Source: Acutalibacteraceae bacterium (lineage in GTDB: Bacteria; Bacillota; Clostridia; Oscillospirales; Acutalibacteraceae). From it: a stretch of DNA of 64,000 nucleotides. The notes below the pieces were generated by a model. It did not search any database and had not been told where the DNA came from. It worked only from the letters and a program-made list of their open reading frames with translations. Of the stretch, positions 1 to 64,000 are shown piece after piece. Location: positions 1,171 through 65,170 of the forward strand of contig JAZPZT010000004.1 in NCBI GenBank assembly GCA_045544815.1. Reading direction: 5' to 3'. The translations under genes were made by a program, and so were the position numbers. The stretch's first letter is position 1; every line of letters begins with the position of its first letter.

Positions 1-2
1 CG

Positions 3-794
3 TTGGAGGACATCGGCTACTACTGCGTGGATAATATGCCGCCCGCCTTAATGCCGCCGTTTTTGCAATTGTGCCGTCAGAGCGCCCAGCCGCTGTCTCG
101 TATCGCGCTGGTGACCGACGTGCGTGCCGGCACGCTGTTTGAGGAATTACTGGCGGTACTGCCCTCTATGACCGCATCGGTGGACGTGTGTCAGATTTTG
201 TTCCTGGATTGCAATACCGAGGTGCTGCGCCGCCGTTTTAAGGAGAGTCGCCGCACCCATCCTTTGGCAGGCCCCGAATGCCCTATCGAGCAGGCCTTGG
301 CGCAGGAACGCCGGCTGCTGGCACCGCTGTTTGAGATGGCGGACTATCGGATCGACACCACCTATCTCAACTCCGCTCAGTTTAAGAGCCGTATCTCCGA
401 CCTGTTCCGTGACCAGCCCGACACCGAGATGACGGTGCAGATTATGTCCTTCGGCTTCAAATACGGCTATCCTGCCGAGGCGGACATTATGCTGGACGTG
501 CGCTGCCTGCCCAACCCCTATTACGTAGAAGAATTGCGCCCTCTCACGGGTATGGACAAGGCGGTGCAGGATTACGTACTGGGCAATCCCGACGCCACCA
601 TTTTCCTCGCCCGTTTGCAGGCGTTGCTCACCCATCTGCTCCCTCTGTATCAAAAAGAGGGGCGCAGTCAGTTGGTCATCGCCATCGGTTGCACCGGCGG
701 TAAGCACCGCTCGGTGACCATGGTTAATGAGTTGGCTAAAGCGTTCCCCGACCGCCGCCTGCTGGTATTCCATCGGGATATGGGTCGGGAATAA
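3..794 (+). CDS. rapZ: RNase adapter / nucleotide-binding protein RapZ (YvcJ family), N-terminus outside window
   Basis: The ORF is open at the window edge. The translation (DIGYYCVDNMPP...SFGFKYG...DVRCLPNPYY...IGCTGGKHRSV) matches conserved RapZ/YvcJ motifs. Confidence 0.9.
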   Translation: MEDIGYYCVDNMPPALMPPFLQLCRQSAQPLSRIALVTDVRAGTLFEELLAVLPSMTASVDVCQILFLDCNTEVLRRRFKESRRTHPLAGPECPIEQALAQERRLLAPLFEMADYRIDTTYLNSAQFKSRISDLFRDQPDTEMTVQIMSFGFKYGYPAEADIMLDVRCLPNPYYVEELRPLTGMDKAVQDYVLGNPDATIFLARLQALLTHLLPLYQKEGRSQLVIAIGCTGGKHRSVTMVNELAKAFPDRRLLVFHRDMGRE

Positions 795-815
795 CCACCG
801 AAAGGAGGCACAGCC

Positions 816-1721
816 GTGTCTTTTTCCACCGAAGCCAAAAAAGAAATCGCCGCCCTTATGCCGGACAAGTTGTGCTGCCGCACGGCGCAAATCTACGGCA
901 TGTTAGAGTGCGCCCACGCCTTTTCGGCGGCAGAGATCTCTCTGCAGACCGAGCAGGAGGAGATTGCGGACCTCTACGAACGTATGGTCAGCCGCATTTG
1001 CTCCGTTCCTCGCCCTGTGCGCACCACCCTACGCCGCCGCACCACCCTGTGGCAGAGCACCATCCCCGACGCCCATCTACGCCGACAGGTGCTGGAGCAT
1101 TTCGGCCACGGCGAAAAAGAGGTCTCTTTGCGCCTCAATCGAGCCAATCTGGATTGCGACGCCTGCGCCCGCGCCTATCTGCGCGGCGCCTTCCTCGTGT
1201 GCGGCGCTGTCACCGACCCCGAAAAGGATTATCATCTGGAATTTGCCACCCCTCGCTATCACCTGAGCCGTGACCTGCTGGCCCTCTTCCGCGAGGTCAA
1301 CTTTCCTGCCAAAATCGTCACCCGTGGCGGCAGCTACGTGGTGTATATCAAAGGCAGCGAGGCCATTGAGGACTGCCTGACCTATCTGGGCGCCACCAAA
1401 GCGGCGCTAGAGATGATGGGTGTCAAGATGGTCAAGAGCATCCGCAACGACACCAACCGCCGTATCAATTGCGAGTCCGCCAACATCGACAAGACGGTGC
1501 AGGCCGCCGTGGCACAGGTAGAGGCGGTGCGCCGTATCGAATCCGTTTGCGGTCTTTCCGCCCTGCCCGAAGAGTTGCAGGAGGTGGCTCGCCTGCGGCT
1601 GGACAATCCCGACCTCTCTCTGCGCGATTTAGGCGCGTTACTCGACCCTCCCCTCACCCGTAGCGGTGTCAACCACCGCCTGCAACGCATTCTGAAATTC
1701 GCCGCAGATTTGGAAGATTGA
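816..1721 (+). CDS. whiA: DNA-binding sporulation/cell-division regulator WhiA
   Basis: GTG start follows an AAAGGAGG RBS (801-808). The N-terminus MSFSTEAKKEI..., the LAGLIDADG-like middle and the C-terminal HTH (SGVNHRLQRI) are typical of WhiA, and the position after rapZ fits. Confidence 0.92.
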   Translation: MSFSTEAKKEIAALMPDKLCCRTAQIYGMLECAHAFSAAEISLQTEQEEIADLYERMVSRICSVPRPVRTTLRRRTTLWQSTIPDAHLRRQVLEHFGHGEKEVSLRLNRANLDCDACARAYLRGAFLVCGAVTDPEKDYHLEFATPRYHLSRDLLALFREVNFPAKIVTRGGSYVVYIKGSEAIEDCLTYLGATKAALEMMGVKMVKSIRNDTNRRINCESANIDKTVQAAVAQVEAVRRIESVCGLSALPEELQEVARLRLDNPDLSLRDLGALLDPPLTRSGVNHRLQRILKFAADLED

Positions 1722-1810
1722 GGAAAAATCTTCAAAAATCGATACCTAACCTATACGCAACCTATACCCAACCTATATGTTCACTACATCGTAAGGAGGC
1801 GCTGACGGAC

Positions 1811-4800
1811 ATGGATTTCGTACACCTGCACGTACATACCGAATACTCTCTGCTGGACGGCGCCTGCCGTATCCCCACCCTCGTGGCCCGTGCCAAGGAG
1901 TTGGGGCAGACCGCCCTGGCCATCACCGACCACGGCTCTATGTACGGTGTCATCGATTTCTACAAAGAGTGCAAAAAGCAGGGCATTCGCCCCATCCTCG
2001 GCTGTGAGGTGTACGTGGCCGCCCGCACCATGGCGGATAAGATTCACGGCCCCGACAGCGAATACCACCACCTGGTCCTGCTGTGCGAAAACGAGGTGGG
2101 TTATCAGAACCTGCTGAAACTCGTCTCAGCCGCCTGGACCGAGGGCTTCTACATCAAGCCCCGTGTGGACCACGCCCTGCTGGAGAAATACCACGAGGGT
2201 CTTATCGCCCTCTCCGCTTGTCTCGCAGGCGAGATTCCCCACGCCATCGCCCGCTCGGATTTTTCCGCTGCACGGCAGCTGGTGCAGTGGTATGCCCGTG
2301 TGTTTGGCCCCGACCACTTCTATCTGGAGTTGCAGGACCACGGTCTGCGGGAGCAAAAGGAACTCAACGGCGTGCTCACCCGACTGGGTCGGGAATTCGG
2401 CATTCCCTTGGTGTGCACCAACGACGTGCATTACGTAGGCAAAGAGGACGCCGAAATGCAGCGTGTGCTATGCTGTATTCAGACCGCCACCACCCTGCAG
2501 CAGCCCTCTCCCCTCAACTTTGAAACCGAGGAATTCTACCTCAAATCCGCCGACCAGATGGCGGCTCTTTTCCCTGCCGACGCGGTGGAAAACACCGCCA
2601 AAATCGCCGACAGATGTCAGGTGGAGATTGAGTTTGGCAAGATAAAACTGCCTGCTTTTGACAGCCCGAACGGGGACAGCAACGCCTATTTGGAGCAGTT
2701 GTGCCGTGAGGGCATGACCCGTCTCTACGGCGCCCATCCCGACAAGGCGGTCACCGACCGCTTGGAATACGAACTGTCGGTCATCCGCCGTATGGGATAC
2801 GCCGACTACTACCTCATCGTGGCGGACTACGTGAACTACGCACGCACCCACGATATTCCCGTGGGCCCCGGTCGAGGCTCGGGCGCCGGCAGTCTCTGCG
2901 CCTACTGTATGGGTATCACCCTCATCGACCCCTTGCAGTATGACCTGCTTTTCGAGCGCTTCCTCAACCCCGAGCGTGTGAGTATGCCCGACTTTGACGT
3001 AGACTTCTGCACCGAAAAACGGCAGCAGGTCATCGACTACGTCATCGGCAAATACGGCGCCGACCGTGTGGCGCAAATCATCACCTTCGGCACCATGGCG
3101 GCAAAGGCCGCCGTCCGTGACGTGGCCCGTGCCATGGGTCTGCCCTACGCCGTGGGCGATAAGGTGTCCAAACTCATACCGCGCGGTCTGAATATGACGC
3201 TAGAGCGTGCCCTAAACGAGAGCGAAAAACTCCGTGACCTGCGGGACAGCGACCCGCAGGTGGCCACCCTGCTGGAGATGGCGATGAAGGTGGAGGGCTT
3301 TCCGCGCAACGCCTCCACCCACGCCGCAGGCGTGGTGATTGCCCCTCGCCCCGTGTGCGAATACGTGCCCCTGTGTATGAATCACGAGGCGGTGGCGACC
3401 CAGTATCCCATGAGCAACTTAGAGGAACTGGGAATCCTCAAAATGGACTTCCTCGGTCTGCGCAACCTGACGGTCATCGCCGACGCCGAGAAAATGATTC
3501 AAAAACACACGCCCTCTTTCGCCGTGGCGGATATTCCGCTGGACGATAGACGGGTGTACAAAATGCTGTCGGAGGGCAAATCCGACGGCGTATTCCAGAT
3601 GGAATCCGGCGGCCTTAAACGTGTGCTGATGCAACTGCGTCCCACCCGATTCGAGGACCTCATCGCCGTCATTTCCCTGTATCGCCCCGGCCCGATGGAC
3701 TCCATCCCTCGCTATATTGACAACAGCCGCCACCCCGAAAAGGTGAAATACGCCCATCCCCTGCTTGAGCCGATTCTCAAGGTCACCTACGGCTGTATCG
3801 TGTATCAGGAGCAGGTAATGCAGATCCTGCAGGCGTTGGCCGGCTACTCCTTCGGCCGTGCGGATTTGGTGCGCCGTGCCATGGCGAAGAAAAAGCACGA
3901 CGTGATGGAGAAAGAGCGTGCCATTTTTGTAGGCGGCTTGACGGAAAATGGCGTCACCGTAGTGGACGGTTGCGTGCGCCGCGGCGTCTCCGCCGCCGTG
4001 GCCAACAAAATCTTTGACGAGATGGCCACCTTCGCCTCCTATGCCTTTAACAAATCCCACGCCGCCGCCTATGCGCTGGTGGCGTATCAGACCGCCTATC
4101 TCAAGTGCCTGTATCCCCGTGAGTATATGGCCGCCCTGCTGACCAGCGTGTTGGGCAGCGATAAGGTGGTCACCTATATCCGCGAGTGCGAGCGTATGGG
4201 TATCCCCGTACTGCCGCCCTCCGCCAACGAATCCCACGCCGATTTTGTGGTGGTGGGCGACCACATCCGTTTTGGTCTGCTGGCGGTGAAAAACATCGGC
4301 AGAGGTTTCGTGGACGTGCTGGTGGCGGAGCGAGAGAAAAACGGCCCCTACACCGGCTTCTACCGCTTCTGCAAGCGGCTCTCCGCCCATCGTGAATTTA
4401 ACCGCTTAGGGTTAGACAGCCTGATCCACTGCGGCGCACTGGACGGACTGGGGCTCAACCGCCGCCAAATGCTGCAGATGGCGCCTCTGGTGATGGACCA
4501 GCTGGATAATCAGAGCCGCTACGCCATGGACGGTCAGGTGGGCTTTTTCGACGCGGCAGAGGCCGCAGGCGATACGCCCATCACCCCTCCCGACGTGGAG
4601 GAGGTATCCTACGCCCAACTGCTACAGATGGAAAAGGACGCCACGGGTCTATACCTGACGGGTCATCCCCTGACGCCGTATAAAGAGTATTACAAGCCCC
4701 TGAAATGTGTGCGCCTGGACCGTGTGCTGGCCGCCGTAGAGGAGGGCAGCGATGCCTATCCCGACGGCGCCGCCATCCGCACCCTGTGTATGGTGGGGGC

Positions 4801-5293
4801 GGTGCGTGTGCAGCCCACCAAGTCGGGCGCCAAGATGGCCTATATCCGTGTGGAGGATCTGTACGGCTCCATCGAGATGGTGGTATTCCCCAAGACGCTG
4901 GCACAGTATGAGGAATTGTTGCAGGCAGGTAATGCGGTGCTGATCAGCGGCCGCCTGGACATTCAGGAGGAGGAAGCGCCCAAGCTGATTTGTCAGCGTG
5001 TGGAGCCGATTCCCGACACGCCGCCCGCTATGCCGCAGGCACCTGCGCCGACCAAGGCGCCCAACCCTCGCGCAGGGCTGTATCTGCGCCTGCCCGGCGA
5101 GCATTCCGCGGAGTTTGTAAGCGCTTACAATGCTCTAAAATCAAGCCACGGCACCACACCCGTGTATATCCGTTTTACCGACAGCGGCAAGATGGTGAAA
5201 GCCCCTGCCGACTGGGGTGTCACCCTCACGCCGTCGCTGCTTGCGGCGCTCAAACAGGCCCTCGGCGATGACAACGTGGCTGTGGTGGAGTAA
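1811..5293 (+). CDS. dnaE: DNA polymerase III alpha subunit (DnaE type)
   Basis: PHP motif MDFVHLHVHTEYSLLDG directly follows an AAGGAGG RBS. The ATG at 1811 is preferred over the track start at 1718. Pol III alpha core motifs are present (GPGRGSGAGS, PDFDVDF), and the product is 1,160 aa. Confidence 0.95.
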   Translation: MDFVHLHVHTEYSLLDGACRIPTLVARAKELGQTALAITDHGSMYGVIDFYKECKKQGIRPILGCEVYVAARTMADKIHGPDSEYHHLVLLCENEVGYQNLLKLVSAAWTEGFYIKPRVDHALLEKYHEGLIALSACLAGEIPHAIARSDFSAARQLVQWYARVFGPDHFYLELQDHGLREQKELNGVLTRLGREFGIPLVCTNDVHYVGKEDAEMQRVLCCIQTATTLQQPSPLNFETEEFYLKSADQMAALFPADAVENTAKIADRCQVEIEFGKIKLPAFDSPNGDSNAYLEQLCREGMTRLYGAHPDKAVTDRLEYELSVIRRMGYADYYLIVADYVNYARTHDIPVGPGRGSGAGSLCAYCMGITLIDPLQYDLLFERFLNPERVSMPDFDVDFCTEKRQQVIDYVIGKYGADRVAQIITFGTMAAKAAVRDVARAMGLPYAVGDKVSKLIPRGLNMTLERALNESEKLRDLRDSDPQVATLLEMAMKVEGFPRNASTHAAGVVIAPRPVCEYVPLCMNHEAVATQYPMSNLEELGILKMDFLGLRNLTVIADAEKMIQKHTPSFAVADIPLDDRRVYKMLSEGKSDGVFQMESGGLKRVLMQLRPTRFEDLIAVISLYRPGPMDSIPRYIDNSRHPEKVKYAHPLLEPILKVTYGCIVYQEQVMQILQALAGYSFGRADLVRRAMAKKKHDVMEKERAIFVGGLTENGVTVVDGCVRRGVSAAVANKIFDEMATFASYAFNKSHAAAYALVAYQTAYLKCLYPREYMAALLTSVLGSDKVVTYIRECERMGIPVLPPSANESHADFVVVGDHIRFGLLAVKNIGRGFVDVLVAEREKNGPYTGFYRFCKRLSAHREFNRLGLDSLIHCGALDGLGLNRRQMLQMAPLVMDQLDNQSRYAMDGQVGFFDAAEAAGDTPITPPDVEEVSYAQLLQMEKDATGLYLTGHPLTPYKEYYKPLKCVRLDRVLAAVEEGSDAYPDGAAIRTLCMVGAVRVQPTKSGAKMAYIRVEDLYGSIEMVVFPKTLAQYEELLQAGNAVLISGRLDIQEEEAPKLICQRVEPIPDTPPAMPQAPAPTKAPNPRAGLYLRLPGEHSAEFVSAYNALKSSHGTTPVYIRFTDSGKMVKAPADWGVTLTPSLLAALKQALGDDNVAVVE
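5116..5129. promoter_or_regulatory. cre-like palindrome TGTAAGCGCTTACA inside the dnaE 3' end
   Basis: It is an exact match to the CcpA cre consensus TGWAANCGNTNWCA. The extended 16-mer TTGTAAGCGCTTACAA (5115-5130) is identical to the one at 40207-40222. Confidence 0.5.
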
Positions 5294-5302
5294 GGAACAA
5301 AC

Positions 5303-5337
5303 AAAAAAACCGCTACCCTGACGGGTAGCAGTTTTTT
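5303..5337. terminator. Bidirectional intrinsic terminator between convergent dnaE and the ABC-F gene
   Basis: The stem GCTACCC/GGGTAGC (5312-5329) is flanked by an A-run and a T-run. Confidence 0.8.
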
Positions 5338-5352
5338 CATCTTATGGGGGCA

Positions 5353-6954
5353 TTACTTAATGCCGTTTTGAGATTTCCACTCCAGATAATCGTCGTAGGT
5401 CATCATCTTGTCGATGAGCTTGCCGTCCTTAATCTCCATAATGCGGGTAGCCACCGTCTGAATAAACTGGTGGTCGTAGGAGGAGAACAGCACGTTACCT
5501 GCGAAGTTGGTCAGACCGTCGTTGACGGCGGTGATGGACTCCAAATCCAAGTGGTTGGTGGGCTGATCCAACATCAGCACGTTGGAGCCGTACATCATCA
5601 TACGGGACAGCATACAGCGCACCTTTTCACCACCGGAGAGCACCTTGACCGGCTTGAGCACGTCGTCGCCGGAGAACAACATTTTGCCCAAGAAGCCACG
5701 CAGATAGGTCTCGGTGTTGTCCTTGGACCACTGATTCAGCCACTGAATCAGTGTCAGGTCGCAACCATCGAAAAAGGCGGAGTTATCCTTGGGAAAATAG
5801 GACAGGCTGGTGGTGCCGCCCCATTTGTAAGAGCCGCTATCCGGCTCCAGCTCGCCGGCCAGAATCTTAAACAGGGTGGTGGTGGCAATCTCGTCCTGAC
5901 CCACAAAGGCAACCTTATCGCCCTTATTGATACGAAAAGAGATATTATCCAGCACCAGCACGCCGTCCACCGTCTTGGACAGACCCTCTACGGCGAGAAT
6001 CTCCTTGCCGGCCTCGCGGTCCATCTGGAAGCCCACGTAGGGATAGCGGCGAGAGGAAGCAGGCATCTCCTCCACCGACAGCTTATCCAGCAGTTTGCGG
6101 CGCGAGGTGGCCTGACGAGACTTAGATTTATTGGCGGAGAAGCGCTGAATGAAGGACTGTAACTCGCGAATCTTTTCCTCATTCTTCTTATTCTGCTCGC
6201 GCATAATCTTCTGAATGAGCTGGCTGGACTCGTACCAGAAATCGTAGTTACCCACATAAATCTTAATCTTGTTGTAGTCCACGTCCACGATGTGGGTGCA
6301 CACGTTATTCAGGAAGTGACGGTCGTGGGACACCACGATAACGGTGCCGTCGTAGTCCATCAGGAAGTCCTCCAGCCAGCGGATGGAGTCGATGTCCAGG
6401 TGGTTGGTGGGCTCGTCCAGCAGGATGATATCGGGATGGCCGAACAGAGCACGAGCCAGCAGGATCTTCACCTTCTGCTTGTCGCCCAGAGTGCCCATAA
6501 TATCGTACAGCATGCTGTCGGACAGACCCAAGCCGGAGAGAATCTGGCCTGCCTCGGTCTCCGCTTCCCAGCCGTTCATCTCGGCAAACTCACCCTCTAA
6601 CTGAGCGGCCAGTTCGCCGTCCTCATCGGTGAAATCCTCTTTGGCGTAGAGGGCGTCCTTCTGCTGCATAATCTCAAACAGGCGGGGATTGCCCTGGATG
6701 ATGGTGTCCAGCACGGTCTGGTCGTCATAGGCGAAGTGGTCCTGCTTGAGCACCGACATACGGGTGCGCTTGTCGATGATGACCTCGCCGGAAGTGGGCT
6801 CCAAATCGCCGGACAGGATACGCAGGAAGGTGGACTTGCCCGCGCCGTTGGCGCCGATGACGCCGTAGCAGTTGCCGGGGACAAATTTCAAGTCCACGTG
6901 CTTAAACAGGTCCTGACCGCTGAAATTGATACCCAAATCAGAAACGGTAATCAT
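5353..6954 (-). CDS. ABC-F family ATPase (YbiT-like, two ABC domains, no TM domain)
   Basis: Two Walker A motifs are present (GANGAGKST and a second in the C-terminal half) with an inter-domain linker. The N-terminus resembles E. coli YbiT. The ATG at 6954 follows a GAGGAGG RBS and is preferred over the track start at 6996. Confidence 0.88.
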   Translation of the reverse strand: MITVSDLGINFSGQDLFKHVDLKFVPGNCYGVIGANGAGKSTFLRILSGDLEPTSGEVIIDKRTRMSVLKQDHFAYDDQTVLDTIIQGNPRLFEIMQQKDALYAKEDFTDEDGELAAQLEGEFAEMNGWEAETEAGQILSGLGLSDSMLYDIMGTLGDKQKVKILLARALFGHPDIILLDEPTNHLDIDSIRWLEDFLMDYDGTVIVVSHDRHFLNNVCTHIVDVDYNKIKIYVGNYDFWYESSQLIQKIMREQNKKNEEKIRELQSFIQRFSANKSKSRQATSRRKLLDKLSVEEMPASSRRYPYVGFQMDREAGKEILAVEGLSKTVDGVLVLDNISFRINKGDKVAFVGQDEIATTTLFKILAGELEPDSGSYKWGGTTSLSYFPKDNSAFFDGCDLTLIQWLNQWSKDNTETYLRGFLGKMLFSGDDVLKPVKVLSGGEKVRCMLSRMMMYGSNVLMLDQPTNHLDLESITAVNDGLTNFAGNVLFSSYDHQFIQTVATRIMEIKDGKLIDKMMTYDDYLEWKSQNGIK

Positions 6955-7004
6955 AGAAATATCCTCCTCAATCGGTAGTGGGAGCGCATAGCGCATACGA
7001 ATAT

Positions 7005-7033
7005 AGTGTAACAGAAAGGCGCAGGAAAATCAA
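7005..7033 (-). promoter_or_regulatory. Candidate sigma-A promoter of the ABC-F gene
   Basis: On the minus strand: TTGATT, a 17-nt spacer, then TACACT. Confidence 0.4.
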
Positions 7034-7038
7034 GGTGG

Positions 7039-7077
7039 CAAAACAGAAAGAAACACCGTGGAAAACCACGGTGTTTC
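7039..7077 (-). terminator. Intrinsic terminator (minus strand) closing a short unit between mntP and the ABC-F gene
   Basis: A 12-bp stem GAAACACCGTGG/CCACGGTGTTTC has a 4-nt loop and is followed on the minus strand by TTTCTGTTTT. Confidence 0.7.
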
Positions 7078-7214
7078 GTGTATTATGTGCAATTTAGAAG
7101 TTTGTCTTGTCCAAAACGTATTCGATTTTGCCGTCGCAGACGGTGAAAGATGCGTCGTTTATCGGCGTACCATCCCCTTTTGTTGAAAATTCGGTACTCC
7201 TCCAAAAAGCAAGG

Positions 7215-7250
7215 AAATAGAATAAAAGCACCGAATTATCTATTCGGTGC
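7215..7250 (-). terminator. Intrinsic terminator after mntP
   Basis: The stem GCACCGAAT/ATTCGGTGC is followed by a U-rich tail on the minus strand, 14 nt past the mntP stop. Confidence 0.75.
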
Positions 7251-7263
7251 TTTTCACTCAGTT

Positions 7264-7833
7264 TTACCACACGCCCAGACCCTCAAGGAGAATCTTGACG
7301 CCGATGAGGATGAGGATGATACCACCGGCACGCTCGGCGGCAGTGCCGTATTTGTCGCCCACCTTACTGCCCATCCACACCGCCACGGCGGAGATGACAA
7401 AGGTGATGACGGCGATAATCGCCACCGCCACCAGCAATTCGGGCAGAGGTTTATCCAGAAAAGACACGCCGGTGACCATAGCGTCGATACTGGTGGCCAC
7501 CGCCAACGGCAACATCACACGAGGGGCGAAGGAACAACTCTGGCAAGTGCACTCTTCCTCCTCCCCAAAGGATTCACGCAGCATATTGACGCCCACCAGC
7601 ACAAGCAGGGCGAAGGACACCCAATAGGCGTATTGGTCGATGAGGGTGGAGAAGGTGCGGCCGAGAGCATAGCCGATGGCCGGCATTACACCCTGAAATA
7701 CGCCGAAATAGGCGCCTGCAATCAGACAATGATTCAGTTTCACCTTACCCACGGCGAGGCCCTTGCACATAGACACGGCGGCGGCGTCCATGGCGAGGCC
7801 GAGGCCAATCATAACAAAATTGAGAATATCCAT
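7264..7833 (-). CDS. mntP: Manganese efflux pump MntP
   Basis: 189-aa polytopic protein. MDILNFVMIGLGLAMDAAAVS... and a second SIDAMVTGVS repeat are typical of the MntP/YebN family. Confidence 0.88.
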   Translation of the reverse strand: MDILNFVMIGLGLAMDAAAVSMCKGLAVGKVKLNHCLIAGAYFGVFQGVMPAIGYALGRTFSTLIDQYAYWVSFALLVLVGVNMLRESFGEEEECTCQSCSFAPRVMLPLAVATSIDAMVTGVSFLDKPLPELLVAVAIIAVITFVISAVAVWMGSKVGDKYGTAAERAGGIILILIGVKILLEGLGVW

Positions 7834-7852
7834 TGGCGGTCTCCTTTATGTA

Positions 7853-9025
7853 TTACTTGCGCGCCACGCCGCTCTCACGGGCGGCGGCGGCCACGGCGGC
7901 GGCCACGGTGGGGCCCACACGAGGGTCAAAGGCACGGGGCAGGATATAGTCCGCCGCCAGCTCCTCCTCCCCTACCAGCGAGGCGATGGCGTGGCTGGCC
8001 GCCAGCTTCATCTCCTCGTTGATGTCCGAGGCACGCACGTCCAGCGCACCGCGGAAAATACCGGGGAAGGCCAAGACATTGTTAATCTGATTGGGGAAAT
8101 CCGAGCGGCCCGTGCCCACCACGGCAGCGCCTGCCGCCAGAGCCAAGTCGGGCATAATCTCCGGCACGGGGTTGGCCATAGGGAATACGATGGCGCCGTC
8201 TGCCATTGAGGACACCATCTCAGGTGTGACGATATGAGGTGCCGACACGCCGATAAACACGTCGGCGTCCGCCATAGCGTCCGCCAGCGTGCCACGCAGG
8301 CAGGCGGCGTTGGTGAGGGCGGCAATCGCCGTATGTGCCCCATTATCGTATGCATCCTCACGGGTAAGAATGCCACACTTATCGCACATAATCAAATTTT
8401 TGACGCCCAAGCGGAGCAGATGATGGGCGATGGCGATGCCTGCCGAGCCGGCGCCGTTGATGACGCAACGCACGGTGCCGATATCCTTACCCACCACCTT
8501 GAGGGCGTTGAGCAGGGCGGCGCCCACCACGATGGCGGTGCCGTGCTGATCGTCGTGAAAGACGGGAATATCGCACAATTCCTTAAGCCGCTGCTCAATC
8601 TCGAAGCAGCGAGGGGCGGCGATATCCTCTAAATTGATACCGCCGAAGGAGCCGGACAACAAGTAGACGGTGCGGACGATTTCGTCCACGTCCTTACTCT
8701 TGATACACAAGGGAAAGGCGTCCACGCCGCCAAACTCCTTAAACAGCACGCACTTGCCCTCCATCACGGGCATACCGGCCTCGGGGCCGATATCGCCCAG
8801 ACCGAGGACGGCGGTGCCATCGGTGACCACCGCCACCAGATTGTGGCGGCGGGTCAGGTCGTAGGACAGGGCGGGGTTATCCCGAATGGCGAGGCAGGGC
8901 TGTGCCACACCGGGGGTATAGGCCACCGCCAGTTGGGCGCTGTTTTCCACAGCGGCACGGGAGGTAACCTCAATCTTGCCCGCCCAGTCGAAATGTTGTT
9001 GTAATGGGGTGTTTTGCTCGCTCAT
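7853..9025 (-). CDS. NAD(P)-dependent malic enzyme (short, YtsJ/MaeA-like)
   Basis: Motifs [29 protein letters not shown] and GAGSAGIA are present. The product is 390 aa. Confidence 0.9.
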
Positions 9026-9027
9026 AA

Positions 9028-10422
9028 TTAACCTCTATGCCACTTGACGCCCTGAGGGGTATCCTCCAGCACGATACCGCGGGCGGTCAGCTCGTCACGG
9101 ATACGGTCGGCCTCCGCCCAATTCTTCTCCTTACGAGCGGCGGTACGGGCGGCGATCAACTCCTCGATCTCGGCGTCGTCATCGCCGGCCTGGCCGCGCT
9201 CGTAGCAGAAGCCCAGCACGTCGGTGAGTTCGTCAAACAGTGCCTTGCCGCACTCAATCGTACCCTTGGTGGGGTTGGCGGTGAGCATTACGTTGATATC
9301 CTTCACCAATTCGAACAGGGCGGCGATACCGTCGGCGGTGTTCAGGTCGTCGTCCATAGCCTCGATGAACTGGTTGCGGCGTGCCTCCACCTTAGCGGCG
9401 AAGGCGGCGTCCGCCTCGCCCTCGGGAGCGTTGCCCAAAGCGAAGTCCATAGCGTTTTTGCAGTTATACAGACGATCCAGGGCGTTGATACCCTGCTGGA
9501 TGATCTCGGTGTTGTAGTTGATGGGCATACGATACGAGGAGGAAATCAGGAAGAAGCGGATGGCCTCGTAGCCGTAGACTTGTGCCACGTCACGGACGGT
9601 GAAGAAGTTGCCCAGGGACTTGGACATCTTCTTGTTGTCCACGTTGATGTAGCCATTGTGCATCCAATAGCGGGCGAAGGGTACGCCGTTGCAGCACTCG
9701 CTCTGGGCGATCTCATTCTCATGGTGGGGGAAGATCAAATCCTGACCGCCGCCGTGAATGTCAATGCTCTCGCCGAGGTAACGGCGAGCCATAGCGGAGC
9801 ACTCAATGTGCCAGCCGGGACGGCCGTCGCTCCAGGGAGAGGGCCAAGAGGGCTCCCCCTCTTTCGCCGCCTTCCACAGGGCGAAATCCAGCGGATCTTC
9901 CTTCACCTCGCCCACGGCGATACGAGCACCGGACTCCAAATCGTCGATAGGCTGGTGGGACAGCTTGCCGTACTCGTCAAACTTACGGGTGCGGAAATAC
10001 ACGTCGCCGTTTTCCGCACGGTAGGCGTAGCCGCGCTCCACCAGACGGGAGACGATGTCGATGATGGTGTCGATATTCTCGGTGGCCTTGGGATGGGTGG
10101 TAGCCTCACGCACACCCAGACCCTTGGCGTCGGTCCAGAATTCGGCGATGTACTTTTCCGCCACCTGCTCGAAGGTGATACCCTCCTCGTTGGCGCGGCG
10201 AATAATTTTATCGTCGATGTCGGTGAAGTTCTGCACGAAATTCACCTCGTAGCCACGCCACTCCAAATAGCGGCGCAGGGTGTCGAACACCACCAAAGGA
10301 CGGGCGTTACCGATGTGGATAAAATTGTACACGGTAGGGCCGCAAGCGTACAGACGAATCTTACCCTCCTCGATGGGGATGAGTTCCTCTTTCTGACGGG
10401 TCATAGTGTTATATACACGCAT
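9028..10422 (-). CDS. cysS: Cysteine--tRNA ligase
   Basis: HIGN and KMSKS class I signatures are present ([18 protein letters not shown]). The product is 464 aa. Confidence 0.96.
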
Positions 10423-10425
10423 AGT

Positions 10426-11052
10426 TTAGTCCTCCTTATGCATTTTTTCCAATTGTTCAATCCGCTCCTCTAAGCGGCGAATCTCCTGCGCCACAGGGTC
10501 GGGTACGTGAATCTGATCCAAATCCTGCACCTTTTCCCCATCGCGGCGCACCACACGGGCAGGAATACCCACGGCGGTGCAGTTATCGGGGATGTCGGTG
10601 AGCACCACCGCGCCGGCGGCGATGCGCACGTTGTTGCCAATCTTAATCGGGCCCAACACCTTAGCGCCGGCGCCTACCATCACGTTATTGCCCAGGGTGG
10701 GATGGCGCTTGCCGGTATCCTTACCCGTACCGCCCAGGGTCACGCCCTGATAGATGGTGCAATCGTCGCCAATCTCGGTGGTCTCACCGATCACCACACC
10801 GGTGCCGTGGTCGATGAAAAAGCGGCGGCCGATGGTGGCGGCAGGGTGAATCTCGATGCCGGTGCGGCGCACACACCGCTGAGATTCCCATCGGGCAAGG
10901 AAATACAACTTGTGCCGATACAGCCAATTGGCTCGGCGATGAGAGCGCATGGCCTTGAGGCCGTTGTACAACGCCCACGCCTCAAAGGACGAGCGAGAGG
11001 CAGGGTCACGCTCACGAATGGTAGCGATGTCTTCACGTAATTGGCGGAACAT
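10426..11052 (-). CDS. cysE: Serine O-acetyltransferase
   Basis: Hexapeptide-repeat acyltransferase with the CysE N-terminal helical region (IRERDPA..., [22 protein letters not shown]). Confidence 0.93.
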
Positions 11053-11080
11053 AGCAACGACTCCTTTCGTAAGATGGATA

Positions 11081-11345
11081 AAAAAGAAAACACCTCCGTT
11101 GCTCCCCGATGGGAAGCAACGGAGGTGAGAAAAAGCTCACGGTTCCACTCCGTCATTCACTCAGTAGGCTCCCAACAGAGCCCTGCCCGCTAACGGGGGC
11201 GCACCGCCGCAAGATACTGGGACGTAAATCCGTTCCCCTGCGGAGCGGATGGGTGCATTTCGCCATACCGTGCGTCGGGTTGCTCACAGCCAAGGCAATC
11301 CCTCTCTGTCACGCCGTGTGTGGGTACTTCTCCCATCCATCGCTT
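11081..11345 (-). promoter_or_regulatory. T-box leader riboswitch with Cys (UGC) specifier, controlling cysE-cysS
   Basis: Elements read on the minus strand. AGAGA box lies at plus 11301-11312. Specifier loop GAAAUGCA has its UGC at plus 11255-11257. T-box core GGAGUGGAACCGUGAG lies at plus 11136-11151. A terminator hairpin at 11091-11127 is followed by a U-run at 11081-11090. Confidence 0.85.
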
Positions 11346-11358
11346 TTCGTATACTATC

Positions 11359-11386
11359 ATTATATACGGAAAATCCGATTTGTCTA
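11359..11386 (-). promoter_or_regulatory. Candidate sigma-A promoter driving the Cys T-box leader
   Basis: On the minus strand: TAGACA, a 16-nt spacer, then TATAAT, immediately after the pgsA stop. Confidence 0.5.
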
Positions 11387-11394
11387 CTACTTTT

Positions 11395-11982
11395 TTACTT
11401 TTCTTCCTTGAAATAATGGCGCAGTTGCCAAATGTACTGAATGCCGGACACCACGGTGGCCACCACCGCAATCCAAATAAAGACAAGGCCGATACGGCTG
11501 CCCCACAAAATGCCGGTAGTGCCGAGCACCTCGCGTACAGCAACAAAACGGATGGCCTGACGGAACGCCAACATGTAGATGATGGACACCATCTGCATCA
11601 CCGTCTTCAGCTTGCCACTGAAAGAAGCGGCCACGACCACACCGTCCTTGGCGGCCAACAGGCGCACCGAGGTCACCGCAAACTCACGAGCCAGAATGAT
11701 AAACAGTGCCCAAGGCAGACTACGGCTGGAAATCATATACACAAACCCGATGAAAGCGGCAGTGGTTAGCATCTTGTCAGCCAGAGGGTCCAAGAACTTG
11801 CCCAAATTGGTAATCAGATTGCGCTTGCGAGCAATCTTGCCGTCAAAATAATCGGTCAAAGAGGCGATGATAAAGACAAGCAGCGCCACACCATAGTGCA
11901 AAGGAAAATCAATCACAACACAAGCGAAAAAAACAGGGGTCAAAATGCAACGAATCAGGGTCAGTTTGTTCGGTAAATTCAT
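11395..11982 (-). CDS. pgsA: CDP-diacylglycerol--glycerol-3-phosphate 3-phosphatidyltransferase
   Basis: CDP-alcohol phosphatidyltransferase motif DYFDGKIARK...GKFLDPLADK. The product is 195 aa. Confidence 0.92.
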   Translation of the reverse strand: MNLPNKLTLIRCILTPVFFACVVIDFPLHYGVALLVFIIASLTDYFDGKIARKRNLITNLGKFLDPLADKMLTTAAFIGFVYMISSRSLPWALFIILAREFAVTSVRLLAAKDGVVVAASFSGKLKTVMQMVSIIYMLAFRQAIRFVAVREVLGTTGILWGSRIGLVFIWIAVVATVVSGIQYIWQLRHYFKEEK

Positions 11983-13307
11983 ACTTTCATCTCTCCTATC
12001 AAATCCCAGTCCATAGTATCCAAAATTTCAACCTCTACCATATCGCCCGTCTGTACGGGACGGGTAGCGGTAAAAAACACTTTGCCATCAATGTCGGGTG
12101 CGTCCGCCGCAGTGCGGCCGAACCAACACTCCGCGTAACGGTCGAAACTCTCCACCAGCACGGTGACGGTCTTGCCAATCATCCCCTCGTTGTAAGCATC
12201 GGAGATACGGCTCTGCTCCTCCATCACCACGTCGCGGCGGCGGTATTTCACCTCGTCCTCTATCTGGTTAGGCATATCGTAGGCAGGGGTGTCCTCCTCC
12301 GGAGAGAAGGCGAAGCAGCCCAGCCGCTGGAATTGAGCGGTCTGGATAAACTCGCACAACTCCTCAAAATCCTCCTCCGTCTCGCCGGGGAAGCCCACCA
12401 TCACGGTGGTGCGTAAGGTGATATCCGGCACAGCGGCACGAATGCGCTCGATGAGAGCGGTGAGGCTCTCCCGATTGCCGGGGCGATGCATGCCCTTGAG
12501 GACGTTGCCGGCGGCATGCTGCAACGGAATATCCATATAGTGGAGCACCTTCTCCTCCTTCGCCATCACAGCGAGCAGCTCGTCGGTGATGTGCTCGGGA
12601 TAGCAGTACAGTAGACGAATCCACTTTAGGTCCTCAATTTGGCACAATTCCGTAAGCAGCTGCGGCAGGCGGCTCTCGCCGTAGAGGTCACGTCCGTAGA
12701 CGGTGGTATCCTGTGCCACCAGCACCAACTCTTTGACACCCGTAGCCACCAACGCACGAGCCTCTGCCACAACGCTCTCCATAGGGCGGCTGCGGAGATT
12801 GCCACGGATATTGGGGATGGCGCAGTAAGCGCAACGGTTATCGCACCCGTCGGCAATACGCAGATAGGCGAAGAAATGGGGCGTGGTGAGCACACGAGAG
12901 CCCTCTAAACACCAACTCTCACGGGAGGGGAAGGAGCGAACGGTCTCCCCTGCCATCACCTGCTCCACCACGGCGGCAATGTCGCCATTGGCGCCGAGGC
13001 CGAGGACGGCGTCACACTCGGGGATCTCATCCGCCAACTCCTGCTGATAGCGCTGTGCCAAACAGCCCGTGACGATAATCTTCTTGATCTGCTTTTCTTT
13101 TTTGAGTTGAGCAAATTCCAAAATATTCTCGATGGACTCCTGTTTGGCGTCGGCGATAAAGCCGCAGGTGTTGACAATCACCACGTCGGCATAGCCGCTG
13201 TCAGAGGTAATCTCATACCCTGCTTCGGACAGGGAAGCCAACATCAATTCGGCGTCCATTTGGTTTTTGGGGCATCCCAGGGATACCATACCCACTTTGA
13301 TTGCCAT
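11979..13307 (-). CDS. rimO: Ribosomal protein S12 methylthiotransferase RimO
   Basis: It has an MTTase N-domain (VSLGCPKNQMD), a radical SAM CxxxCxxC (CDNRCAYCAIP) and a TRAM C-terminus. The ATG at 13307 follows a GAGGAG RBS and is preferred over the track start. Confidence 0.88.
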   Translation of the reverse strand: MAIKVGMVSLGCPKNQMDAELMLASLSEAGYEITSDSGYADVVIVNTCGFIADAKQESIENILEFAQLKKEKQIKKIIVTGCLAQRYQQELADEIPECDAVLGLGANGDIAAVVEQVMAGETVRSFPSRESWCLEGSRVLTTPHFFAYLRIADGCDNRCAYCAIPNIRGNLRSRPMESVVAEARALVATGVKELVLVAQDTTVYGRDLYGESRLPQLLTELCQIEDLKWIRLLYCYPEHITDELLAVMAKEEKVLHYMDIPLQHAAGNVLKGMHRPGNRESLTALIERIRAAVPDITLRTTVMVGFPGETEEDFEELCEFIQTAQFQRLGCFAFSPEEDTPAYDMPNQIEDEVKYRRRDVVMEEQSRISDAYNEGMIGKTVTVLVESFDRYAECWFGRTAADAPDIDGKVFFTATRPVQTGDMVEVEILDTMDWDLIGEMKV

Positions 13308-13311
13308 AATG

Positions 13312-13929
13312 TTACTCCTCGTCATCCGGGGCGCCCATCTCATCCATCGCGCGGCGAATCGCCCCGTAACTAAACCCGCGGCGTGCCAGCGCCGCAATCA
13401 CACGACGGCGGCTGTCGGGGTCGTTCAGTTTATTATAATACTTTTTTTGCAATAATGCAAGGGCTTGTTCAAAGTCCTCCCCTTCTAAGTCGGAGACGAC
13501 AGCTTGTACCAGCCCATTGGAAATACCGCGGCGGCGCAATTCCTGCTCGATACGGCGGCGGGGATAGTGCTTCCCCTCGCTCAAGGAGCGCGCCAGACGG
13601 GCGGCATAGCGCTCGTCATCCAGCAGTCCCACCTCCCGCAGGCGCTCCACCACGGCGGCGGCGATGGCGGGCGGCGCTTCGGTGTATAGCTTCTGTTCCA
13701 ACTCGTGGCAGGAATAGTCACGCAATCCCAACAGATACAGCGCGCGCTCTCTGGCGCGGTTGCGCTGAGAGGTGGCGAGAAGGCCATTCAGTTGTTCCTC
13801 GGACAGGTCGCTGCCCTCACGATAGGCGGACTCGTCGAAGGTGGTCACGTCCACCTCCATCGGGTCTGCGCCCTCCAACTCCAGCCGATACAAGCGGCGG
13901 CGCAAGCGAGAAACGGAAAGAATTTTCAT
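13312..13929 (-). CDS. recX: Recombination regulator RecX
   Basis: Triple helical-repeat protein lying directly downstream of recA (ALYLLGLRDYSCHELEQKL..., RRGFSY). The exact start is uncertain: ATG at 13929 versus TTG at 13956. Confidence 0.85.
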   Translation of the reverse strand: MKILSVSRLRRRLYRLELEGADPMEVDVTTFDESAYREGSDLSEEQLNGLLATSQRNRARERALYLLGLRDYSCHELEQKLYTEAPPAIAAAVVERLREVGLLDDERYAARLARSLSEGKHYPRRRIEQELRRRGISNGLVQAVVSDLEGEDFEQALALLQKKYYNKLNDPDSRRRVIAALARRGFSYGAIRRAMDEMGAPDDEE

Positions 13930-13998
13930 ACTATCACCCAATCGGTAAAAATACAAACAGGCAGGAGAGAAACTCTCTCCTGCCTATGGGGTTTACAA

Positions 13999-15153
13999 TC
14001 AATCGTCCACAACGATGTCAATCTGCGCCTTTGCGGCGGCAGAGGTCACCGACGGAGCGGTGGCCAAAGGAATCTCTACGGGGGCCGGAGCGGCACTCAC
14101 AGAGGTGCGGGCACCGGGCACCAACTTGTCCAAATTGGCACGGACGGCGGCCTCAATCTCGGCGCACAGCTCGGGATGCTCACGGAGATAATCGCGGGCG
14201 TTGTCACGACCCTGAGCGATACGCTCGCCCTTATAGCCGAACCAAGAGCCGGATTTTTCCACGATGTCCAGCTTGACCGCCAGATCCAGCAGCTCGCTCT
14301 CTTTCGAGATACCGATGCCGTACAACACGTCAAACTCCGCCTGCTTAAAGGGAGGCGCCAGTTTATTCTTCACAACCTTAACGCGAGTGTGGGAGCCCAC
14401 GGCGTCGGCGCCGCTCTTGAGGGTCTCGGTGCGGCGCACATCCAGACGGACGGAGGCGTAGTATTTCAGGGCGTTACCGCCGCTGGTGACCTCGGGATTG
14501 CCGTACACCACGCCCACCTTCAGGCGCAACTGATTGATAAACAGGGCGATACAATTGGACTTGGACACCGCAGGAGCCAGCTTACGCATAGCCTGAGACA
14601 TCAGACGCGCCTGCAGACCCACGTGGGCGTCGCCCATCTCGCCCTCGATCTCGGCACGGGGCACCAAGGCGGCCACAGAGTCGAGCACCACGATATCCAC
14701 GGCGCCGGAGCGAATCAGCGCCTCCATAATCTCCAGCGCCTGCTCACCCGTATCGGGCTGGGACACCAGCAGAGAATCCACGTCCACACCCAGCGCACGG
14801 GCGTAAACAGGATCGAGCGCGTGCTCCACGTCAATGAAAGCGGCCTCGCCGCCCATCTTCTGGCACTCGGCCACGGCGTGGAGAGCCAAAGTGGTTTTAC
14901 CCGAAGCTTCGGGTCCGTAAATCTCAATAATACGGCCGCGAGGCAGGCCACCGATACCCAGAGCGGCGTCCAGCGCAATGGAGCCGGTGGGGACGGCATC
15001 CACCGTCATCTTGGTGTTCTCGCCCAGACGCATAATGGAACCCTTGCCATACTGCTTCTCAATCTGGGCCATAGCCATTTCCAGCGCCTTTTGACGCTCG
15101 CTGCGGTCGGAGACCGCCTCAGTAGACTTCTTCTTATCAGCCTTTGCTGCCAT
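13999..15153 (-). CDS. recA: Recombinase RecA
   Basis: Motifs [10 protein letters not shown] (Walker A), [10 protein letters not shown] and VVLDSVAAL are present. The ATG at 15153 lies 8 nt after AAAGGA. Confidence 0.97.
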
Positions 15154-15189
15154 TGTAATCATCCTTTCGTGGAGTCACTCATTGGTCAC

Positions 15190-15218
15190 ATTGTAACACA
15201 GGTTTTTACAAAATGCAA
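15190..15218 (-). promoter_or_regulatory. Candidate recA promoter
   Basis: On the minus strand: TTGCAT, a 17-nt spacer, then TACAAT with an upstream TG (extended -10). Confidence 0.55.
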
Positions 15219-15227
15219 GAGATTTTT

Positions 15228-15241
15228 CGAACATTTGTTTG
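15228..15241. promoter_or_regulatory. LexA (Cheo/SOS) box upstream of recA
   Basis: CGAACATTTGTTTG compared with the Firmicute consensus CGAAC-N4-GTTCG. It lies about 10 nt upstream of the -35. Confidence 0.65.
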
Positions 15242-15247
15242 TAATTT

Positions 15248-16087
15248 TTATTTTCGAGCCAAAACCACACGGGGCACACCGCCCAAATCGGTGAAAATCC
15301 CAGTGTTTCCAAGGCCTTGCGCCCTAAAAATAGCCGCCACGTCCTGTGCCTGTCCGATACCGACCTCTACGGCCACAAACCCGTCGGGAGACAGTTTTTC
15401 GCACCAATGTTCGGCAATCGTTCGATAAAAAGTCAGACCGTCGGCGGTGCCGTCCAGCGCCATTTTCGGCTCGTGCTGTACCTCCCGTTGCAGATGGGGT
15501 AAGTCGGCAGTGGGGATATATGGCGGATTGGAGAGAATGGCGTCGTAGAAGCCGTCAAAAGCGGCGTAATCCGCCAGCACGTCCGCCTGACGGACGGTGA
15601 CGGCGTAATCGGGATACCGCAACACGTTCTCACGCAGATACGGCAGGGCGTCGGCGGACAACTCCACCTCGGTGACCACTGCAGAGGGGCACAGCGACGC
15701 AACGCCCAACCCCACGCAACCGCTGCCGGCGCACAAATCCAGCACCCGAGGAGCGGTTTTGCCACGCAGTTGTTCGGCCGCCACCTCGCAAAGTAGTTCG
15801 GTATCAGGACGGGGAATCAGCACACCCTCCCCCACCTTGAGGGTCAGAGCAAGAAACTCCCACTCACCCAAAATATACTGCAAGGGTCTGCCGGCGGCAC
15901 GCTGTGCCACGGCGGTCTCCAAAGCGGATTCCTGCTCGGCGGTCAACGGCGTATCGTCCGCCGCCCGACCACGGGGCAGACCGCCCAAATCCTCTAACAG
16001 ACAACGGGCGTCAAATGCGGCATCCTCGCACCCTGCGGCGGCAAGGCGCGCGGTAGCGGCGGTCAGCCAGTCGCGGCGGCTTACCAC
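15248..16087 (-). CDS. prmC: Peptide chain release factor N5-glutamine methyltransferase PrmC (HemK)
   Basis: It has the NPPY motif (ILSNPPYIP) and a SAM-binding segment VLDLCAGSG. The GTG start overlaps the upstream stop. Confidence 0.9.
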   Translation of the reverse strand: MVSRRDWLTAATARLAAAGCEDAAFDARCLLEDLGGLPRGRAADDTPLTAEQESALETAVAQRAAGRPLQYILGEWEFLALTLKVGEGVLIPRPDTELLCEVAAEQLRGKTAPRVLDLCAGSGCVGLGVASLCPSAVVTEVELSADALPYLRENVLRYPDYAVTVRQADVLADYAAFDGFYDAILSNPPYIPTADLPHLQREVQHEPKMALDGTADGLTFYRTIAEHWCEKLSPDGFVAVEVGIGQAQDVAAIFRAQGLGNTGIFTDLGGVPRVVLARK

Positions 16088-17094
16088 CGGTCGGCCTCGC
16101 CGTCCTCGGGGATGACGGCCTCCAGAGCCTTAATCGCGCACTCGATCATCGAATCGTCCGGCTCTACGGTGGTAATGTGCTGCACCCACACGCCGGGCTT
16201 GGAAATGAAGCGAGTAAACCAGTTGTCCTTGCGGCCGGCCAGCTTAATCAGCTCATAGCCGATACCCACGGTGAGGGGTAACAGCAATAATTTCACAATG
16301 GTGCGAATGATGGTGTTGTCAATGGGAATCAGGATGGAGATAAAGATACCCACAATCAACATCAGAATCATAAAAGAGGTGCCGCAACGGGGATGGAAGC
16401 GCTTCTGCTTGCGCACGTTTTCCACCGTCAGGGGCAGACCCTTTTCGTAGCAGAAGATGGTCTTATGCTCCGCACCGTGATACATAAAGGTGCGGCGAAT
16501 GTCCTTCATACGGGAGACGGCAATCATATAGCCGAGGAAAATGAGCAGACGCAACACACCCTCAAAGATACCACGGGTCACCTGATAGGCAGAGGTGCCC
16601 TCGGTGAAATTGGGAATCAGCGGTGCCAGCGCCTTAAACAGCACGGTGGGCAACCACATAAACAGCACCAGAGACAGCGCCACGCCCAGCACCATACCGA
16701 TGACCATCACCACGTTCATCAGAGCCTCCGCCTTCTTCTTGTTTTTCTCGGCGGCGACGGTTTTTTCCTCCTCCGACACCTCTTTGTCGGCGGATTCCTC
16801 CTCCATGGCGTCCTCCAATTCTTCCTCAATGCCACTCATCTCGGCGGATTTCATCAGGCACTTCATACCCATCGTCATAGAATCGATGAAACCGAACACG
16901 CCGCGAATCAGAGGCCATTTGGTGATGGCCCAGCGCTTATTGGTGGGGTTCTCCCACTCCTCCATACGGATCTCGCCGCTGGTGTGGCGCACCGCCATTG
17001 CGGTACGCTCAGGGCCGCGCATCATCACGCCCTCAATCAGCGCCTGTCCGCCGATGGAGGTCTTTTTCAGTACACATTCTTGCTGTTTGCTCAT
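16081..17094 (-). CDS. DUF1385-family membrane protein (YqhQ-like)
   Basis: SIGGQALIEGVMMRG..., GAEHK motif and C-terminal TM helices are present. Its position upstream of prmC is the usual one. Confidence 0.82.
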   Translation of the reverse strand: MSKQQECVLKKTSIGGQALIEGVMMRGPERTAMAVRHTSGEIRMEEWENPTNKRWAITKWPLIRGVFGFIDSMTMGMKCLMKSAEMSGIEEELEDAMEEESADKEVSEEEKTVAAEKNKKKAEALMNVVMVIGMVLGVALSLVLFMWLPTVLFKALAPLIPNFTEGTSAYQVTRGIFEGVLRLLIFLGYMIAVSRMKDIRRTFMYHGAEHKTIFCYEKGLPLTVENVRKQKRFHPRCGTSFMILMLIVGIFISILIPIDNTIIRTIVKLLLLPLTVGIGYELIKLAGRKDNWFTRFISKPGVWVQHITTVEPDDSMIECAIKALEAVIPEDGEADRW

Positions 17095-17109
17095 AATCAA
17101 ATTCCTTTC

Positions 17110-17631
17110 TCACGCTCTCAGGAGCGCTTGTCTTTGCTTATAATCGGGCATCACCTGCGCCACCGCAGCCCAGAAGGCGGCGCTGTGGTCGTGGTGCAGG
17201 ATGTGAATCAGTTCGTGGATAATCACGTAGTCGATGGCTTCAGGCGGATACTGCATCAGCCGCCAAGAGAAACAGAGGGAGTTTTTACCGCTGCAAGAGC
17301 CGAATCGCTTGCGTGCGGAGGTGATTTTCACCCCTGTGGGTGTGACGCCCACCAGCGGCGCTAATTGCGCCACACGGCGAGGAATATATTCCTTCGCCAA
17401 AGCACGCAACCGCGCCTCTTCCTCCGGCGTCACCTCTCGGGCGGCGGCGGCTTCGGCACGGCGGGCCTGAATGGCCAAATGCTTGGCAATCCAATCCTCG
17501 TGCCGTGTGACGAAACCCTCAATCTGCCGCATACTGCACCGCCGTGGCGCACGCACCAGCACACGCAGGTCGGCGGTAATCTCCAGCCCCAAGGTGCGGC
17601 GGGAGGAGCGAATCAGCTCGTACTCAATCAT
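17110..17631 (-). CDS. YgjP/DUF45-type (SprT-like, M48-related) zinc metallopeptidase
   Basis: It carries the HExxH motif (IIHELIHILHHDH). The ATG at 17631 overlaps the upstream WYL gene by 8 nt. Confidence 0.78.
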   Translation of the reverse strand: MIEYELIRSSRRTLGLEITADLRVLVRAPRRCSMRQIEGFVTRHEDWIAKHLAIQARRAEAAAAREVTPEEEARLRALAKEYIPRRVAQLAPLVGVTPTGVKITSARKRFGSCSGKNSLCFSWRLMQYPPEAIDYVIIHELIHILHHDHSAAFWAAVAQVMPDYKQRQALLRA

Positions 17632-18616
17632 GGCCGTATCCTGCCAAAATGTCGGTGAGATAGGCCACGTATTCCGCCGCCACAGCGGCAGGGGCAATCA
17701 GGCGAATATCCCGCTCAAAACCCGACAGCCACGCAAAGAAAGGCGGGCTGACCACCACCGGCACGTGAACGGTGAAATGCTCCTCCCCATCGGGGATGAG
17801 AGCCGTATCGGTGCCAAACTGGTCGAGAATAATGCCGGCCATCCGCTTGCGGCAGCGCAGGGTGACGCGCTGCTCCTGACCGCCGAACATACCAAAGGTC
17901 TGACGGCTGTAGGCACCCATATCTTGGCTGCGAAACGCCGCCTCGCCCTCACGAGGCAGATCGGTGACACGAATGCGCAACATACGATCCACACGATAGT
18001 GGCGCAGAGAACCTTTGGCGCTGTCGTAAGCCACCAAATAATAGTTTTCGTCGTCCCACACCATCGCCCAGGGGCTGACGGTGTAGAGGGCGCCGTCGTG
18101 GCGCAGATGTTGCTTTTTGTCCATACCCCAGTCAAAATACTGGAAGGTAACCTGACGGCCGGCGGCGATGGCGGATTGCAGACTATCCACGTTGTAGTAG
18201 ATACTCTCATTCATATTCTTGATACGGCCGCTGACCACCACCTCACGCTGTAGCTGACCTGCCAAATGGCGGCTGGTCAGGCTCTCCAAACGACGAATCA
18301 GCTCCTCGCTCTTCTTCCGCGTGATGAACTTGGAGGATTGCACCGCATCCACCAGCAGACGCAACTGGGGCATATCCAAGGTGCGCTCGCCGATGTAATA
18401 CCGCACGGTGGTATCCCGCACGGTGATGATATCCTCGCCCATCAGGCGCAACTGCTCGATATCGTCGTACAGGCTCTTGCGCTCGGCGGAAACGCCCTTT
18501 TGCGCCAGCAGGTCGATAATCTGCTTTAGGCTCAAGGGGTGCTCCTCATCGGTCTCACGGCGGAGTATCTCCAAGAGGTACAACATCTTCAGTTTTTGGT
18601 TGGCTTGTCGTGCCAT
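17624..18616 (-). CDS. WYL-domain transcriptional regulator (wHTH-WYL-WCX architecture)
   Basis: It has an N-terminal wHTH (KLKMLYLLEILRRETDEEHPLSLKQI), a central WYL-like beta domain (YTVSPWAMVWDDENYYLVAYD) and a C-terminal extension. The product is 330 aa. Confidence 0.8.
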   Translation of the reverse strand: MARQANQKLKMLYLLEILRRETDEEHPLSLKQIIDLLAQKGVSAERKSLYDDIEQLRLMGEDIITVRDTTVRYYIGERTLDMPQLRLLVDAVQSSKFITRKKSEELIRRLESLTSRHLAGQLQREVVVSGRIKNMNESIYYNVDSLQSAIAAGRQVTFQYFDWGMDKKQHLRHDGALYTVSPWAMVWDDENYYLVAYDSAKGSLRHYRVDRMLRIRVTDLPREGEAAFRSQDMGAYSRQTFGMFGGQEQRVTLRCRKRMAGIILDQFGTDTALIPDGEEHFTVHVPVVVSPPFFAWLSGFERDIRLIAPAAVAAEYVAYLTDILAGYGHD

Positions 18617-18644
18617 ATTGCACCTCCGTGGAGTTGTTGCTCAT

Positions 18645-18692
18645 AGTATAGCACAAGCATTGTACCATTTTCAACCCAATCAGTATAGCACA
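18645..18692 (-). promoter_or_regulatory. Two 11-nt direct repeats AGTATAGCACA (18645-18655, 18682-18692) upstream of the WYL gene
   Basis: The repeat is exact, with the two copies starting 37 bp apart. On the minus strand each copy reads TGTGCTATACT, which contains an extended -10-like TGcTATACT. A TTGAAA lies 18 nt upstream of the proximal copy. Confidence 0.45.
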
Positions 18693-18749
18693 GCAAAAGA
18701 AGAAATGGAAGAAGAAATTGTGAATTTTTATTGGTTAATTAAATAAAGA

Positions 18750-18778
18750 TTGCATAATAGGCTAAAATATGGTAGAAT
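18750..18778 (+). promoter_or_regulatory. Candidate mtnN promoter
   Basis: TTGCAT, a 17-nt spacer, then TAGAAT with an upstream TG. Confidence 0.5.
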
Positions 18779-18814
18779 AAGGGGTAGTTTATCACGAAAA
18801 AGGAGTACACGCTT

Positions 18815-19522
18815 ATGCGAATGGGTATCATCGGCGCCATGGAATCCGAGGTGCAAAACCTCATCGCCCGTATGGAGGGCGTCGCCTACCACGAAAAAGC
18901 AGGCCGCCGCTTTGCCGTCGGCACGCTGGCAGGCAAAGAGGTCGTCGTGGTGCAAAGCGGTATCGGCAAGGTTGCCGCCGCCATCACCGCACAAATGCTC
19001 ATCGACGGATTCGGAGTGGACGCCCTGCTCAACACGGGTATGGCGGGCGGCTTGGATTCCCGTCTGGCGGTGAAGGATTTGGTCATCGCCACCGCCGCCC
19101 TGCAACACGATTTCGACATCACCGCCTTTGGCCATGCCAAAGGGTTTATGTACGGCGAGGACGATACGAAACCGACCTTGTTTATGGCGGACGAAGCGCT
19201 GTGCGCCAAGGCACGAGAGGCCGCCGCACGGGTACTGCCCGAGGGCAGCAAGGCCATTGACGGCGTCGTGGCAAGCGGCGATATCTTCGTGGATGACAGC
19301 GCACTGAAAGCGCAGTTGCGTGACGGCTTCGGCGCCGCCGCCGCCGAGATGGAAGGCGCCGCCATCGCCCAAACGGCAGTGGCCAACGGCGTCCCCTTCG
19401 TCATCCTGCGCACCATCTCCGACTTGGCGGAGCATCAGGCCAACGTCTCCTTTGACGAGTTAGAAAAATACGTAGGAATTCTGGCGGGCGATATCACCGT
19501 GGCCCTGCTGGAGAATCTGTAA
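18815..19522 (+). CDS. mtnN: 5'-methylthioadenosine/S-adenosylhomocysteine nucleosidase
   Basis: MRMGIIGAMESEV..., the VQSGIGKV and EMEGAAIAQ motifs are present. Confidence 0.93.
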   Translation: MRMGIIGAMESEVQNLIARMEGVAYHEKAGRRFAVGTLAGKEVVVVQSGIGKVAAAITAQMLIDGFGVDALLNTGMAGGLDSRLAVKDLVIATAALQHDFDITAFGHAKGFMYGEDDTKPTLFMADEALCAKAREAAARVLPEGSKAIDGVVASGDIFVDDSALKAQLRDGFGAAAAEMEGAAIAQTAVANGVPFVILRTISDLAEHQANVSFDELEKYVGILAGDITVALLENL

Positions 19523-19540
19523 GTTAGGAGGTAATCCACT

Positions 19541-20821
19541 ATGAAACCCTATCCCATCCAATTACCCCATAAGATGACTCTGCTCCATCTATCGGAGCAG
19601 TCTTTCCGCACCGACCGCCTCACCGGCGTGTTTGCCCTGCCCCTGCGGCAGGAGACGGCGGCCGAGTACGCGATTCTGCCCAATCTGCTGACCCGCAGTT
19701 GCGCCGCCTATCCCACTCTGGCCCAGTTCAGCCGCCGTCTGGACGAGCTGTACGGTGCCACCGTGCAGGGCGAGGTGTTTCGTCTGGGTGGCTGGCAGGT
19801 GCTGACCTTCTCGGTGAGCTACCTCAACCACCGCTACACCCTGGACGGCAGTGACCTGACCGCCGCCTGCACCAATCTGCTGCTGGATATGCTGTTTGAC
19901 CCTGCATTGGAGGACGGTGCCTTCCCTGCCGACGTGTTCGCGCAGGAGCAGCGCTGCCTGCTGGAGCACCTGCAGGGCGAGATGAACAACAAGCGTATGT
20001 ACGCCCGTCAGCGTTGCGAGGAGCTTTTGTGCCCCGACCATCCCTTTAGCTGCAATCCCAACGGCACCGAAGCAACGGTGAGCGCCCTGACCCCTGCCGC
20101 CGCAGAAGCGGCACGCAAGCGTATGCTGGCCGAGGCCAACATCCACTGGCTGTATCAGAGCGCCGACAGCACCGACGCCCTCACCCGTGAGTTGGACAGC
20201 CGCTTCGCCACCTTGGGCGAGCGCCGTGTGGCCACCGTGAGCGCCGACGCCTCCTTCGCCATGAAGGAGAGCGAACTGACCGAGCAGATGCAGGTCAGCC
20301 AAGCGAAACTGGTACTGGGCTTCCGCATTGCGGTGACCGCACCCGAAGGCGATATCGTCGCCGCCCAGTTGATGAACACTCTGTGGGGTGGCTGTGCCAC
20401 CTCCCTGCTCTTCACCCACGTGCGTGAGGAGAAGAGCCTCTGCTACTACTGCGCCTCCACCTACGACCGCTTCGCCGGTATCGTGCTGGTGGACAGCGGT
20501 ATTCAGCCCCAGGACGCCGACGCCGCACGCGAGGGCATTTTGGAGCAGTTGGAGGCTCTGCGTGCAGGTAACTTCTCCGACACCGAATTGGAGGCCGCAC
20601 GCCGCAGCCTGATTCAGCGCTACAATTCCGCCTGCGACAACGCCGAGGCGCTGGAGAATTTCTATATCGGTCAGACCATTTACGACGACTATCACACGCC
20701 AGAGCAAATGCGTGCCAAGGCGTTGGAGGTCACCCGTGAGGACGTACAGCGCGCCGCGCGACTGACCCATTTCGATTCTTTGTATATGCTGATGCCCAAT
20801 GATGAGGAGGTGGCAGAATGA
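19541..20821 (+). CDS. M16-family (insulinase-like) peptidase subunit lacking the HxxEH zinc motif
   Basis: It is paired with, and overlaps by 4 nt, the HxxEH-bearing M16 gene, in a YmfF/YmfH-like arrangement. No HxxEH motif was seen. Confidence 0.7.
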   Translation: MKPYPIQLPHKMTLLHLSEQSFRTDRLTGVFALPLRQETAAEYAILPNLLTRSCAAYPTLAQFSRRLDELYGATVQGEVFRLGGWQVLTFSVSYLNHRYTLDGSDLTAACTNLLLDMLFDPALEDGAFPADVFAQEQRCLLEHLQGEMNNKRMYARQRCEELLCPDHPFSCNPNGTEATVSALTPAAAEAARKRMLAEANIHWLYQSADSTDALTRELDSRFATLGERRVATVSADASFAMKESELTEQMQVSQAKLVLGFRIAVTAPEGDIVAAQLMNTLWGGCATSLLFTHVREEKSLCYYCASTYDRFAGIVLVDSGIQPQDADAAREGILEQLEALRAGNFSDTELEAARRSLIQRYNSACDNAEALENFYIGQTIYDDYHTPEQMRAKALEVTREDVQRAARLTHFDSLYMLMPNDEEVAE

Positions 20822-22077
20822 TTCCCGTCAAACATCCCTTGTTAGGTGACACTCTCTATACCGAGACCCATAAGAGCGGTCTGCGTGTCGTGGTGTGGCC
20901 CATGCCGCAGGCATCCTCCGTGTATGCGGTGTTTGCCACCGAATACGGCTCTGTGTATAACGTCCTGCCCACCGCCGACGGCGGCACCGAAGAGGTGCCC
21001 GAGGGCATCGCCCACTATCTGGAGCACAAACTGTTTGAAAGTGAAAAGGGCGACGCCTTCCGCCTGTTTGCGGAAACCGGCGCCAACGCCAACGCCTACA
21101 CCACCTTTGACCGCACCGCCTACCTCTTCCACGCCTCCGAGAACATCCTGCCCAGTCTGGACATCCTGCTGGAGTTCGTGCAGGACCCCTACTTCACCCC
21201 CGAAACGGTGCAGAAGGAGCAAGGCATCATCGCTCAGCAAATCCCTATGGGCGAGGATATGCCCAACCGCCGCGTGCTGTTCAATATGCTGAAGGGCTTG
21301 TTCCATAAACATCCCGTCCGCGTGGACATCGCCGGCACGGTGGAGTCCATTGCCAAGATCACTCCCGAACTGCTGTATCGCTGCTACTACCGCTACTACA
21401 ACCTGCACAATATGTGTTTGGTGGTGGCCGGTTGTATCACTCCCGAGCAGGTGATGGACGCCTGCGACCGTCTGCTGAAGCCGGCGGAGGAATGGGTGCC
21501 CGACAACTACGTCATCGACGAGCCTAAGACGGCGGCGCAGGAGTACGTGGAGGACCATATGGCGGTTGCCGCCCCTCTCTTCTACCTCGGCTTTAAGGAG
21601 CCTGTGGTGGAGCATAATCCCAAGACCTTGGCCGCCGCACGCATTTTCATCGACCTCATCTGCGGAAAGTCCTCTCCCCTCTACACCCGTCTGCTGGAGG
21701 AAGGCCTCATCAACGATCAGTTTGAGGCAGAGTATTTCGGCGGTCCCGACTACGGCATTTGGCTGTTCGGCGGCGAGAGTTCCGACCCCAAACGTGTGAA
21801 AGAGTTGATTGCCGGCGAGATCGTTCGTCTGCAGCAAGAGGGTCTGGACGCCGCACTGGTAGAGGCCGTGCGCCGTGGTGCCTACGGCCGTCTGGTGGCC
21901 GGTCTGGACGACCCCTCCGACTGTGCCGAACTCATTCTCTCCCACATCGTAGACGGCGTAGAGCCCCTGAGCGAACTGGGTGCGCTGGCTGAAATCACTC
22001 TCGAGGAGTTGTCTCAGCAGTTGGCCACTCGCTTTGATGCCACGGCCTACACCCTCTCCGTGGTCAATCCCGTGTAA
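20818..22077 (+). CDS. M16-family zinc peptidase (HxxEH present)
   Basis: It carries HYLEHKLFE (HxxEH plus a downstream E). The product is 419 aa. Confidence 0.82.
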   Translation: MIPVKHPLLGDTLYTETHKSGLRVVVWPMPQASSVYAVFATEYGSVYNVLPTADGGTEEVPEGIAHYLEHKLFESEKGDAFRLFAETGANANAYTTFDRTAYLFHASENILPSLDILLEFVQDPYFTPETVQKEQGIIAQQIPMGEDMPNRRVLFNMLKGLFHKHPVRVDIAGTVESIAKITPELLYRCYYRYYNLHNMCLVVAGCITPEQVMDACDRLLKPAEEWVPDNYVIDEPKTAAQEYVEDHMAVAAPLFYLGFKEPVVEHNPKTLAAARIFIDLICGKSSPLYTRLLEEGLINDQFEAEYFGGPDYGIWLFGGESSDPKRVKELIAGEIVRLQQEGLDAALVEAVRRGAYGRLVAGLDDPSDCAELILSHIVDGVEPLSELGALAEITLEELSQQLATRFDATAYTLSVVNPV

Positions 22078-22091
22078 AAGGAAAGATTGCT

Positions 22092-23033
22092 ATGACTTTA
22101 GTCAAACCACATACGGTGGAATTCCCCGGCCTGGGCTGGGAGTTCACCATTTCCCGAGGATTTGAGATCTTCGGTTTTCAGATTTATTGGTACGGCGTCA
22201 TCATCGCCATCGGTGTGCTGCTGGCCATCTCCTACGGCCTCAAACGGGCCAAGGATTTCGACATCGACCCTGACAGTATGATTGACGTAGCGCTGCTCAC
22301 CATCCCCGTAGCTTTCCTCGGTGCGCGCCTATACTACGTCTTTTTCAAGGATTGGGCGGCCTATGCCGCAGACCCCATCTCCATCCTTGACGTCCGCGAC
22401 GGCGGCCTCGCCATCTTTGGCGGTATCATCGTGGCCTTCGTCTTTGGCCCCTTGATGTGCAAGGTGAAGAAGGTGAAGATTTGGGCTATGTTCGACGCCA
22501 CCGCTTTGGGTTTTCTCATCGGTCAGGGTATTGGTCGCTGGGGCAACTTCTTTAACCAAGAGGCCTTTGGCGGCAACACCGACCTGCCCTGGGGTATGAC
22601 GGGCGAAATCATCCGCAGCGGCGTCAACGGCACGGGCTATGATACCGCCCTGCCGGTACATCCCACCTTCCTCTACGAATCCCTGTGGTGTCTCTTGGGA
22701 TTCGTGCTGCTTCATATTCTATCGAAGAAACTGTACAAGTTCCACGGCATGATTTTCTGTGGCTATATGGTCTGGTACGGCGTGGGCCGCTTCCTCATCG
22801 AGGGACTGCGCACCGACAGCTTAGCGGCCGGTACTATGCGCATTTCCCAGTTGGTAGCCGTGTTGGCAGTGATTCTGGGTGTGGTGCTGTTCCTCATCCT
22901 GCGCCGCAAGGACATCGATCTGCCGCTGGAATTGGCTGTCGTCGAGGGCGATGGCGGCGAAGCGGAGGAGGAACCGAACGCAGACGAGGCCCCTGTAGAA
23001 TCTGAGGAGGATACCCATGGCACAGCTGATTAA
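22092..23033 (+). CDS. lgt: Prolipoprotein diacylglyceryl transferase
   Basis: It has the [13 protein letters not shown] signature and is polytopic, with an acidic C-terminal tail. Confidence 0.93.
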
Positions 23034-23871
23034 CGGAAAAGAAATTGCAGCCGCCATCCGTGGCGAAATCGCCGCCGAAACGGCGGCGCTGAAGGCACAG
23101 GGTATCACCCCCGGTCTGGCGGTGATTTTGGTGGGCGATGACCCTGCCAGCCAAACCTACGTGCGTAATAAGCAGAAAGCCTGCGAAGAAGTGGGCTTTT
23201 ACGGCGAGCAGATCACCCTGCCTGCCACCACCACGCAGGAGGAACTCTTGGCGGTGGTGCATGAGCTAAACGCTCGCCCCGACATCCACGGCATTCTGTG
23301 TCAGTTGCCCCTGCCCCACGGCTTGGACGACGGCGCCGTCATCGCCGCCATCGACCCCAAGAAGGACGTGGACGCTTTCCACGCCGAAAACGTGGGCCAC
23401 ATTATGATTGGCGACCAACATTTTCTGCCCTGCACCCCTGCCGGTGTGATGGAACTCATCCACCGCAGCGGTATCACCGTAGAAGGCAAGCATTGCGTGG
23501 TCATCGGCCGCAGCAACATCGTGGGCAAGCCTATGGCTATGCTCTTACTGCAGGAAAACGGCACCGTCACCATCTGCCACTCCCGCACCAAAAATCTGGC
23601 AGAGATGTGCCGGCAGGCGGATATTCTGGTGGCGGCGGGGGGACGAGCCAAATTTGTCACCGCCGATATGGTGAAAGAGGGCGCCACCGTCATTGACGTA
23701 GGCATCAATCGGGACGAAAACGGTAAGCTCTGCGGCGACGTGGACTTTGCCGCCGTAGAGCCGATTGCCGGCGCTATCACCCCCGTCCCCGGTGGGGTTG
23801 GCCCTATGACCATCGCCATGCTGATGAAAAACACCCTTACTGCGGCCAAAACCTACGGTTACGAGAAATAA
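23017..23871 (+). CDS. folD: Bifunctional methylenetetrahydrofolate dehydrogenase/cyclohydrolase
   Basis: Motifs [21 protein letters not shown] and GRSNIVGKP are present. Confidence 0.95.
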
Positions 23872-23983
23872 TACATTGCAACAAAAATCCATATGGGTGA
23901 CAAATATTTCCATTGTCATAGCCTATTTCTATGGATAGAATAATACCTGTAAACCCGTCTTTCGTGACAAAGGAGCGATAACT

Positions 23984-24946
23984 ATGAAAAAAATTGCTGT
24001 TCTGACCAGCGGCGGCGATGCCCCCGGTATGAACGCGGCTGTCCGTGCCGTTGTGCGTACCGCATTAAACGCAGGCATCGAGGTGTACGGCGTCATTCGT
24101 GGCTATAACGGCCTGATTAAGGACGAAATGGTGCCCATGACCCTGCGCTCGGTCTCGAATATTCTGCAGCAGGGCGGCACTATGCTGTATACCGCTCGCA
24201 GCCCCGAGTTTATGACTCTGGAGGGTCAGCAGAAGGCGGCGGAAAACTGCCGTAAGCGTGGTATCGACGGCGTGGTTGTCTGCGGCGGCGACGGCTCCTT
24301 CCGCGGTGCTCAGAAACTCTCTCAGCAGGGTATTAACTGCATCTGCATTCCCTGCACCATCGATAACGACATCGGCTGCTGTGAATACACCATCGGCTAC
24401 GACACCGCCACCAACACCGTGGTGGATTTGGTGGATAAGCTGCGTGATACCTGCGCCTCCCACGACCGTTGCAGCGTGGTTGAGGTTATGGGTCGTCACG
24501 CCGGTTGGCTGGCGCTGGGCGCCGGTATGGCCGCCGGTGCCACCAGCATTCTGGTGCCTGAGGTGCCCTATGACTTCCAGAAGGATATCGTGGACCGTAT
24601 GCTCTCCTCCAAGGCGCTGGGCAAACAACACTTCATCGTGATGGTGGCCGAGGGCATTGGCGACGTGAGCGAGCTGGCTAAGGATATTGAAAAAGCCACC
24701 GGCGTCGAGACCCGTGCCACCGTGCTGGGTCATGTGCAGCGTGGCGGTCGTCCCTCTGCCCGTGACCGTATCCTCGCCAGCCAGATGGGCTACTATGCCG
24801 CACATCTGCTGATGGAGGGCAAGACTGAGCGTGTGGTGGCCATCAACAACAACGCTCTGGAGGATTTCGACATCGACGACGCTCTGGCGATGAAGAAGCC
24901 CTTTAAGTCCCGCCTGTTCCGTATGGCCGCAGAGATTTCCATCTAA
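23984..24946 (+). CDS. pfkA: ATP-dependent 6-phosphofructokinase
   Basis: Motifs LTSGGDAPGMNA, GGDGS and PCTIDND are present. The product is 320 aa. Confidence 0.96.
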   Translation: MKKIAVLTSGGDAPGMNAAVRAVVRTALNAGIEVYGVIRGYNGLIKDEMVPMTLRSVSNILQQGGTMLYTARSPEFMTLEGQQKAAENCRKRGIDGVVVCGGDGSFRGAQKLSQQGINCICIPCTIDNDIGCCEYTIGYDTATNTVVDLVDKLRDTCASHDRCSVVEVMGRHAGWLALGAGMAAGATSILVPEVPYDFQKDIVDRMLSSKALGKQHFIVMVAEGIGDVSELAKDIEKATGVETRATVLGHVQRGGRPSARDRILASQMGYYAAHLLMEGKTERVVAINNNALEDFDIDDALAMKKPFKSRLFRMAAEISI

Positions 24947-24950
24947 CGTG

Positions 24951-24982
24951 AAAAAGACCGCTCCTGTGAGCGGTCTTTTTTG
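24951..24982 (+). terminator. Intrinsic terminator after pfkA
   Basis: The stem AGACCGCTC/GAGCGGTCT is followed by a T-run. Confidence 0.8.
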
Positions 24983-25041
24983 TTGTGTTTTTTGGAAAGT
25001 GTGATATAATAGGTGTATATTGAAGCGAGGAGGTCGTTCCT

Positions 25042-26196
25042 ATGCCCTACACCGTGATGATGGTGGCTGCCGCAGGCGGCTCCACCCGAATGGGACAACC
25101 CAAACAGCATATTAGGCTCGGTAAATATCCCGTGCTGATTCACACCCTGCTGGCGCTCCAGCAGGTGGAGGCGGTGGACGAGATTCTGCTCATCGCCCGT
25201 CAAGAGGACATCGACACCTTTATGGCGCAGGCCAAGGCCGCAGGGGTGAGCAAACTGCGCACCGCCGTGGCAGGCGGCGCCACCCGTCAGGCATCGGTGG
25301 CAAACGGCTTGGCGGCTCTGCCTGCCGAGACCACCCTCGTGGGTGTCCACGACGGCGCACGACCGCTGATTGACCCCGACACCGTAGCCACCGTCATCGA
25401 GGCGGCGGCGGAGTGTGGCGGCGCGGCGGTGGCGGTGCCGGTGAAGGACACCCTCAAACGCACCGATGAAAACGGAATGATCCTCGACACACCCGACCGC
25501 ACCCATCTGTGGCGTGTGCAAACGCCCCAAGTGCTTGACCGCGCCGCCCTGTGCGCCGCTATGGCGGCGGCTGTGGCTGAGGGCAAGGACTATACCGACG
25601 ACTGCCAACTGATGGAAGCGGCAGGTCACAAGGTGCGTCTGGTGACGGGGCTGGACACCAACTTAAAACTCACCACGCCGGAGGATATTCGGCTGGCACA
25701 GGCACTGATGGCAAAGGAGACAACGGCTATGCGCATTGGACACGGATACGACGTGCACCGGCTGGTGGAGGGGCGCGACCTCATCCTCGGCGGTGTGAAA
25801 ATCGAGTATGAAAAAGGCCTGCTGGGTCACTCCGACGCCGACGTGCTCACCCACGCGGTGATGGACGCCCTGCTGGGTGCCGCCGCCCTGGGCGACATCG
25901 GCAAACTGTTTCCCGACAACGACCCTGCCTACAAGGGTGCCGACAGCGTGGCGCTGCTGCGCCGCGTGGTGGAGCGTGTGGGTGAAGAAGGCTTTGCCAT
26001 TGGCAACATCGACGCCACCATTCTGTGCCAGCGGCCCAAGTTGGCGCCCCACATCCCCCACATGCGGCAGATTCTCGCCGATGCCTGCGGCGTGGACGTG
26101 GCTTGTGTGAGTATCAAGGCCACCACCGAGGAAGGGCTGGGCTTTACCGGCAGCGGCGAGGGCATCGCCGCCCATTGTGTGTGTCTGTTGGGGTAA
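25042..26196 (+). CDS. ispDF: Fused IspD/IspF (MEP cytidylyltransferase + MEcPP synthase)
   Basis: The N-terminal half resembles IspD (AAGGSTRMG). The C-terminal half resembles IspF ([23 protein letters not shown]). It is a single 384-aa ORF. Confidence 0.92.
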
Positions 26197-26203
26197 ACAA
26201 GAG

Positions 26204-26236
26204 AAAAAGCGGAGGGGAATACCCCTCCGCTTTTTT
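26204..26236. terminator. Bidirectional terminator between ispDF and the XRE-TPR gene
   Basis: The stem GCGGAGGGG/CCCCTCCGC is flanked by A- and T-runs. Confidence 0.8.
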
Positions 26237-26243
26237 GCGCAGA

Positions 26244-27287
26244 TTATTTAAGCAATGCTTGGAAATCATCCCTCTGTCGGATGGGGTCGAAATCGGAACG
26301 GTTTAGACTCGCTCGATAGCCATCCAACGGCGTGTCAGCGGAGTCGCTCACCGGCTTTTCGCCTCCCACCAAATCAAACAGCGGCGCAGTGTACCGATAG
26401 TGGTCTTGCTTGGAAAATAAGGTGTCCTGCTCGGCGTGGTGGCGGGCTTTGGTCAGCGCGACCACGGCTTCGTCATACTTCTGTTCGCCACACAGGAAAA
26501 ACGCCTTGTCGATGAAATTATAGGTCAACAGATTATGATGGAATTGGAAATTTCCATCGGGGAACAAAGAATACAAAACCTGCTCGATGGCGTCACACTC
26601 CACCAAGGTTTTGCAACCCAGCTGAAGCGACAAGATGAACGCCCTTAATTTATTTTCGGAAAGAGTCTGACAATGCCGACGCTTTTCTTCTCCCTCCAAA
26701 CACCACACCAGCAAATCGTCACGCTTTTCTTCGTCCTCTTCGGTGAGAGCATACTGCTTGGCACTTTCCAAATCACCACGCCAGTGATAGGACAACACAA
26801 TGCCGTGCAAAGCTTTGTCGTGGAGGTCACGCGGAGAATTGCTGTCCAAAACAATCTTGTAATGTTTGATGGCGCTGTCCAACAAACGATGGTATTCTTC
26901 CTCGCTCTGCTCCAGCCGATCAAAGGCGACGTAGTACTCCGCCGATGCCAACCATTCCACATACTCCATATTGCCGGGGTACTCCGCCACCGCTTGAACG
27001 GCAATCTGATAATTGGTTTCTTTATCGTCGTGTTTCCAATACTCAAAAAACGCCTCGTCAAACTCCGCTTTGCGCATATCTTTTTGATAGGTGTCCATGC
27101 TGAGCAAATAATCGGTGGTGACACCAAAAAGATTCGCCAGCGGCGGCAAAAGAGAAATGTCCGGCATAGCCGCGCCCGTCTCCCAACGGCTCACCGCCTG
27201 CGGGGAAATGTTCAGCAGCTCCGCTAATCTCTCTTGAGTCATATTATTTTTTGTCCGCAGATTTTTAATGATATGTCCAAACGTCAT
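26244..27287 (-). CDS. XRE-family HTH regulator with a long helical (TPR-like) C-terminal domain
   Basis: It has an N-terminal Cro/C1 HTH (IIKNLRTKNNMTQERLAELLNISPQAVSRWETG) followed by about 280 aa of helical repeats. The ATG at 27287 follows an AAAGGAG RBS. By eye it is lower in GC than its neighbours. Confidence 0.8.
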   Translation of the reverse strand: MTFGHIIKNLRTKNNMTQERLAELLNISPQAVSRWETGAAMPDISLLPPLANLFGVTTDYLLSMDTYQKDMRKAEFDEAFFEYWKHDDKETNYQIAVQAVAEYPGNMEYVEWLASAEYYVAFDRLEQSEEEYHRLLDSAIKHYKIVLDSNSPRDLHDKALHGIVLSYHWRGDLESAKQYALTEEDEEKRDDLLVWCLEGEEKRRHCQTLSENKLRAFILSLQLGCKTLVECDAIEQVLYSLFPDGNFQFHHNLLTYNFIDKAFFLCGEQKYDEAVVALTKARHHAEQDTLFSKQDHYRYTAPLFDLVGGEKPVSDSADTPLDGYRASLNRSDFDPIRQRDDFQALLK

Positions 27288-27461
27288 AAACAAAAGCTCC
27301 TTTCTGTTTTTGACCGGTCTATCCATAGTATAGCAGAAAAATGGTGTTTTTCCACCCCTCGTTAGTTGAGAGAAGATAAATTTAAAATTGAGTTTGCTGT
27401 TTCGTGGAGATACCCCGCCACCTGACCGATTTTGACGGCGGGATTTTCGTGAAAAAAGAGT

Positions 27462-27497
27462 AAAAAGCCTCTATCCTATATGGGTAGAGGCTTTTTT
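27462..27497 (+). terminator. Terminator-like hairpin 25 nt upstream of spoIIAA
   Basis: The stem AGCCTCTA/TAGAGGCT has an 11-nt loop, is preceded by AAAAA and followed by TTTTTT. No annotated gene lies upstream on this strand. Confidence 0.45.
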
Positions 27498-27521
27498 GCG
27501 TTTGTGAAAGGATGTGACCCT

Positions 27522-27839
27522 ATGCAACTGGAACTGACACGGGAGGGCGGCCATCTCACCGCCGCCCTCATCGGAGAACTGGACCACCACGCCGCCGCAG
27601 AGGTGCGGCAAACCATCGACGCCGCCCTGCTATCCTGCCGTCCGCAGACACTCCGACTGGATTTGAGCCGCCTGACCTTTATGGATTCGTCGGGTATCGG
27701 GCTGATTATGGGGCGGTATCGGCTGATGACGTCGCTGGAAGGCGTCCTGCGCCTGACAGGCACCCCACCACGGATGGAGCGGATGATTCGTCTCTCCGGT
27801 CTGGACAAACTACCCATTTGGGAGGAGGAACAAGAATGA
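27522..27839 (+). CDS. spoIIAA: Anti-sigma-F factor antagonist SpoIIAA (STAS domain)
   Basis: It has a STAS fold with the phosphorylatable DSSG motif (FMDSSGIG) and is the first gene of the spoIIA operon. Confidence 0.9.
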   Translation: MQLELTREGGHLTAALIGELDHHAAAEVRQTIDAALLSCRPQTLRLDLSRLTFMDSSGIGLIMGRYRLMTSLEGVLRLTGTPPRMERMIRLSGLDKLPIWEEEQE

Positions 27840-28276
27840 AACCCATCAACGAAATGAAAATCACTTTTCTCAGTCGCTCCGCCAACGAGGGCTTCGCCCG
27901 TGCGGCGGTGGCGGCCTTTGCCGCACAATTAGACCCTGCGGTGGACGAACTGGCGGACCTGCGCACGGCGGTGAGCGAGGCGGTGACCAACGCCATCGTC
28001 CACGGCTATCCCGACCGCCTCGGCGTGGTGACGCTGACGGTGCGGCTGTACGAAAACGGCAAGATTCAGGTGCAGGTGAAGGACAAAGGGCGTGGTATTC
28101 CCGACGTGGACAAGGCCATGGAGCCCCTCTTCACCACCGGCGGCGAGGAGCGGTCGGGACTGGGCTTTTCGGTGATGGAGAGCTTCACCGACCGCCTGCG
28201 TGTGCGCTCCGCCGAAGGCAAAGGCACCACCGTGACCATGGAAAAATACATAGCCCTACGGGTGAAGAGCCGATGA
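27836..28276 (+). CDS. spoIIAB: Anti-sigma-F factor / serine kinase SpoIIAB
   Basis: It has a GHKL ATPase fold (EAVTNAIVHG, DKGRGI, GLGFSV). An ATGA overlap links it to spoIIAA. Confidence 0.9.
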   Translation: MKPINEMKITFLSRSANEGFARAAVAAFAAQLDPAVDELADLRTAVSEAVTNAIVHGYPDRLGVVTLTVRLYENGKIQVQVKDKGRGIPDVDKAMEPLFTTGGEERSGLGFSVMESFTDRLRVRSAEGKGTTVTMEKYIALRVKSR

Positions 28277-28938
28277 CACCAACCAAAACACGGGAGCAAA
28301 CCATCACCGACAATATGGGGCTGGTGCATGCCTGCGCCAAGCGCTTTACAGGGCGAGGGATGGAATACGATGACCTGTTTCAGGCGGGGTGCGTAGGGCT
28401 GGTGAAGGCCGTGGACGGCTTCGAGCCGGAGCGAGGGCTGTGCTTCTCCACCTACGCCGTGCCGCTGATCTTAGGTGAAATGCGCCACCTGTTCCGTGAG
28501 GGCGGCGCGGTGAAGGTCAGCCGCTCCCTGCGCAGTTTATCATTACAGGTGGGGCGGCTGCGCGAAAAACTGCTCTCCCTCCACGGGCGAGAGCCGTCGG
28601 TGGAGGAATTGGCCGCGGAGCTTGGCATCGAGCCTGCCCTCGCGGCGCAGGCAGTGTGCGTGGCGCTCCCTCCCCTATCCCTCACCCGAAACGAGGAGGG
28701 CGAGGAGGGGCAAATCGACCTGCCCTGCGATTCGCCCGAGGAAACGATCACAGACAAACTGGCTCTGCGGCAGGTGCTCAGCACTCTGCCGCCGCCCGAC
28801 CGCACCCTGATTGAACTGCGGTATCTGCGGCGGATGACCCAGCAGGCCACCGCCGACCGATTGGGGATGACGCAGGTACAGGTGTCTCGCCGCGAGCGAG
28901 TCATCCTATTGGAATTGCGGCGCAAATTGTTGGAATGA
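28273..28938 (+). CDS. sigF: Sporulation sigma factor SigF
   Basis: It is a sigma-70 family protein with regions 2-4 (DLFQAGCVGLVKAVDGF, YAVPLILGEM, QVQVSRRE). An ATGA overlap links it to spoIIAB. Confidence 0.88.
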   Translation: MTPTKTREQTITDNMGLVHACAKRFTGRGMEYDDLFQAGCVGLVKAVDGFEPERGLCFSTYAVPLILGEMRHLFREGGAVKVSRSLRSLSLQVGRLREKLLSLHGREPSVEELAAELGIEPALAAQAVCVALPPLSLTRNEEGEEGQIDLPCDSPEETITDKLALRQVLSTLPPPDRTLIELRYLRRMTQQATADRLGMTQVQVSRRERVILLELRRKLLE

Positions 28939-28949
28939 AAGCGCTTACA
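28936..28949. promoter_or_regulatory. cre-like site TGAAAGCGCTTACA overlapping the sigF stop codon
   Basis: It matches TGWAANCGNTNWCA fully and lies between convergent sigF and glgA. Confidence 0.4.
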
Positions 28950-28980
28950 ATGTGATGGTTGTGGGATTTGTGAAAGCATT

Positions 28981-29018
28981 AAAAAAAGAGACTGTACCTT
29001 GCGGTACAGGCTCTTTTT
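28981..29018. terminator. Bidirectional terminator between sigF and glgA
   Basis: An 11-bp stem (one mismatch) at 28988-29013 is flanked by A7 and T5. Confidence 0.75.
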
Positions 29019-29026
29019 ACAGCATT

Positions 29027-30448
29027 TTACTTTATCAAATCCTTGTACATACGAATGTAGGTATTGGCAGAGCGACCCCAAGTGAAGTCCTGGGTCATGC
29101 AGCGCTCACGGAGCAACTTCAGGTCAGGCTTGTTGGCGTAGGCGCCCAAAGAACGGTCGATGGCCGCCAGCATATCGTCCGCATTGTAGGTCTTGAAGGT
29201 GAAACCGAAGCCGCCCTCATTACCGCAGTCGATGATACTATCCTTCAGGCCGCCGGTCTCGCGGACCACAGGCAGAGTGCCGTAGCGGCAGGCCACCATC
29301 TGTGCCAGACCGCAAGGCTCGCTCTTGGAAGGCATCAGGAAGATGTCCGCAGAGGCGTAAATCTTGCGGGCCAACTCGGGCACGAAGCCGGCGCAATAGC
29401 AGAACTTCTCGGGATACTTATTCTGAATCTCACGGAAGAAATTCTCATACACCCACTCACCGGAGCCAAGCACCACCATCTGCACGTCACGCTGCAGCAG
29501 GTCGTCCACGATATACTTCACCAAATCCAGACCCTTATGAGAGGTCAGACGGGTAACCATACCGATCAGCGGCACGTCGGGGCGCTGAGGCAGATTCAGG
29601 CGCTCCTGCAAAGCCTGCTTGTTGATGGCCTTGCCCTCCTCCACGTCCTCCACGGAGAAATTGTGGACGATGTTGGGGTCGGAGACGGGATTGTAGCCGT
29701 CGGTGTCGATACCGTTGAGAATGCCCTGCAGCTTCCAGCGGCGAGCATTCAGGATGGGATCCAATCCCCAAGAGAACCAGGGATCCAAAATCTCCTCGGC
29801 ATAGGTGGGGCTGACGGTGGTGACGCGGTCGGCACACTCGATACCGGCCTTCATAAAGTTGACGCAGCCGTCATACTCCAACAGCTGACGATGCTCGGGG
29901 GGAATGCCCAGCACGTCCTCCATCAGCTCCATACCATACTTACCCTGATACTGGATGTTGTGGATGGTGAGCACCGTCTTGATCCCCTCAAAGCCCTCAC
30001 GATTCGCATAGAAAATGTGATAGAACAGAGGCACCAGAGCGGACTGCCAGTCGTTGGCGTTGATGACATCCGGCTTAAACCCAATATGGGGCAGCATCTC
30101 AAGAACAGCACGAGAGAAAAAGGCGAAACGCTCGGCGTCGTCATAATGGCCGTAAAGACCCTGACGCTTGAAATAATACTGGTTATCCAGCAGATAGTAG
30201 ATGACGCCATCCACCTTTGCCTCAAACACGCCGCAATACTGACGGCGCCATGCCACCGGCACGGACAGGCTGGTGAGGAAGGTCATCTTCTCACGAAACT
30301 CCTGAGAAATGCTCTCATACAGAGGCATCACCACACGGCAACCCACCAAACGGGCGCGCATAGCCTTGGGCAGGGAGCCTGCCACGTCTGCCAAACCACC
30401 GGAGGCGGCAAAGGGAAGCGCCTCACTGGCAACGTATAAAACTTTCAT
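29027..30448 (-). CDS. glgA: Glycogen synthase
   Basis: It carries the MKVLYVASEALPFAASGGLADV N-terminal signature. The product is 473 aa. Confidence 0.95.
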   Translation of the reverse strand: MKVLYVASEALPFAASGGLADVAGSLPKAMRARLVGCRVVMPLYESISQEFREKMTFLTSLSVPVAWRRQYCGVFEAKVDGVIYYLLDNQYYFKRQGLYGHYDDAERFAFFSRAVLEMLPHIGFKPDVINANDWQSALVPLFYHIFYANREGFEGIKTVLTIHNIQYQGKYGMELMEDVLGIPPEHRQLLEYDGCVNFMKAGIECADRVTTVSPTYAEEILDPWFSWGLDPILNARRWKLQGILNGIDTDGYNPVSDPNIVHNFSVEDVEEGKAINKQALQERLNLPQRPDVPLIGMVTRLTSHKGLDLVKYIVDDLLQRDVQMVVLGSGEWVYENFFREIQNKYPEKFCYCAGFVPELARKIYASADIFLMPSKSEPCGLAQMVACRYGTLPVVRETGGLKDSIIDCGNEGGFGFTFKTYNADDMLAAIDRSLGAYANKPDLKLLRERCMTQDFTWGRSANTYIRMYKDLIK

Positions 30449-30466
30449 TTGCGAACCTCCTTCGGA

Positions 30467-31579
30467 TTAGATGATGGAATTCTTAGCGATGTAGACGGGA
30501 TAGCTCTCGGAGCCCTGCAGGGTGACGCCGCCACGAATGGCCACGTTCTTATCCACAATAATGCAGGACAGCTTGCTGCCCTCGCCCACGGTGACGTTCT
30601 GCATCACGACGCAATTCTCCAGCTCTACGTTGCGGGCGATCTTAACACCACGGAAGATGATGCAGTTGCTCAATTTACCGTCGATGTGAGCACCGTCACC
30701 AACCAGAGTGTTGGTCACCACGGAGTGCAGGCCGTACTGCACGGGATCGCAATCCTTCAGCTTGGTATACACGGGACGGTGCTTGGGGAACAGCTGAGCA
30801 CGCACCTCGTCCTCCAACAGCGCCAGATTCGCGTTGAAATAGCTCTCGGTGGAGTAGATGGGCATCACCAGAGAGGGAGCCACGTAACCGTGAATCTTCA
30901 ACTCGTCCAGACGGCGCTGCAGAATATCCCGCTCAAAGTGATACAGGTTGCGAGCGGAAGCCTCGGTGATGGTGCGCAGCAGCCAATCCTTACGCATTAC
31001 GTACACACCGGTACCATAGTAGGCGGACTGGTCGGCGATACGGCCCAACAGCAGGTCGGTGACGTGACCGGAGGCGTCCATAGTCAGCACGGGGATGTCG
31101 GCCAGCTTGGGCACCACGCCGTGGCGGCAAACCATCGTGACGTCGGCGCCGCTGTCCATGTGAGCCTTAATCAGCGCATCGTAATCCATACTGGTGACCA
31201 TATGGCAATCGGACAGAACGACCAGCTCTTCCTTAGAATGATTCAGGAAGGGGATAATGTCCATCAGGGAGCCAATGCGACCCTGATACATAGCGTCGTC
31301 ACTGCTGCGAGGAGGCAGGAAATAGAGGCCCTCATTCTTACGGGACAGGTCCCAAGCCTTACCGCTGCCGATGTGGTCCATCAGAGACTGATAGTTACTC
31401 TTGGTGATAACGCCGACCTTAGTGATACCGGCGTTGACCATAGCGGACAAGGGGAAATCGATGAGGCGATAACGACCGCCGAAGGGCAGAGAACCCATAG
31501 AGCGCACGGCGGTACCGTCACGGAAGGACTCGTCGTGCATATTCGCAAAAATCAAACCCAAAGCACTGTAGTTACGCAT
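30467..31579 (-). CDS. glgD: Glucose-1-phosphate adenylyltransferase regulatory subunit GlgD
   Basis: It is a GlgC paralogue lacking the GGxGxRL motif and lies between glgC and glgA, as in Firmicutes. Confidence 0.88.
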
Positions 31580-32804
31580 TTGCGCTCACCTCCTCGCCAT
31601 CATTCACGTCTGCTTCAATCATACCTTTAGCAAGCACCTTACAGCCTGCACCAATCTTAATGCCGGAGGCAACCACGGCCACGCCCCAACGAGACAGATC
31701 GTCAATCTCTTCGGGGGCTTCGCCCACGACGGCGCCCTCGCCCACCTCAACGTCCTCGGCGAGGATAGCATACTGCACCTTAGCGCCCTTACGCACCACG
31801 GAGCCGGGCATTAGGATGGACTGGACAATCTCGGCGCCCTCTTCGATGGTGACACCGGCGAAGATGACGGAGGACTCCACCTTGCCGTGGATGACACAGC
31901 CCTCGGTGATAGAGGAGTTCTGCACCTCGGCGGTGGCGGATAAGTACTGAGGAGGCATACCGGGGTTGCGAGAGTAAATCTTCCAAGTGGGATCGGACAG
32001 ATCCAAAGGCACCTTGGGATCCAGCAGGTCCATATTGGCCTCCCACAGGGAGTCGATGGTACCCACATCCTTCCAATAGCCCACGAAGCGGTAAGCAAAC
32101 ATACGCTCGCCGGAGTTCAGCATAGCGGGCAGCACGTTCTTACCAAAGTCGTTTTGAGAGGTGGTATCCTCCTCGTCTGCGATGAGGTACTTGCGCAACT
32201 TCTCCCACGTGAAGATGTAGATACCCATGGAAGCCAGGGTGCTCTTGGGCACGGCCGGCTTCTCGTCAAACTCGTAGATGGAGCCGTCGGGGTTGGTATT
32301 CAGAATACCAAAGCGGGAAGCCTCCTCCTTGGGGACGTCCAGCACGGCGATGGTGCAGTCGGCTTCCTTTTCCTTATGATAGGCCAGCATCTCACTGTAA
32401 TCCATCTTATAGATGTGGTCGCCGGAGAGAATCAGCACGTATTCGGGATTGTAGCGCTGGATAAAGTCGATGTTCTGATAGATGGCGTTGGCGGTACCCT
32501 TATACCAATCGGCGCCCTGATTGCGCTGATAGGGAGGCAGGATATGCACGCCGGCGTCCATACGGTCCAAATCCCAAGGCTGGCCGGAGCCGATGTAGCC
32601 GTTGAGCTCCAGAGGCTGATACTGGGTGAGCACGCCCACCGTCTCAATACCGGAGTTGACACAGTTGGACAGAGGGAAGTCGATGATGCGGTACTTACCG
32701 CCATAGGGGACTGCGGGTTTGGCAATCTTGCGGGTCAGCGCGTACAGACGGCTGCCCTGGCCGCCGGCCAACAGCATGGCGACACATTCTTGCTTACGAA
32801 ACAT
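31572..32804 (-). CDS. glgC: Glucose-1-phosphate adenylyltransferase
   Basis: It carries the LAGGQGSRL motif. The ATG at 32804 follows a GAGGAGG RBS. Confidence 0.94.
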
Positions 32805-32818
32805 GGTGAATCTCCTCC

Positions 32819-34756
32819 TCAATTTTTATCGGTTTTGGCCTTTGCCAATTTTTCTGCCTTTTTCTTGGGGTAGGGGCGTTTGCGTTTATTCTTCAGCACC
32901 AGCACCGACAGAGGCGGCAAGGTCAGCGCCGCCGACTGGTCAAAGCCGTGCATAGGCTCGGGGTCGGTCTTAATAAGACCGTTGGTGGCGTTGGTGCCGC
33001 CAAACTCGGCCAAATCGGAGTTGAACAGCTCCACCCAGTCGCCGTAAACCGGCATACCGATGCGGTAGTCCTCACGCTGAATGGGGGTGAAGTTGCACAC
33101 CACCACCACTTCGTTACCCTTCTTGTCGATACGGCGGAAGGAAATAACGCTATGGGCGTTGTCGTCTGCGGCAATCCATCGGAACCCCTCCCAAGAATAG
33201 TCATCCTCCCATAGGGCGGGAATCTGACGATAGAGATGATTGAGGGTGCGGACGTAATGCTTGGTCATACGGTGGCTCTCGTAATCGAGAAGCAACCAAT
33301 CCAGACCGCTTTGATAATCCCACTCTTTAAACTGGCCGAACTCACTGCCCATAAACAGCAGTTTCTTACCGGGGTGGGTCATCATATAGCCGAGGAAGGC
33401 TCTCAGCCCTGCAAACTTCTCCTCATAGGTGCCGGGCATCTTGTTGATGAGCGAGCCCTTGCCGTGCACCACCTCGTCGTGGGAGATGGGCAACACGAAG
33501 TTTTCGGAGAAGGCGTACATAAGAGAGAAGGTAATCAAATTGTGATTATCCTTGCGGAAGAAGGGATCCAGGCAGGTGTAGCGAATCATATCGTTCATCC
33601 AGCCCATATTCCACTTGAAATTGAAGCCTAAGCCGCCATCGGAGGTGGGGCGCGATACCATCGGCCAGGCCGTAGACTCCTCCGCGATCATCATGCTGTT
33701 GGGATGGAGGCGGAACACCGATTCGTTAAGCCAGCGGAGGAAATCCACCGCCTCTAAGTGCTCGTGACCGCCGAAGCAGTTGGCCACCCACTCGCCGTCC
33801 CTACGATTATAGTCCAGATACAGCATAGACGCCACCGCATCCACGCGCAGGCCGTCGATGTGATACTCCTCCAGCCAGTAGATGGCGTTGGAGATGAGGA
33901 AGGAGCGCACCTCAGGGCGACCGTAGTCAAACACGCAGGTGCCCCATTCCTTATGCTCGCCCTTGCGCGGGTCGGCGTATTCATAACAGGGGCCGCCGTC
34001 GAAACGGAAGAGGCCTGCGGCGTCACGGGGGAAGTGGGCAGGCACCCAATCGAGGATGACGCCGATACCGGCCTGATGGCAGGTATCCACGAAATACATA
34101 AAATCCTCGGGGCCGCCATAGCGGCTGGTGGGTGCGTAGTAGCCCAACACCTGATAGCCCCAAGAGCCGTCAAAGGGATACTCGGAGAGGGGCATCAGCT
34201 CGATGTGGGTGTAACCCATATCCAGCACGTAGGGCACCAATTCCTCCGCCAATTTGCGGTAGGAGAAGGGATTTCCGTCGGCATAGGTGCGCCACGAGCC
34301 GGCGTGCACCTCGTAGATATTGACGGGCTTGTCGTAGGGTGCCACCTTGGCGGCTTGCCAGTCGGCGTCCTGCCACTCATAGCCGCCGACCTCATACACC
34401 TTAGCGGCGGTGCCGGGACGAGTCTCTACGTGCACGGCGTAGGGGTCGCATTTATCCACCGCCTTGCCGTCCTGTCCCACCACGTGGTACTTATAAGGAG
34501 CGTAGAGTCCGATACCCTGCACCGTGGTCTCCCACACGCCGCCGTCCAGCCGCAGCATAGGCTGGGTGTCGGGATTCCATCCGTTGAAATCGCCGATCAA
34601 GGATACCGCCTTCGCATTGGGCGCCCACACGCGGAAGACGTAGCTGTCGTCCCCTGCGTAGTGGCAACCCAACCAGCGGTAGGCGTGGGTGTCGGTGCCG
34701 GCAAGATACTCCGCAATCTTCTGCTGGATATCCACGCCGTTATCGTACAGATTCAT
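32819..34756 (-). CDS. glgB: 1,4-alpha-glucan branching enzyme
   Basis: GH13 motifs are present (DWVPAHF, GLRVDAV, EESTAWP, ISHDEV). The start is either the ATG at 34756 or the GTG at 34768. Confidence 0.94.
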
Positions 34757-34954
34757 CCGTTTTTCCACTTCCTTTCCAACACGAGATAGCTATACTACCC
34801 CAAGACTACATTTATACTCTTTTATCATAACAGCAAAACACAAGAAATGCAAGCGAAAATTGTATATCTTGTTACAAAAAAAATGGCAAAATTTAGGTTA
34901 TTTTGTATATCTTGTCAAATTTGTGCTGAAGTAAATAGCGGAAATGCACAAGGA

Positions 34955-34996
34955 AAAAGAAAAACACAGAAAAAGGGAGGGCGAAAACGCCCTCCC
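34955..34996 (-). terminator. Intrinsic terminator of polA, about 140 nt past its stop
   Basis: The stem GGGAGGGCG/CGCCCTCCC (34975-34996) is followed by a long U-rich tract on the minus strand. Confidence 0.75.
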
Positions 34997-35103
34997 TTAC
35001 GGAGCAACACAGGGTTCGGTGTGGGATTGTAAGGGCGAACTGTGTTCGCCCGAAACGGCGGGAGCGAGATCCCCGCCCCCACGGATTCTATCCGAGGTTG
35101 GTG

Positions 35104-35138
35104 CATTGCTCATTGCTCATTACTCATTACTCATTATC
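35104..35138. repeat. Five tandem heptamers CATTGCT CATTGCT CATTACT CATTACT CATTATC overlapping the polA stop codon
   Basis: Direct reading of positions 35104-35138. Confidence 0.9.
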
Positions 35139-37686
35139 CTTTTGCGTCATACCAGGTCTCGCCCACGTGGGCGTCCACCTCCAGGCGAACGGTGAGGTCG
35201 GCGGCGGCCTCCATCTCCTCGATAAGCAGGCGGCAGACCACGTCCGCCTCGCTGCGGGGGCACTCCACCATCAATTCATCGTGCACCTGCAGGATGAGTT
35301 TCGCCTGCAGACCCTCGGCGGCCAGACGGCGGTGCACACGCACCATCGCCACCTTGATGATGTCGGCGGCGGTGCCCTGAATGGGCATATTGCGTGCCAC
35401 ACGCTCGCCGAAATGGCGGGTCATGGCGTTGCCTGCCTTCAGTTCGGGCAGAGGACGGCGGCGACCCATCAGGGTGACACCGTAGCCACGGTCGGTGGCA
35501 TCCGCAATCAGGCTGTTCATAAAATCGGAAACAGCGCCGAAATTGGCGAGATAGCGGTCGATATACTCCTTCGCCTCGACGAAGGAAATGCCCAAATCCT
35601 CGGACAAAGAATAGGCGCCCTGACCGTAGATAATGCCGAAATTCACCGCCTTTGCGGCGGCGCGCTGCTGAGAGGTAACCTCTTCGGGTGCGACGCCAAA
35701 CACCTGCGCCGCCGTAGAACGGTGGATGTCGATACCGCCGTTAAAAGCGGCGCACATGGTCGGCTCGGCGGCCATATGAGCCAGCACACGCAGTTCGATC
35801 TGGGAATAGTCGGCGTCGCACAGCACCCACCCCTCACGGGCGGTGAAGAAGCGGCGCATTTGGCGACCCAGCTCGGATCGCACGGGGATATTCTGCAGAT
35901 TGGGCTCGGAGGAGGAAATGCGGCCGGTACGGGTCTCGGTCTGATTGAACACCGAGCGAATACGGCCGTCCGTGTCTACCACCTTGAGCAAGCCCTCGCA
36001 GTAGGTGCTGTTGAGTTTGGAGAGGGTGCGGTACTCCAACAGTGCCGCCACCACAGGCGATTCGTCACGCAATTTCTCCAGCACGTCGGCGGAGGTGGAA
36101 TAGCCCGACTTGGTCTTTTTGCCGTGGGGCAGGCCCAAATCCTCAAACAGCGCCTTGCCCAACTGTTTGGGGGAGTTGAGGTTAAACTCATAGCCCACCT
36201 GCGCGAAAATCTCCTGCTGCAGGGTGGCGATACGTGCGGTGAGCTCGGCACCGAAAGCGGCGATACCCTCCCGGTCTACCGCCACGCCCACGCACTCCAT
36301 ATCCGCCAGCACCAACGCCAACGGCTGCTCCACCTCGGTGAGCAGGGCGGTCATACCCTGCTCCGCAACCAGCGCAGACAGGCGATCACACAGCACGGGG
36401 AAGGTGTGCAGCGGCTCATCGGCGGCAAAGCCGTATTCGGGAAGCAAGCGAGCCAGCGAATAGTCGGAGGAAAGAGGATTGAGCAGATAGGCCGCCAAAA
36501 CGGTGTCCAACACGAAGGAGGCAGGGGTCAAGCCCTGCGCCAGCAGAGCGCCAAACAGCGGCTTGGCGTCGTGGGTACGCTTTTCCACAGACGGGTCGCA
36601 CAGCAAGTCCACCAGTTCGTCAAAGAAGAAGCAGAAACGGTCGAAACGGCCGCAACGGCCTGCGGCGGCGATAGCGAGGGCGGTAATCTCCTCCCCTTCC
36701 ACCGTGGCGAGGACGTCCATCTTGCCTGCCGTCTTGATGGCGGTAATCAGAGAATCCGCCGATTCGTTGCCCTCCACCTCAGGGGCGGGGATAGCCACCT
36801 CTGCCTTTTCCACGGGAGCAGCCACGGCGGATAACCCTAACTTCTCCATCCATTTATACAGCTCCAAATCCTGCAACAGAGCGGCCAAGCGTGGCTCGTC
36901 CATAGGGCGCACGGCATAGGTTTCCGCCGTTAGGTCAACGGGTGCGGTGCGGCAGATGGTGCCCAGCATTTGGGAGGTGTAAGCGCTGTCCCGTCCTGCG
37001 GCCAGCTTGCCGCGCAGGTTGTCGCGGATGTCGAGGGCATCCAAATTCTCGTAGATGTAATCCAACGAGCCGAAGCGGCGCATCAGGTCGAGGGCGGTCT
37101 TTTCACCCACGCCGGGCACGCCGGGGATGTTGTCGCTGGTATCGCCCTGCAGCGCCTTCAGGTCGATGAGCTGTGCCGGCGTCAGGCCGTATTTCTCCAT
37201 AATGGCGGCAGGGTCGTATACCACCGTTTCGGCATTGGTGGCCAGCAGGACGGTGACGCCCTCCCCCACCAACTGCAGGCTGTCACGGTCGCCCGTGGCG
37301 ATATAGCACACGTCCCCTGCCTGCACGGCGGCGGCGGAGAGGGTGCCCAGCAGGTCGTCCGCCTCGTAGCCGTCCAACTCGACTAAGGTCAGACCCATCG
37401 CCACGAGAATATCCTTTAGCGGCTGCAACTGCTGCCGCAATTCCTCGGGCATACCCTTGCGCCCTGCCTTATACTCCGCATAGGCCCGGTGGCGGAAAGT
37501 GGGCGCCTTGCGGTCGAAAGCGATGGCGATATGAGTGGCGCCGGCGGTCTCGCGCAGACGGGCGAGTATATTGAGAAAACCAACGATGGCATTGGTATAC
37601 CGTCCATCCTTGGTGGTGAGTGCTTTTACGCCGTAGAAAGCGCGATTGATGATGCTGTTGCCGTCGATAACCAGCAGACGATTCAT
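35134..37686 (-). CDS. polA: DNA polymerase I
   Basis: It has a 5'-nuclease N-terminus (LLVIDGNSIINRAFYG) and Pol A motifs (DYSQIELRVLA, QVHDEL). The ATG at 37686 lies 9 nt after AAAGGA. Confidence 0.96.
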   Translation of the reverse strand: MNRLLVIDGNSIINRAFYGVKALTTKDGRYTNAIVGFLNILARLRETAGATHIAIAFDRKAPTFRHRAYAEYKAGRKGMPEELRQQLQPLKDILVAMGLTLVELDGYEADDLLGTLSAAAVQAGDVCYIATGDRDSLQLVGEGVTVLLATNAETVVYDPAAIMEKYGLTPAQLIDLKALQGDTSDNIPGVPGVGEKTALDLMRRFGSLDYIYENLDALDIRDNLRGKLAAGRDSAYTSQMLGTICRTAPVDLTAETYAVRPMDEPRLAALLQDLELYKWMEKLGLSAVAAPVEKAEVAIPAPEVEGNESADSLITAIKTAGKMDVLATVEGEEITALAIAAAGRCGRFDRFCFFFDELVDLLCDPSVEKRTHDAKPLFGALLAQGLTPASFVLDTVLAAYLLNPLSSDYSLARLLPEYGFAADEPLHTFPVLCDRLSALVAEQGMTALLTEVEQPLALVLADMECVGVAVDREGIAAFGAELTARIATLQQEIFAQVGYEFNLNSPKQLGKALFEDLGLPHGKKTKSGYSTSADVLEKLRDESPVVAALLEYRTLSKLNSTYCEGLLKVVDTDGRIRSVFNQTETRTGRISSSEPNLQNIPVRSELGRQMRRFFTAREGWVLCDADYSQIELRVLAHMAAEPTMCAAFNGGIDIHRSTAAQVFGVAPEEVTSQQRAAAKAVNFGIIYGQGAYSLSEDLGISFVEAKEYIDRYLANFGAVSDFMNSLIADATDRGYGVTLMGRRRPLPELKAGNAMTRHFGERVARNMPIQGTAADIIKVAMVRVHRRLAAEGLQAKLILQVHDELMVECPRSEADVVCRLLIEEMEAAADLTVRLEVDAHVGETWYDAKG

Positions 37687-37798
37687 AATCATCCATCCTT
37701 TGCGGTTTGTTTTAAGCTATTATAGCACATATTTGTGGGAATTCCAACGCTTTTTCAAAGAAAAATCTCCACCGCAGAAAAGCAGTGGAGATTCTCGC

Positions 37799-38716
37799 TT
37801 ATTTAATCTCGGCGATATCGTAGGGGGTGGTCTGATAGACGAAGTAGTTGAGCCAGTTGCTGTACAGCAGATTGGCGTGACTGCGCCAGGTCACCATAGG
37901 CTCCTTGGTGGGGTCGTCGTCGGGGAAGTAATTCTTGGGGATGGCAGGGTCAAGGCCCGCGCCCACGTCACGGAGATACTCGTTTTTCAACGTGTCGGCG
38001 TCGTACTCCGAATGGCCGGTGATGAAAATCTGGCGACCGCCTGCAGTGGCGATGGCATAGATGCCCGTCTCCTCGGAGGAGGCAAGGATTTTCAGCTCAG
38101 GCACGGCGGCGATATCCTCTGTACGGACGGTGGTGTAGCGGCTCTGGGGCACCATAAAGGTATCGTCAAAGCCACGGAAAAGGATGGAGCGCTTATAATC
38201 CACCTTATGGGGATAAATGCCGGAATACTTAAAGCCGAGGGGATATTTTTGAATGCCGTAGTGGTAATACAGACCTGCCTGAGCGCCCCAACAGATGTGG
38301 AAGGTGCTGGTGACGTGGGTCTTGCTCCACTCCATGATGTCGCACAGTTCCTCCCAGTATTCCACCTCTTCAAAGGGCATCTGCTCCACCGGCGCACCGG
38401 TGATGATGAGGCCGTCGTACTGCTTATGCTTGATATCGTCAAAGGTCTTGTAGAAGGTGAACAGGTGCTCGGCGGAGGTGTTCTTGGATACGTGAGACTT
38501 GGTGTGGATGAACTCCATCTCCACCTGCAGGGGAGAATTGCCCAATAAGCGAGCCAACTGAGTCTCGGTCTCAATCTTCTTGGGCATTAGATTCAACAAA
38601 AGAATCTTTAGCGGACGGATGTCCTGGGTGATGGCACGGGTCTCGGTCATCACAAAAATATTCTCGTCGGTCAAGGTCTGCACCGCAGGCAGATCATTGG
38701 GGATTTTAATGGGCAA
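37799..38716 (-). CDS. metA: Homoserine O-acyltransferase (MetA family)
   Basis: The TTG start lies 6 nt after [20 protein letters not shown]... and the [12 protein letters not shown] active-site region are present. Confidence 0.92.
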
Positions 38717-38763
38717 AGAGGGCTCCTCCCTTCACATATATTTCCGTCGCGGAAAACGGGAAA

Positions 38764-40047
38764 TTACAGATTATCCAGTGCCTGCTTGATGTCCGCAATC
38801 AGGTCGGCAGCATTCTCGATACCGCAGGAGAAACGCACCAAATCGGGGGACACACCGGCGGCTTCCAACTCGGCGTCGCTCATCTGGCGATGGGTGGCGG
38901 AGGCGGGGTGCAGACAGCAGGTACGGGCGTCTGCCACGTGGGTTTCGATGGCGGCCAGCTTCAAGTTCTTCATAAACTTTTCGGCGGCAGCACGACCGCC
39001 CTTCACGCCGAAGCTGACCACGCCGCAGGAGCCGTTAGGCAGATACTTCTGCGCCAGCTCGTAGTATGCGTCACCGGGCAGGCCGGGGTACTTAACCCAT
39101 GCGATTCTGTCATCGCTCTGCAAATACTCGGCCACCGCCTGACCGTTTTCGCAGTGGCGCTGCATACGCACGTGGAGGCTCTCCAGACCCAGATTGAGAT
39201 AGAATGCATTCTGAGGAGACTGAATGGAGCCCAGGTCACGCATCAGCTGTGCGGTGGCCTTAGTAATGTAAGCGCCCTCGAGGCCGAAGCGCTCGGTGTA
39301 GGTGACTCCGTGATAACTCTCATCGGGGGTGCACAGACCGGGGAACTTGTCGGGATACTTGGTCCAATCAAACTTACCGCTATCCACAATACAACCGCCC
39401 ACAGCAACGCCGTGACCGTCCATATACTTGGTGGTGGAGTGGGTCACGATGTCGGCGCCCCACTCGAAGGGGCGGCAGTTGACGGGAGTGGCAAAGGTAT
39501 TGTCGATAATCAGCGGCACGCCGTGGGCATGGGCGGCGGCGGCAAACTTCTCAATATCCAGCACGGTGAGGGCCGGGTTGGCGATGGTCTCGCCGAACAC
39601 CGCCTTGGTGTTGGGACGGAAGGCAGCGTTGAGCTCCTCCTCGGTGCAGTCGGGAGAAACAAAGGTAAAGTCGATACCCATGCGCTTCATGGTGACAGCG
39701 AACAGATTGTAGGTGCCGCCGTAAATGGAGGAGGAGGACACCACATGGTCGCCGCAGGAGGCGATATTGAACACCGCGAAGAAGGAAGCGGCCTGACCGG
39801 AGGAGGTGAGCATAGCGGCGGTGCCGCCCTCCATCTCGCAGATTTTGGCCGCCACGGAATCGTTGGTGGGGTTCTGCAGACGGGTGTAGAAATAGCCGGA
39901 AGCCTCCAGATCGAACAGTTTGCCCATATCCTCGCTGGTGGCGTATTTAAAGGTGGTGGACTGAATCACGGGGATCTGGCGAGGCTCGCCGTTGCCCGGG
40001 GTGTAGCCACCCTGTACGCATTTGGTTTCGATTTTATATTCGCTCAT
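38764..40047 (-). CDS. metY: O-acetylhomoserine sulfhydrylase (PLP-dependent)
   Basis: It belongs to the Cys/Met-metabolism PLP family (HSTTKYMDGHG carries the lysine motif). The product is 427 aa. Confidence 0.92.
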   Translation of the reverse strand: MSEYKIETKCVQGGYTPGNGEPRQIPVIQSTTFKYATSEDMGKLFDLEASGYFYTRLQNPTNDSVAAKICEMEGGTAAMLTSSGQAASFFAVFNIASCGDHVVSSSSIYGGTYNLFAVTMKRMGIDFTFVSPDCTEEELNAAFRPNTKAVFGETIANPALTVLDIEKFAAAAHAHGVPLIIDNTFATPVNCRPFEWGADIVTHSTTKYMDGHGVAVGGCIVDSGKFDWTKYPDKFPGLCTPDESYHGVTYTERFGLEGAYITKATAQLMRDLGSIQSPQNAFYLNLGLESLHVRMQRHCENGQAVAEYLQSDDRIAWVKYPGLPGDAYYELAQKYLPNGSCGVVSFGVKGGRAAAEKFMKNLKLAAIETHVADARTCCLHPASATHRQMSDAELEAAGVSPDLVRFSCGIENAADLIADIKQALDNL

Positions 40048-40084
40048 TTGAAATCATCCTTTCGGAGTAGAATCGTTACCGCTT

Positions 40085-40114
40085 ATTATACTACTTATTT
40101 ACGGCAGGTGTCAA
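40085..40114 (-). promoter_or_regulatory. Sigma-A promoter of metY-metA
   Basis: On the minus strand: TTGACA, an 18-nt spacer, then TATAAT, about 40 nt upstream of the RBS. Confidence 0.65.
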
Positions 40115-40207
40115 GGGGCGAGGGAAAAGAAACGAGACAGATTGCAGGTATTCCCTTTGGGAACACAGCGGTCATTTCTGCGTGTCACCGTCAGTTTTTT
40201 GCTGAAT

Positions 40208-40221
40208 TGTAAGCGCTTACA
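40208..40221. promoter_or_regulatory. Perfect cre palindrome TGTAAGCGCTTACA between the divergent metY and HD-gene promoters
   Basis: It is an exact consensus match, 19 nt upstream of the -35 of the plus-strand promoter. Confidence 0.55.
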
Positions 40222-40239
40222 ACGCCTATATTCTGCCAC

Positions 40240-40268
40240 TTGCATTTTGTTTACAGATGTGCTATAAT
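40240..40268 (+). promoter_or_regulatory. Sigma-A promoter of the dGTPase-like gene
   Basis: TTGCAT, a 17-nt spacer, then TATAAT. Confidence 0.6.
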
Positions 40269-40290
40269 GAATGGAAAAGGAGGGATTATA

Positions 40291-41544
40291 ATGGCAAAAG
40301 AACAACTCTCCCCTGCCCTCTCCGCACGGATGGAGCAGGAGAAAAAGGCCCATTCCTATACCGATTTTTCCTTTCACGATGAGGCGGCGGTGCGCCGCTT
40401 TGCCACGGGTCGCCCTGCCTCGGTGTGGCGCCCTGCCTTTGCCAAAGATATCGACCGCATCCTCTATTCTCCCTACTACACCCGCTACACCGATAAGACG
40501 CAGGTGTTTGCCCTGACCAAAAACGACGACGTCACCCGCCGTGGTCTCCACGTGCAGTTGGTGTCCCGTATTGCCCGTACCATCGGCCGCGCCCTCAACC
40601 TCAACCTCGACCTCATCGAGGCGATTGCGCTGGGACACGATATCGGTCACACGCCCTTCGCCCATTGCGGCGAGGTGTACCTCAATCAGCTCTACAATGA
40701 GCATACGGGCCGCTATTTCAGCCACAACATTCACTCTGCCCGTGTGCTCAGCCAGATTTTCCCCATGAATCTGACCCTGCAGACCCTATCGGGCATCGCA
40801 GGCCACAACGGTGAAATCGAGCTGGCGGAGTATCATCCCGTGCCTATGGCCACCTTTGAGGAGTTTGAGGCGGAGCTGGAGAAGTGCTACACCATCCCCG
40901 GCTATTCCAACAAGATTCAGCCCTCTACGCTGGAGGGTAACGTGGTGCGTATTTCGGATATCATCGCCTATTTGGGCCGCGACCGTCAGGACGCCGCCCG
41001 TATGCAGATGGTGGAGGATGACTATTTCACCGCCGGTATCATCGGCACGGTCAACTCCGAAATCGTCAACAATCTGGTGGTCAACATCATCGAAAACAGC
41101 TATGGCAAGCCCTATATCATGATGGACGAGGAGCATTTCGGTGCCATCCAGACCTATAAGCGGGAAAACTACGCCATGATTTACGCCAACGAGCCCGGTC
41201 GTGTGATTTTGGACCGTGTGGTGAAATATATGATGGAGGAGATCTACGAGCAACTGCTGGACGACCTGCAAAACGATCGTCGGGACAGCCCCATCTTCCT
41301 ACACCATATCGACTACGTTAACGCCACCCACTATCACCGCGAGGTGCCCTACGAGCAGACCGAGCCCAACCAGATCATCGTGGACTACATCGCCAGTATG
41401 ACCGACGATTATCTCATCGAATTGCACCGCTACCTCTTCCCTGACAGCAACTACTACGTGGAGTATATGGGTTATTTTAACGATATCCACGAAAAACGCA
41501 CCCGCCTGCAAGGGCAAATCGGTATGGAGGACCAAGAAGACTAA
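40291..41544 (+). CDS. HD-domain dNTP triphosphohydrolase-like protein (dGTPase family)
   Basis: Motifs FAKDIDRILYSPYYTR, RGLHVQLVS and LGHDIGHTPFAH are present. The ATG at 40291 follows AAAGGAGGG. Confidence 0.85.
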   Translation: MAKEQLSPALSARMEQEKKAHSYTDFSFHDEAAVRRFATGRPASVWRPAFAKDIDRILYSPYYTRYTDKTQVFALTKNDDVTRRGLHVQLVSRIARTIGRALNLNLDLIEAIALGHDIGHTPFAHCGEVYLNQLYNEHTGRYFSHNIHSARVLSQIFPMNLTLQTLSGIAGHNGEIELAEYHPVPMATFEEFEAELEKCYTIPGYSNKIQPSTLEGNVVRISDIIAYLGRDRQDAARMQMVEDDYFTAGIIGTVNSEIVNNLVVNIIENSYGKPYIMMDEEHFGAIQTYKRENYAMIYANEPGRVILDRVVKYMMEEIYEQLLDDLQNDRRDSPIFLHHIDYVNATHYHREVPYEQTEPNQIIVDYIASMTDDYLIELHRYLFPDSNYYVEYMGYFNDIHEKRTRLQGQIGMEDQED

Positions 41545-41546
41545 AC

Positions 41547-41581
41547 AAAAAGGACAACCACTCGCGTGGTTGTCCTTTTTT
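41547..41581 (+). terminator. Intrinsic terminator after the dGTPase-like gene
   Basis: AAAAAGGACAACCAC-TCGC-GTGGTTGTCCTTTTTT. Confidence 0.85.
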
Positions 41582-41656
41582 GTGTAAAGAAGCTTCAAGC
41601 CTCCGTCATCGTATCACTTTCTGACGCAACTTTCACGGCAATCGTTGTCCCATCCG

Positions 41657-43486
41657 TCATCCATCGGAGGGCTCGATTGCCTCAAACATAAAGGGATACT
41701 TCTTTTCGTTGAGATGGTCGTAACAGATGTTAAAATAGTTGAGAACGTCTTTCGTCATTTGCGCGTCATCACCATACGCCGACAAATTCATATTTTCATC
41801 GTAAAACGTCCTATAAGACATAATGACCGGAACCTTTTCCATAAGTTCGAGCTGGTACTGATAGAAGGGAGACAAGGGAACCTCGGCGGTTTCCAGTAAT
41901 TTGGGCACCACGTAATTCATACTGATGTAACCCAAATCTTCTGACGGCAGACCATAGTTGCTCCACATTACCATAGGGGTGCTTTTCAGCAGATAGGTCA
42001 GGTCCGCTTCCGAGATGGAGGGGTCTGCGATGTTTTTGGCAAAGGAGGGACCGTGATCGCCCAACATACATACGATAACCGGTTTGTCCACCGTCTCAAA
42101 GTAAGACAACAATTTCACCAATTCCTCATCGGAAAGCCGCAAAGAGGACAAATACTCGTTCACTTGATCGGTGTATTCGCCGAAATCATTGTTGACCTTT
42201 ACCGTATCCAACTCTTCCGGATTTTGCTCCCAGCCGCCGTGATTCTGGAAGGTGAGCAAATACATAAACTTAGGCTTTTCAGAGGGCTCTTCATACCACC
42301 GAATGAGATTCTTATAGGTGGACTCATCGGTGTTCGCACGGTTGCCGTAGCTCTCCAAGCCACTGAAATCTATATCAAAATACGCATGGTCAAAGCCAAG
42401 AGCCGGGTAGCTGTATTTGCGATTGTAGTTGGCCGAATTGGCGCAGTGGGCGGCATAGGTTTCGTATCCGTAGGACTCTAAAAGCGAAACCACACTGGCA
42501 TGCCCTTTCATATCCATGGACAAAAACGGCGTTTGGTTGGGAATCAAACTGGTGGATACACTGGTCAGCAATTCGTACTCGGAGCGATTGGTTCCACCGC
42601 CTTCGCCGGAGGCGACCACATATCCTTTGATGGCGTTTTCGATCCCATAATAGTTTGCCAGCGGAGAAAGGTTCGTATCCAAATCCACCACCTGCTCCAA
42701 ATCATAAAAACACTCGTTGAGAATCAACACGATATCGGGAAGCTCTTTTGCGGCAGGCGTTTCGGTTTGGTTGGCGAGAACGTCGTTGTAGACGTTGAGA
42801 ATGGTTTCTTCCGAGTAATTGTCATACGTTAGAGAAAACGTGTTCGCTTGAAAATGGGATTCCAACTGCAACGGCAAAAAACCGTATTCGCCGGCCGAAC
42901 TTGCCCAAGAAAAAACAACGGAGTTTTTCGGCTTAAAAGAGATATCCGAAAACACACCGCCATATACGTTGGCACCCAAGAGCAACAAGCAGACACCGGC
43001 TATGCCGAGCCGTTTTCTCCAAGAAGAAAAGATCGGTTTCGCATCGGTGATTTTCCAAGTAAAAATCACGATTGCGACACAAATCAGGAGGCATAGTAAA
43101 ATGGCGATGCTGTATTTATCCAGATGGAAACGATAGGAGGCAACGACATCCATAGCGGTGGCGGTGTTTTTCAGCAAATGCACGGTGAGCGGCGCACCGT
43201 GATACAGCAGTATGTAGTAATTGGCGATAGCCAAAACGGAAGAGATAATGCTCCACGTCAACAGAGCGGTATGCGGCTTGTTAAAGATAAACATCAGCAA
43301 AGCAACGATTAGCCAAAAAGACAGCAGATTCCACGCAAAGACACCTACGGTCATCTTAGCATTAAGAAAGGGGATTCGCGACACAGAAACCTGCAATTGC
43401 ATAAACGTGATAAATGCTACAAGCAGAGACGCTGCTCCTGAAATAAAATAGTTGGAGCGTACCACCGACAGTATTTTTTCTTTCAT
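41657..43486 (-). CDS. LtaS-type sulfatase-domain membrane protein (lipoteichoic acid synthase / phosphoglycerol transferase family)
   Basis: It has five N-terminal TM helices plus an extracellular alkaline-phosphatase-superfamily domain (LTFQNHGGWE, MLGDHGPSF). By eye it is AT-richer than its flanks. Confidence 0.78.
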   Translation of the reverse strand: MKEKILSVVRSNYFISGAASLLVAFITFMQLQVSVSRIPFLNAKMTVGVFAWNLLSFWLIVALLMFIFNKPHTALLTWSIISSVLAIANYYILLYHGAPLTVHLLKNTATAMDVVASYRFHLDKYSIAILLCLLICVAIVIFTWKITDAKPIFSSWRKRLGIAGVCLLLLGANVYGGVFSDISFKPKNSVVFSWASSAGEYGFLPLQLESHFQANTFSLTYDNYSEETILNVYNDVLANQTETPAAKELPDIVLILNECFYDLEQVVDLDTNLSPLANYYGIENAIKGYVVASGEGGGTNRSEYELLTSVSTSLIPNQTPFLSMDMKGHASVVSLLESYGYETYAAHCANSANYNRKYSYPALGFDHAYFDIDFSGLESYGNRANTDESTYKNLIRWYEEPSEKPKFMYLLTFQNHGGWEQNPEELDTVKVNNDFGEYTDQVNEYLSSLRLSDEELVKLLSYFETVDKPVIVCMLGDHGPSFAKNIADPSISEADLTYLLKSTPMVMWSNYGLPSEDLGYISMNYVVPKLLETAEVPLSPFYQYQLELMEKVPVIMSYRTFYDENMNLSAYGDDAQMTKDVLNYFNICYDHLNEKKYPFMFEAIEPSDG

Positions 43487-43762
43487 AAACGCACCTCTTG
43501 AGTCGAAAAAGTGAAGTTGAAATTAAGCAAAGAGTAGTATGAAAAATCCATCGCTTCACATTGTACTACGAATGCGATCAAAGTGCAAGAATAACATGCG
43601 TGTTTTTTGTCATGAGAAAGGATACATCCGGTACAACCGACCTTTCGACTGTTCCCAAACCGGATGAAACAAAGGTATTTTTCGAAATTTTCCTTTCTCG
43701 AGCGCGCTTGACATTGCCTTTTCGACAGAATATAATAAAAACCACAGAGGAGGCGTGTAAAT

Positions 43763-44662
43763 ATGAGATATTTGACCGTTCGCAGAGAAAAGAGTTTCGT
43801 GGCCTGTCTGGTGAAAAGCCACGTGTACATCGAGGACCCTTACTACGGCGACACCACCATCGGCGGCGTGCGCTGCCGCAAATTGGGCGACCTGAAAAAC
43901 GGCAGTGAAATGACCTTCACCATCGGTGACGAGGCGGCACGGGTGTACGTTATCTGCGACAAGCTGAGCAAGGATTTCTGCAACGATTTCTTCCTTGTGC
44001 CTGCAGGTAATTTTAACGTGCTTCTCGTGGGCAAGCACGAGATGAACCCCATCAGCGGCAACGCCTTCCGCTTCTACGGCAACGACCATCCCGAAGCACA
44101 GCAAAACCGCAAACGCGGCGGCCGTATCGGCCTGATCGTGCTGATCGTGGCGGCTGTGCTGGGATTTTTGATCGGCGTATTGAGCGGCATTATGAGCGCT
44201 ATGAACGAGGAGGCGCAACCTAAGACCTTCACCACGGGCGACATCACCATCACCCTGACCGACGACTTTGACGAGGGCGATATCGACGGCTACGACGCCG
44301 TGTGGGAGTCGTGGGAGGTGGCGGTCGTGGTGCTGGAAGAGCCCTTTGACACCCTGACGGAAGTGATGGAGGACCCTGCCGCCGCCACGGTGCGTGAGTT
44401 CGCTGAATTGCACCGTGACAGCAACGAAAAAACAGCGCCGATTGAGACGGAGGATGGTCTGACCCGCTATTGCTACGAGTGGACCGACGAGGAAAGCGGT
44501 GTGACCTATCGCTACTACACCTACCTGTACAAATCCGCCGACTCCTTTTGGATGGTACAGTTCTTTATCGACGCCGAGGACGCCGCGGAGTATCAGGACC
44601 TTATCCCCCAATGGGCGCAATCTGTGACCTTTGCGCAGGCGAGCACAGCCGTACATATTTAA
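43763..44662 (+). CDS. Hypothetical single-pass membrane protein, no family recognised
   Basis: It has a strong RBS (GAGGAGG) and a cytoplasmic beta-rich N-domain of about 120 aa. One TM segment (IGLIVLIVAAVLGFLIGVLSGIM) precedes an acidic outer domain of about 150 aa. It has its own terminator. Confidence 0.6.
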   Translation: MRYLTVRREKSFVACLVKSHVYIEDPYYGDTTIGGVRCRKLGDLKNGSEMTFTIGDEAARVYVICDKLSKDFCNDFFLVPAGNFNVLLVGKHEMNPISGNAFRFYGNDHPEAQQNRKRGGRIGLIVLIVAAVLGFLIGVLSGIMSAMNEEAQPKTFTTGDITITLTDDFDEGDIDGYDAVWESWEVAVVVLEEPFDTLTEVMEDPAAATVREFAELHRDSNEKTAPIETEDGLTRYCYEWTDEESGVTYRYYTYLYKSADSFWMVQFFIDAEDAAEYQDLIPQWAQSVTFAQASTAVHI

Positions 44663-44665
44663 TTC

Positions 44666-44699
44666 AAAAGAGGACACTCGCAAAGGTGTCCTCTTTTTT
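44666..44699 (+). terminator. Intrinsic terminator after the hypothetical membrane protein
   Basis: The stem GAGGACAC/GTGTCCTC is followed by T6. Confidence 0.8.
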
Positions 44700-44712
44700 G
44701 CGTGCGAATTTC

Positions 44713-44741
44713 TTTACATCTGCCGTTAATTGTGGTATCCT
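44713..44741 (+). promoter_or_regulatory. Candidate promoter of the STAND gene
   Basis: TTTACA, a 17-nt spacer, then TATCCT with an upstream TG (extended -10). Confidence 0.4.
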
Positions 44742-44773
44742 CAACATATATCGATTGTAAGGAGTTGCCGTAT

Positions 44774-47700
44774 ATGACGACCAATCATTCCCACAGCGCC
44801 CCTCCCGTGATTCGTGTGTTTCTGTCCTCCACCTTTGCGGATATGGAGCGGGAACGCAGCTATTTCAACGAGGTGCTGTCACCCAAAATCAGCCGTATCT
44901 GCGCCGAGCGCGGCGTGTCTTTCTTCAGCGTGGACCTGCGCTGGGGTATCACCCACGAGGACCAGGTGAACGGTCAGGTATTACCCATCTGCTTGGGCGA
45001 AATCGACAAGTGCCGCCCCTATTTCATCGGCATCGTGGGCAACCGCTACGGCAGCGTGCTGGAGGCGGTGCCCGAGCATATCGCCCAGTCCATTCCGTGG
45101 CTTATGGGCAAAGAGGGGCATAGCATTACCGAGCTGGAAATGCTGTACGCCGTGCTGGACAAGGAAAAGGGCGATGGTTGCGCCGACTGCGCCTTCTATA
45201 TGCGCTCCGACCGTCTGTCCCGTGAGATGTACGGCACCGCCCTTGATGAGAGCGATGCCGCTCGCCGCCGTTTGGCGGACCTCAAGCGCCGCATTACCGA
45301 GGACGCAGACATCCCCTCCGCCGACTACGACAGCATGGAAGAGTTTGGCGAGATGGTCATACGCGACCTAATGCGCTGGCTGGACGAGCATTTTCCTGCC
45401 TCTGCGGACGTCAACCTCATCCGCCGCAAGTGGTACGACGGCGAACTGTTGCGCAATTATCTGCGCTCGCAACAAAACGAGCACTTCCTCGACACTTACA
45501 TAGCAGAGAGCAAAAAGCCCCTGCTGTTTTACGGCGACGGCGCCCGGGGAAAGACGGCGTTCCTCACTGCGTGGCAACCTGCCGAAGGGCACAAGATCGT
45601 GGTGAATATCGCCGCCGACGATCGCTTCTCCTACTGGCCTGCCTTGGTCCATCATTTGGCGTTGAGCATACGGGAACTGCAGCCCGACTGCGGCCTGCCC
45701 GAGGGGGTTGTTGCCGAAGACGGCGACGTCTTTTACACCAGCGACGAGGAAAAAGAGCGCTTCGGTCGGGCTTTTCTACGGTGGTTTGGCGGCCTGCGGC
45801 TGACACAGCCCGTCACCATCGTTATCAACGACCTAAACCTGCTGGAGGACGAGCAAAGCCGCCTGCTGTCCTGGCTGCCTGCGATGCCGCCTGCCGGCAT
45901 TCGTCTGATCGGCTCCACCAACGACGATGAGATGGTGCAGAACGCCTCTCTTATGGGCTGGAACGTGCGGGAGATGCCGCTGTTTGAGCCGCAGGACGCC
46001 GTCACCCTGGTCACCGACTATCTCCACGCCTGCGGCAAAAAACTGACGGAGGAGCAGTTAGGCCGCCTGATGCAATCGGTGTGTGCCCGTTATCCCGGTC
46101 AGTTGCGTTTCGTGGCGGCTTTTTTGGTGAATTTCGGTCGTTTCAACAGCTTGGATGAGCTCATCGACGCCATCGGTAGTTTCCGCCGTATCGATGAAAT
46201 GTACCGTTACGCCTACGATTTCCTGATGACGGAATACGAGCAACGCGAGCGCGAGGCAGTTCGTCTGGTGCTGGGTTTGGTGCGCGCTGCCACCTTCTCC
46301 CTCAACGAGCGGCTGTGCTATGAGTTGTGCCAGCGCAGCTATCAAGTGACCGCCATTGAATGGGCCCGTTGCTGCCGTGTTTTCGAGCAGTTCGGCATCA
46401 TTCAGGGTGACTATTGGAATCTCCGCAACGAGGAGATGCAGAAGTTCGTAGATCGGTTGCTGGACGCCGATGAATTGCGGCAGGCCCACACCGTTCTGGG
46501 CGATTATTTTCTGCAGGCGTTGCGCGACGACGCTGACGCCGAGGACGTGCGTACCGCCACCGCCTACGCCAAGGCGGTGTTGCTCCACTATCGCACCGCC
46601 GAGGCGTGGGACAAGCTGACCGACGCCCTTTCCGAGCATCGGATCCTGTGCCGTCTGTATAAGTTAGACTGGCGCTACGTCCGCGTGGGTTGGATGGCTC
46701 TGTTCCTCCATACCGATTGCGACATCCCCACCCTCTTGTTGGAGTTAGCGCGCCGTTACACGGCGCAGGGGGAGGAGCAGAACCACGCCATCGCCTTGCA
46801 GGTGGGCAGTCTGCTGACCGACCTCTGCTACGAGGAAGGCTACGAGGAAATGCGTCGGCTGCTGGGCGTGGCGGTCATTCCCTCCGCCCTGAATGCGGAT
46901 ATCGACCGTATGCTCAGCGACACCTTCACCCGCGCCTACAACGAGATGTGTAGCATGAAGGAACGGGGACAATACCGCGAGTTGCTGGCCTACGCGGACG
47001 CCTTGCAGGCGTCCTCCGCCGCCCTCAATGAAAAAGAGCTGTGTCAGCTCTACTTCTTCCGCGCAGACGCCGAGAGCAGGTTGCACCTTTATGAGGCGGC
47101 ACTGACCACGGTCAATGGCTATTACGAAACCGCCATCCGCACCGGCCTTTCCTACGAGATCATCCGTGCCCTGACCATTCGCGGCGAGGTGGTGTTCCGT
47201 CTGGACAACCGTGCGGATCGGGAAAAGGAATGTATAGCCATTCAGGAGCGGCTCATCCAGATGGCGCTGGCCAACGGTGATCTGCGCACCTATTTGTTTG
47301 CTCGCAATATGCTGGGTATGTGTCTGGCTCACGTCAACGGCTTCGTGGCCGCCGGCGTTGTCTTTGACTCGGTGTTTGCCCAGTGGACCAAACTGGGCAA
47401 CGTGCAGGAGATGGGCTCTATCATCATTAACAAGAGTAACGCCTTTTACATCAACGGCAAATACGCTCAGGCCCTGGATCTGGTCAAGGGCTATTACGAG
47501 ACTGTCTGCAACCTACCACAGATGCAGCTCAACTGCACGCTGCTCCTGGGTCATATGGGGCATTACGCCACGGCACTCAAGGATTACGACACTGCGGAGC
47601 AGTATCTGCTGGAGTCCCTCCGCCGCGCCAAGGAGTCGGGCTACGAGTCTGCCCGACTCAACGCCTACAAGGGACTGGCAAAGATGTATCGAGCCAGCGA

Positions 47701-49642
47701 CCGCTGGATGAAGGCGGTGGAGGTCTGGGAGGAGCAGATGGAATTCCTCTGGAGCCGTGGCGAGTACAACAGCCTCTTGTCCATCCTCAACGACGCCATC
47801 GTCGCTCTGCACCACTACAGCTACGCCAAGCGAGCCAAAATCATGGAGGAGCAGTGGCGTGAGCGCTTTGCCACCATCGAGGGAGGCAGCGAAATCTTTG
47901 AAAAGAGCCGCCGTGCCGACGAAACCGTGGATACGGTGCAGGTGGACGGATTCCGCGAGCAGATTATTATGGCCAAGGGTGAGGGTAACGTCCAAAAGCA
48001 GGCGGAACTGCTATGCCAGTGGGCGGTGGCCATCAAGGATTCCGCTCCCGACGAGGCGGTATCCCATCTGCTGGAGGCGGCAGATTTGTACCGCAGTTTG
48101 GGGCTTGTCGCTCGTGTGTTTAGCAGTGTGCAGGCCACGCTGGGCATTCTGATTCGCAAGGGTAAAGTGCGTAATGAGGCGCTGTATCAGCAGGTGATGG
48201 CCGGCATTGACGATGCGGTTATACCCGAGATCGTCCGTCTGTGGACGGAATTGGCCGATCACAAGCCGGAGGAGGACGCCACCGTCTATCCCAAACTGGC
48301 CGCTTTGATGACCAAGGGAGCCGTCTACGAGCCGCTGATGGCACTATTCGTGACGGATATGAACGCCATCCTGATGTACCTCTGCACCGCCGACGAACTG
48401 ATTCAGTTGGTGGAGAGTTTCTCTCACAGTGTGCGCGACGATGTATGCGATGGTTTCGACCACGCCATGTTTGACGACGAGGGCCGTGGCACCTCCGACC
48501 TAAAGGTGGATTTCCTCAGCCCTGCCGCTACGGAAAAACTGCGCTTTTACGAGAAATGCGTGGCGTTTTTGCAGCATTTCGGCCACCTGAATGCGGCGGC
48601 AATGGCAGGCAACATCGCCCTCATTTTCCGCCGCCGTAAGGACAAGGAAAAGACGCTGTACTACCACAGCCTGTCCGCCAAAGCCTTCGAAAAGGCAAAA
48701 AAGCCGGAGGACGCCCTCATCGAGATGATGAATCTGGCCACTGCCTATCGTGAATTTGACGATATCGACGGCTCCATCCGGCTGTTGCGCGAGGCGCTGA
48801 CCCTCGCCGGCGAATGGGGCGAGAAGAAGATGGAAGCGCTGATCGCGGGTAATCTGGCCTCGTGTCTGGTGCAGTTCAATCCGACGGATAACAAAGAGGA
48901 GATTCTGCGCTATTTCACCTTGGAGGAGGCCTATTTCCGCGCCACCGCCAACGACCGTGATTTGGTTATTTCACTGGTGAATCAGATGATTTACCTCCAC
49001 GATAAGGCGGATGTGAGCGAATGGCAGGGCAAGCTGCAGGAGGCCATGGCGCTGGTGAACAAGCACCATTTTGACGATTTCCGCACGGTGCTGAGTCGCT
49101 TAGAGTGGATGGCCAGCCAAAAGACGGCACAGCCTGCCGCTGCCGAGAATCGGGGCGAGGACGATTTCCGCGAAAAGGTGAAGGAACTGCTGGCCGCCGT
49201 TGGCAATTATCAGATTGCCAACATCGATTGTACCAACGACACCTATCGCGCCATCTGCGCACCCATAGAGAACGGTATGCCGGGCGAAACACGGCTGTTT
49301 TTCTTCTACCGCTATGACAGCGCCGGTGTGATTGGCGCTGTGGGCGTGTATCAGCCGCCCATGCGCCTGCAGGATTTAGAAAAGGTCACCGCCTATATGA
49401 ACTGGTGGAACAACCTCAACGAGTATGAAATCCACTACGACGCCGAGCAACAGCTATTCCGCGCGGACGCCCGTTTGGTGGCGCCCGATTGGGGCAAAAT
49501 GGCGTTGCGCCTGCGCCGATTCCATAAACTGTGGGAGGCGGACAAGGTCAACCTTATGTCTGTGATCTTGGGCATTGTGGACGTAGATTTAGCCCAGGGT
49601 GCCAAGCTCCGTGTGATGGACGAGACCACCGACACCGAATAA
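44774..49642 (+). CDS. 1,622-aa protein: DUF4062-like N-domain, P-loop STAND-type NTPase, about 1,000 aa of TPR-like helical repeats, and a distinct C-terminal domain
   Basis: The ATG at 44774 lies 9 nt after AAGGAG. The N-terminus reads VIRVFLSSTFADMERERSYF...VDLRWGI...IGIVGNRYG. Walker A is GDGARGKT (45533-45556) and Walker B is IVIND (45818-45832). The TPR-like helices are long, and the last roughly 145 aa are non-repetitive. Confidence 0.8.
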   Translation: MTTNHSHSAPPVIRVFLSSTFADMERERSYFNEVLSPKISRICAERGVSFFSVDLRWGITHEDQVNGQVLPICLGEIDKCRPYFIGIVGNRYGSVLEAVPEHIAQSIPWLMGKEGHSITELEMLYAVLDKEKGDGCADCAFYMRSDRLSREMYGTALDESDAARRRLADLKRRITEDADIPSADYDSMEEFGEMVIRDLMRWLDEHFPASADVNLIRRKWYDGELLRNYLRSQQNEHFLDTYIAESKKPLLFYGDGARGKTAFLTAWQPAEGHKIVVNIAADDRFSYWPALVHHLALSIRELQPDCGLPEGVVAEDGDVFYTSDEEKERFGRAFLRWFGGLRLTQPVTIVINDLNLLEDEQSRLLSWLPAMPPAGIRLIGSTNDDEMVQNASLMGWNVREMPLFEPQDAVTLVTDYLHACGKKLTEEQLGRLMQSVCARYPGQLRFVAAFLVNFGRFNSLDELIDAIGSFRRIDEMYRYAYDFLMTEYEQREREAVRLVLGLVRAATFSLNERLCYELCQRSYQVTAIEWARCCRVFEQFGIIQGDYWNLRNEEMQKFVDRLLDADELRQAHTVLGDYFLQALRDDADAEDVRTATAYAKAVLLHYRTAEAWDKLTDALSEHRILCRLYKLDWRYVRVGWMALFLHTDCDIPTLLLELARRYTAQGEEQNHAIALQVGSLLTDLCYEEGYEEMRRLLGVAVIPSALNADIDRMLSDTFTRAYNEMCSMKERGQYRELLAYADALQASSAALNEKELCQLYFFRADAESRLHLYEAALTTVNGYYETAIRTGLSYEIIRALTIRGEVVFRLDNRADREKECIAIQERLIQMALANGDLRTYLFARNMLGMCLAHVNGFVAAGVVFDSVFAQWTKLGNVQEMGSIIINKSNAFYINGKYAQALDLVKGYYETVCNLPQMQLNCTLLLGHMGHYATALKDYDTAEQYLLESLRRAKESGYESARLNAYKGLAKMYRASDRWMKAVEVWEEQMEFLWSRGEYNSLLSILNDAIVALHHYSYAKRAKIMEEQWRERFATIEGGSEIFEKSRRADETVDTVQVDGFREQIIMAKGEGNVQKQAELLCQWAVAIKDSAPDEAVSHLLEAADLYRSLGLVARVFSSVQATLGILIRKGKVRNEALYQQVMAGIDDAVIPEIVRLWTELADHKPEEDATVYPKLAALMTKGAVYEPLMALFVTDMNAILMYLCTADELIQLVESFSHSVRDDVCDGFDHAMFDDEGRGTSDLKVDFLSPAATEKLRFYEKCVAFLQHFGHLNAAAMAGNIALIFRRRKDKEKTLYYHSLSAKAFEKAKKPEDALIEMMNLATAYREFDDIDGSIRLLREALTLAGEWGEKKMEALIAGNLASCLVQFNPTDNKEEILRYFTLEEAYFRATANDRDLVISLVNQMIYLHDKADVSEWQGKLQEAMALVNKHHFDDFRTVLSRLEWMASQKTAQPAAAENRGEDDFREKVKELLAAVGNYQIANIDCTNDTYRAICAPIENGMPGETRLFFFYRYDSAGVIGAVGVYQPPMRLQDLEKVTAYMNWWNNLNEYEIHYDAEQQLFRADARLVAPDWGKMALRLRRFHKLWEADKVNLMSVILGIVDVDLAQGAKLRVMDETTDTE

Positions 49643-49646
49643 ACGT

Positions 49647-49685
49647 AAAAAGGACAACCGCTTTTGTGGTTGTCCTTTTTCTTTT
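49647..49685 (+). terminator. Intrinsic terminator after the STAND gene
   Basis: AAAAAGGACAACCGC-TTTT-GTGGTTGTCCTTTTT. It is near-identical to the terminator at 41547-41581. Confidence 0.85.
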
Positions 49686-49850
49686 GAATCGTTGCGGCGT
49701 ATCGGCAAAAAAGATTTCTGTTGAAACGCAGGCGATTTTCGCCCTTTTTTTCACGGAAAAAGCAATAAAATGACGGTATTCACGATGAAAAACAGCCAAT
49801 TTTTTGCATCCTTTTTAGCTGAAATCATATATCTTTTTTCAGTTAAGGTA

Positions 49851-49879
49851 TTGAAATTTCTCGCATAAGGTGTTATTAT
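49851..49879 (+). promoter_or_regulatory. Candidate promoter of the glycopolymer locus
   Basis: TTGAAA, a 17-nt spacer, then TATTAT in an AT-rich intergenic region. It predicts a leader of about 90 nt. Confidence 0.45.
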
Positions 49880-49973
49880 GTTAATTAATATTATATAATG
49901 CGTGCGTTGCGCGCGTGTATAAAATAAAATACAACGACAATCGTCGAATTTTGATATGACAAAGGAGCACAAA

Positions 49974-50735
49974 ATGGATAAGAAAGAGAATTTTTCCAAC
50001 GACATTTACGTAGTGGATCTCGCCCACGTAGTAAAGGTGGTGTGGCAACACATTCGTGCTGTGGTGATTGCCAGCTTATGCACCGCCGTGATCGGCTTTT
50101 TGCTGGCCGCCGTGATTATCAAACCGACCTACTCCTCCTCCGTGATGCTGTACGTTAACAACAGCTCGTTCAACGTGGGAGATTTGGGATTCAGTATCAG
50201 CTCCTCCGAGCTGACCGCTGCACAGAGTTTGGCCAAGACCTATACGGTGTTGCTGAAAAACCGCACCACACTGGAGCGATTGATCGAAGAGACCGAGATC
50301 GAATACACTTGGGAAGAACTCTACGATATGATCGAGTCCAGTCCCGTCAATGAGACCGAGGTCATGCAGGTGACCGTCACCTGCCACAACCCCTACGAGG
50401 CACAACGCATCGCCAAAGGCATTGAAGTGGTGCTCCCCAAAGTGGTTGCCGAGATCATCGAGGGTGCTACGATGGAGGTCGTCGACTTTGCCTACGTAGA
50501 CACCGACAAGGTTGGGCCCAGCGTTACATTGTACACGGCGGTCGGCCTGGTCGTCGGCCTGCTGCTGTCGGTGGCGGTGCTGATCGTGCTGGCCCTGATG
50601 GACAACACCGTCCACGACGAAGAGTACGTCATCCGCACCTTCGGCTATCCCATTCTGGCACAGGTGCCCAACCTCAACGAAAGCTCGCCCAAGCGATACG
50701 GCTATACCAGCCCCCCGCGACATAGTGCCCAATAA
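49974..50735 (+). CDS. Wzz-family polysaccharide chain-length determinant (no kinase partner seen)
   Basis: It has an N-terminal TM, a Wzz-like periplasmic region (IIKPTYSSSVMLYVNN) and a C-terminal TM. The ATG at 49974 lies 6 nt after AAAGGAG. Confidence 0.8.
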   Translation: MDKKENFSNDIYVVDLAHVVKVVWQHIRAVVIASLCTAVIGFLLAAVIIKPTYSSSVMLYVNNSSFNVGDLGFSISSSELTAAQSLAKTYTVLLKNRTTLERLIEETEIEYTWEELYDMIESSPVNETEVMQVTVTCHNPYEAQRIAKGIEVVLPKVVAEIIEGATMEVVDFAYVDTDKVGPSVTLYTAVGLVVGLLLSVAVLIVLALMDNTVHDEEYVIRTFGYPILAQVPNLNESSPKRYGYTSPPRHSAQ

Positions 50736-50786
50736 CACGCAAACACCCTGCCGACCGAAAATTCTCCGTCGAAAGGAACGAAGCAT

Positions 50787-51788
50787 ATGAACGGACACGA
50801 ACAGCGTCAAAGCACACAAAAAAACACGGTGAAAATCCTCATAGTTCTATTGGTCGCCGTGCTGTTGTTCTCCACGGTAATGTTTCTGCTCAGTGTATGG
50901 GATAAGTTTCACGGCCACTACACCGGGAGCGAACTGCCCACTGAGCACACCCTGACGTATAACGGTGTGGACTACACCCTGCGAGAGGGTGTCGAGACAC
51001 TGCTGGTACTGGGTCTGGACACCTATACCGACACCGGATTGGATTCCTACAACAACAATAAGCAGGCCGATTTCCTGCTTCTGTTGGTGATGGACACCGA
51101 AAACGACACCTTCAAAGCCATCCACATCAATCGCGACACCATCGCCAACGTGGACGTATTGGGCGTCTCCGGCGATCGCATCGACACGGTGCGCCAGCAG
51201 ATCGCTCTGGCTCACACCTACGGCAACGGTCGCGAGGTCAGTTGCCGCAATACAGCCGATGCGGTATCCGACTTACTGAAAGGCGTCCCCATTGATCATT
51301 ACGTATCCGTGGCTATGGACGCCGTGCCCGTCTACAACGACCTGGTGGGCGGTGTCACGCTGGAGATGTTGGACGATTTCTCCTCTTTCTATCCCGAGAT
51401 GAAAGAGGGCGAAACCGTCACCCTCACCGGTGAGCAGGCATTCGCCTACGTCCGCGCCCGCAAGGGCTTGGAGGATCCCAGCAACAGCCGCCGTATGGCC
51501 CGACAGAAACAATATCTGGAGGCACTGTACGAGCGCACCAATCAACGCGTGCAGGAGCAAGACAACTTTGTCGCGCAAGCCGCACTGGCCATGAGCGATT
51601 ATCTGGTGTCCGACTGTTCCGGCAATAAGCTGGAGGGCATCATGAGCCAATATGCCAAAAAGCCGCTGGACGCCATCCTCTCCTTTGACGGAGAACTGGT
51701 GACGGGCGACGTGTTTATGGAGTTTTACCCCGACGAGGATGACCTGATGCAAACGGTCATTGAGTGTTTCTATCAACCTGTCGAATGA
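50787..51788 (+). CDS. LytR-CpsA-Psr (LCP) family glycopolymer-to-peptidoglycan phosphotransferase
   Basis: It has an N-terminal TM and an LCP core (LLVLGLDTY...ADFLLLLVMD...IHINRDT). Confidence 0.85.
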   Translation: MNGHEQRQSTQKNTVKILIVLLVAVLLFSTVMFLLSVWDKFHGHYTGSELPTEHTLTYNGVDYTLREGVETLLVLGLDTYTDTGLDSYNNNKQADFLLLLVMDTENDTFKAIHINRDTIANVDVLGVSGDRIDTVRQQIALAHTYGNGREVSCRNTADAVSDLLKGVPIDHYVSVAMDAVPVYNDLVGGVTLEMLDDFSSFYPEMKEGETVTLTGEQAFAYVRARKGLEDPSNSRRMARQKQYLEALYERTNQRVQEQDNFVAQAALAMSDYLVSDCSGNKLEGIMSQYAKKPLDAILSFDGELVTGDVFMEFYPDEDDLMQTVIECFYQPVE

Positions 51789-51819
51789 TTCTGCAATAGC
51801 AGGGAAAAGAAGTGAAATC

Positions 51820-52506
51820 GTGATTAACAATCCGAACCAAGAAAAAGAGAACGTCTCTGTCATTCTCCCCTACGCCAACGACGAGGAGTTTTACGTGGAA
51901 GAATTGGGCACCGTCGAAGAAAAACCGGTGTACACCTTTCTGAAGCGGACGTTCGATATCGTTTTTGCACTGATTCTGTTGGTGTTGCTGGCCGTGCCGA
52001 TGCTGGTGGTTGCCATCATCGTAAAGCTGACCACCAAAGGCTCGGTGCTGTATTATCAGGCACGGCTGGGTCTCAACGGCAAGCCTTTCAACATCATCAA
52101 ATTCCGCACGATGTATGAGGACGCGGAGGCAGACGGCCTGCGCTGGTCCATGGGCGACGATGACCCCCGTATCACCCCTGTTGGTCGCGTGCTGCGCAAG
52201 ACGCACTTGGATGAGCTGCCGCAGTTGTGGTGCATCCTCATCGGCGATATGAGTGTGGTGGGTCCTCGTCCCGAGCGCCCCGAGTATTACGAGCGATTCG
52301 AGCAATATATCCACGGTTTCCACGAGCGACTGAAAGTGAAGCCCGGCATGACCGGCCTGGCACAGGTGCGCGGTGGCTATTACCTAAAACCGGAAGAGAA
52401 AATCCTGTATGATATCGAATACATAAAAACCCGTTCTTTGGGATTGGAACTGCGCATTTTGTTAGAAACCGTTAAGGTGGTCTTCTGTTGTGAAGGCGTG
52501 AAATGA
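51820..52506 (+). CDS. Small polyprenyl-phosphate sugar-1-phosphate transferase (bacterial sugar transferase family, initiating enzyme)
   Basis: Motifs KRTFDIVFALILL, PFNIIKFRTM, DELPQL, SVVGPRP and GMTGLAQV are present. The start is uncertain: GTG at 51820 or TTG at 51760. Confidence 0.85.
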   Translation: MINNPNQEKENVSVILPYANDEEFYVEELGTVEEKPVYTFLKRTFDIVFALILLVLLAVPMLVVAIIVKLTTKGSVLYYQARLGLNGKPFNIIKFRTMYEDAEADGLRWSMGDDDPRITPVGRVLRKTHLDELPQLWCILIGDMSVVGPRPERPEYYERFEQYIHGFHERLKVKPGMTGLAQVRGGYYLKPEEKILYDIEYIKTRSLGLELRILLETVKVVFCCEGVK

Positions 52507-52519
52507 GGACGTCGACTGT

Positions 52520-53854
52520 ATGATAACCATTCGTTCAAAAACGCTGTTTTTGTGTGCCTGCTTGATCGAAGCCTGTTGGCTTTTGGTGGCGCAGATGCTC
52601 AACGCGACAGCTATATTGCTCCCCTGCCTGCTCTGTTTTTTGCTGCTGGTGGGCTGGGCGGCAATTAAAAACGCGGCGATGCCGGTGATTATGTTCTTTC
52701 TCCCCTTTGCGAAGCTACTGAAACTGCGCCCCGGCACCATTTCGTTTTTTACCATAGCCCTGCTGCTTGCCTATGGCATATGCACCATCATCGGCAGCCG
52801 ACAAGTAAAGGTGCTGCATCTCATTCCTGCCCTGCTGTTGGTGGTGATGACGCTGATCGTTAAGGCTGCATACGGATACGTTCCGACCAATTCTTACATT
52901 CTGTTTGCCGTCACCCTGCTGTTGGTTCCTTACCTTTCCCATGAGATGGATGGAACATACGATTTCTACTGGCTGACCGTATGCTTTTCGCTGGGTATCT
53001 GCCTGGCGGCCATTACCGCACAATTTATGACGGTGTTCCCCACCATCAGCCGCTATATTACGATCGACGTAAGTACGACCCTGTCTTTAGCGCGTCGTTC
53101 CGGCTACATGGGCGACCCCAACTTCTATGCCACGCACATCACCACAGCATTGAGCGGCATACTGCTCATACTGCTGAACAATCCCAAGCGTAGCAGACTG
53201 TTCGTGCTGATTCCGCTGGCATTTCTGTTGCTGTATTGTGGTTTGCTGTCGATATCCAAGTCTTTTATGCTCATCTGTGTGTGCCTGCTCCTTTTGTGGG
53301 TGATGATGCTGTTGTTGCAAAGAGGCAAAGTGTCGATCAAAGCGGCCATCATTGTGACGCTCATCATCGCCTTTGCGTTTTTGTTATCCACCACCGTATT
53401 TACGGATATGCTGGATAAATTGTTCTTCCGTTTTAGCCAAGACACGAACTTGTCGGATTTCACCACCGGCCGTACCGAGGTGTGGGATTCCTACATCCAA
53501 GCCATATTCAGCGACGTAAAGCTACTGCTGTTTGGACAAGGTTGCACCAATATGCTCCTTGGTGACAAAGCCACGCACAACACCTTACTACAGTGTTTTT
53601 ACCAATTAGGCTTGATTGGCTGCGCAATATTAATTCTGTGGCTCGTGTATTTCTACCAAACCCTGCTGAGAGGCACGCGCTTGCAGCGGCATCAAGCGGT
53701 GCGGCTGGCTATCGTGCTCATCGGCACTTTCGGCCCCTGGGTCGCGTTGGACTACTTATTCTTTGACGAGTTCTTCCTCCTGCCCATCTACGTATGCATA
53801 GCGGTGCGCTTTTTGCACCAACAGCAGGAGACGGAAAAGCCCCTGCTCAATTAG
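52520..53854 (+). CDS. O-antigen polymerase/ligase-like (Wzy-type) polytopic membrane protein
   Basis: It has about 10-12 TM segments with a large loop containing the HNTLLQ motif region. It is AT-richer, as is usual for wzy genes. Confidence 0.7.
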   Translation: MITIRSKTLFLCACLIEACWLLVAQMLNATAILLPCLLCFLLLVGWAAIKNAAMPVIMFFLPFAKLLKLRPGTISFFTIALLLAYGICTIIGSRQVKVLHLIPALLLVVMTLIVKAAYGYVPTNSYILFAVTLLLVPYLSHEMDGTYDFYWLTVCFSLGICLAAITAQFMTVFPTISRYITIDVSTTLSLARRSGYMGDPNFYATHITTALSGILLILLNNPKRSRLFVLIPLAFLLLYCGLLSISKSFMLICVCLLLLWVMMLLLQRGKVSIKAAIIVTLIIAFAFLLSTTVFTDMLDKLFFRFSQDTNLSDFTTGRTEVWDSYIQAIFSDVKLLLFGQGCTNMLLGDKATHNTLLQCFYQLGLIGCAILILWLVYFYQTLLRGTRLQRHQAVRLAIVLIGTFGPWVALDYLFFDEFFLLPIYVCIAVRFLHQQQETEKPLLN

Positions 53855-53875
53855 CAAACAAGAAAGGAGGTGCCG

Positions 53876-54667
53876 ATGATGCATTCCACTGCCGACAACC
53901 ACATTCCGGCAACGGTTTCCATCATTATGCCGGCCTACAACGCCGCCGCTTATATCGAAGAGGCGATTCACTCCGTGATGAGCCAAACCTATAGCGCATG
54001 GCGGCTGCTGGTGCTGGACGACGGCTCCTCCGACCACACGATAGACATCGTGAGGCGGTTGGCAGAACAGGACGCGCGCATTACGCTATCGTGTAACCCA
54101 CAAAATTGCGGTGCGGCCCGTACCCGCAACCGCGGATTGGACCTGTGCGACGATGGATTCGTTGCCTTCTTAGACAGTGACGATCGGTGGCACCCCGAAA
54201 AATTAGCCACGCAGATACGCTTGGCCCATCAAAGCGGCGCGGATATCGTGTACACCTCCTACGCCATCATAGATTGCGACGGAAAGCCCTGCCGGCATCC
54301 CTACATCGTGCCGGAGCACACCGGCTTTGACCATATGCTCAAGGAAAACGTCATCGGCTGCTCCACCGTACTGCTGTCTCCGACGGCGGCGCGAAAATAC
54401 CGCTTCCCCGTTGGTTTCTATCACGAAGACTATTGCCTGTGGCTGGATATGCTGCAGGACGGCTGTCAAGCGGTAGGCTCCTCCCAGGTATTAACCGAGT
54501 GGCGCCTTATCAACGGATCCCGCTCCTTTGATAAGCGTAACGGTGTGCGCCAACGCTGGCGTATCTACCGCGAACACCTACACCTGCCGCTTTGGAAATG
54601 TGTGAGTTCTTTCATCGGCTACGCCGTAAGCGGCATCAAAAAATACTACAAGAAGCACAAGGAATGA
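53876..54667 (+). CDS. Family 2 glycosyltransferase
   Basis: VSIIMPAYNAAAYIEEAI..., the LDDGSSD and FLDSDD (DxD) motifs are present. Confidence 0.88.
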   Translation: MMHSTADNHIPATVSIIMPAYNAAAYIEEAIHSVMSQTYSAWRLLVLDDGSSDHTIDIVRRLAEQDARITLSCNPQNCGAARTRNRGLDLCDDGFVAFLDSDDRWHPEKLATQIRLAHQSGADIVYTSYAIIDCDGKPCRHPYIVPEHTGFDHMLKENVIGCSTVLLSPTAARKYRFPVGFYHEDYCLWLDMLQDGCQAVGSSQVLTEWRLINGSRSFDKRNGVRQRWRIYREHLHLPLWKCVSSFIGYAVSGIKKYYKKHKE

Positions 54668-54672
54668 AATCC

Positions 54673-55545
54673 ATGACTGAAAACGACCGGCAACACGCCA
54701 CCCTTGCCCAGCACCAAGCGGCGCTGCTACGCTTGCTTCAGGAGTTCGATCGGGTGTGTAAGGAACTGAATATTCCCTACGTGCTGTATGCCGGCACGCT
54801 GCTGGGTGCCGTGCGGCACGAGGGGTTTATCCCGTGGGACGACGATCTGGACGTGCTGATGTTGCGTGAGGATTATAACCGTTTTTTGGCGGAGGCGCCT
54901 GCGGTGCTGGACACCGACATCTTTTATCTGCAAAAAGAATTTTCCGAACACTGGCCGCTGTTCTTTTCCAAATTGCGGCTCAACGGCACCGCCTGCTTGG
55001 AAAAAATCCACCCCAAAGACCCACAGATGCATCAGGGCATCTATATCGACATCTTCCCCTGCGACGACGCCCGCCCCACCGCATGGGGACGGCGAATACA
55101 GTTCGCCGCCTCTAAGGTGATCATCGCCAAGGCGCTGGATAAGCGAGGCTACGACACCGACAGCGCCGCAAAAAAGGTGTTCATCGCCCTATGCCGCTTG
55201 CTTCCGCAAAAGCCGTTTCTCAAAACGGTCCAACGGGGAAAAGCGGACGGCGACACGGTGCACACCTTCCTGGCCGGCGCACGGAGATATGAAAAAAACG
55301 TGATCCCTCGCCGCTTTTTGACCGAGCGCTGCGACGTCATCTTCGAGGGTGGCTCCTATCCTGCCCCTGCCGATTACGACTCCTGCTTACATAGGCTGTA
55401 CGGCGATTATATGCAATTGCCGCCGCCGGAGGAACGGGTGTGCAAGGAACACGCCATCTTGGTAGATACCGAACGTTCCTATGAAGAATACGCCGACTAT
55501 CGCGCGGACATGACCTTTGAGGTCTACACCCGCAGTATTCGATAA
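54673..55545 (+). CDS. LicD-family phosphotransferase
   Basis: Motifs YAGTLLGAVRHEGFIPWDDDLDVLM and IDIFPCD are present. The start is the ATG at 54673, or at 54664 overlapping the upstream stop. Confidence 0.85.
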   Translation: MTENDRQHATLAQHQAALLRLLQEFDRVCKELNIPYVLYAGTLLGAVRHEGFIPWDDDLDVLMLREDYNRFLAEAPAVLDTDIFYLQKEFSEHWPLFFSKLRLNGTACLEKIHPKDPQMHQGIYIDIFPCDDARPTAWGRRIQFAASKVIIAKALDKRGYDTDSAAKKVFIALCRLLPQKPFLKTVQRGKADGDTVHTFLAGARRYEKNVIPRRFLTERCDVIFEGGSYPAPADYDSCLHRLYGDYMQLPPPEERVCKEHAILVDTERSYEEYADYRADMTFEVYTRSIR

Positions 55546-55574
55546 AAAACTAACCCACAAAGAAGGTGTGCCTG

Positions 55575-56378
55575 ATGAGGCTACAGGTTTTGGCGGTGAC
55601 CATGCACCGCGAGGACTTGTCCATCGCCGAACAAATGAATATACGCTGCGATGCGCTGATTGCCAATCAGGCCGACCGAGAGGAAACCGTTATCTGCGAT
55701 ACCGTACACGGCAGATGGCAGATGATTACCACCGCCACACGGGGCGTAGGACGCAACCGTAACGTCGGCCTTGCGGCCGCGGACGGCGACATTCTCCTGT
55801 TGTCGGATGACGACGTGGTGTATCGTGACGATATGCCGACCGAGGTGCTCAAAGCCTTTGCAGACTGTCTGCAGGCGGACGTGATGATATTCGGCATGGA
55901 TATGGTCCGTGACGGACAGGTATTCGAAACGCGTTGCGAACCACACCGCCGCGTGCGTATCTGGAACGCGATGAAATACGGCACCTATCGCATCGCCATT
56001 CGCCGCGAGGCGTTAGAGCGCGCACACATACGATTTCACGAATCTTTCGGCGGCGGATGCCCCTTCAGCGCCGGCGAAGACAGTTTGTTTATAAAGGGTT
56101 GTTTAGACAACCATTTGCGCATTTATACCCATCCCTACGTATTGGGAACCTGTTGTAAAGATAGTTCCTCCTGGTTCGTAGGCTACAACGATAAGTATTT
56201 TTACGACAAAGGGGTGCTGGTACGGCACCTGTTTCCCCGCACGGCCTATCTGATGGCGCTGTATTTCGCCGTCCGCTTCAAGCGAAACACCCACGTAGGT
56301 GTGTGGCGGCGACTGCAACTGGTGTATGCCGGTGTCCGTGGCGGGAAACAGATGGCCCCGTACCCGGGAACGCTATGA
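55575..56378 (+). CDS. GT-A fold glycosyltransferase (family uncertain)
   Basis: It has TATRGVGRNRNVGL and a LLSDDD DxD-like motif. The product is 267 aa. Confidence 0.65.
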   Translation: MRLQVLAVTMHREDLSIAEQMNIRCDALIANQADREETVICDTVHGRWQMITTATRGVGRNRNVGLAAADGDILLLSDDDVVYRDDMPTEVLKAFADCLQADVMIFGMDMVRDGQVFETRCEPHRRVRIWNAMKYGTYRIAIRREALERAHIRFHESFGGGCPFSAGEDSLFIKGCLDNHLRIYTHPYVLGTCCKDSSSWFVGYNDKYFYDKGVLVRHLFPRTAYLMALYFAVRFKRNTHVGVWRRLQLVYAGVRGGKQMAPYPGTL

Positions 56379-57544
56379 AAGAGTTATTGATCGTCAACAA
56401 TAACATGAAGGTAGGCGGCGTGCAGAAGAGCTTATGTAATCTGTTGTGGTCTTTGGATCCCACGGAATACCACGTGACGCTGCTGCTGTTCTCCAAATCA
56501 GGGGCCTATTTGGACGAACTGCCCCCCACGGTAGATATCATTGAGGAAACCGGTCCCTTCCGCTTGTTTGGCAAGAGTCAGAGCGAATACACCGGTTTGG
56601 ACGCGATCAAGCGCACCGGCTTGGCAATCATCAGTCGCTTTTTGGGACGGGATACCGCCGTACGGCTGATGCGCAAACGACAGCCCACCATCGGCCCATA
56701 CGATTGCGCCATATCTTTTCTGAATAACGGCCCGAAAGAGAAGTTGTACGGCGGAGCGCAAGATTTTGTGCTGTACTGTACCGAGGCAAGACACAAGGTG
56801 CTGTTTCTTCACGGAGATTACGACCAAAGCGGCTGTCATTACCCCTCCAACGATGGGGCGGTGGCACAGTTTGATACCATTGCCGCCTGCTCCGAGGGGT
56901 GTCGCCGTGCTTTCGTGGCGGCATTGCCCGATTTGGCGGATCGCTGTGTGACGGTGCGCAACTGCCACCGCTACGATACCATCCGCGCCATGGCGCAGGA
57001 GCCCATAACTCCATACAGTTCGGACGCCATACACGCCGTGATGGTGGCCCGTCTATCCCATTGCAAAGGGATTGACCGCACCATCCGTGCCGTAGCCGTA
57101 GCGCGCGAGAAGGGATACCCTGTGGTGCTCCACATCGTGGGCGACGGCCCGATACGCGATTCGCTCTGCCGATTGGCAGAAGAATTGGCTGTCACCGAAT
57201 GGGTGATCTTCCACGGGGAGAAACAAAACCCTTATCCATACATAAAGCAAGCAGACCTATTATTGCTGACCTCCTATCACGAGGCAGCACCGATGGTAAT
57301 CGACGAGGCACGCTGTCTGGGTGTGCCGGTGTTGAGCACCAAAACCAGCTCCTCTCAAGAGATGGTGATCGAGACGCAGGCCGGTTGGGTCTGCGACAAT
57401 GATCAGGCCGCCATCAACGAGACGTTGTGCCGTGTATTGGCAGACCGAGAGAGCTTGATAACGGTTAAAGAGAGATTGCTGACCACACCGATGGATAATC
57501 GCGTAGCTTTGGAGCAATTTTCCGACGCCGTGTCGTCCCATTAA
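56375..57544 (+). CDS. GT-B fold glycosyltransferase (GT4-like)
   Basis: It has MKVGGVQKSL at the N-terminus and the E-x7-E region (SYHEAAPMVIDEA). An ATGA overlap links it to the upstream gene. Confidence 0.8.
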   Translation: MKELLIVNNNMKVGGVQKSLCNLLWSLDPTEYHVTLLLFSKSGAYLDELPPTVDIIEETGPFRLFGKSQSEYTGLDAIKRTGLAIISRFLGRDTAVRLMRKRQPTIGPYDCAISFLNNGPKEKLYGGAQDFVLYCTEARHKVLFLHGDYDQSGCHYPSNDGAVAQFDTIAACSEGCRRAFVAALPDLADRCVTVRNCHRYDTIRAMAQEPITPYSSDAIHAVMVARLSHCKGIDRTIRAVAVAREKGYPVVLHIVGDGPIRDSLCRLAEELAVTEWVIFHGEKQNPYPYIKQADLLLLTSYHEAAPMVIDEARCLGVPVLSTKTSSSQEMVIETQAGWVCDNDQAAINETLCRVLADRESLITVKERLLTTPMDNRVALEQFSDAVSSH

Positions 57545-57618
57545 TCTTGTTTCCCACGGGGGCGTCCCCGTTAAGTATATTTGGTTTCCAATTTTATTAT
57601 AAAAAGGAGAGAGGACAC

Positions 57619-60600
57619 ATGCTAAAAAAGGCAACCGCCAAAGTATTGGCGATGGTTTTGGCAACCCTGATGGTCGTAGGCTTATTCCCCATGTCCGCAT
57701 TTGCCGACACCACCAACTACCCCGATTTTTTAGCAAATTTAAAGCAACTGGAGGTCTATGCGGATGAGTTTGCCGCTCAATCCAGCCGTGACCCCGGTGA
57801 ACTGGTGCTGAACTTTATCCGCACCGGTGTCGAACGTTACCAGGATGGTAACTGGGCGGCGCTGGCCGGACAAGAGATCACCGTATTCACCGACTACGTT
57901 GCGCAGCAGGACGCTGCCAACGGTACCAACGTGATGGATTTGCGCGACATTGTCATTGATGATTTTACTCTGCCCAATGGCAATCCCTCCGACTTCGGTC
58001 ACATGTTCGGTACGATGAACATCTCGTACGTAAACGCTGCGGTACAGTCTGACGACTTGGCCGGCTGGGCAGGTGACCTGTGTGACCTGCTGTATTTCAG
58101 CGCTCTGTATGGTCAGGTACCCCCCAGCGGCACCATCGAAGAAATGGCCGCCTACATCCGTGAGAATTGCTTCGGCGTGAATGCCGACAATGCCTTCGGC
58201 TGGGACGATTTCTACGGTGATATGGACGCCTATTATCTGGTGCGCGAGTACGAGGCCGGCAACGGTTCCTTCAGCGAACTGATGGAGTCCTATTTCACCG
58301 CCGATTTGAGCGATGATGACCGCTCTGTGTACTTCCTGAACAACCGTTTCCCCGGTCTGACCACCCGTGACGAGGTGCGTACGGCACTGTACAACGCCTA
58401 TCGTACCAACGTGGGTATCCAGATTTTGGAGGCTGACCGCGACATTTCGGATTACAGCACTATGCGTCAGGCCAGCTGCTACGCTATGGCAGACTATCTG
58501 TTCGATCACGCCGAGGGCAAGCTGGACGCCGAGGGCGGCGAGGACGACGGTGAGGACGAGGAAAAGCCGGAGAACGGCTATTTCTCCGTTTTCTCCACCA
58601 CCTCCTCCGTGCTGGCCCCCGGTATCAGCCAGGACATCCACTACGCCATGTCCGCCGACGGCAAGCAGATGGTGTACTACGTGGCTACTGTGGACGTCAA
58701 TCGTGACGACGTGACCATTATGGCTAACTACAAGGACAACGATCCCTCCAAGGGCTGGGGTATGCAGCGCGTTGAGGATCAGGTTGCCGCCATGGTCAAG
58801 AACAATGCGCACGTGGAGAATTTCACTCCCGTGGTTGCTACCAACGGTGACGGCTTTAACACCACCACCGGCGAGCCTGCCGGTCTGTTGGTGATGAACG
58901 GCAAGGTATGGAAGCCCATCGATGGCGACGGCTTCTTCGGCATTTTGAAGGATGGCAGTGCCATCATCGGCACCAAGGCGGACTACGATGCTCTGTCCGA
59001 CGAAGTGGTGGAAGGTATCGGCGGCTTCGGCTCCGGTAAATTCCTGGTGTGGGACGGCGAACTGGCCTCCGGCGCCACCGACGGCACCCGTGCCAGCCGT
59101 ACCGCCATCGGCATCAAGGCCGACGGCTCTGTGGTGATGATGGTGCTGGACGGCCGTCAGGAGCCCTTCTCCTGCGGCGGTAGCCTGCGCGAGATTGCCC
59201 AGATTATGCTGGAGGCCGGTTGCGTCCGCGCCGTGAACCTGGACGGCGGTGGCTCCACCACCTATATGTCCAAACCCGAAGGCAGCGACCAGATCAAGGT
59301 GGTCAACCGTCCCTCCGACGGCTACGCCCGTAGCGTGTCCGGCTCTTTGGTGGCGGTTTCCACCGCCAAGTCCTCCAAGGAGTTTGATCGTGCCATCATT
59401 GAGTCTGAGTACGATTATCTGACGGTTGGTACCGAGTTGAAGTTGAACGCCATCGGCGTCAACAACATCGGCTCTTCCGCCGAGATTCCTGAAGGCGCCT
59501 ACTGGACGGTCTCGGATGAGGCCATCGGCACCATTGATGAGAACGGTCTGTTCACCGCCGCCGATTACGGCGACGTGGAGATTCGGTTTGTGGTGAACGG
59601 CGAGGTTGCCGGTACCAAGACCTTACACGTGGTGGTCCCGGAGACTTTGGAATTCACCGAAAAGTCTCTGACACTCGTTTACGACAAGACTACCGCCCTG
59701 CCTCTGCTGGCTACCTACAACGGCAAGCCCGTGAAGATGAACGAGAACGACATCTTCTGCGGTTATTTGGAAGAGGATCCCGAGGCTGAGGGCGATATGT
59801 GGCCCCGCGCCATCTTCGAGGGCTTCAACGTCACTCCTCGCGGTGAGTCCGGCGCACGCAAGATGACCGTGTTTGCCATCGTGCTGGAGAATGAGGACGC
59901 CTATTGCGAGGTCAACGCCGCTATGTTCCACGAGAACGAGGCCACCTTTGATTTCGACAAGGCGACCGCCGGTAACCGCACTCTGGCCTGGATTCGTGAG
60001 GTGCTCAACACCACCACCACCGATAACTTCAACTACACGGTGGCGGATCCCTCCCAGAAAGTGACCTTGGGCTACACCTTTGCTCTGGATATGAACACCA
60101 TCGAGATCCCTGCCCAGATGGCGGATATCGTGTTCATGCTGCCCAACTCCGATAATCAGGGCGATTCCGCCTTTGGTTATATGTTGGCTTTGGCCGAGCG
60201 TGTCAGCATTCTCACCGAGGTGCGTATCACTGCCCAGTTCGATAAAGATCTGGACGTGGACATCTCCGAGCTGAAAGTGGTCAACGATTACTTTGCCCTC
60301 TCCTCCGCCACGGTGGATGAGAACAACCTGTTGACCATGGTCTTTAACTGGATCGATCGCACCGAGGCCATCGACGTGGCCACCGCCAACCCCCTGTGCA
60401 TTATGTCCGGTATCAAGGCCACTCCTAAGGACGACGCTTGGGACGGCAACGAGATGGTGATCGCCAACAGCGGTAACGTCAGCTACGACGTTTACCTGCG
60501 TGCTTCCTCTCTGTATTCCTTCGCTCAGAAGAAAGAGAACCAAGAGAAGTACGGTTTGCAGCCCTACTCCTCCTCTGAGACCGGTTGGGAGGGCGGCACC

Positions 60601-62316
60601 GAGACCGGCGCCCATTACGCCAGCGTCTATGCCGACTTTGAGGACGGCTTTATCATCGACAACGCTGTCCGCCAGGGTTGGTACAAAGAGGACGGCAACT
60701 ACAAATACTACGTGGATCACAATGCCGTGACCGGCGTGCAGTACGTCCCCTCTCGTGAGGATGAGGCCACCAAGCTGTTCTATCAGTTCGACGAGAACGG
60801 TGTCTGCTTGGGTAAGATCAACGGCACCGTGAATTACGGCGACGGTCTCTACTACGCCGTCAACGGCGTGATGACCACCGGCTGGGTGTCCGGCTACGAC
60901 GCCGAGGGCAATCAGGTGGATTACTACTTCTTGCCCGCCACCGGCCGTGCCGTCAACGGTCAGCAGAAGATCGACGGTTACAACTACACCTTTACCGATT
61001 ACGTGCTGACCCGCGGCGATCTGGTGAAGGACGCCAACGGCACTCGTTATCGTTGGGCCGGTCAGTGGGTCCACGGCAAGTGGTTCCAGGTGGATGGTAA
61101 TTGGTACACCACCAAGAAGTACGTGTACTACGTGGTATCCGATGGCCTGTTCTACGTCCCCTGCCGTGACGTTCCCAACTGGGAGATGCACCTGTTTGAT
61201 GAAAACGGTATCTTCCAAGAGAATTACACCGGTTTGTATGAACAGAACGGCAATATTCATTACATCATCAACGGTAAACCTTGCCTGACATCCAAGTTGA
61301 TTTACGTGGATGGCTACTATTATTACGTGTCTTACACGGAAGGTAAGGTGTATACCAACCGCACTATGTGGGTGAACCGCACCGACGGCCTGTTGCCTGT
61401 GGGTCAGTACACCTTCGACGCCCAGGGACGTATGATCAATCCTCCCGTTCAGCCGGAAGATCCGGATCAGCCGGACGTTCCCACTCCGCCTGTCGATCCG
61501 AACGAGCCGGATACTCCCGTTATCCCCGATGAGCCGGCCAAGGACGGTATCGTCAGCGAGAACGGCGGCCTGTTCTACTACGAAAATGGCGTTTTGAAGA
61601 AGGGCGCCGGTTTGATTAAGTTCACCGATGCAACGAATCAGGAGTATTACATTTACGTCCGTTCTAACGGTCAGTTGGCGATTGGCTCCTATTGGGTGGA
61701 CATCACCAACGATCTGTTGCCTTCCGGCAACTACGTCTTCAATGCCAACGGTCAGTATTATCCTCCCACTGAGGAGCCCGAGGAGCCCGACGTGAAGAAC
61801 GGTGTCGTTCGTGATGATGACGGCAAGCTGTACTACTACGTCAATGGCGTTCGTCAAATCGGTTGCGGCGTGGTCAAGCTGACCGACGAGCTGGGTTTGA
61901 CCTATTACATTTACGTGCGTACCTCCAACAACCAGGTGGTTACCGGTACCTACTGGCCCACCGTGTGTAACGGTTATTTGACCCCTGCCTCTTACGATTG
62001 GGGCACCGATGGTCGTTACTATCCCGCAAGCCAGCCTACGGATCCCGAACCCGATCCCGAACCGGAACCCGATCCCGAACTGAAGAACGGCATCTTCAAG
62101 GAAGGCGACTATTACTACTACTACGTCAACGGCGTTAAGAAAAACGGCGGCGGCGTGTACAAACTGGTAGACGAAGAGGGCAAGACCTTCTACATCTATG
62201 TGCGTAGCAACGGTCGCTTAGCCACCGGCTATTACTGGCCCACCAATCACAACAACTTGTTAGAGTACAAGAAATACGATTGGGGTACCGACGGCAGATA
62301 CTATCCTGCCCAGTAA
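57619..62316 (+). CDS. 1,565-aa secreted protein with a phosphodiester glycosidase (NAGPA/DUF2233-like) domain, Ig-like domain, putative cell-wall-binding repeats and Pro/Glu-rich linkers
   Basis: It has a signal peptide MLKKATAKVLAMVLATLMVVGLFPMSAFA. The phosphodiester-glycosidase-like core lies at about 58600-59340 (ATNGDGFN...RTAIGIKADG...VNLDGGGSTT). A Big_2-like segment lies at about 59400-59640. The C-terminus carries aromatic-rich repeats. Confidence 0.8.
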   Translation: MLKKATAKVLAMVLATLMVVGLFPMSAFADTTNYPDFLANLKQLEVYADEFAAQSSRDPGELVLNFIRTGVERYQDGNWAALAGQEITVFTDYVAQQDAANGTNVMDLRDIVIDDFTLPNGNPSDFGHMFGTMNISYVNAAVQSDDLAGWAGDLCDLLYFSALYGQVPPSGTIEEMAAYIRENCFGVNADNAFGWDDFYGDMDAYYLVREYEAGNGSFSELMESYFTADLSDDDRSVYFLNNRFPGLTTRDEVRTALYNAYRTNVGIQILEADRDISDYSTMRQASCYAMADYLFDHAEGKLDAEGGEDDGEDEEKPENGYFSVFSTTSSVLAPGISQDIHYAMSADGKQMVYYVATVDVNRDDVTIMANYKDNDPSKGWGMQRVEDQVAAMVKNNAHVENFTPVVATNGDGFNTTTGEPAGLLVMNGKVWKPIDGDGFFGILKDGSAIIGTKADYDALSDEVVEGIGGFGSGKFLVWDGELASGATDGTRASRTAIGIKADGSVVMMVLDGRQEPFSCGGSLREIAQIMLEAGCVRAVNLDGGGSTTYMSKPEGSDQIKVVNRPSDGYARSVSGSLVAVSTAKSSKEFDRAIIESEYDYLTVGTELKLNAIGVNNIGSSAEIPEGAYWTVSDEAIGTIDENGLFTAADYGDVEIRFVVNGEVAGTKTLHVVVPETLEFTEKSLTLVYDKTTALPLLATYNGKPVKMNENDIFCGYLEEDPEAEGDMWPRAIFEGFNVTPRGESGARKMTVFAIVLENEDAYCEVNAAMFHENEATFDFDKATAGNRTLAWIREVLNTTTTDNFNYTVADPSQKVTLGYTFALDMNTIEIPAQMADIVFMLPNSDNQGDSAFGYMLALAERVSILTEVRITAQFDKDLDVDISELKVVNDYFALSSATVDENNLLTMVFNWIDRTEAIDVATANPLCIMSGIKATPKDDAWDGNEMVIANSGNVSYDVYLRASSLYSFAQKKENQEKYGLQPYSSSETGWEGGTETGAHYASVYADFEDGFIIDNAVRQGWYKEDGNYKYYVDHNAVTGVQYVPSREDEATKLFYQFDENGVCLGKINGTVNYGDGLYYAVNGVMTTGWVSGYDAEGNQVDYYFLPATGRAVNGQQKIDGYNYTFTDYVLTRGDLVKDANGTRYRWAGQWVHGKWFQVDGNWYTTKKYVYYVVSDGLFYVPCRDVPNWEMHLFDENGIFQENYTGLYEQNGNIHYIINGKPCLTSKLIYVDGYYYYVSYTEGKVYTNRTMWVNRTDGLLPVGQYTFDAQGRMINPPVQPEDPDQPDVPTPPVDPNEPDTPVIPDEPAKDGIVSENGGLFYYENGVLKKGAGLIKFTDATNQEYYIYVRSNGQLAIGSYWVDITNDLLPSGNYVFNANGQYYPPTEEPEEPDVKNGVVRDDDGKLYYYVNGVRQIGCGVVKLTDELGLTYYIYVRTSNNQVVTGTYWPTVCNGYLTPASYDWGTDGRYYPASQPTDPEPDPEPEPDPELKNGIFKEGDYYYYYVNGVKKNGGGVYKLVDEEGKTFYIYVRSNGRLATGYYWPTNHNNLLEYKKYDWGTDGRYYPAQ
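61540..62313 (+). repeat. Three tandem coding repeats of about 77 aa (61540-61767, 61795-62028, 62083-62313), plus a degenerate copy at about 61141-61447, separated by Pro/Glu/Asp linkers
   Basis: Each unit follows the pattern K[DN]G[IV]...YYY.NGV...G.G..K..D.....YYIYVR.....V.G.YW.......L......W...G.YYP. The linker at 62041-62080 is a GATCCCGAACC-type DNA microrepeat. Confidence 0.85.
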
Positions 62317-62420
62317 TCTATTTTTATTCCTTTATATAATGTAGGCGCGGGGACTTGCCCCGGCGGGTCCCCGCCAACCGCATTCAGTATATCCATATTA
62401 TACGAAAGGAAATGTGAGCC

Positions 62421-64000
62421 ATGAAACAATGGATCAAGCGCATCGGTGCGGTCATGCTGACGTTGGCAATGTTCGCATCGATGATCCCCGCCGTATTTGC
62501 GGCGAACACTTTAAACACCTCTGTGGCCGGTTTGACCGCCACTTGGGAGTATTCCAACCAGGGCGGCGGCTCCGCCACCTGGACTGCCAGCGGTACCTCT
62601 ATCTCTGCTACTACCAAGGGTACGGCTGCTAAGACGAACGTCTCCGACCTGACTCTGACCAACAATTCCGGTGCAGAGGCAGTGCTCAGCTTTAACTGGT
62701 CGCTGACCACCGGCGGTACCACCGCCGCCACCCGCGCCTCTCTGACCGGTGCGATCAATGTCAGCAATCAGGCCAGTGCCTCCGGCGAGTTCTCCCAGAC
62801 CTTAGCCGCCGGCGAGAGCATCCTCATTCAGCTGAAGTCCCCCCGTGGTGCTGCGTACAAGGGTACCTTCGCCATCACCGATTTGGCTCTGGTTGGCCTC
62901 AACGTGGCGGATCCCATCCTGACCTTCAAGCCCGTTACCGAGGGTGGTTCCTACACCCTGGACGGTGCTGCCGTCACCGCTGAAGTGGTGAAAGAGGTCG
63001 CTCTACAGACCGCTCTGCAGCTGTCTGCCACCGCCGATGAGGGCTACGTCTTCTACGGCTGGTACGACGCCAAGAGTGAGAAATACCTGTCCCAGGACGC
63101 CAACTTTAAACTGGTGGCTTCTGCGGACGCCGAGGTCTATCCCGTGTTCCTGTCCGATGATATCGCTCTGTTCGGCGTTGGTGCTGCGAAGTACGACAAC
63201 CTGACCGAGGCCGGTGCCGCCGCTGCGGCCAGCACCACCGACAAGACGGTTGTTCTGCTGAATGACGGCACCATCACCGGCAATCACGTGATTCCCGCCG
63301 GTGTCACCCTGCTGATCCCCTATGACGATGCCCATACTGCCCATGGCAACGTGCCCGCCTGCACCAGCTCCGACGGCAACGAGGTCAAGTGGACTCAGCC
63401 CTATGCCTATCGCACCCTGACCATGGCGGCGGATGCCTCCATCATCGTCAATGGTGCACTGGAAGTGGGCGGCCGTCACTCTGCCGCTGCGGCAGGCCGT
63501 CCTGCGGCTCCCACCGACGCACTGGGCTACATCTACATGACCGCCGGCTCTCACATCGAGGTCAACGGCGATCTGTATGCTTGGGGTTATATCTACGGTG
63601 ACGGTACCGTCACCGCCAACAACGGCGCCGGCATCTATGAGGTGTTCCAGATCACCGACCTGCGCGGCGGTAACGCCACCCTGGCTCTGGCCAGCGACAA
63701 GATGGTGTTCCCCATGACCCAGTACTACGTGCAGAACGTGGAGGTGGCTACCACCTACTACTATGGTGCCACCGCCTACATCTCTACCAGCTTCTTCCTG
63801 GCTTCTCAGTGCATCACCGCTCCTCCCATCAAGTTCATCGGTGATGACGCTATGTTCCAGACCGGTGCGGATTGCTACATCGTCAAAGAGTACGATCCCG
63901 CCACCGACACCCTGAATTTGGATGCCTACGGCGATTGTACCCTGTCCTCCATCGTAGTGTCCCTGGCCGGTAACACCGTGGATTCCACCAACTTTATCCT
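62421..64000 (+). CDS. Secreted protein, 3' end outside window, with an InlB-B-repeat-like segment; absent from the supplied ORF track
   Basis: ATG at 62421 lies 10 nt after the GAAAGGAAA stretch (62404-62412); its AAGGA core is about 12 nt upstream of the ATG. The signal peptide is MKQWIKRIGAVMLTLAMFASMIPAVFA. I read the frame open, with no stop, from 62421 to 64000. The GYVFYGWYD motif is present, and third codon positions are GC-rich as in neighbouring genes. Confidence 0.75.
   Translation, partial: MKQWIKRIGAVMLTLAMFASMIPAVFAANTLNTSVAGLTATWEYSNQGGGSATWTASGTSISATTKGTAAKTNVSDLTLTNNSGAEAVLSFNWSLTTGGTTAATRASLTGAINVSNQASASGEFSQTLAAGESILIQLKSPRGAAYKGTFAITDLALVGLNVADPILTFKPVTEGGSYTLDGAAVTAEVVKEVALQTALQLSATADEGYVFYGWYDAKSEKYLSQDANFKLVASADAEVYPVFLSDDIALFGVGAAKYDNLTEAGAAAAASTTDKTVVLLNDGTITGNHVIPAGVTLLIPYDDAHTAHGNVPACTSSDGNEVKWTQPYAYRTLTMAADASIIVNGALEVGGRHSAAAAGRPAAPTDALGYIYMTAGSHIEVNGDLYAWGYIYGDGTVTANNGAGIYEVFQITDLRGGNATLALASDKMVFPMTQYYVQNVEVATTYYYGATAYISTSFFLASQCITAPPIKFIGDDAMFQTGADCYIVKEYDPATDTLNLDAYGDCTLSSIVVSLAGNTVDSTNFI

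Follow-up and report, generated by a model that had tools for sequence, protein, structure and literature searches.

A giant NIR (DUF4062)-STAND-TPR protein from a gut Clostridia bacterium as a candidate NAD+-depleting, NLR-like anti-phage sensor

At a junction between core genes and a cell-surface polysaccharide locus, an Acutalibacteraceae bacterium carries a single gene for a protein of 1,622 amino acids. This raises the question of what such a giant protein may sense and what it may do upon sensing. The gene lies in the window, i.e. the 64,000-nucleotide stretch of contig JAZPZT010000004.1 that was analysed as a whole; all features given below are on its forward strand unless both strands are named. 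The first-pass annotation of this DNA had read the protein as a DUF4062-like head, a STAND NTPase and TPR repeats and had proposed a candidate undescribed NLR-type system. By analogy with characterised systems, we consider it fairly probable that the gene product acts on its own as an NLR-like anti-phage sensor, which would kill or arrest its own cell by destroying NAD+.

The open reading frame starts with an ATG at 44774 and its stop codon ends at 49642, giving one stand-alone gene. About 100 full-length homologues with identities of 30-79% were found, and in the family alignment they begin at the same methionine. A ribosome binding site of its own (AAGGAG, 44759-44764) can be read directly from the sequence, with the ATG 9 nt downstream, such that reading frame and ribosome binding site both agree with the initial description. 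Two intrinsic terminators frame the gene. The first one (44666-44699, -18.5 kcal/mol) terminates the upstream gene of a 299-aa membrane protein (u299) and forms the left boundary of the module. The second one (49647-49680, both strands, -22.5 kcal/mol) is bidirectional and ends the gene itself. When their folding was compared with shuffled sequences, z-scores of -4.99 and -7.1 were obtained and none of 200 shuffles folded as well in either case, in line with the strong terminators that had been claimed. Bracketed in this way by two strong predicted terminators, the gene is, as far as can be read from the DNA, a self-contained transcription unit. An extended -10 promoter had also been proposed at 44713-44741. 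A consensus scan indeed returned a promoter-like site there (TTTACA-17-TATCCT with a TG extension); as a pattern match it agrees at 9 of 12 positions, and the number of promoters in the region was not above chance (7 found compared to 4.4 ± 2.1 in shuffles). The described position at the boundary between the core genome and a variable cell-surface locus was recovered as well: DnaE, CysS, PolA, GlgB/C and MetA are encoded upstream, and the genes downstream form a Wzz/LCP/Wzy/GT2 polysaccharide locus. GC and GC3 of the gene match those of the host core genes, and a recent foreign origin was rejected on this compositional ground.

The putative output of the protein is suggested by its N-terminal domain (aa 12-205, 44807-45388), which is predicted to be a TIR-like NADase domain of the NIR/DUF4062 type. 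The Pfam model PF13271 (DUF4062) matched aa 14-126 with 49 bits compared to a gathering score of 24.7, with the whole profile being covered, and the domain is precomputed on the roughly 100 homologues too. The DUF4062 signature that had been recognised in the first reading is thus above the Pfam threshold. A profile of the family matched the sequence of the human TEP1 NIR crystal structure (11gz_A) with E = 9.6e-30. Among solved structures it is the best relative of the domain; TEP1 belongs to the vault particle, and its NAD(P)ase activity is proven. In the profile alignment to 11gz_A (offset 893) the catalytic E1008 of TEP1 corresponds to E122 and its R976 to R91, both of which are invariant in 33 of 33 family members. 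E122 is therefore the predicted catalytic glutamate. W57, E62, Q64 and Y125 are likewise invariant in the family, as are the Q/W/E and E-Y motifs from the literature. Two further arginines of TEP1 are not conserved: R908 is replaced by A22 (Ala or Ser in the family) and R954 by Q68. In both proteins the NIR domain adjoins an NTPase, a NACHT ATPase in TEP1 and a NACHT-like one here. TEP1 differs by its TROVE and WD40 domains, an extended BB loop and the residues R908/R954, and it is a eukaryotic protein that forms part of a ribonucleoprotein. The AlphaFold2 (AF2) confidence in the NIR domain was moderate (pLDDT ~60-79). Across the family the NIR core has a mean identity of 80% and omega values of 0.06-0.09. 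The invariant catalytic glutamate and R91, together with this very strong purifying selection, argue for retained enzymology.

Domains of this kind have recently been linked to phage defence. Three preprints from 2026 assign to DUF4062 ("NIR") the role of a TIR-like NADase that serves anti-phage systems as effector. Le Mouellic et al. (bioRxiv 10.64898/2026.09.04.749371) showed for PsAvs2, which has the DUF4062-STAND-TPR architecture, that phage defence proceeds through depletion of NAD+, and the domain acts as a TIR-like NADase in Swarozyc and Evangelion (Osinski et al.; Ibarra-Chavez et al.). NAD+ is depleted by the DUF4062 domains of PsAvs2, Vulcan, Vesta, Swarozyc and Evangelion, and mutation of the glutamate, which is E1008 in TEP1, E108 in PsAvs2 and E97 in KpSwz, abolishes defence. 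Two statements of the first-pass annotation were overtaken by these reports: DUF4062-STAND-TPR proteins are already described as a kind, and with PsAvs2 a bacterial DUF4062-headed STAND protein does have an experimentally assigned function. What appears new at the present locus is the lack of a PADLOC match, a divergent nephrocystin-3-like NACHT and a family-private C-terminal domain.

PsAvs2 (Pseudomonas chlororaphis WP_273864396.1) has the same single-gene order as the window protein, a DUF4062/NIR domain with catalytic glutamate followed by a STAND module and a TPR-type sensor, and the predicted output of the window protein, conversion of NAD+ to ADPR and nicotinamide, is the same. The trigger of PsAvs2 is the phage terminase. 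The two proteins were compared by domain description. The NTPase of the window protein is most similar to nephrocystin-3-like NACHT proteins, its repeat region is much longer and it carries an additional C-terminal domain; its host is a gut Clostridia bacterium, whereas PsAvs2 comes from a proteobacterium. PsAvs2 is an Avs2 protein, whereas the window protein matches no PADLOC model, Avs included: the scan with PADLOC-DB v2 gave only weak matches to pPIWI_RE_Z and TPR models, and at E <= 1 none of the Avs models was hit.

Some TIR domains produce signalling molecules, and those of Thoeris make a cyclic ADP-ribose isomer. Accordingly, the NIR domain of a defence sensor of this kind could generate a signalling nucleotide (e.g. 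a cyclic ADP-ribose isomer) that activates an effector encoded elsewhere, instead of simply depleting NAD+. We regard this as improbable. The authors of the NIR studies speculate that some NIR domains may make signalling molecules, and with the position of TEP1 R908 not being conserved substrate handling may differ here. On the other hand, ADP-ribose and nicotinamide are the only products of all NIR domains that have been characterised, and no conserved neighbour that could serve as receptor or effector was seen in ten genomic contexts of the gene family.

Turning to the possible switch, the NIR domain is followed by a STAND NTPase nucleotide-binding domain (aa 241-420, 45494-46033), assigned from motifs, transitive homology and Foldseek. 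Walker A (GDGARGKT, aa 254-261) and Walker B (IVIND, aa 349-353) were found at the residues named at first reading, and G254, G259, K260, T261 and D353 do not vary among 33 family members. On the NTPase region AAA_16 scored 22.8 bits, which is below its cut-off of 32.6, and a search of the 1,622-aa protein with Pfam NACHT (PF05729) gave no match at E <= 1. An alignment of the region with P0113, a NACHT-positive relative, gave 30% identity and E = 9e-58, and the aligned part of P0113 scores 36.5 bits for NACHT. By this transitive homology only, the NTPase is classified as a divergent nephrocystin-3-like NACHT. In the search with the family profile against PDB sequences no solved STAND NTPase was matched, such that the classification rests on transitive homology and the predicted fold. 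For the latter, an AF2 model of aa 1-680 (pLDDT 81.6) gave Avs3, CED-4, MalT, RPP1, Apaf-1, ZAR1 and Roq1 as top Foldseek matches (E = 2e-8 to 1e-5); global TM-scores were low, as the model comprises several domains. The helical and winged-helix domains of the module (aa 421-660, 46034-46753) were predicted with pLDDT ~80-95 and are covered by the Foldseek alignments to STAND proteins. Pfam, profile, homology and Foldseek results thus support the proposed order of a DUF4062 head as output module, a STAND NTPase and a TPR sensor, with the DUF4062 and STAND relationships both being found. A match of pPIWI_RE_Z at aa 559-632 (23.9 bits) is below cut-off, falls into the helical portion of the STAND module and was judged non-specific. 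In the NCBIfam search of the whole protein matches were at noise level only, and YfbR-like, Vta1_C and FimS/FimV matches from the Pfam and NCBIfam searches were rejected as sub-threshold.

Bacterial DUF4062-NACHT-TPR proteins annotated as nephrocystin-3-like (P0112, P0113, P0117) are homologous to the window protein over aa 12-640 with 25-31% identity and E-values down to 1e-89. In these proteins, in NPHP3 and in the window protein a DUF4062 domain precedes a P-loop NTPase, behind which lie TPR_12/TPR_10-type repeats. The nephrocystin-3-like bacterial proteins score above the Pfam NACHT threshold and match the NPHP3-specific helical and TPR models, whereas the window protein does not. They are 1,000-1,400 aa long, lack its C-terminal domain and often occur in multiple copies in genomes of Chloroflexota, Planctomycetota and Acidobacteriota.

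Between the STAND module and the non-repeat C-terminal domain, TPR-like repeats extend over about 800 aa. The helical repeats that had been proposed for this region are supported by TPR_12, which scored 37.1 bits compared to a cut-off of 30.1, and by matches of the family profile to TPR structures of LGN/Pins and kinesin light chain (E = 3e-10 to 1e-6). The region can be divided into three parts. The TPR-A block (aa 661-1050, 46754-47923), to which the TPR_12, LGN/Pins and kinesin-light-chain matches belong, is the fastest-diverging part of the protein and a candidate ligand-recognition surface; its mean identity across the family is 33%. The middle helical region (aa 1051-1250, 47924-48523) is poorly conserved with a mean identity of 28% and gave weak matches to designed helical repeats only. 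The TPR-B block (aa 1251-1440, 48524-49093) is well conserved with a mean identity of 50%, contains the invariant R1286-R1288 and matches TPR_10 at aa 1318-1344. Compared to close relatives, TPR-A has 45-50% amino acid identity and omega values of 0.39-0.46, while 0.06-0.27 was obtained for other regions of useful length. These omega values are rough, since dS is near saturation; in no region did omega exceed 1, and positive selection is not demonstrated by them. As the part in which divergence concentrates, TPR-A is likely to be the sensor surface. The gene as a whole diverges faster than its surroundings: its dS is 0.9 compared to 0.45 for a flanking HD gene, i.e. about twice that of the core flank, and its protein identity to two close relatives is 74% and 59% while the flanks reach 86-97%.

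The last ~180 aa form, according to a confident AF2 model (pLDDT 88.6, pTM 0.80), a non-repeat alpha/beta fold (aa 1441-1622, 49094-49639), with W1544, N1546, Y1551, D1590 and K1611 being invariant; a non-repeat C-terminal domain had been anticipated. Pfam gave no match for this domain. Among 1.84 billion proteins it has 42 representatives, in which it is always C-terminal in proteins of the window protein's family; by this count it occurs only in this small family from gut Clostridia. A Foldseek search against the PDB gave weak matches, the best one with E = 8.7e-3 and TM-scores of 0.40/0.48, among which ExsC, CesT, SicP and SigE recurred, and a search of a viral fold library with the domain returned nothing informative. 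Type III secretion chaperones (ExsC, CesT, SicP, SigE, SchA) and YbjN-like proteins have a similar order of secondary-structure elements, namely helix, beta-sheet, helix, beta-hairpin and helix. The matches score poorly (E of 9e-3 at best, TM 0.4-0.5, about 10% identity), and the likeness, which is one of predicted fold only, may be convergent or spurious.

An alignment-based scan found full-length relatives in at least 16 of 185,579 species-representative genomes, while a scan of representative genomes with the single protein returned no close relatives. The relatives are MAGs assigned to Oscillospiraceae, Acutalibacteraceae and Ruminococcus. In the related strain L090 a module (44701-49953) is missing at the same junction: in a blastn comparison, homology breaks off at 44700 and is found again from 49954 on, and the L090 sequence that follows the terminator of the 299-aa gene is unrelated. 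With a second strain, L081, DNA homology ends at 49684, just past the terminator that ends the gene. The ten neighbourhoods in which the family was inspected are all different and have no conserved partner. The gene is thus accessory, patchy and variable in location, and a syntenic housekeeping gene was rejected in view of its rarity, its absence at this junction in L090 and the ten different contexts. Two candidate partners were rejected. The 299-aa membrane protein is found beside the gene in the closest relatives only; the other contexts all lack it, and L090 has it without the gene. An HD/dGTPase-like gene belongs to a conserved flank, and its spacing and orientation to the gene vary between strains.

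Two of the ten contexts, a sample too small for statistics, directly adjoin known defence genes, Shedu and a type IIS restriction-modification system in L083 and McrBC in L086, and two or three others have candidate genes nearby (WYL, TIR_2-FtsK, dGTPase-like). For NIR genes overall, the published share in the vicinity of defence systems is 20%, compared to a background of 3.9%. Mobile-element genes (DUF927 primase-like, DUF1643, DUF3846, WYL) adjoin close homologues in L081 and L083, which would fit a conflict system directed against non-phage invaders such as conjugative elements and plasmids, or a selfish, addiction-like toxic module. We give these options little credence: searches of phage, plasmid and IMG/VR contigs found no copies of the gene, an antitoxin-like partner is not present, and the characterised NIR systems all respond to phage proteins. 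Together with the host-like GC and GC3, the lack of phage, plasmid and IMG/VR copies gives no direct sign of mobility.

In at least five of the ten neighbourhoods only metabolic, housekeeping or cell-surface genes were found, and many neighbourhoods contain giant surface proteins or polysaccharide loci. Such surroundings would suit a STAND protein that acts in non-immune signalling or as a scaffold and senses an endogenous cue (stress, development, cell-surface status), with the NIR domain mediating protein interactions or consuming NAD(P)+ in a regulated manner instead of acting as a suicide effector, as suspected for the eukaryotic NPHP3, NWD1 and NWD2. The nephrocystin-3-like proteins are the closest recognisable relatives, human NPHP3, NWD1 and NWD2 have no detectable NADase activity in vitro, the composition of the gene is host-like, and homologue length (1,600-1,690 aa) and architecture are tightly kept down to 30% identity. 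We nevertheless consider this explanation unlikely, given the invariant catalytic glutamate and R91 within a NIR core under very strong purifying selection, the rare, variably present and non-syntenic gene, the absence of a DNA-binding or other output domain and the two contexts embedded in defence islands.

For the preferred reading as an NAD+-destroying anti-phage sensor, a sequence of steps can be proposed by analogy with PsAvs2, Avs3/4, Apaf-1 and the TIR/NIR NADases. In the resting cell the protein would be an auto-inhibited monomer. A phage-derived protein would be bound by the C-terminal sensor, most likely through TPR-A as contact surface, and the family-specific C-terminal domain would possibly assist in ligand binding. 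The central NACHT-like STAND NTPase would then bind ATP and drive oligomerisation, whereby the N-terminal NIR/DUF4062 domains would be brought together and become active. The resulting NAD+ depletion would halt growth and abort the infection.

In weighing the defence reading we counted for it the domain identities, the published NADase precedents, the conserved catalytic and P-loop residues, the rarity and accessory status, the neighbourhoods that in part contain defence genes, the self-contained transcription unit and the divergence pattern. Counted against it were the missing PADLOC match, the at least five of ten contexts without defence genes, the lack of phage or plasmid copies, the nephrocystin-3-like relatives (with NPHP3, NWD1 and NWD2 being NADase-inactive in vitro), the replacement of TEP1 R908 by Ala/Ser, the rough omega values with none above 1 and the moderate pLDDT of the NIR domain.

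If the defence reading is confirmed, the NIR (DUF4062) NADase immune module would extend to gut and rumen Clostridia with an obligately anaerobic lifestyle, a group with few tested defence systems. A STAND sensor that carries a domain found nowhere else would be added, and the nephrocystin-3-type NIR-NACHT-TPR architecture would gain a bacterial counterpart. Such "DUF4062 domain-containing proteins", which current PADLOC models miss, can already be annotated as candidate NAD+-depleting, NLR-like defence proteins. A more far-reaching idea, which we put forward as doubtful, is that the family is a distinct gut-Clostridia NLR lineage, in which the chaperone-like C-terminal domain and the hypervariable TPR-A would sense a class of phage- or envelope-derived ligands outside the known range of Avs and bNACHT proteins. 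The family would then be the closest prokaryotic full-architecture relative of nephrocystin-3-type proteins with an intact catalytic site and a tractable model for the roles of the NIR domain in NPHP3, NWD1 and NWD2.

Beyond PsAvs2, the protein can be compared with two further groups of known systems. The fold of an NTPase with helical and winged-helix domains is common to Avs3/Avs4, Apaf-1, CED-4, plant NLR resistosomes and MalT, with Avs3 (8dgc) being the best Foldseek match at E = 2e-8. The logic of an effector, a switch and a repeat sensor is likewise shared with these proteins. Their effector is a nuclease, a CARD or a TIR domain, whereas in the window protein it would be a NIR domain. 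Swarozyc, Evangelion, Vulcan and Vesta, most of which are single-gene systems, have the NIR effector with its catalytic glutamate in common with the window protein. They lack the NTPase switch and use an auxiliary helical stalk, HEAT repeats or a small ligand-binding domain as sensors; they are also much smaller than the window protein and are often located on mobile elements.

The giant gene is one ORF of 1,622 codons at 44774-49642 (+), as read from the sequence, and carries a ribosome-binding site (AAGGAG) 9 nt 5' of the ATG at 44774 (+). In the alignment an equivalent methionine opens the homologues. A GTG at 44702, considered as an alternative start, lies at a promoter-like site directly 3' of the preceding terminator, and the start was therefore placed at 44774. 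Terminator hairpins flank the gene upstream (44666-44699; -18.5 kcal/mol, z = -5.0) and downstream (49647-49680, on both strands; -22.5 kcal/mol, z = -7.1), and none of 200 shuffles equalled either in folding energy. Given these two strong hairpins the gene looks like a self-contained transcription unit. ORF, ribosome-binding site, candidate promoter, hairpins and motifs were all located where the first-pass annotation had placed them. For the promoter this is a sigma-70-like site (TTTACA-17-TATCCT with TG extension) at 44713-44741 (+), in which 9 of 12 positions match and promoter-like sites around the gene were no commoner than in shuffled sequence, such that it is a plausible promoter only. 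The terminator is followed by a 270-nt AT-rich intergenic stretch (49685-49955) in which another small hairpin resembles a terminator (49731-49743) and a good promoter-like site (49851-49879, 10/12 matches, with TG) presumably serves the Wzz operon.

DUF4062 has been described as a TIR-like NADase, with a portal-activated system, Swarozyc, and NADase activity of TEP1 (Osinski et al., 10.64898/2026.05.01.722283), and has been renamed NIR (Le Mouellic et al., 10.64898/2026.09.04.749371); Evangelion systems carry "Q/W/E" and "E-Y" motifs (Ibarra-Chavez et al., 10.64898/2026.06.25.731849). All three papers are 2026 preprints. Pfam found DUF4062 at aa 14-126 of the giant protein (49 bits; gathering score 24.7), and a family profile of 33 members matched the human TEP1 NIR domain (PDB 11gz_A) over positions 12-205 with E = 9.6e-30, which bears out the DUF4062 head recognised earlier. 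One offset, 893, placed all four residues that Osinski et al. name in TEP1 (R908, R954, R976, E1008) on the 11gz_A chain. In the profile alignment the catalytic E1008 corresponds to E122 and R976 to R91, and none of the 33 members departs from either residue; R908 aligns with A22 (Ala or Ser across the family) and R954 with Q68 (Gln or Lys). The Evangelion motifs are found as invariant W57, E62, Q64 and E122...Y125. By its Pfam score and the retained predicted catalytic Glu, the head belongs to the DUF4062/NIR family.

In the NTPase that follows, the Walker A residues G254, G259, K260 and T261 and D353 of Walker B are invariant across the family. The giant protein gave no Pfam NACHT hit, its AAA_16 match lay below the Pfam cut-off, and the family profile found no sequence match among solved NTPase structures in the PDB. 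Residues 12-506 share 30% identity (E = 9e-58) with a bacterial DUF4062-NACHT-TPR 'nephrocystin-3-like' protein, P-loop and Walker B being in register, and the equivalent region of that protein exceeds the NACHT threshold. When aa 1-680 were modelled with AlphaFold2 (pLDDT 81.6, pTM 0.71), the closest folds were Avs3, CED-4, MalT, RPP1, Apaf-1, ZAR1 and Roq1 (E 2e-8 to 1e-5). By these matches the module is a divergent, NACHT-related STAND NTPase; invariant Walker motifs and fold neighbours together place the protein in the STAND superfamily, in agreement with the P-loop/STAND module of the first-pass annotation. The nephrocystin-3-like affinity and the in vitro inactivity of human NPHP3/NWD1 support a rival reading, a non-immune signalling or scaffold role like that of NPHP3 or NWD1, which we consider unlikely.

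Residues ~660-1440 form a helical repeat with TPR matches of LGN/Pins and kinesin-light-chain types (family profile against the PDB) and TPR_12 above the Pfam cut-off. The otherwise helical distal block TPR-B (aa 1251-1440) contains an invariant basic stretch at aa 1286-1288 (48629-48637; consensus IFRRRKDKEKT); few features outside the NIR domain are as well conserved. The last ~180 residues were confidently modelled as an alpha/beta domain (pLDDT 88.6, pTM 0.80), such that the proposed order of TPR-like repeats and non-repeat C-terminal domain is upheld. Pfam gave no match to this domain. Among its fold neighbours, type III secretion chaperones and a YbjN-like protein recurred consistently, at weak similarity (best E = 8.7e-3, TM 0.4-0.5). 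When 1.84 billion representative proteins were searched exhaustively by HMM, the domain turned up only 42 times, on each occasion at the C-terminus. The full-length proteins among these are members of the giant protein's own ~1,600-aa family, the shorter ones probably being fragments, and the domain is accordingly private to the family.

About 100 full-length homologues were found (1,600-1,690 aa, 30-79% identity, 99-100% coverage), labelled in the databases only as "DUF4062 domain-containing protein". The named sources are gut or rumen MAGs assigned to Clostridia, Oscillospiraceae, Ruminococcus or Eubacteriales. An alignment-based pattern scan of 185,579 species-representative genomes located full-length relatives in at least about 16, and more than 500 further matches that, among those listed, comprise the DUF4062 and NTPase head only; these come from Chloroflexota, Planctomycetota, Acidobacteriota and other phyla, often in several copies per genome. 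Searches of phage, plasmid and IMG/VR collections found no family member. In environmental genomes, Anaerolineaceae among them, one genome can carry a whole family of paralogous nephrocystin-3-like DUF4062-NACHT-TPR genes (L028, L031 and L050 on contig CAUVYA020000002.1; L018, L042, L051, L061 and L068 in MAG CBDUXL01), whereas the giant-gene family of Clostridia is single-copy.

On the contigs of close relatives the flanks are conserved (HD gene 93% and 86%, Cys/Met enzyme 97% protein identity); the giant gene copies share only 74% and 59% identity, and in L083 the gene is reversed relative to HD. Against L081, the giant gene and its 299-aa upstream neighbour both have a dS of 0.9 and HD one of 0.45, so that this block and its flank differ in history. 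In the related strain L090 (Wzz 90%, LCP 88%) DNA homology ends at 44700 and restarts at 49954: the 5.25-kb module with the giant gene is absent at this junction. There, sigma-factor genes lie upstream of Wzz, and the sequence after the terminator of the 299-aa gene is unrelated to the window. The gene, for which a presence/absence comparison at this locus had been proposed, is neither universally conserved nor syntenic. With GC of 58% and GC3 of 76% it does not stand out from the core genes in composition, and it has therefore long been resident in this lineage.

Within the protein, the NIR core has 80% mean identity across the family versus about 42% overall, with omega of 0.06-0.09. Divergence peaks in TPR-A (aa 661-1050), where close alleles share only 45-50% identity and omega is 0.39-0.46. 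A conserved effector joined to a variable sensor is the pattern expected of an immune receptor, although dS is near saturation and omega is nowhere above 1.

Ten sampled neighbourhoods of family members were all different and shared no partner gene, which argues against synthesis of a signalling nucleotide by the NIR domain, a reading we find highly improbable. Two of the ten directly adjoin known defence systems: the 59%-identity homologue in L083 (1-9500) lies with Shedu SduA_C, a FokI-type R-M system (endonuclease, two methyltransferases) and mobile-element genes, and the member in L086 adjoins McrBC. In the vicinity of others are WYL/DUF1643/DUF3846 genes, a TIR_2-FtsK gene or one resembling a dGTPase, and about half contain metabolic or cell-surface genes only. 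The defence and mobile-element island of L083 also includes one DUF927 primase-like, one DUF1643 and two DUF3846 genes, of which the last three are seen again upstream in L081. In L085, L087, L088, L095 and L096 the genes next to family members encode very large proteins (900-1,900 aa), predicted to be at the cell surface and carrying dockerin, Flg_new, cadherin-like, PA14/RicinB or SLH domains, echoing the surface-polysaccharide locus of the window.

The best-supported model, which we regard as reasonably probable, is phage-triggered STAND oligomerisation with NIR NADase activation and NAD+ loss. A phage protein would bind the TPR sensor, most likely TPR-A and possibly with the C-terminal domain; ATP-dependent oligomerisation of the STAND module would cluster the NIR domains into an active state, and NAD+ hydrolysis via E122 would arrest growth and abort the infection. 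Its observed basis comprises the identified domains, the conserved residues, the accessory nature of the gene and the way in which divergence is distributed; trigger, oligomerisation, catalysis and phenotype are taken by analogy. To a role against other mobile elements we give very little credence. For PsAvs2, a DUF4062-STAND-TPR protein, terminase sensing, Glu-dependent NAD+ depletion and defence have been reported (Le Mouellic et al., 10.64898/2026.09.04.749371), so that the first-pass annotation can no longer be followed in its premise that DUF4062-headed STAND proteins lack any assigned function. The giant protein probably acts alike but does not share family membership, and the PADLOC Avs1-5 models do not include it. 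It is distinguished by a nephrocystin-3-like NTPase lineage, by a sensor of unusual length that includes a conserved distal TPR block and the private C-terminal domain, and by a family restricted to gut Clostridia. Its architecture is no longer surprising; it is a sound, testable defence candidate overlooked by current defence-finding models.

The HD/HD_assoc gene (40240-41544, +), which scored 153 bits on the PADLOC dGTPase model, may be either the housekeeping Dgt or a defence gene that depletes dNTPs; in every close relative it flanks the giant gene (86-93% amino acid identity), with varying spacing and orientation. A multi-pass membrane sulfatase/LTA-synthase-like gene (41657-43486, -) has a clearly foreign composition (GC 46.6%, GC3 58.7% versus about 57% and 75% in its neighbours), is absent between HD and giant gene in L081-L083, and looks like a separate recent insertion at the same variable spot. 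The 299-aa gene (43763-44662, +) encodes a single-pass membrane protein with no family match. It accompanies the giant gene in L081 and L082 (75% identity, dS about 0.9), was not found beside more distant family members, and in L090 is present, inverted, without the giant gene. The downstream polysaccharide locus (49956-58000; Wzz, LCP, Bac_transf, Wzy, GT2) varies among related strains: L090-L093 lack an equivalent of the Bac_transf gene (51760-52506), and DNA identity in the Wzy region is only 76%.
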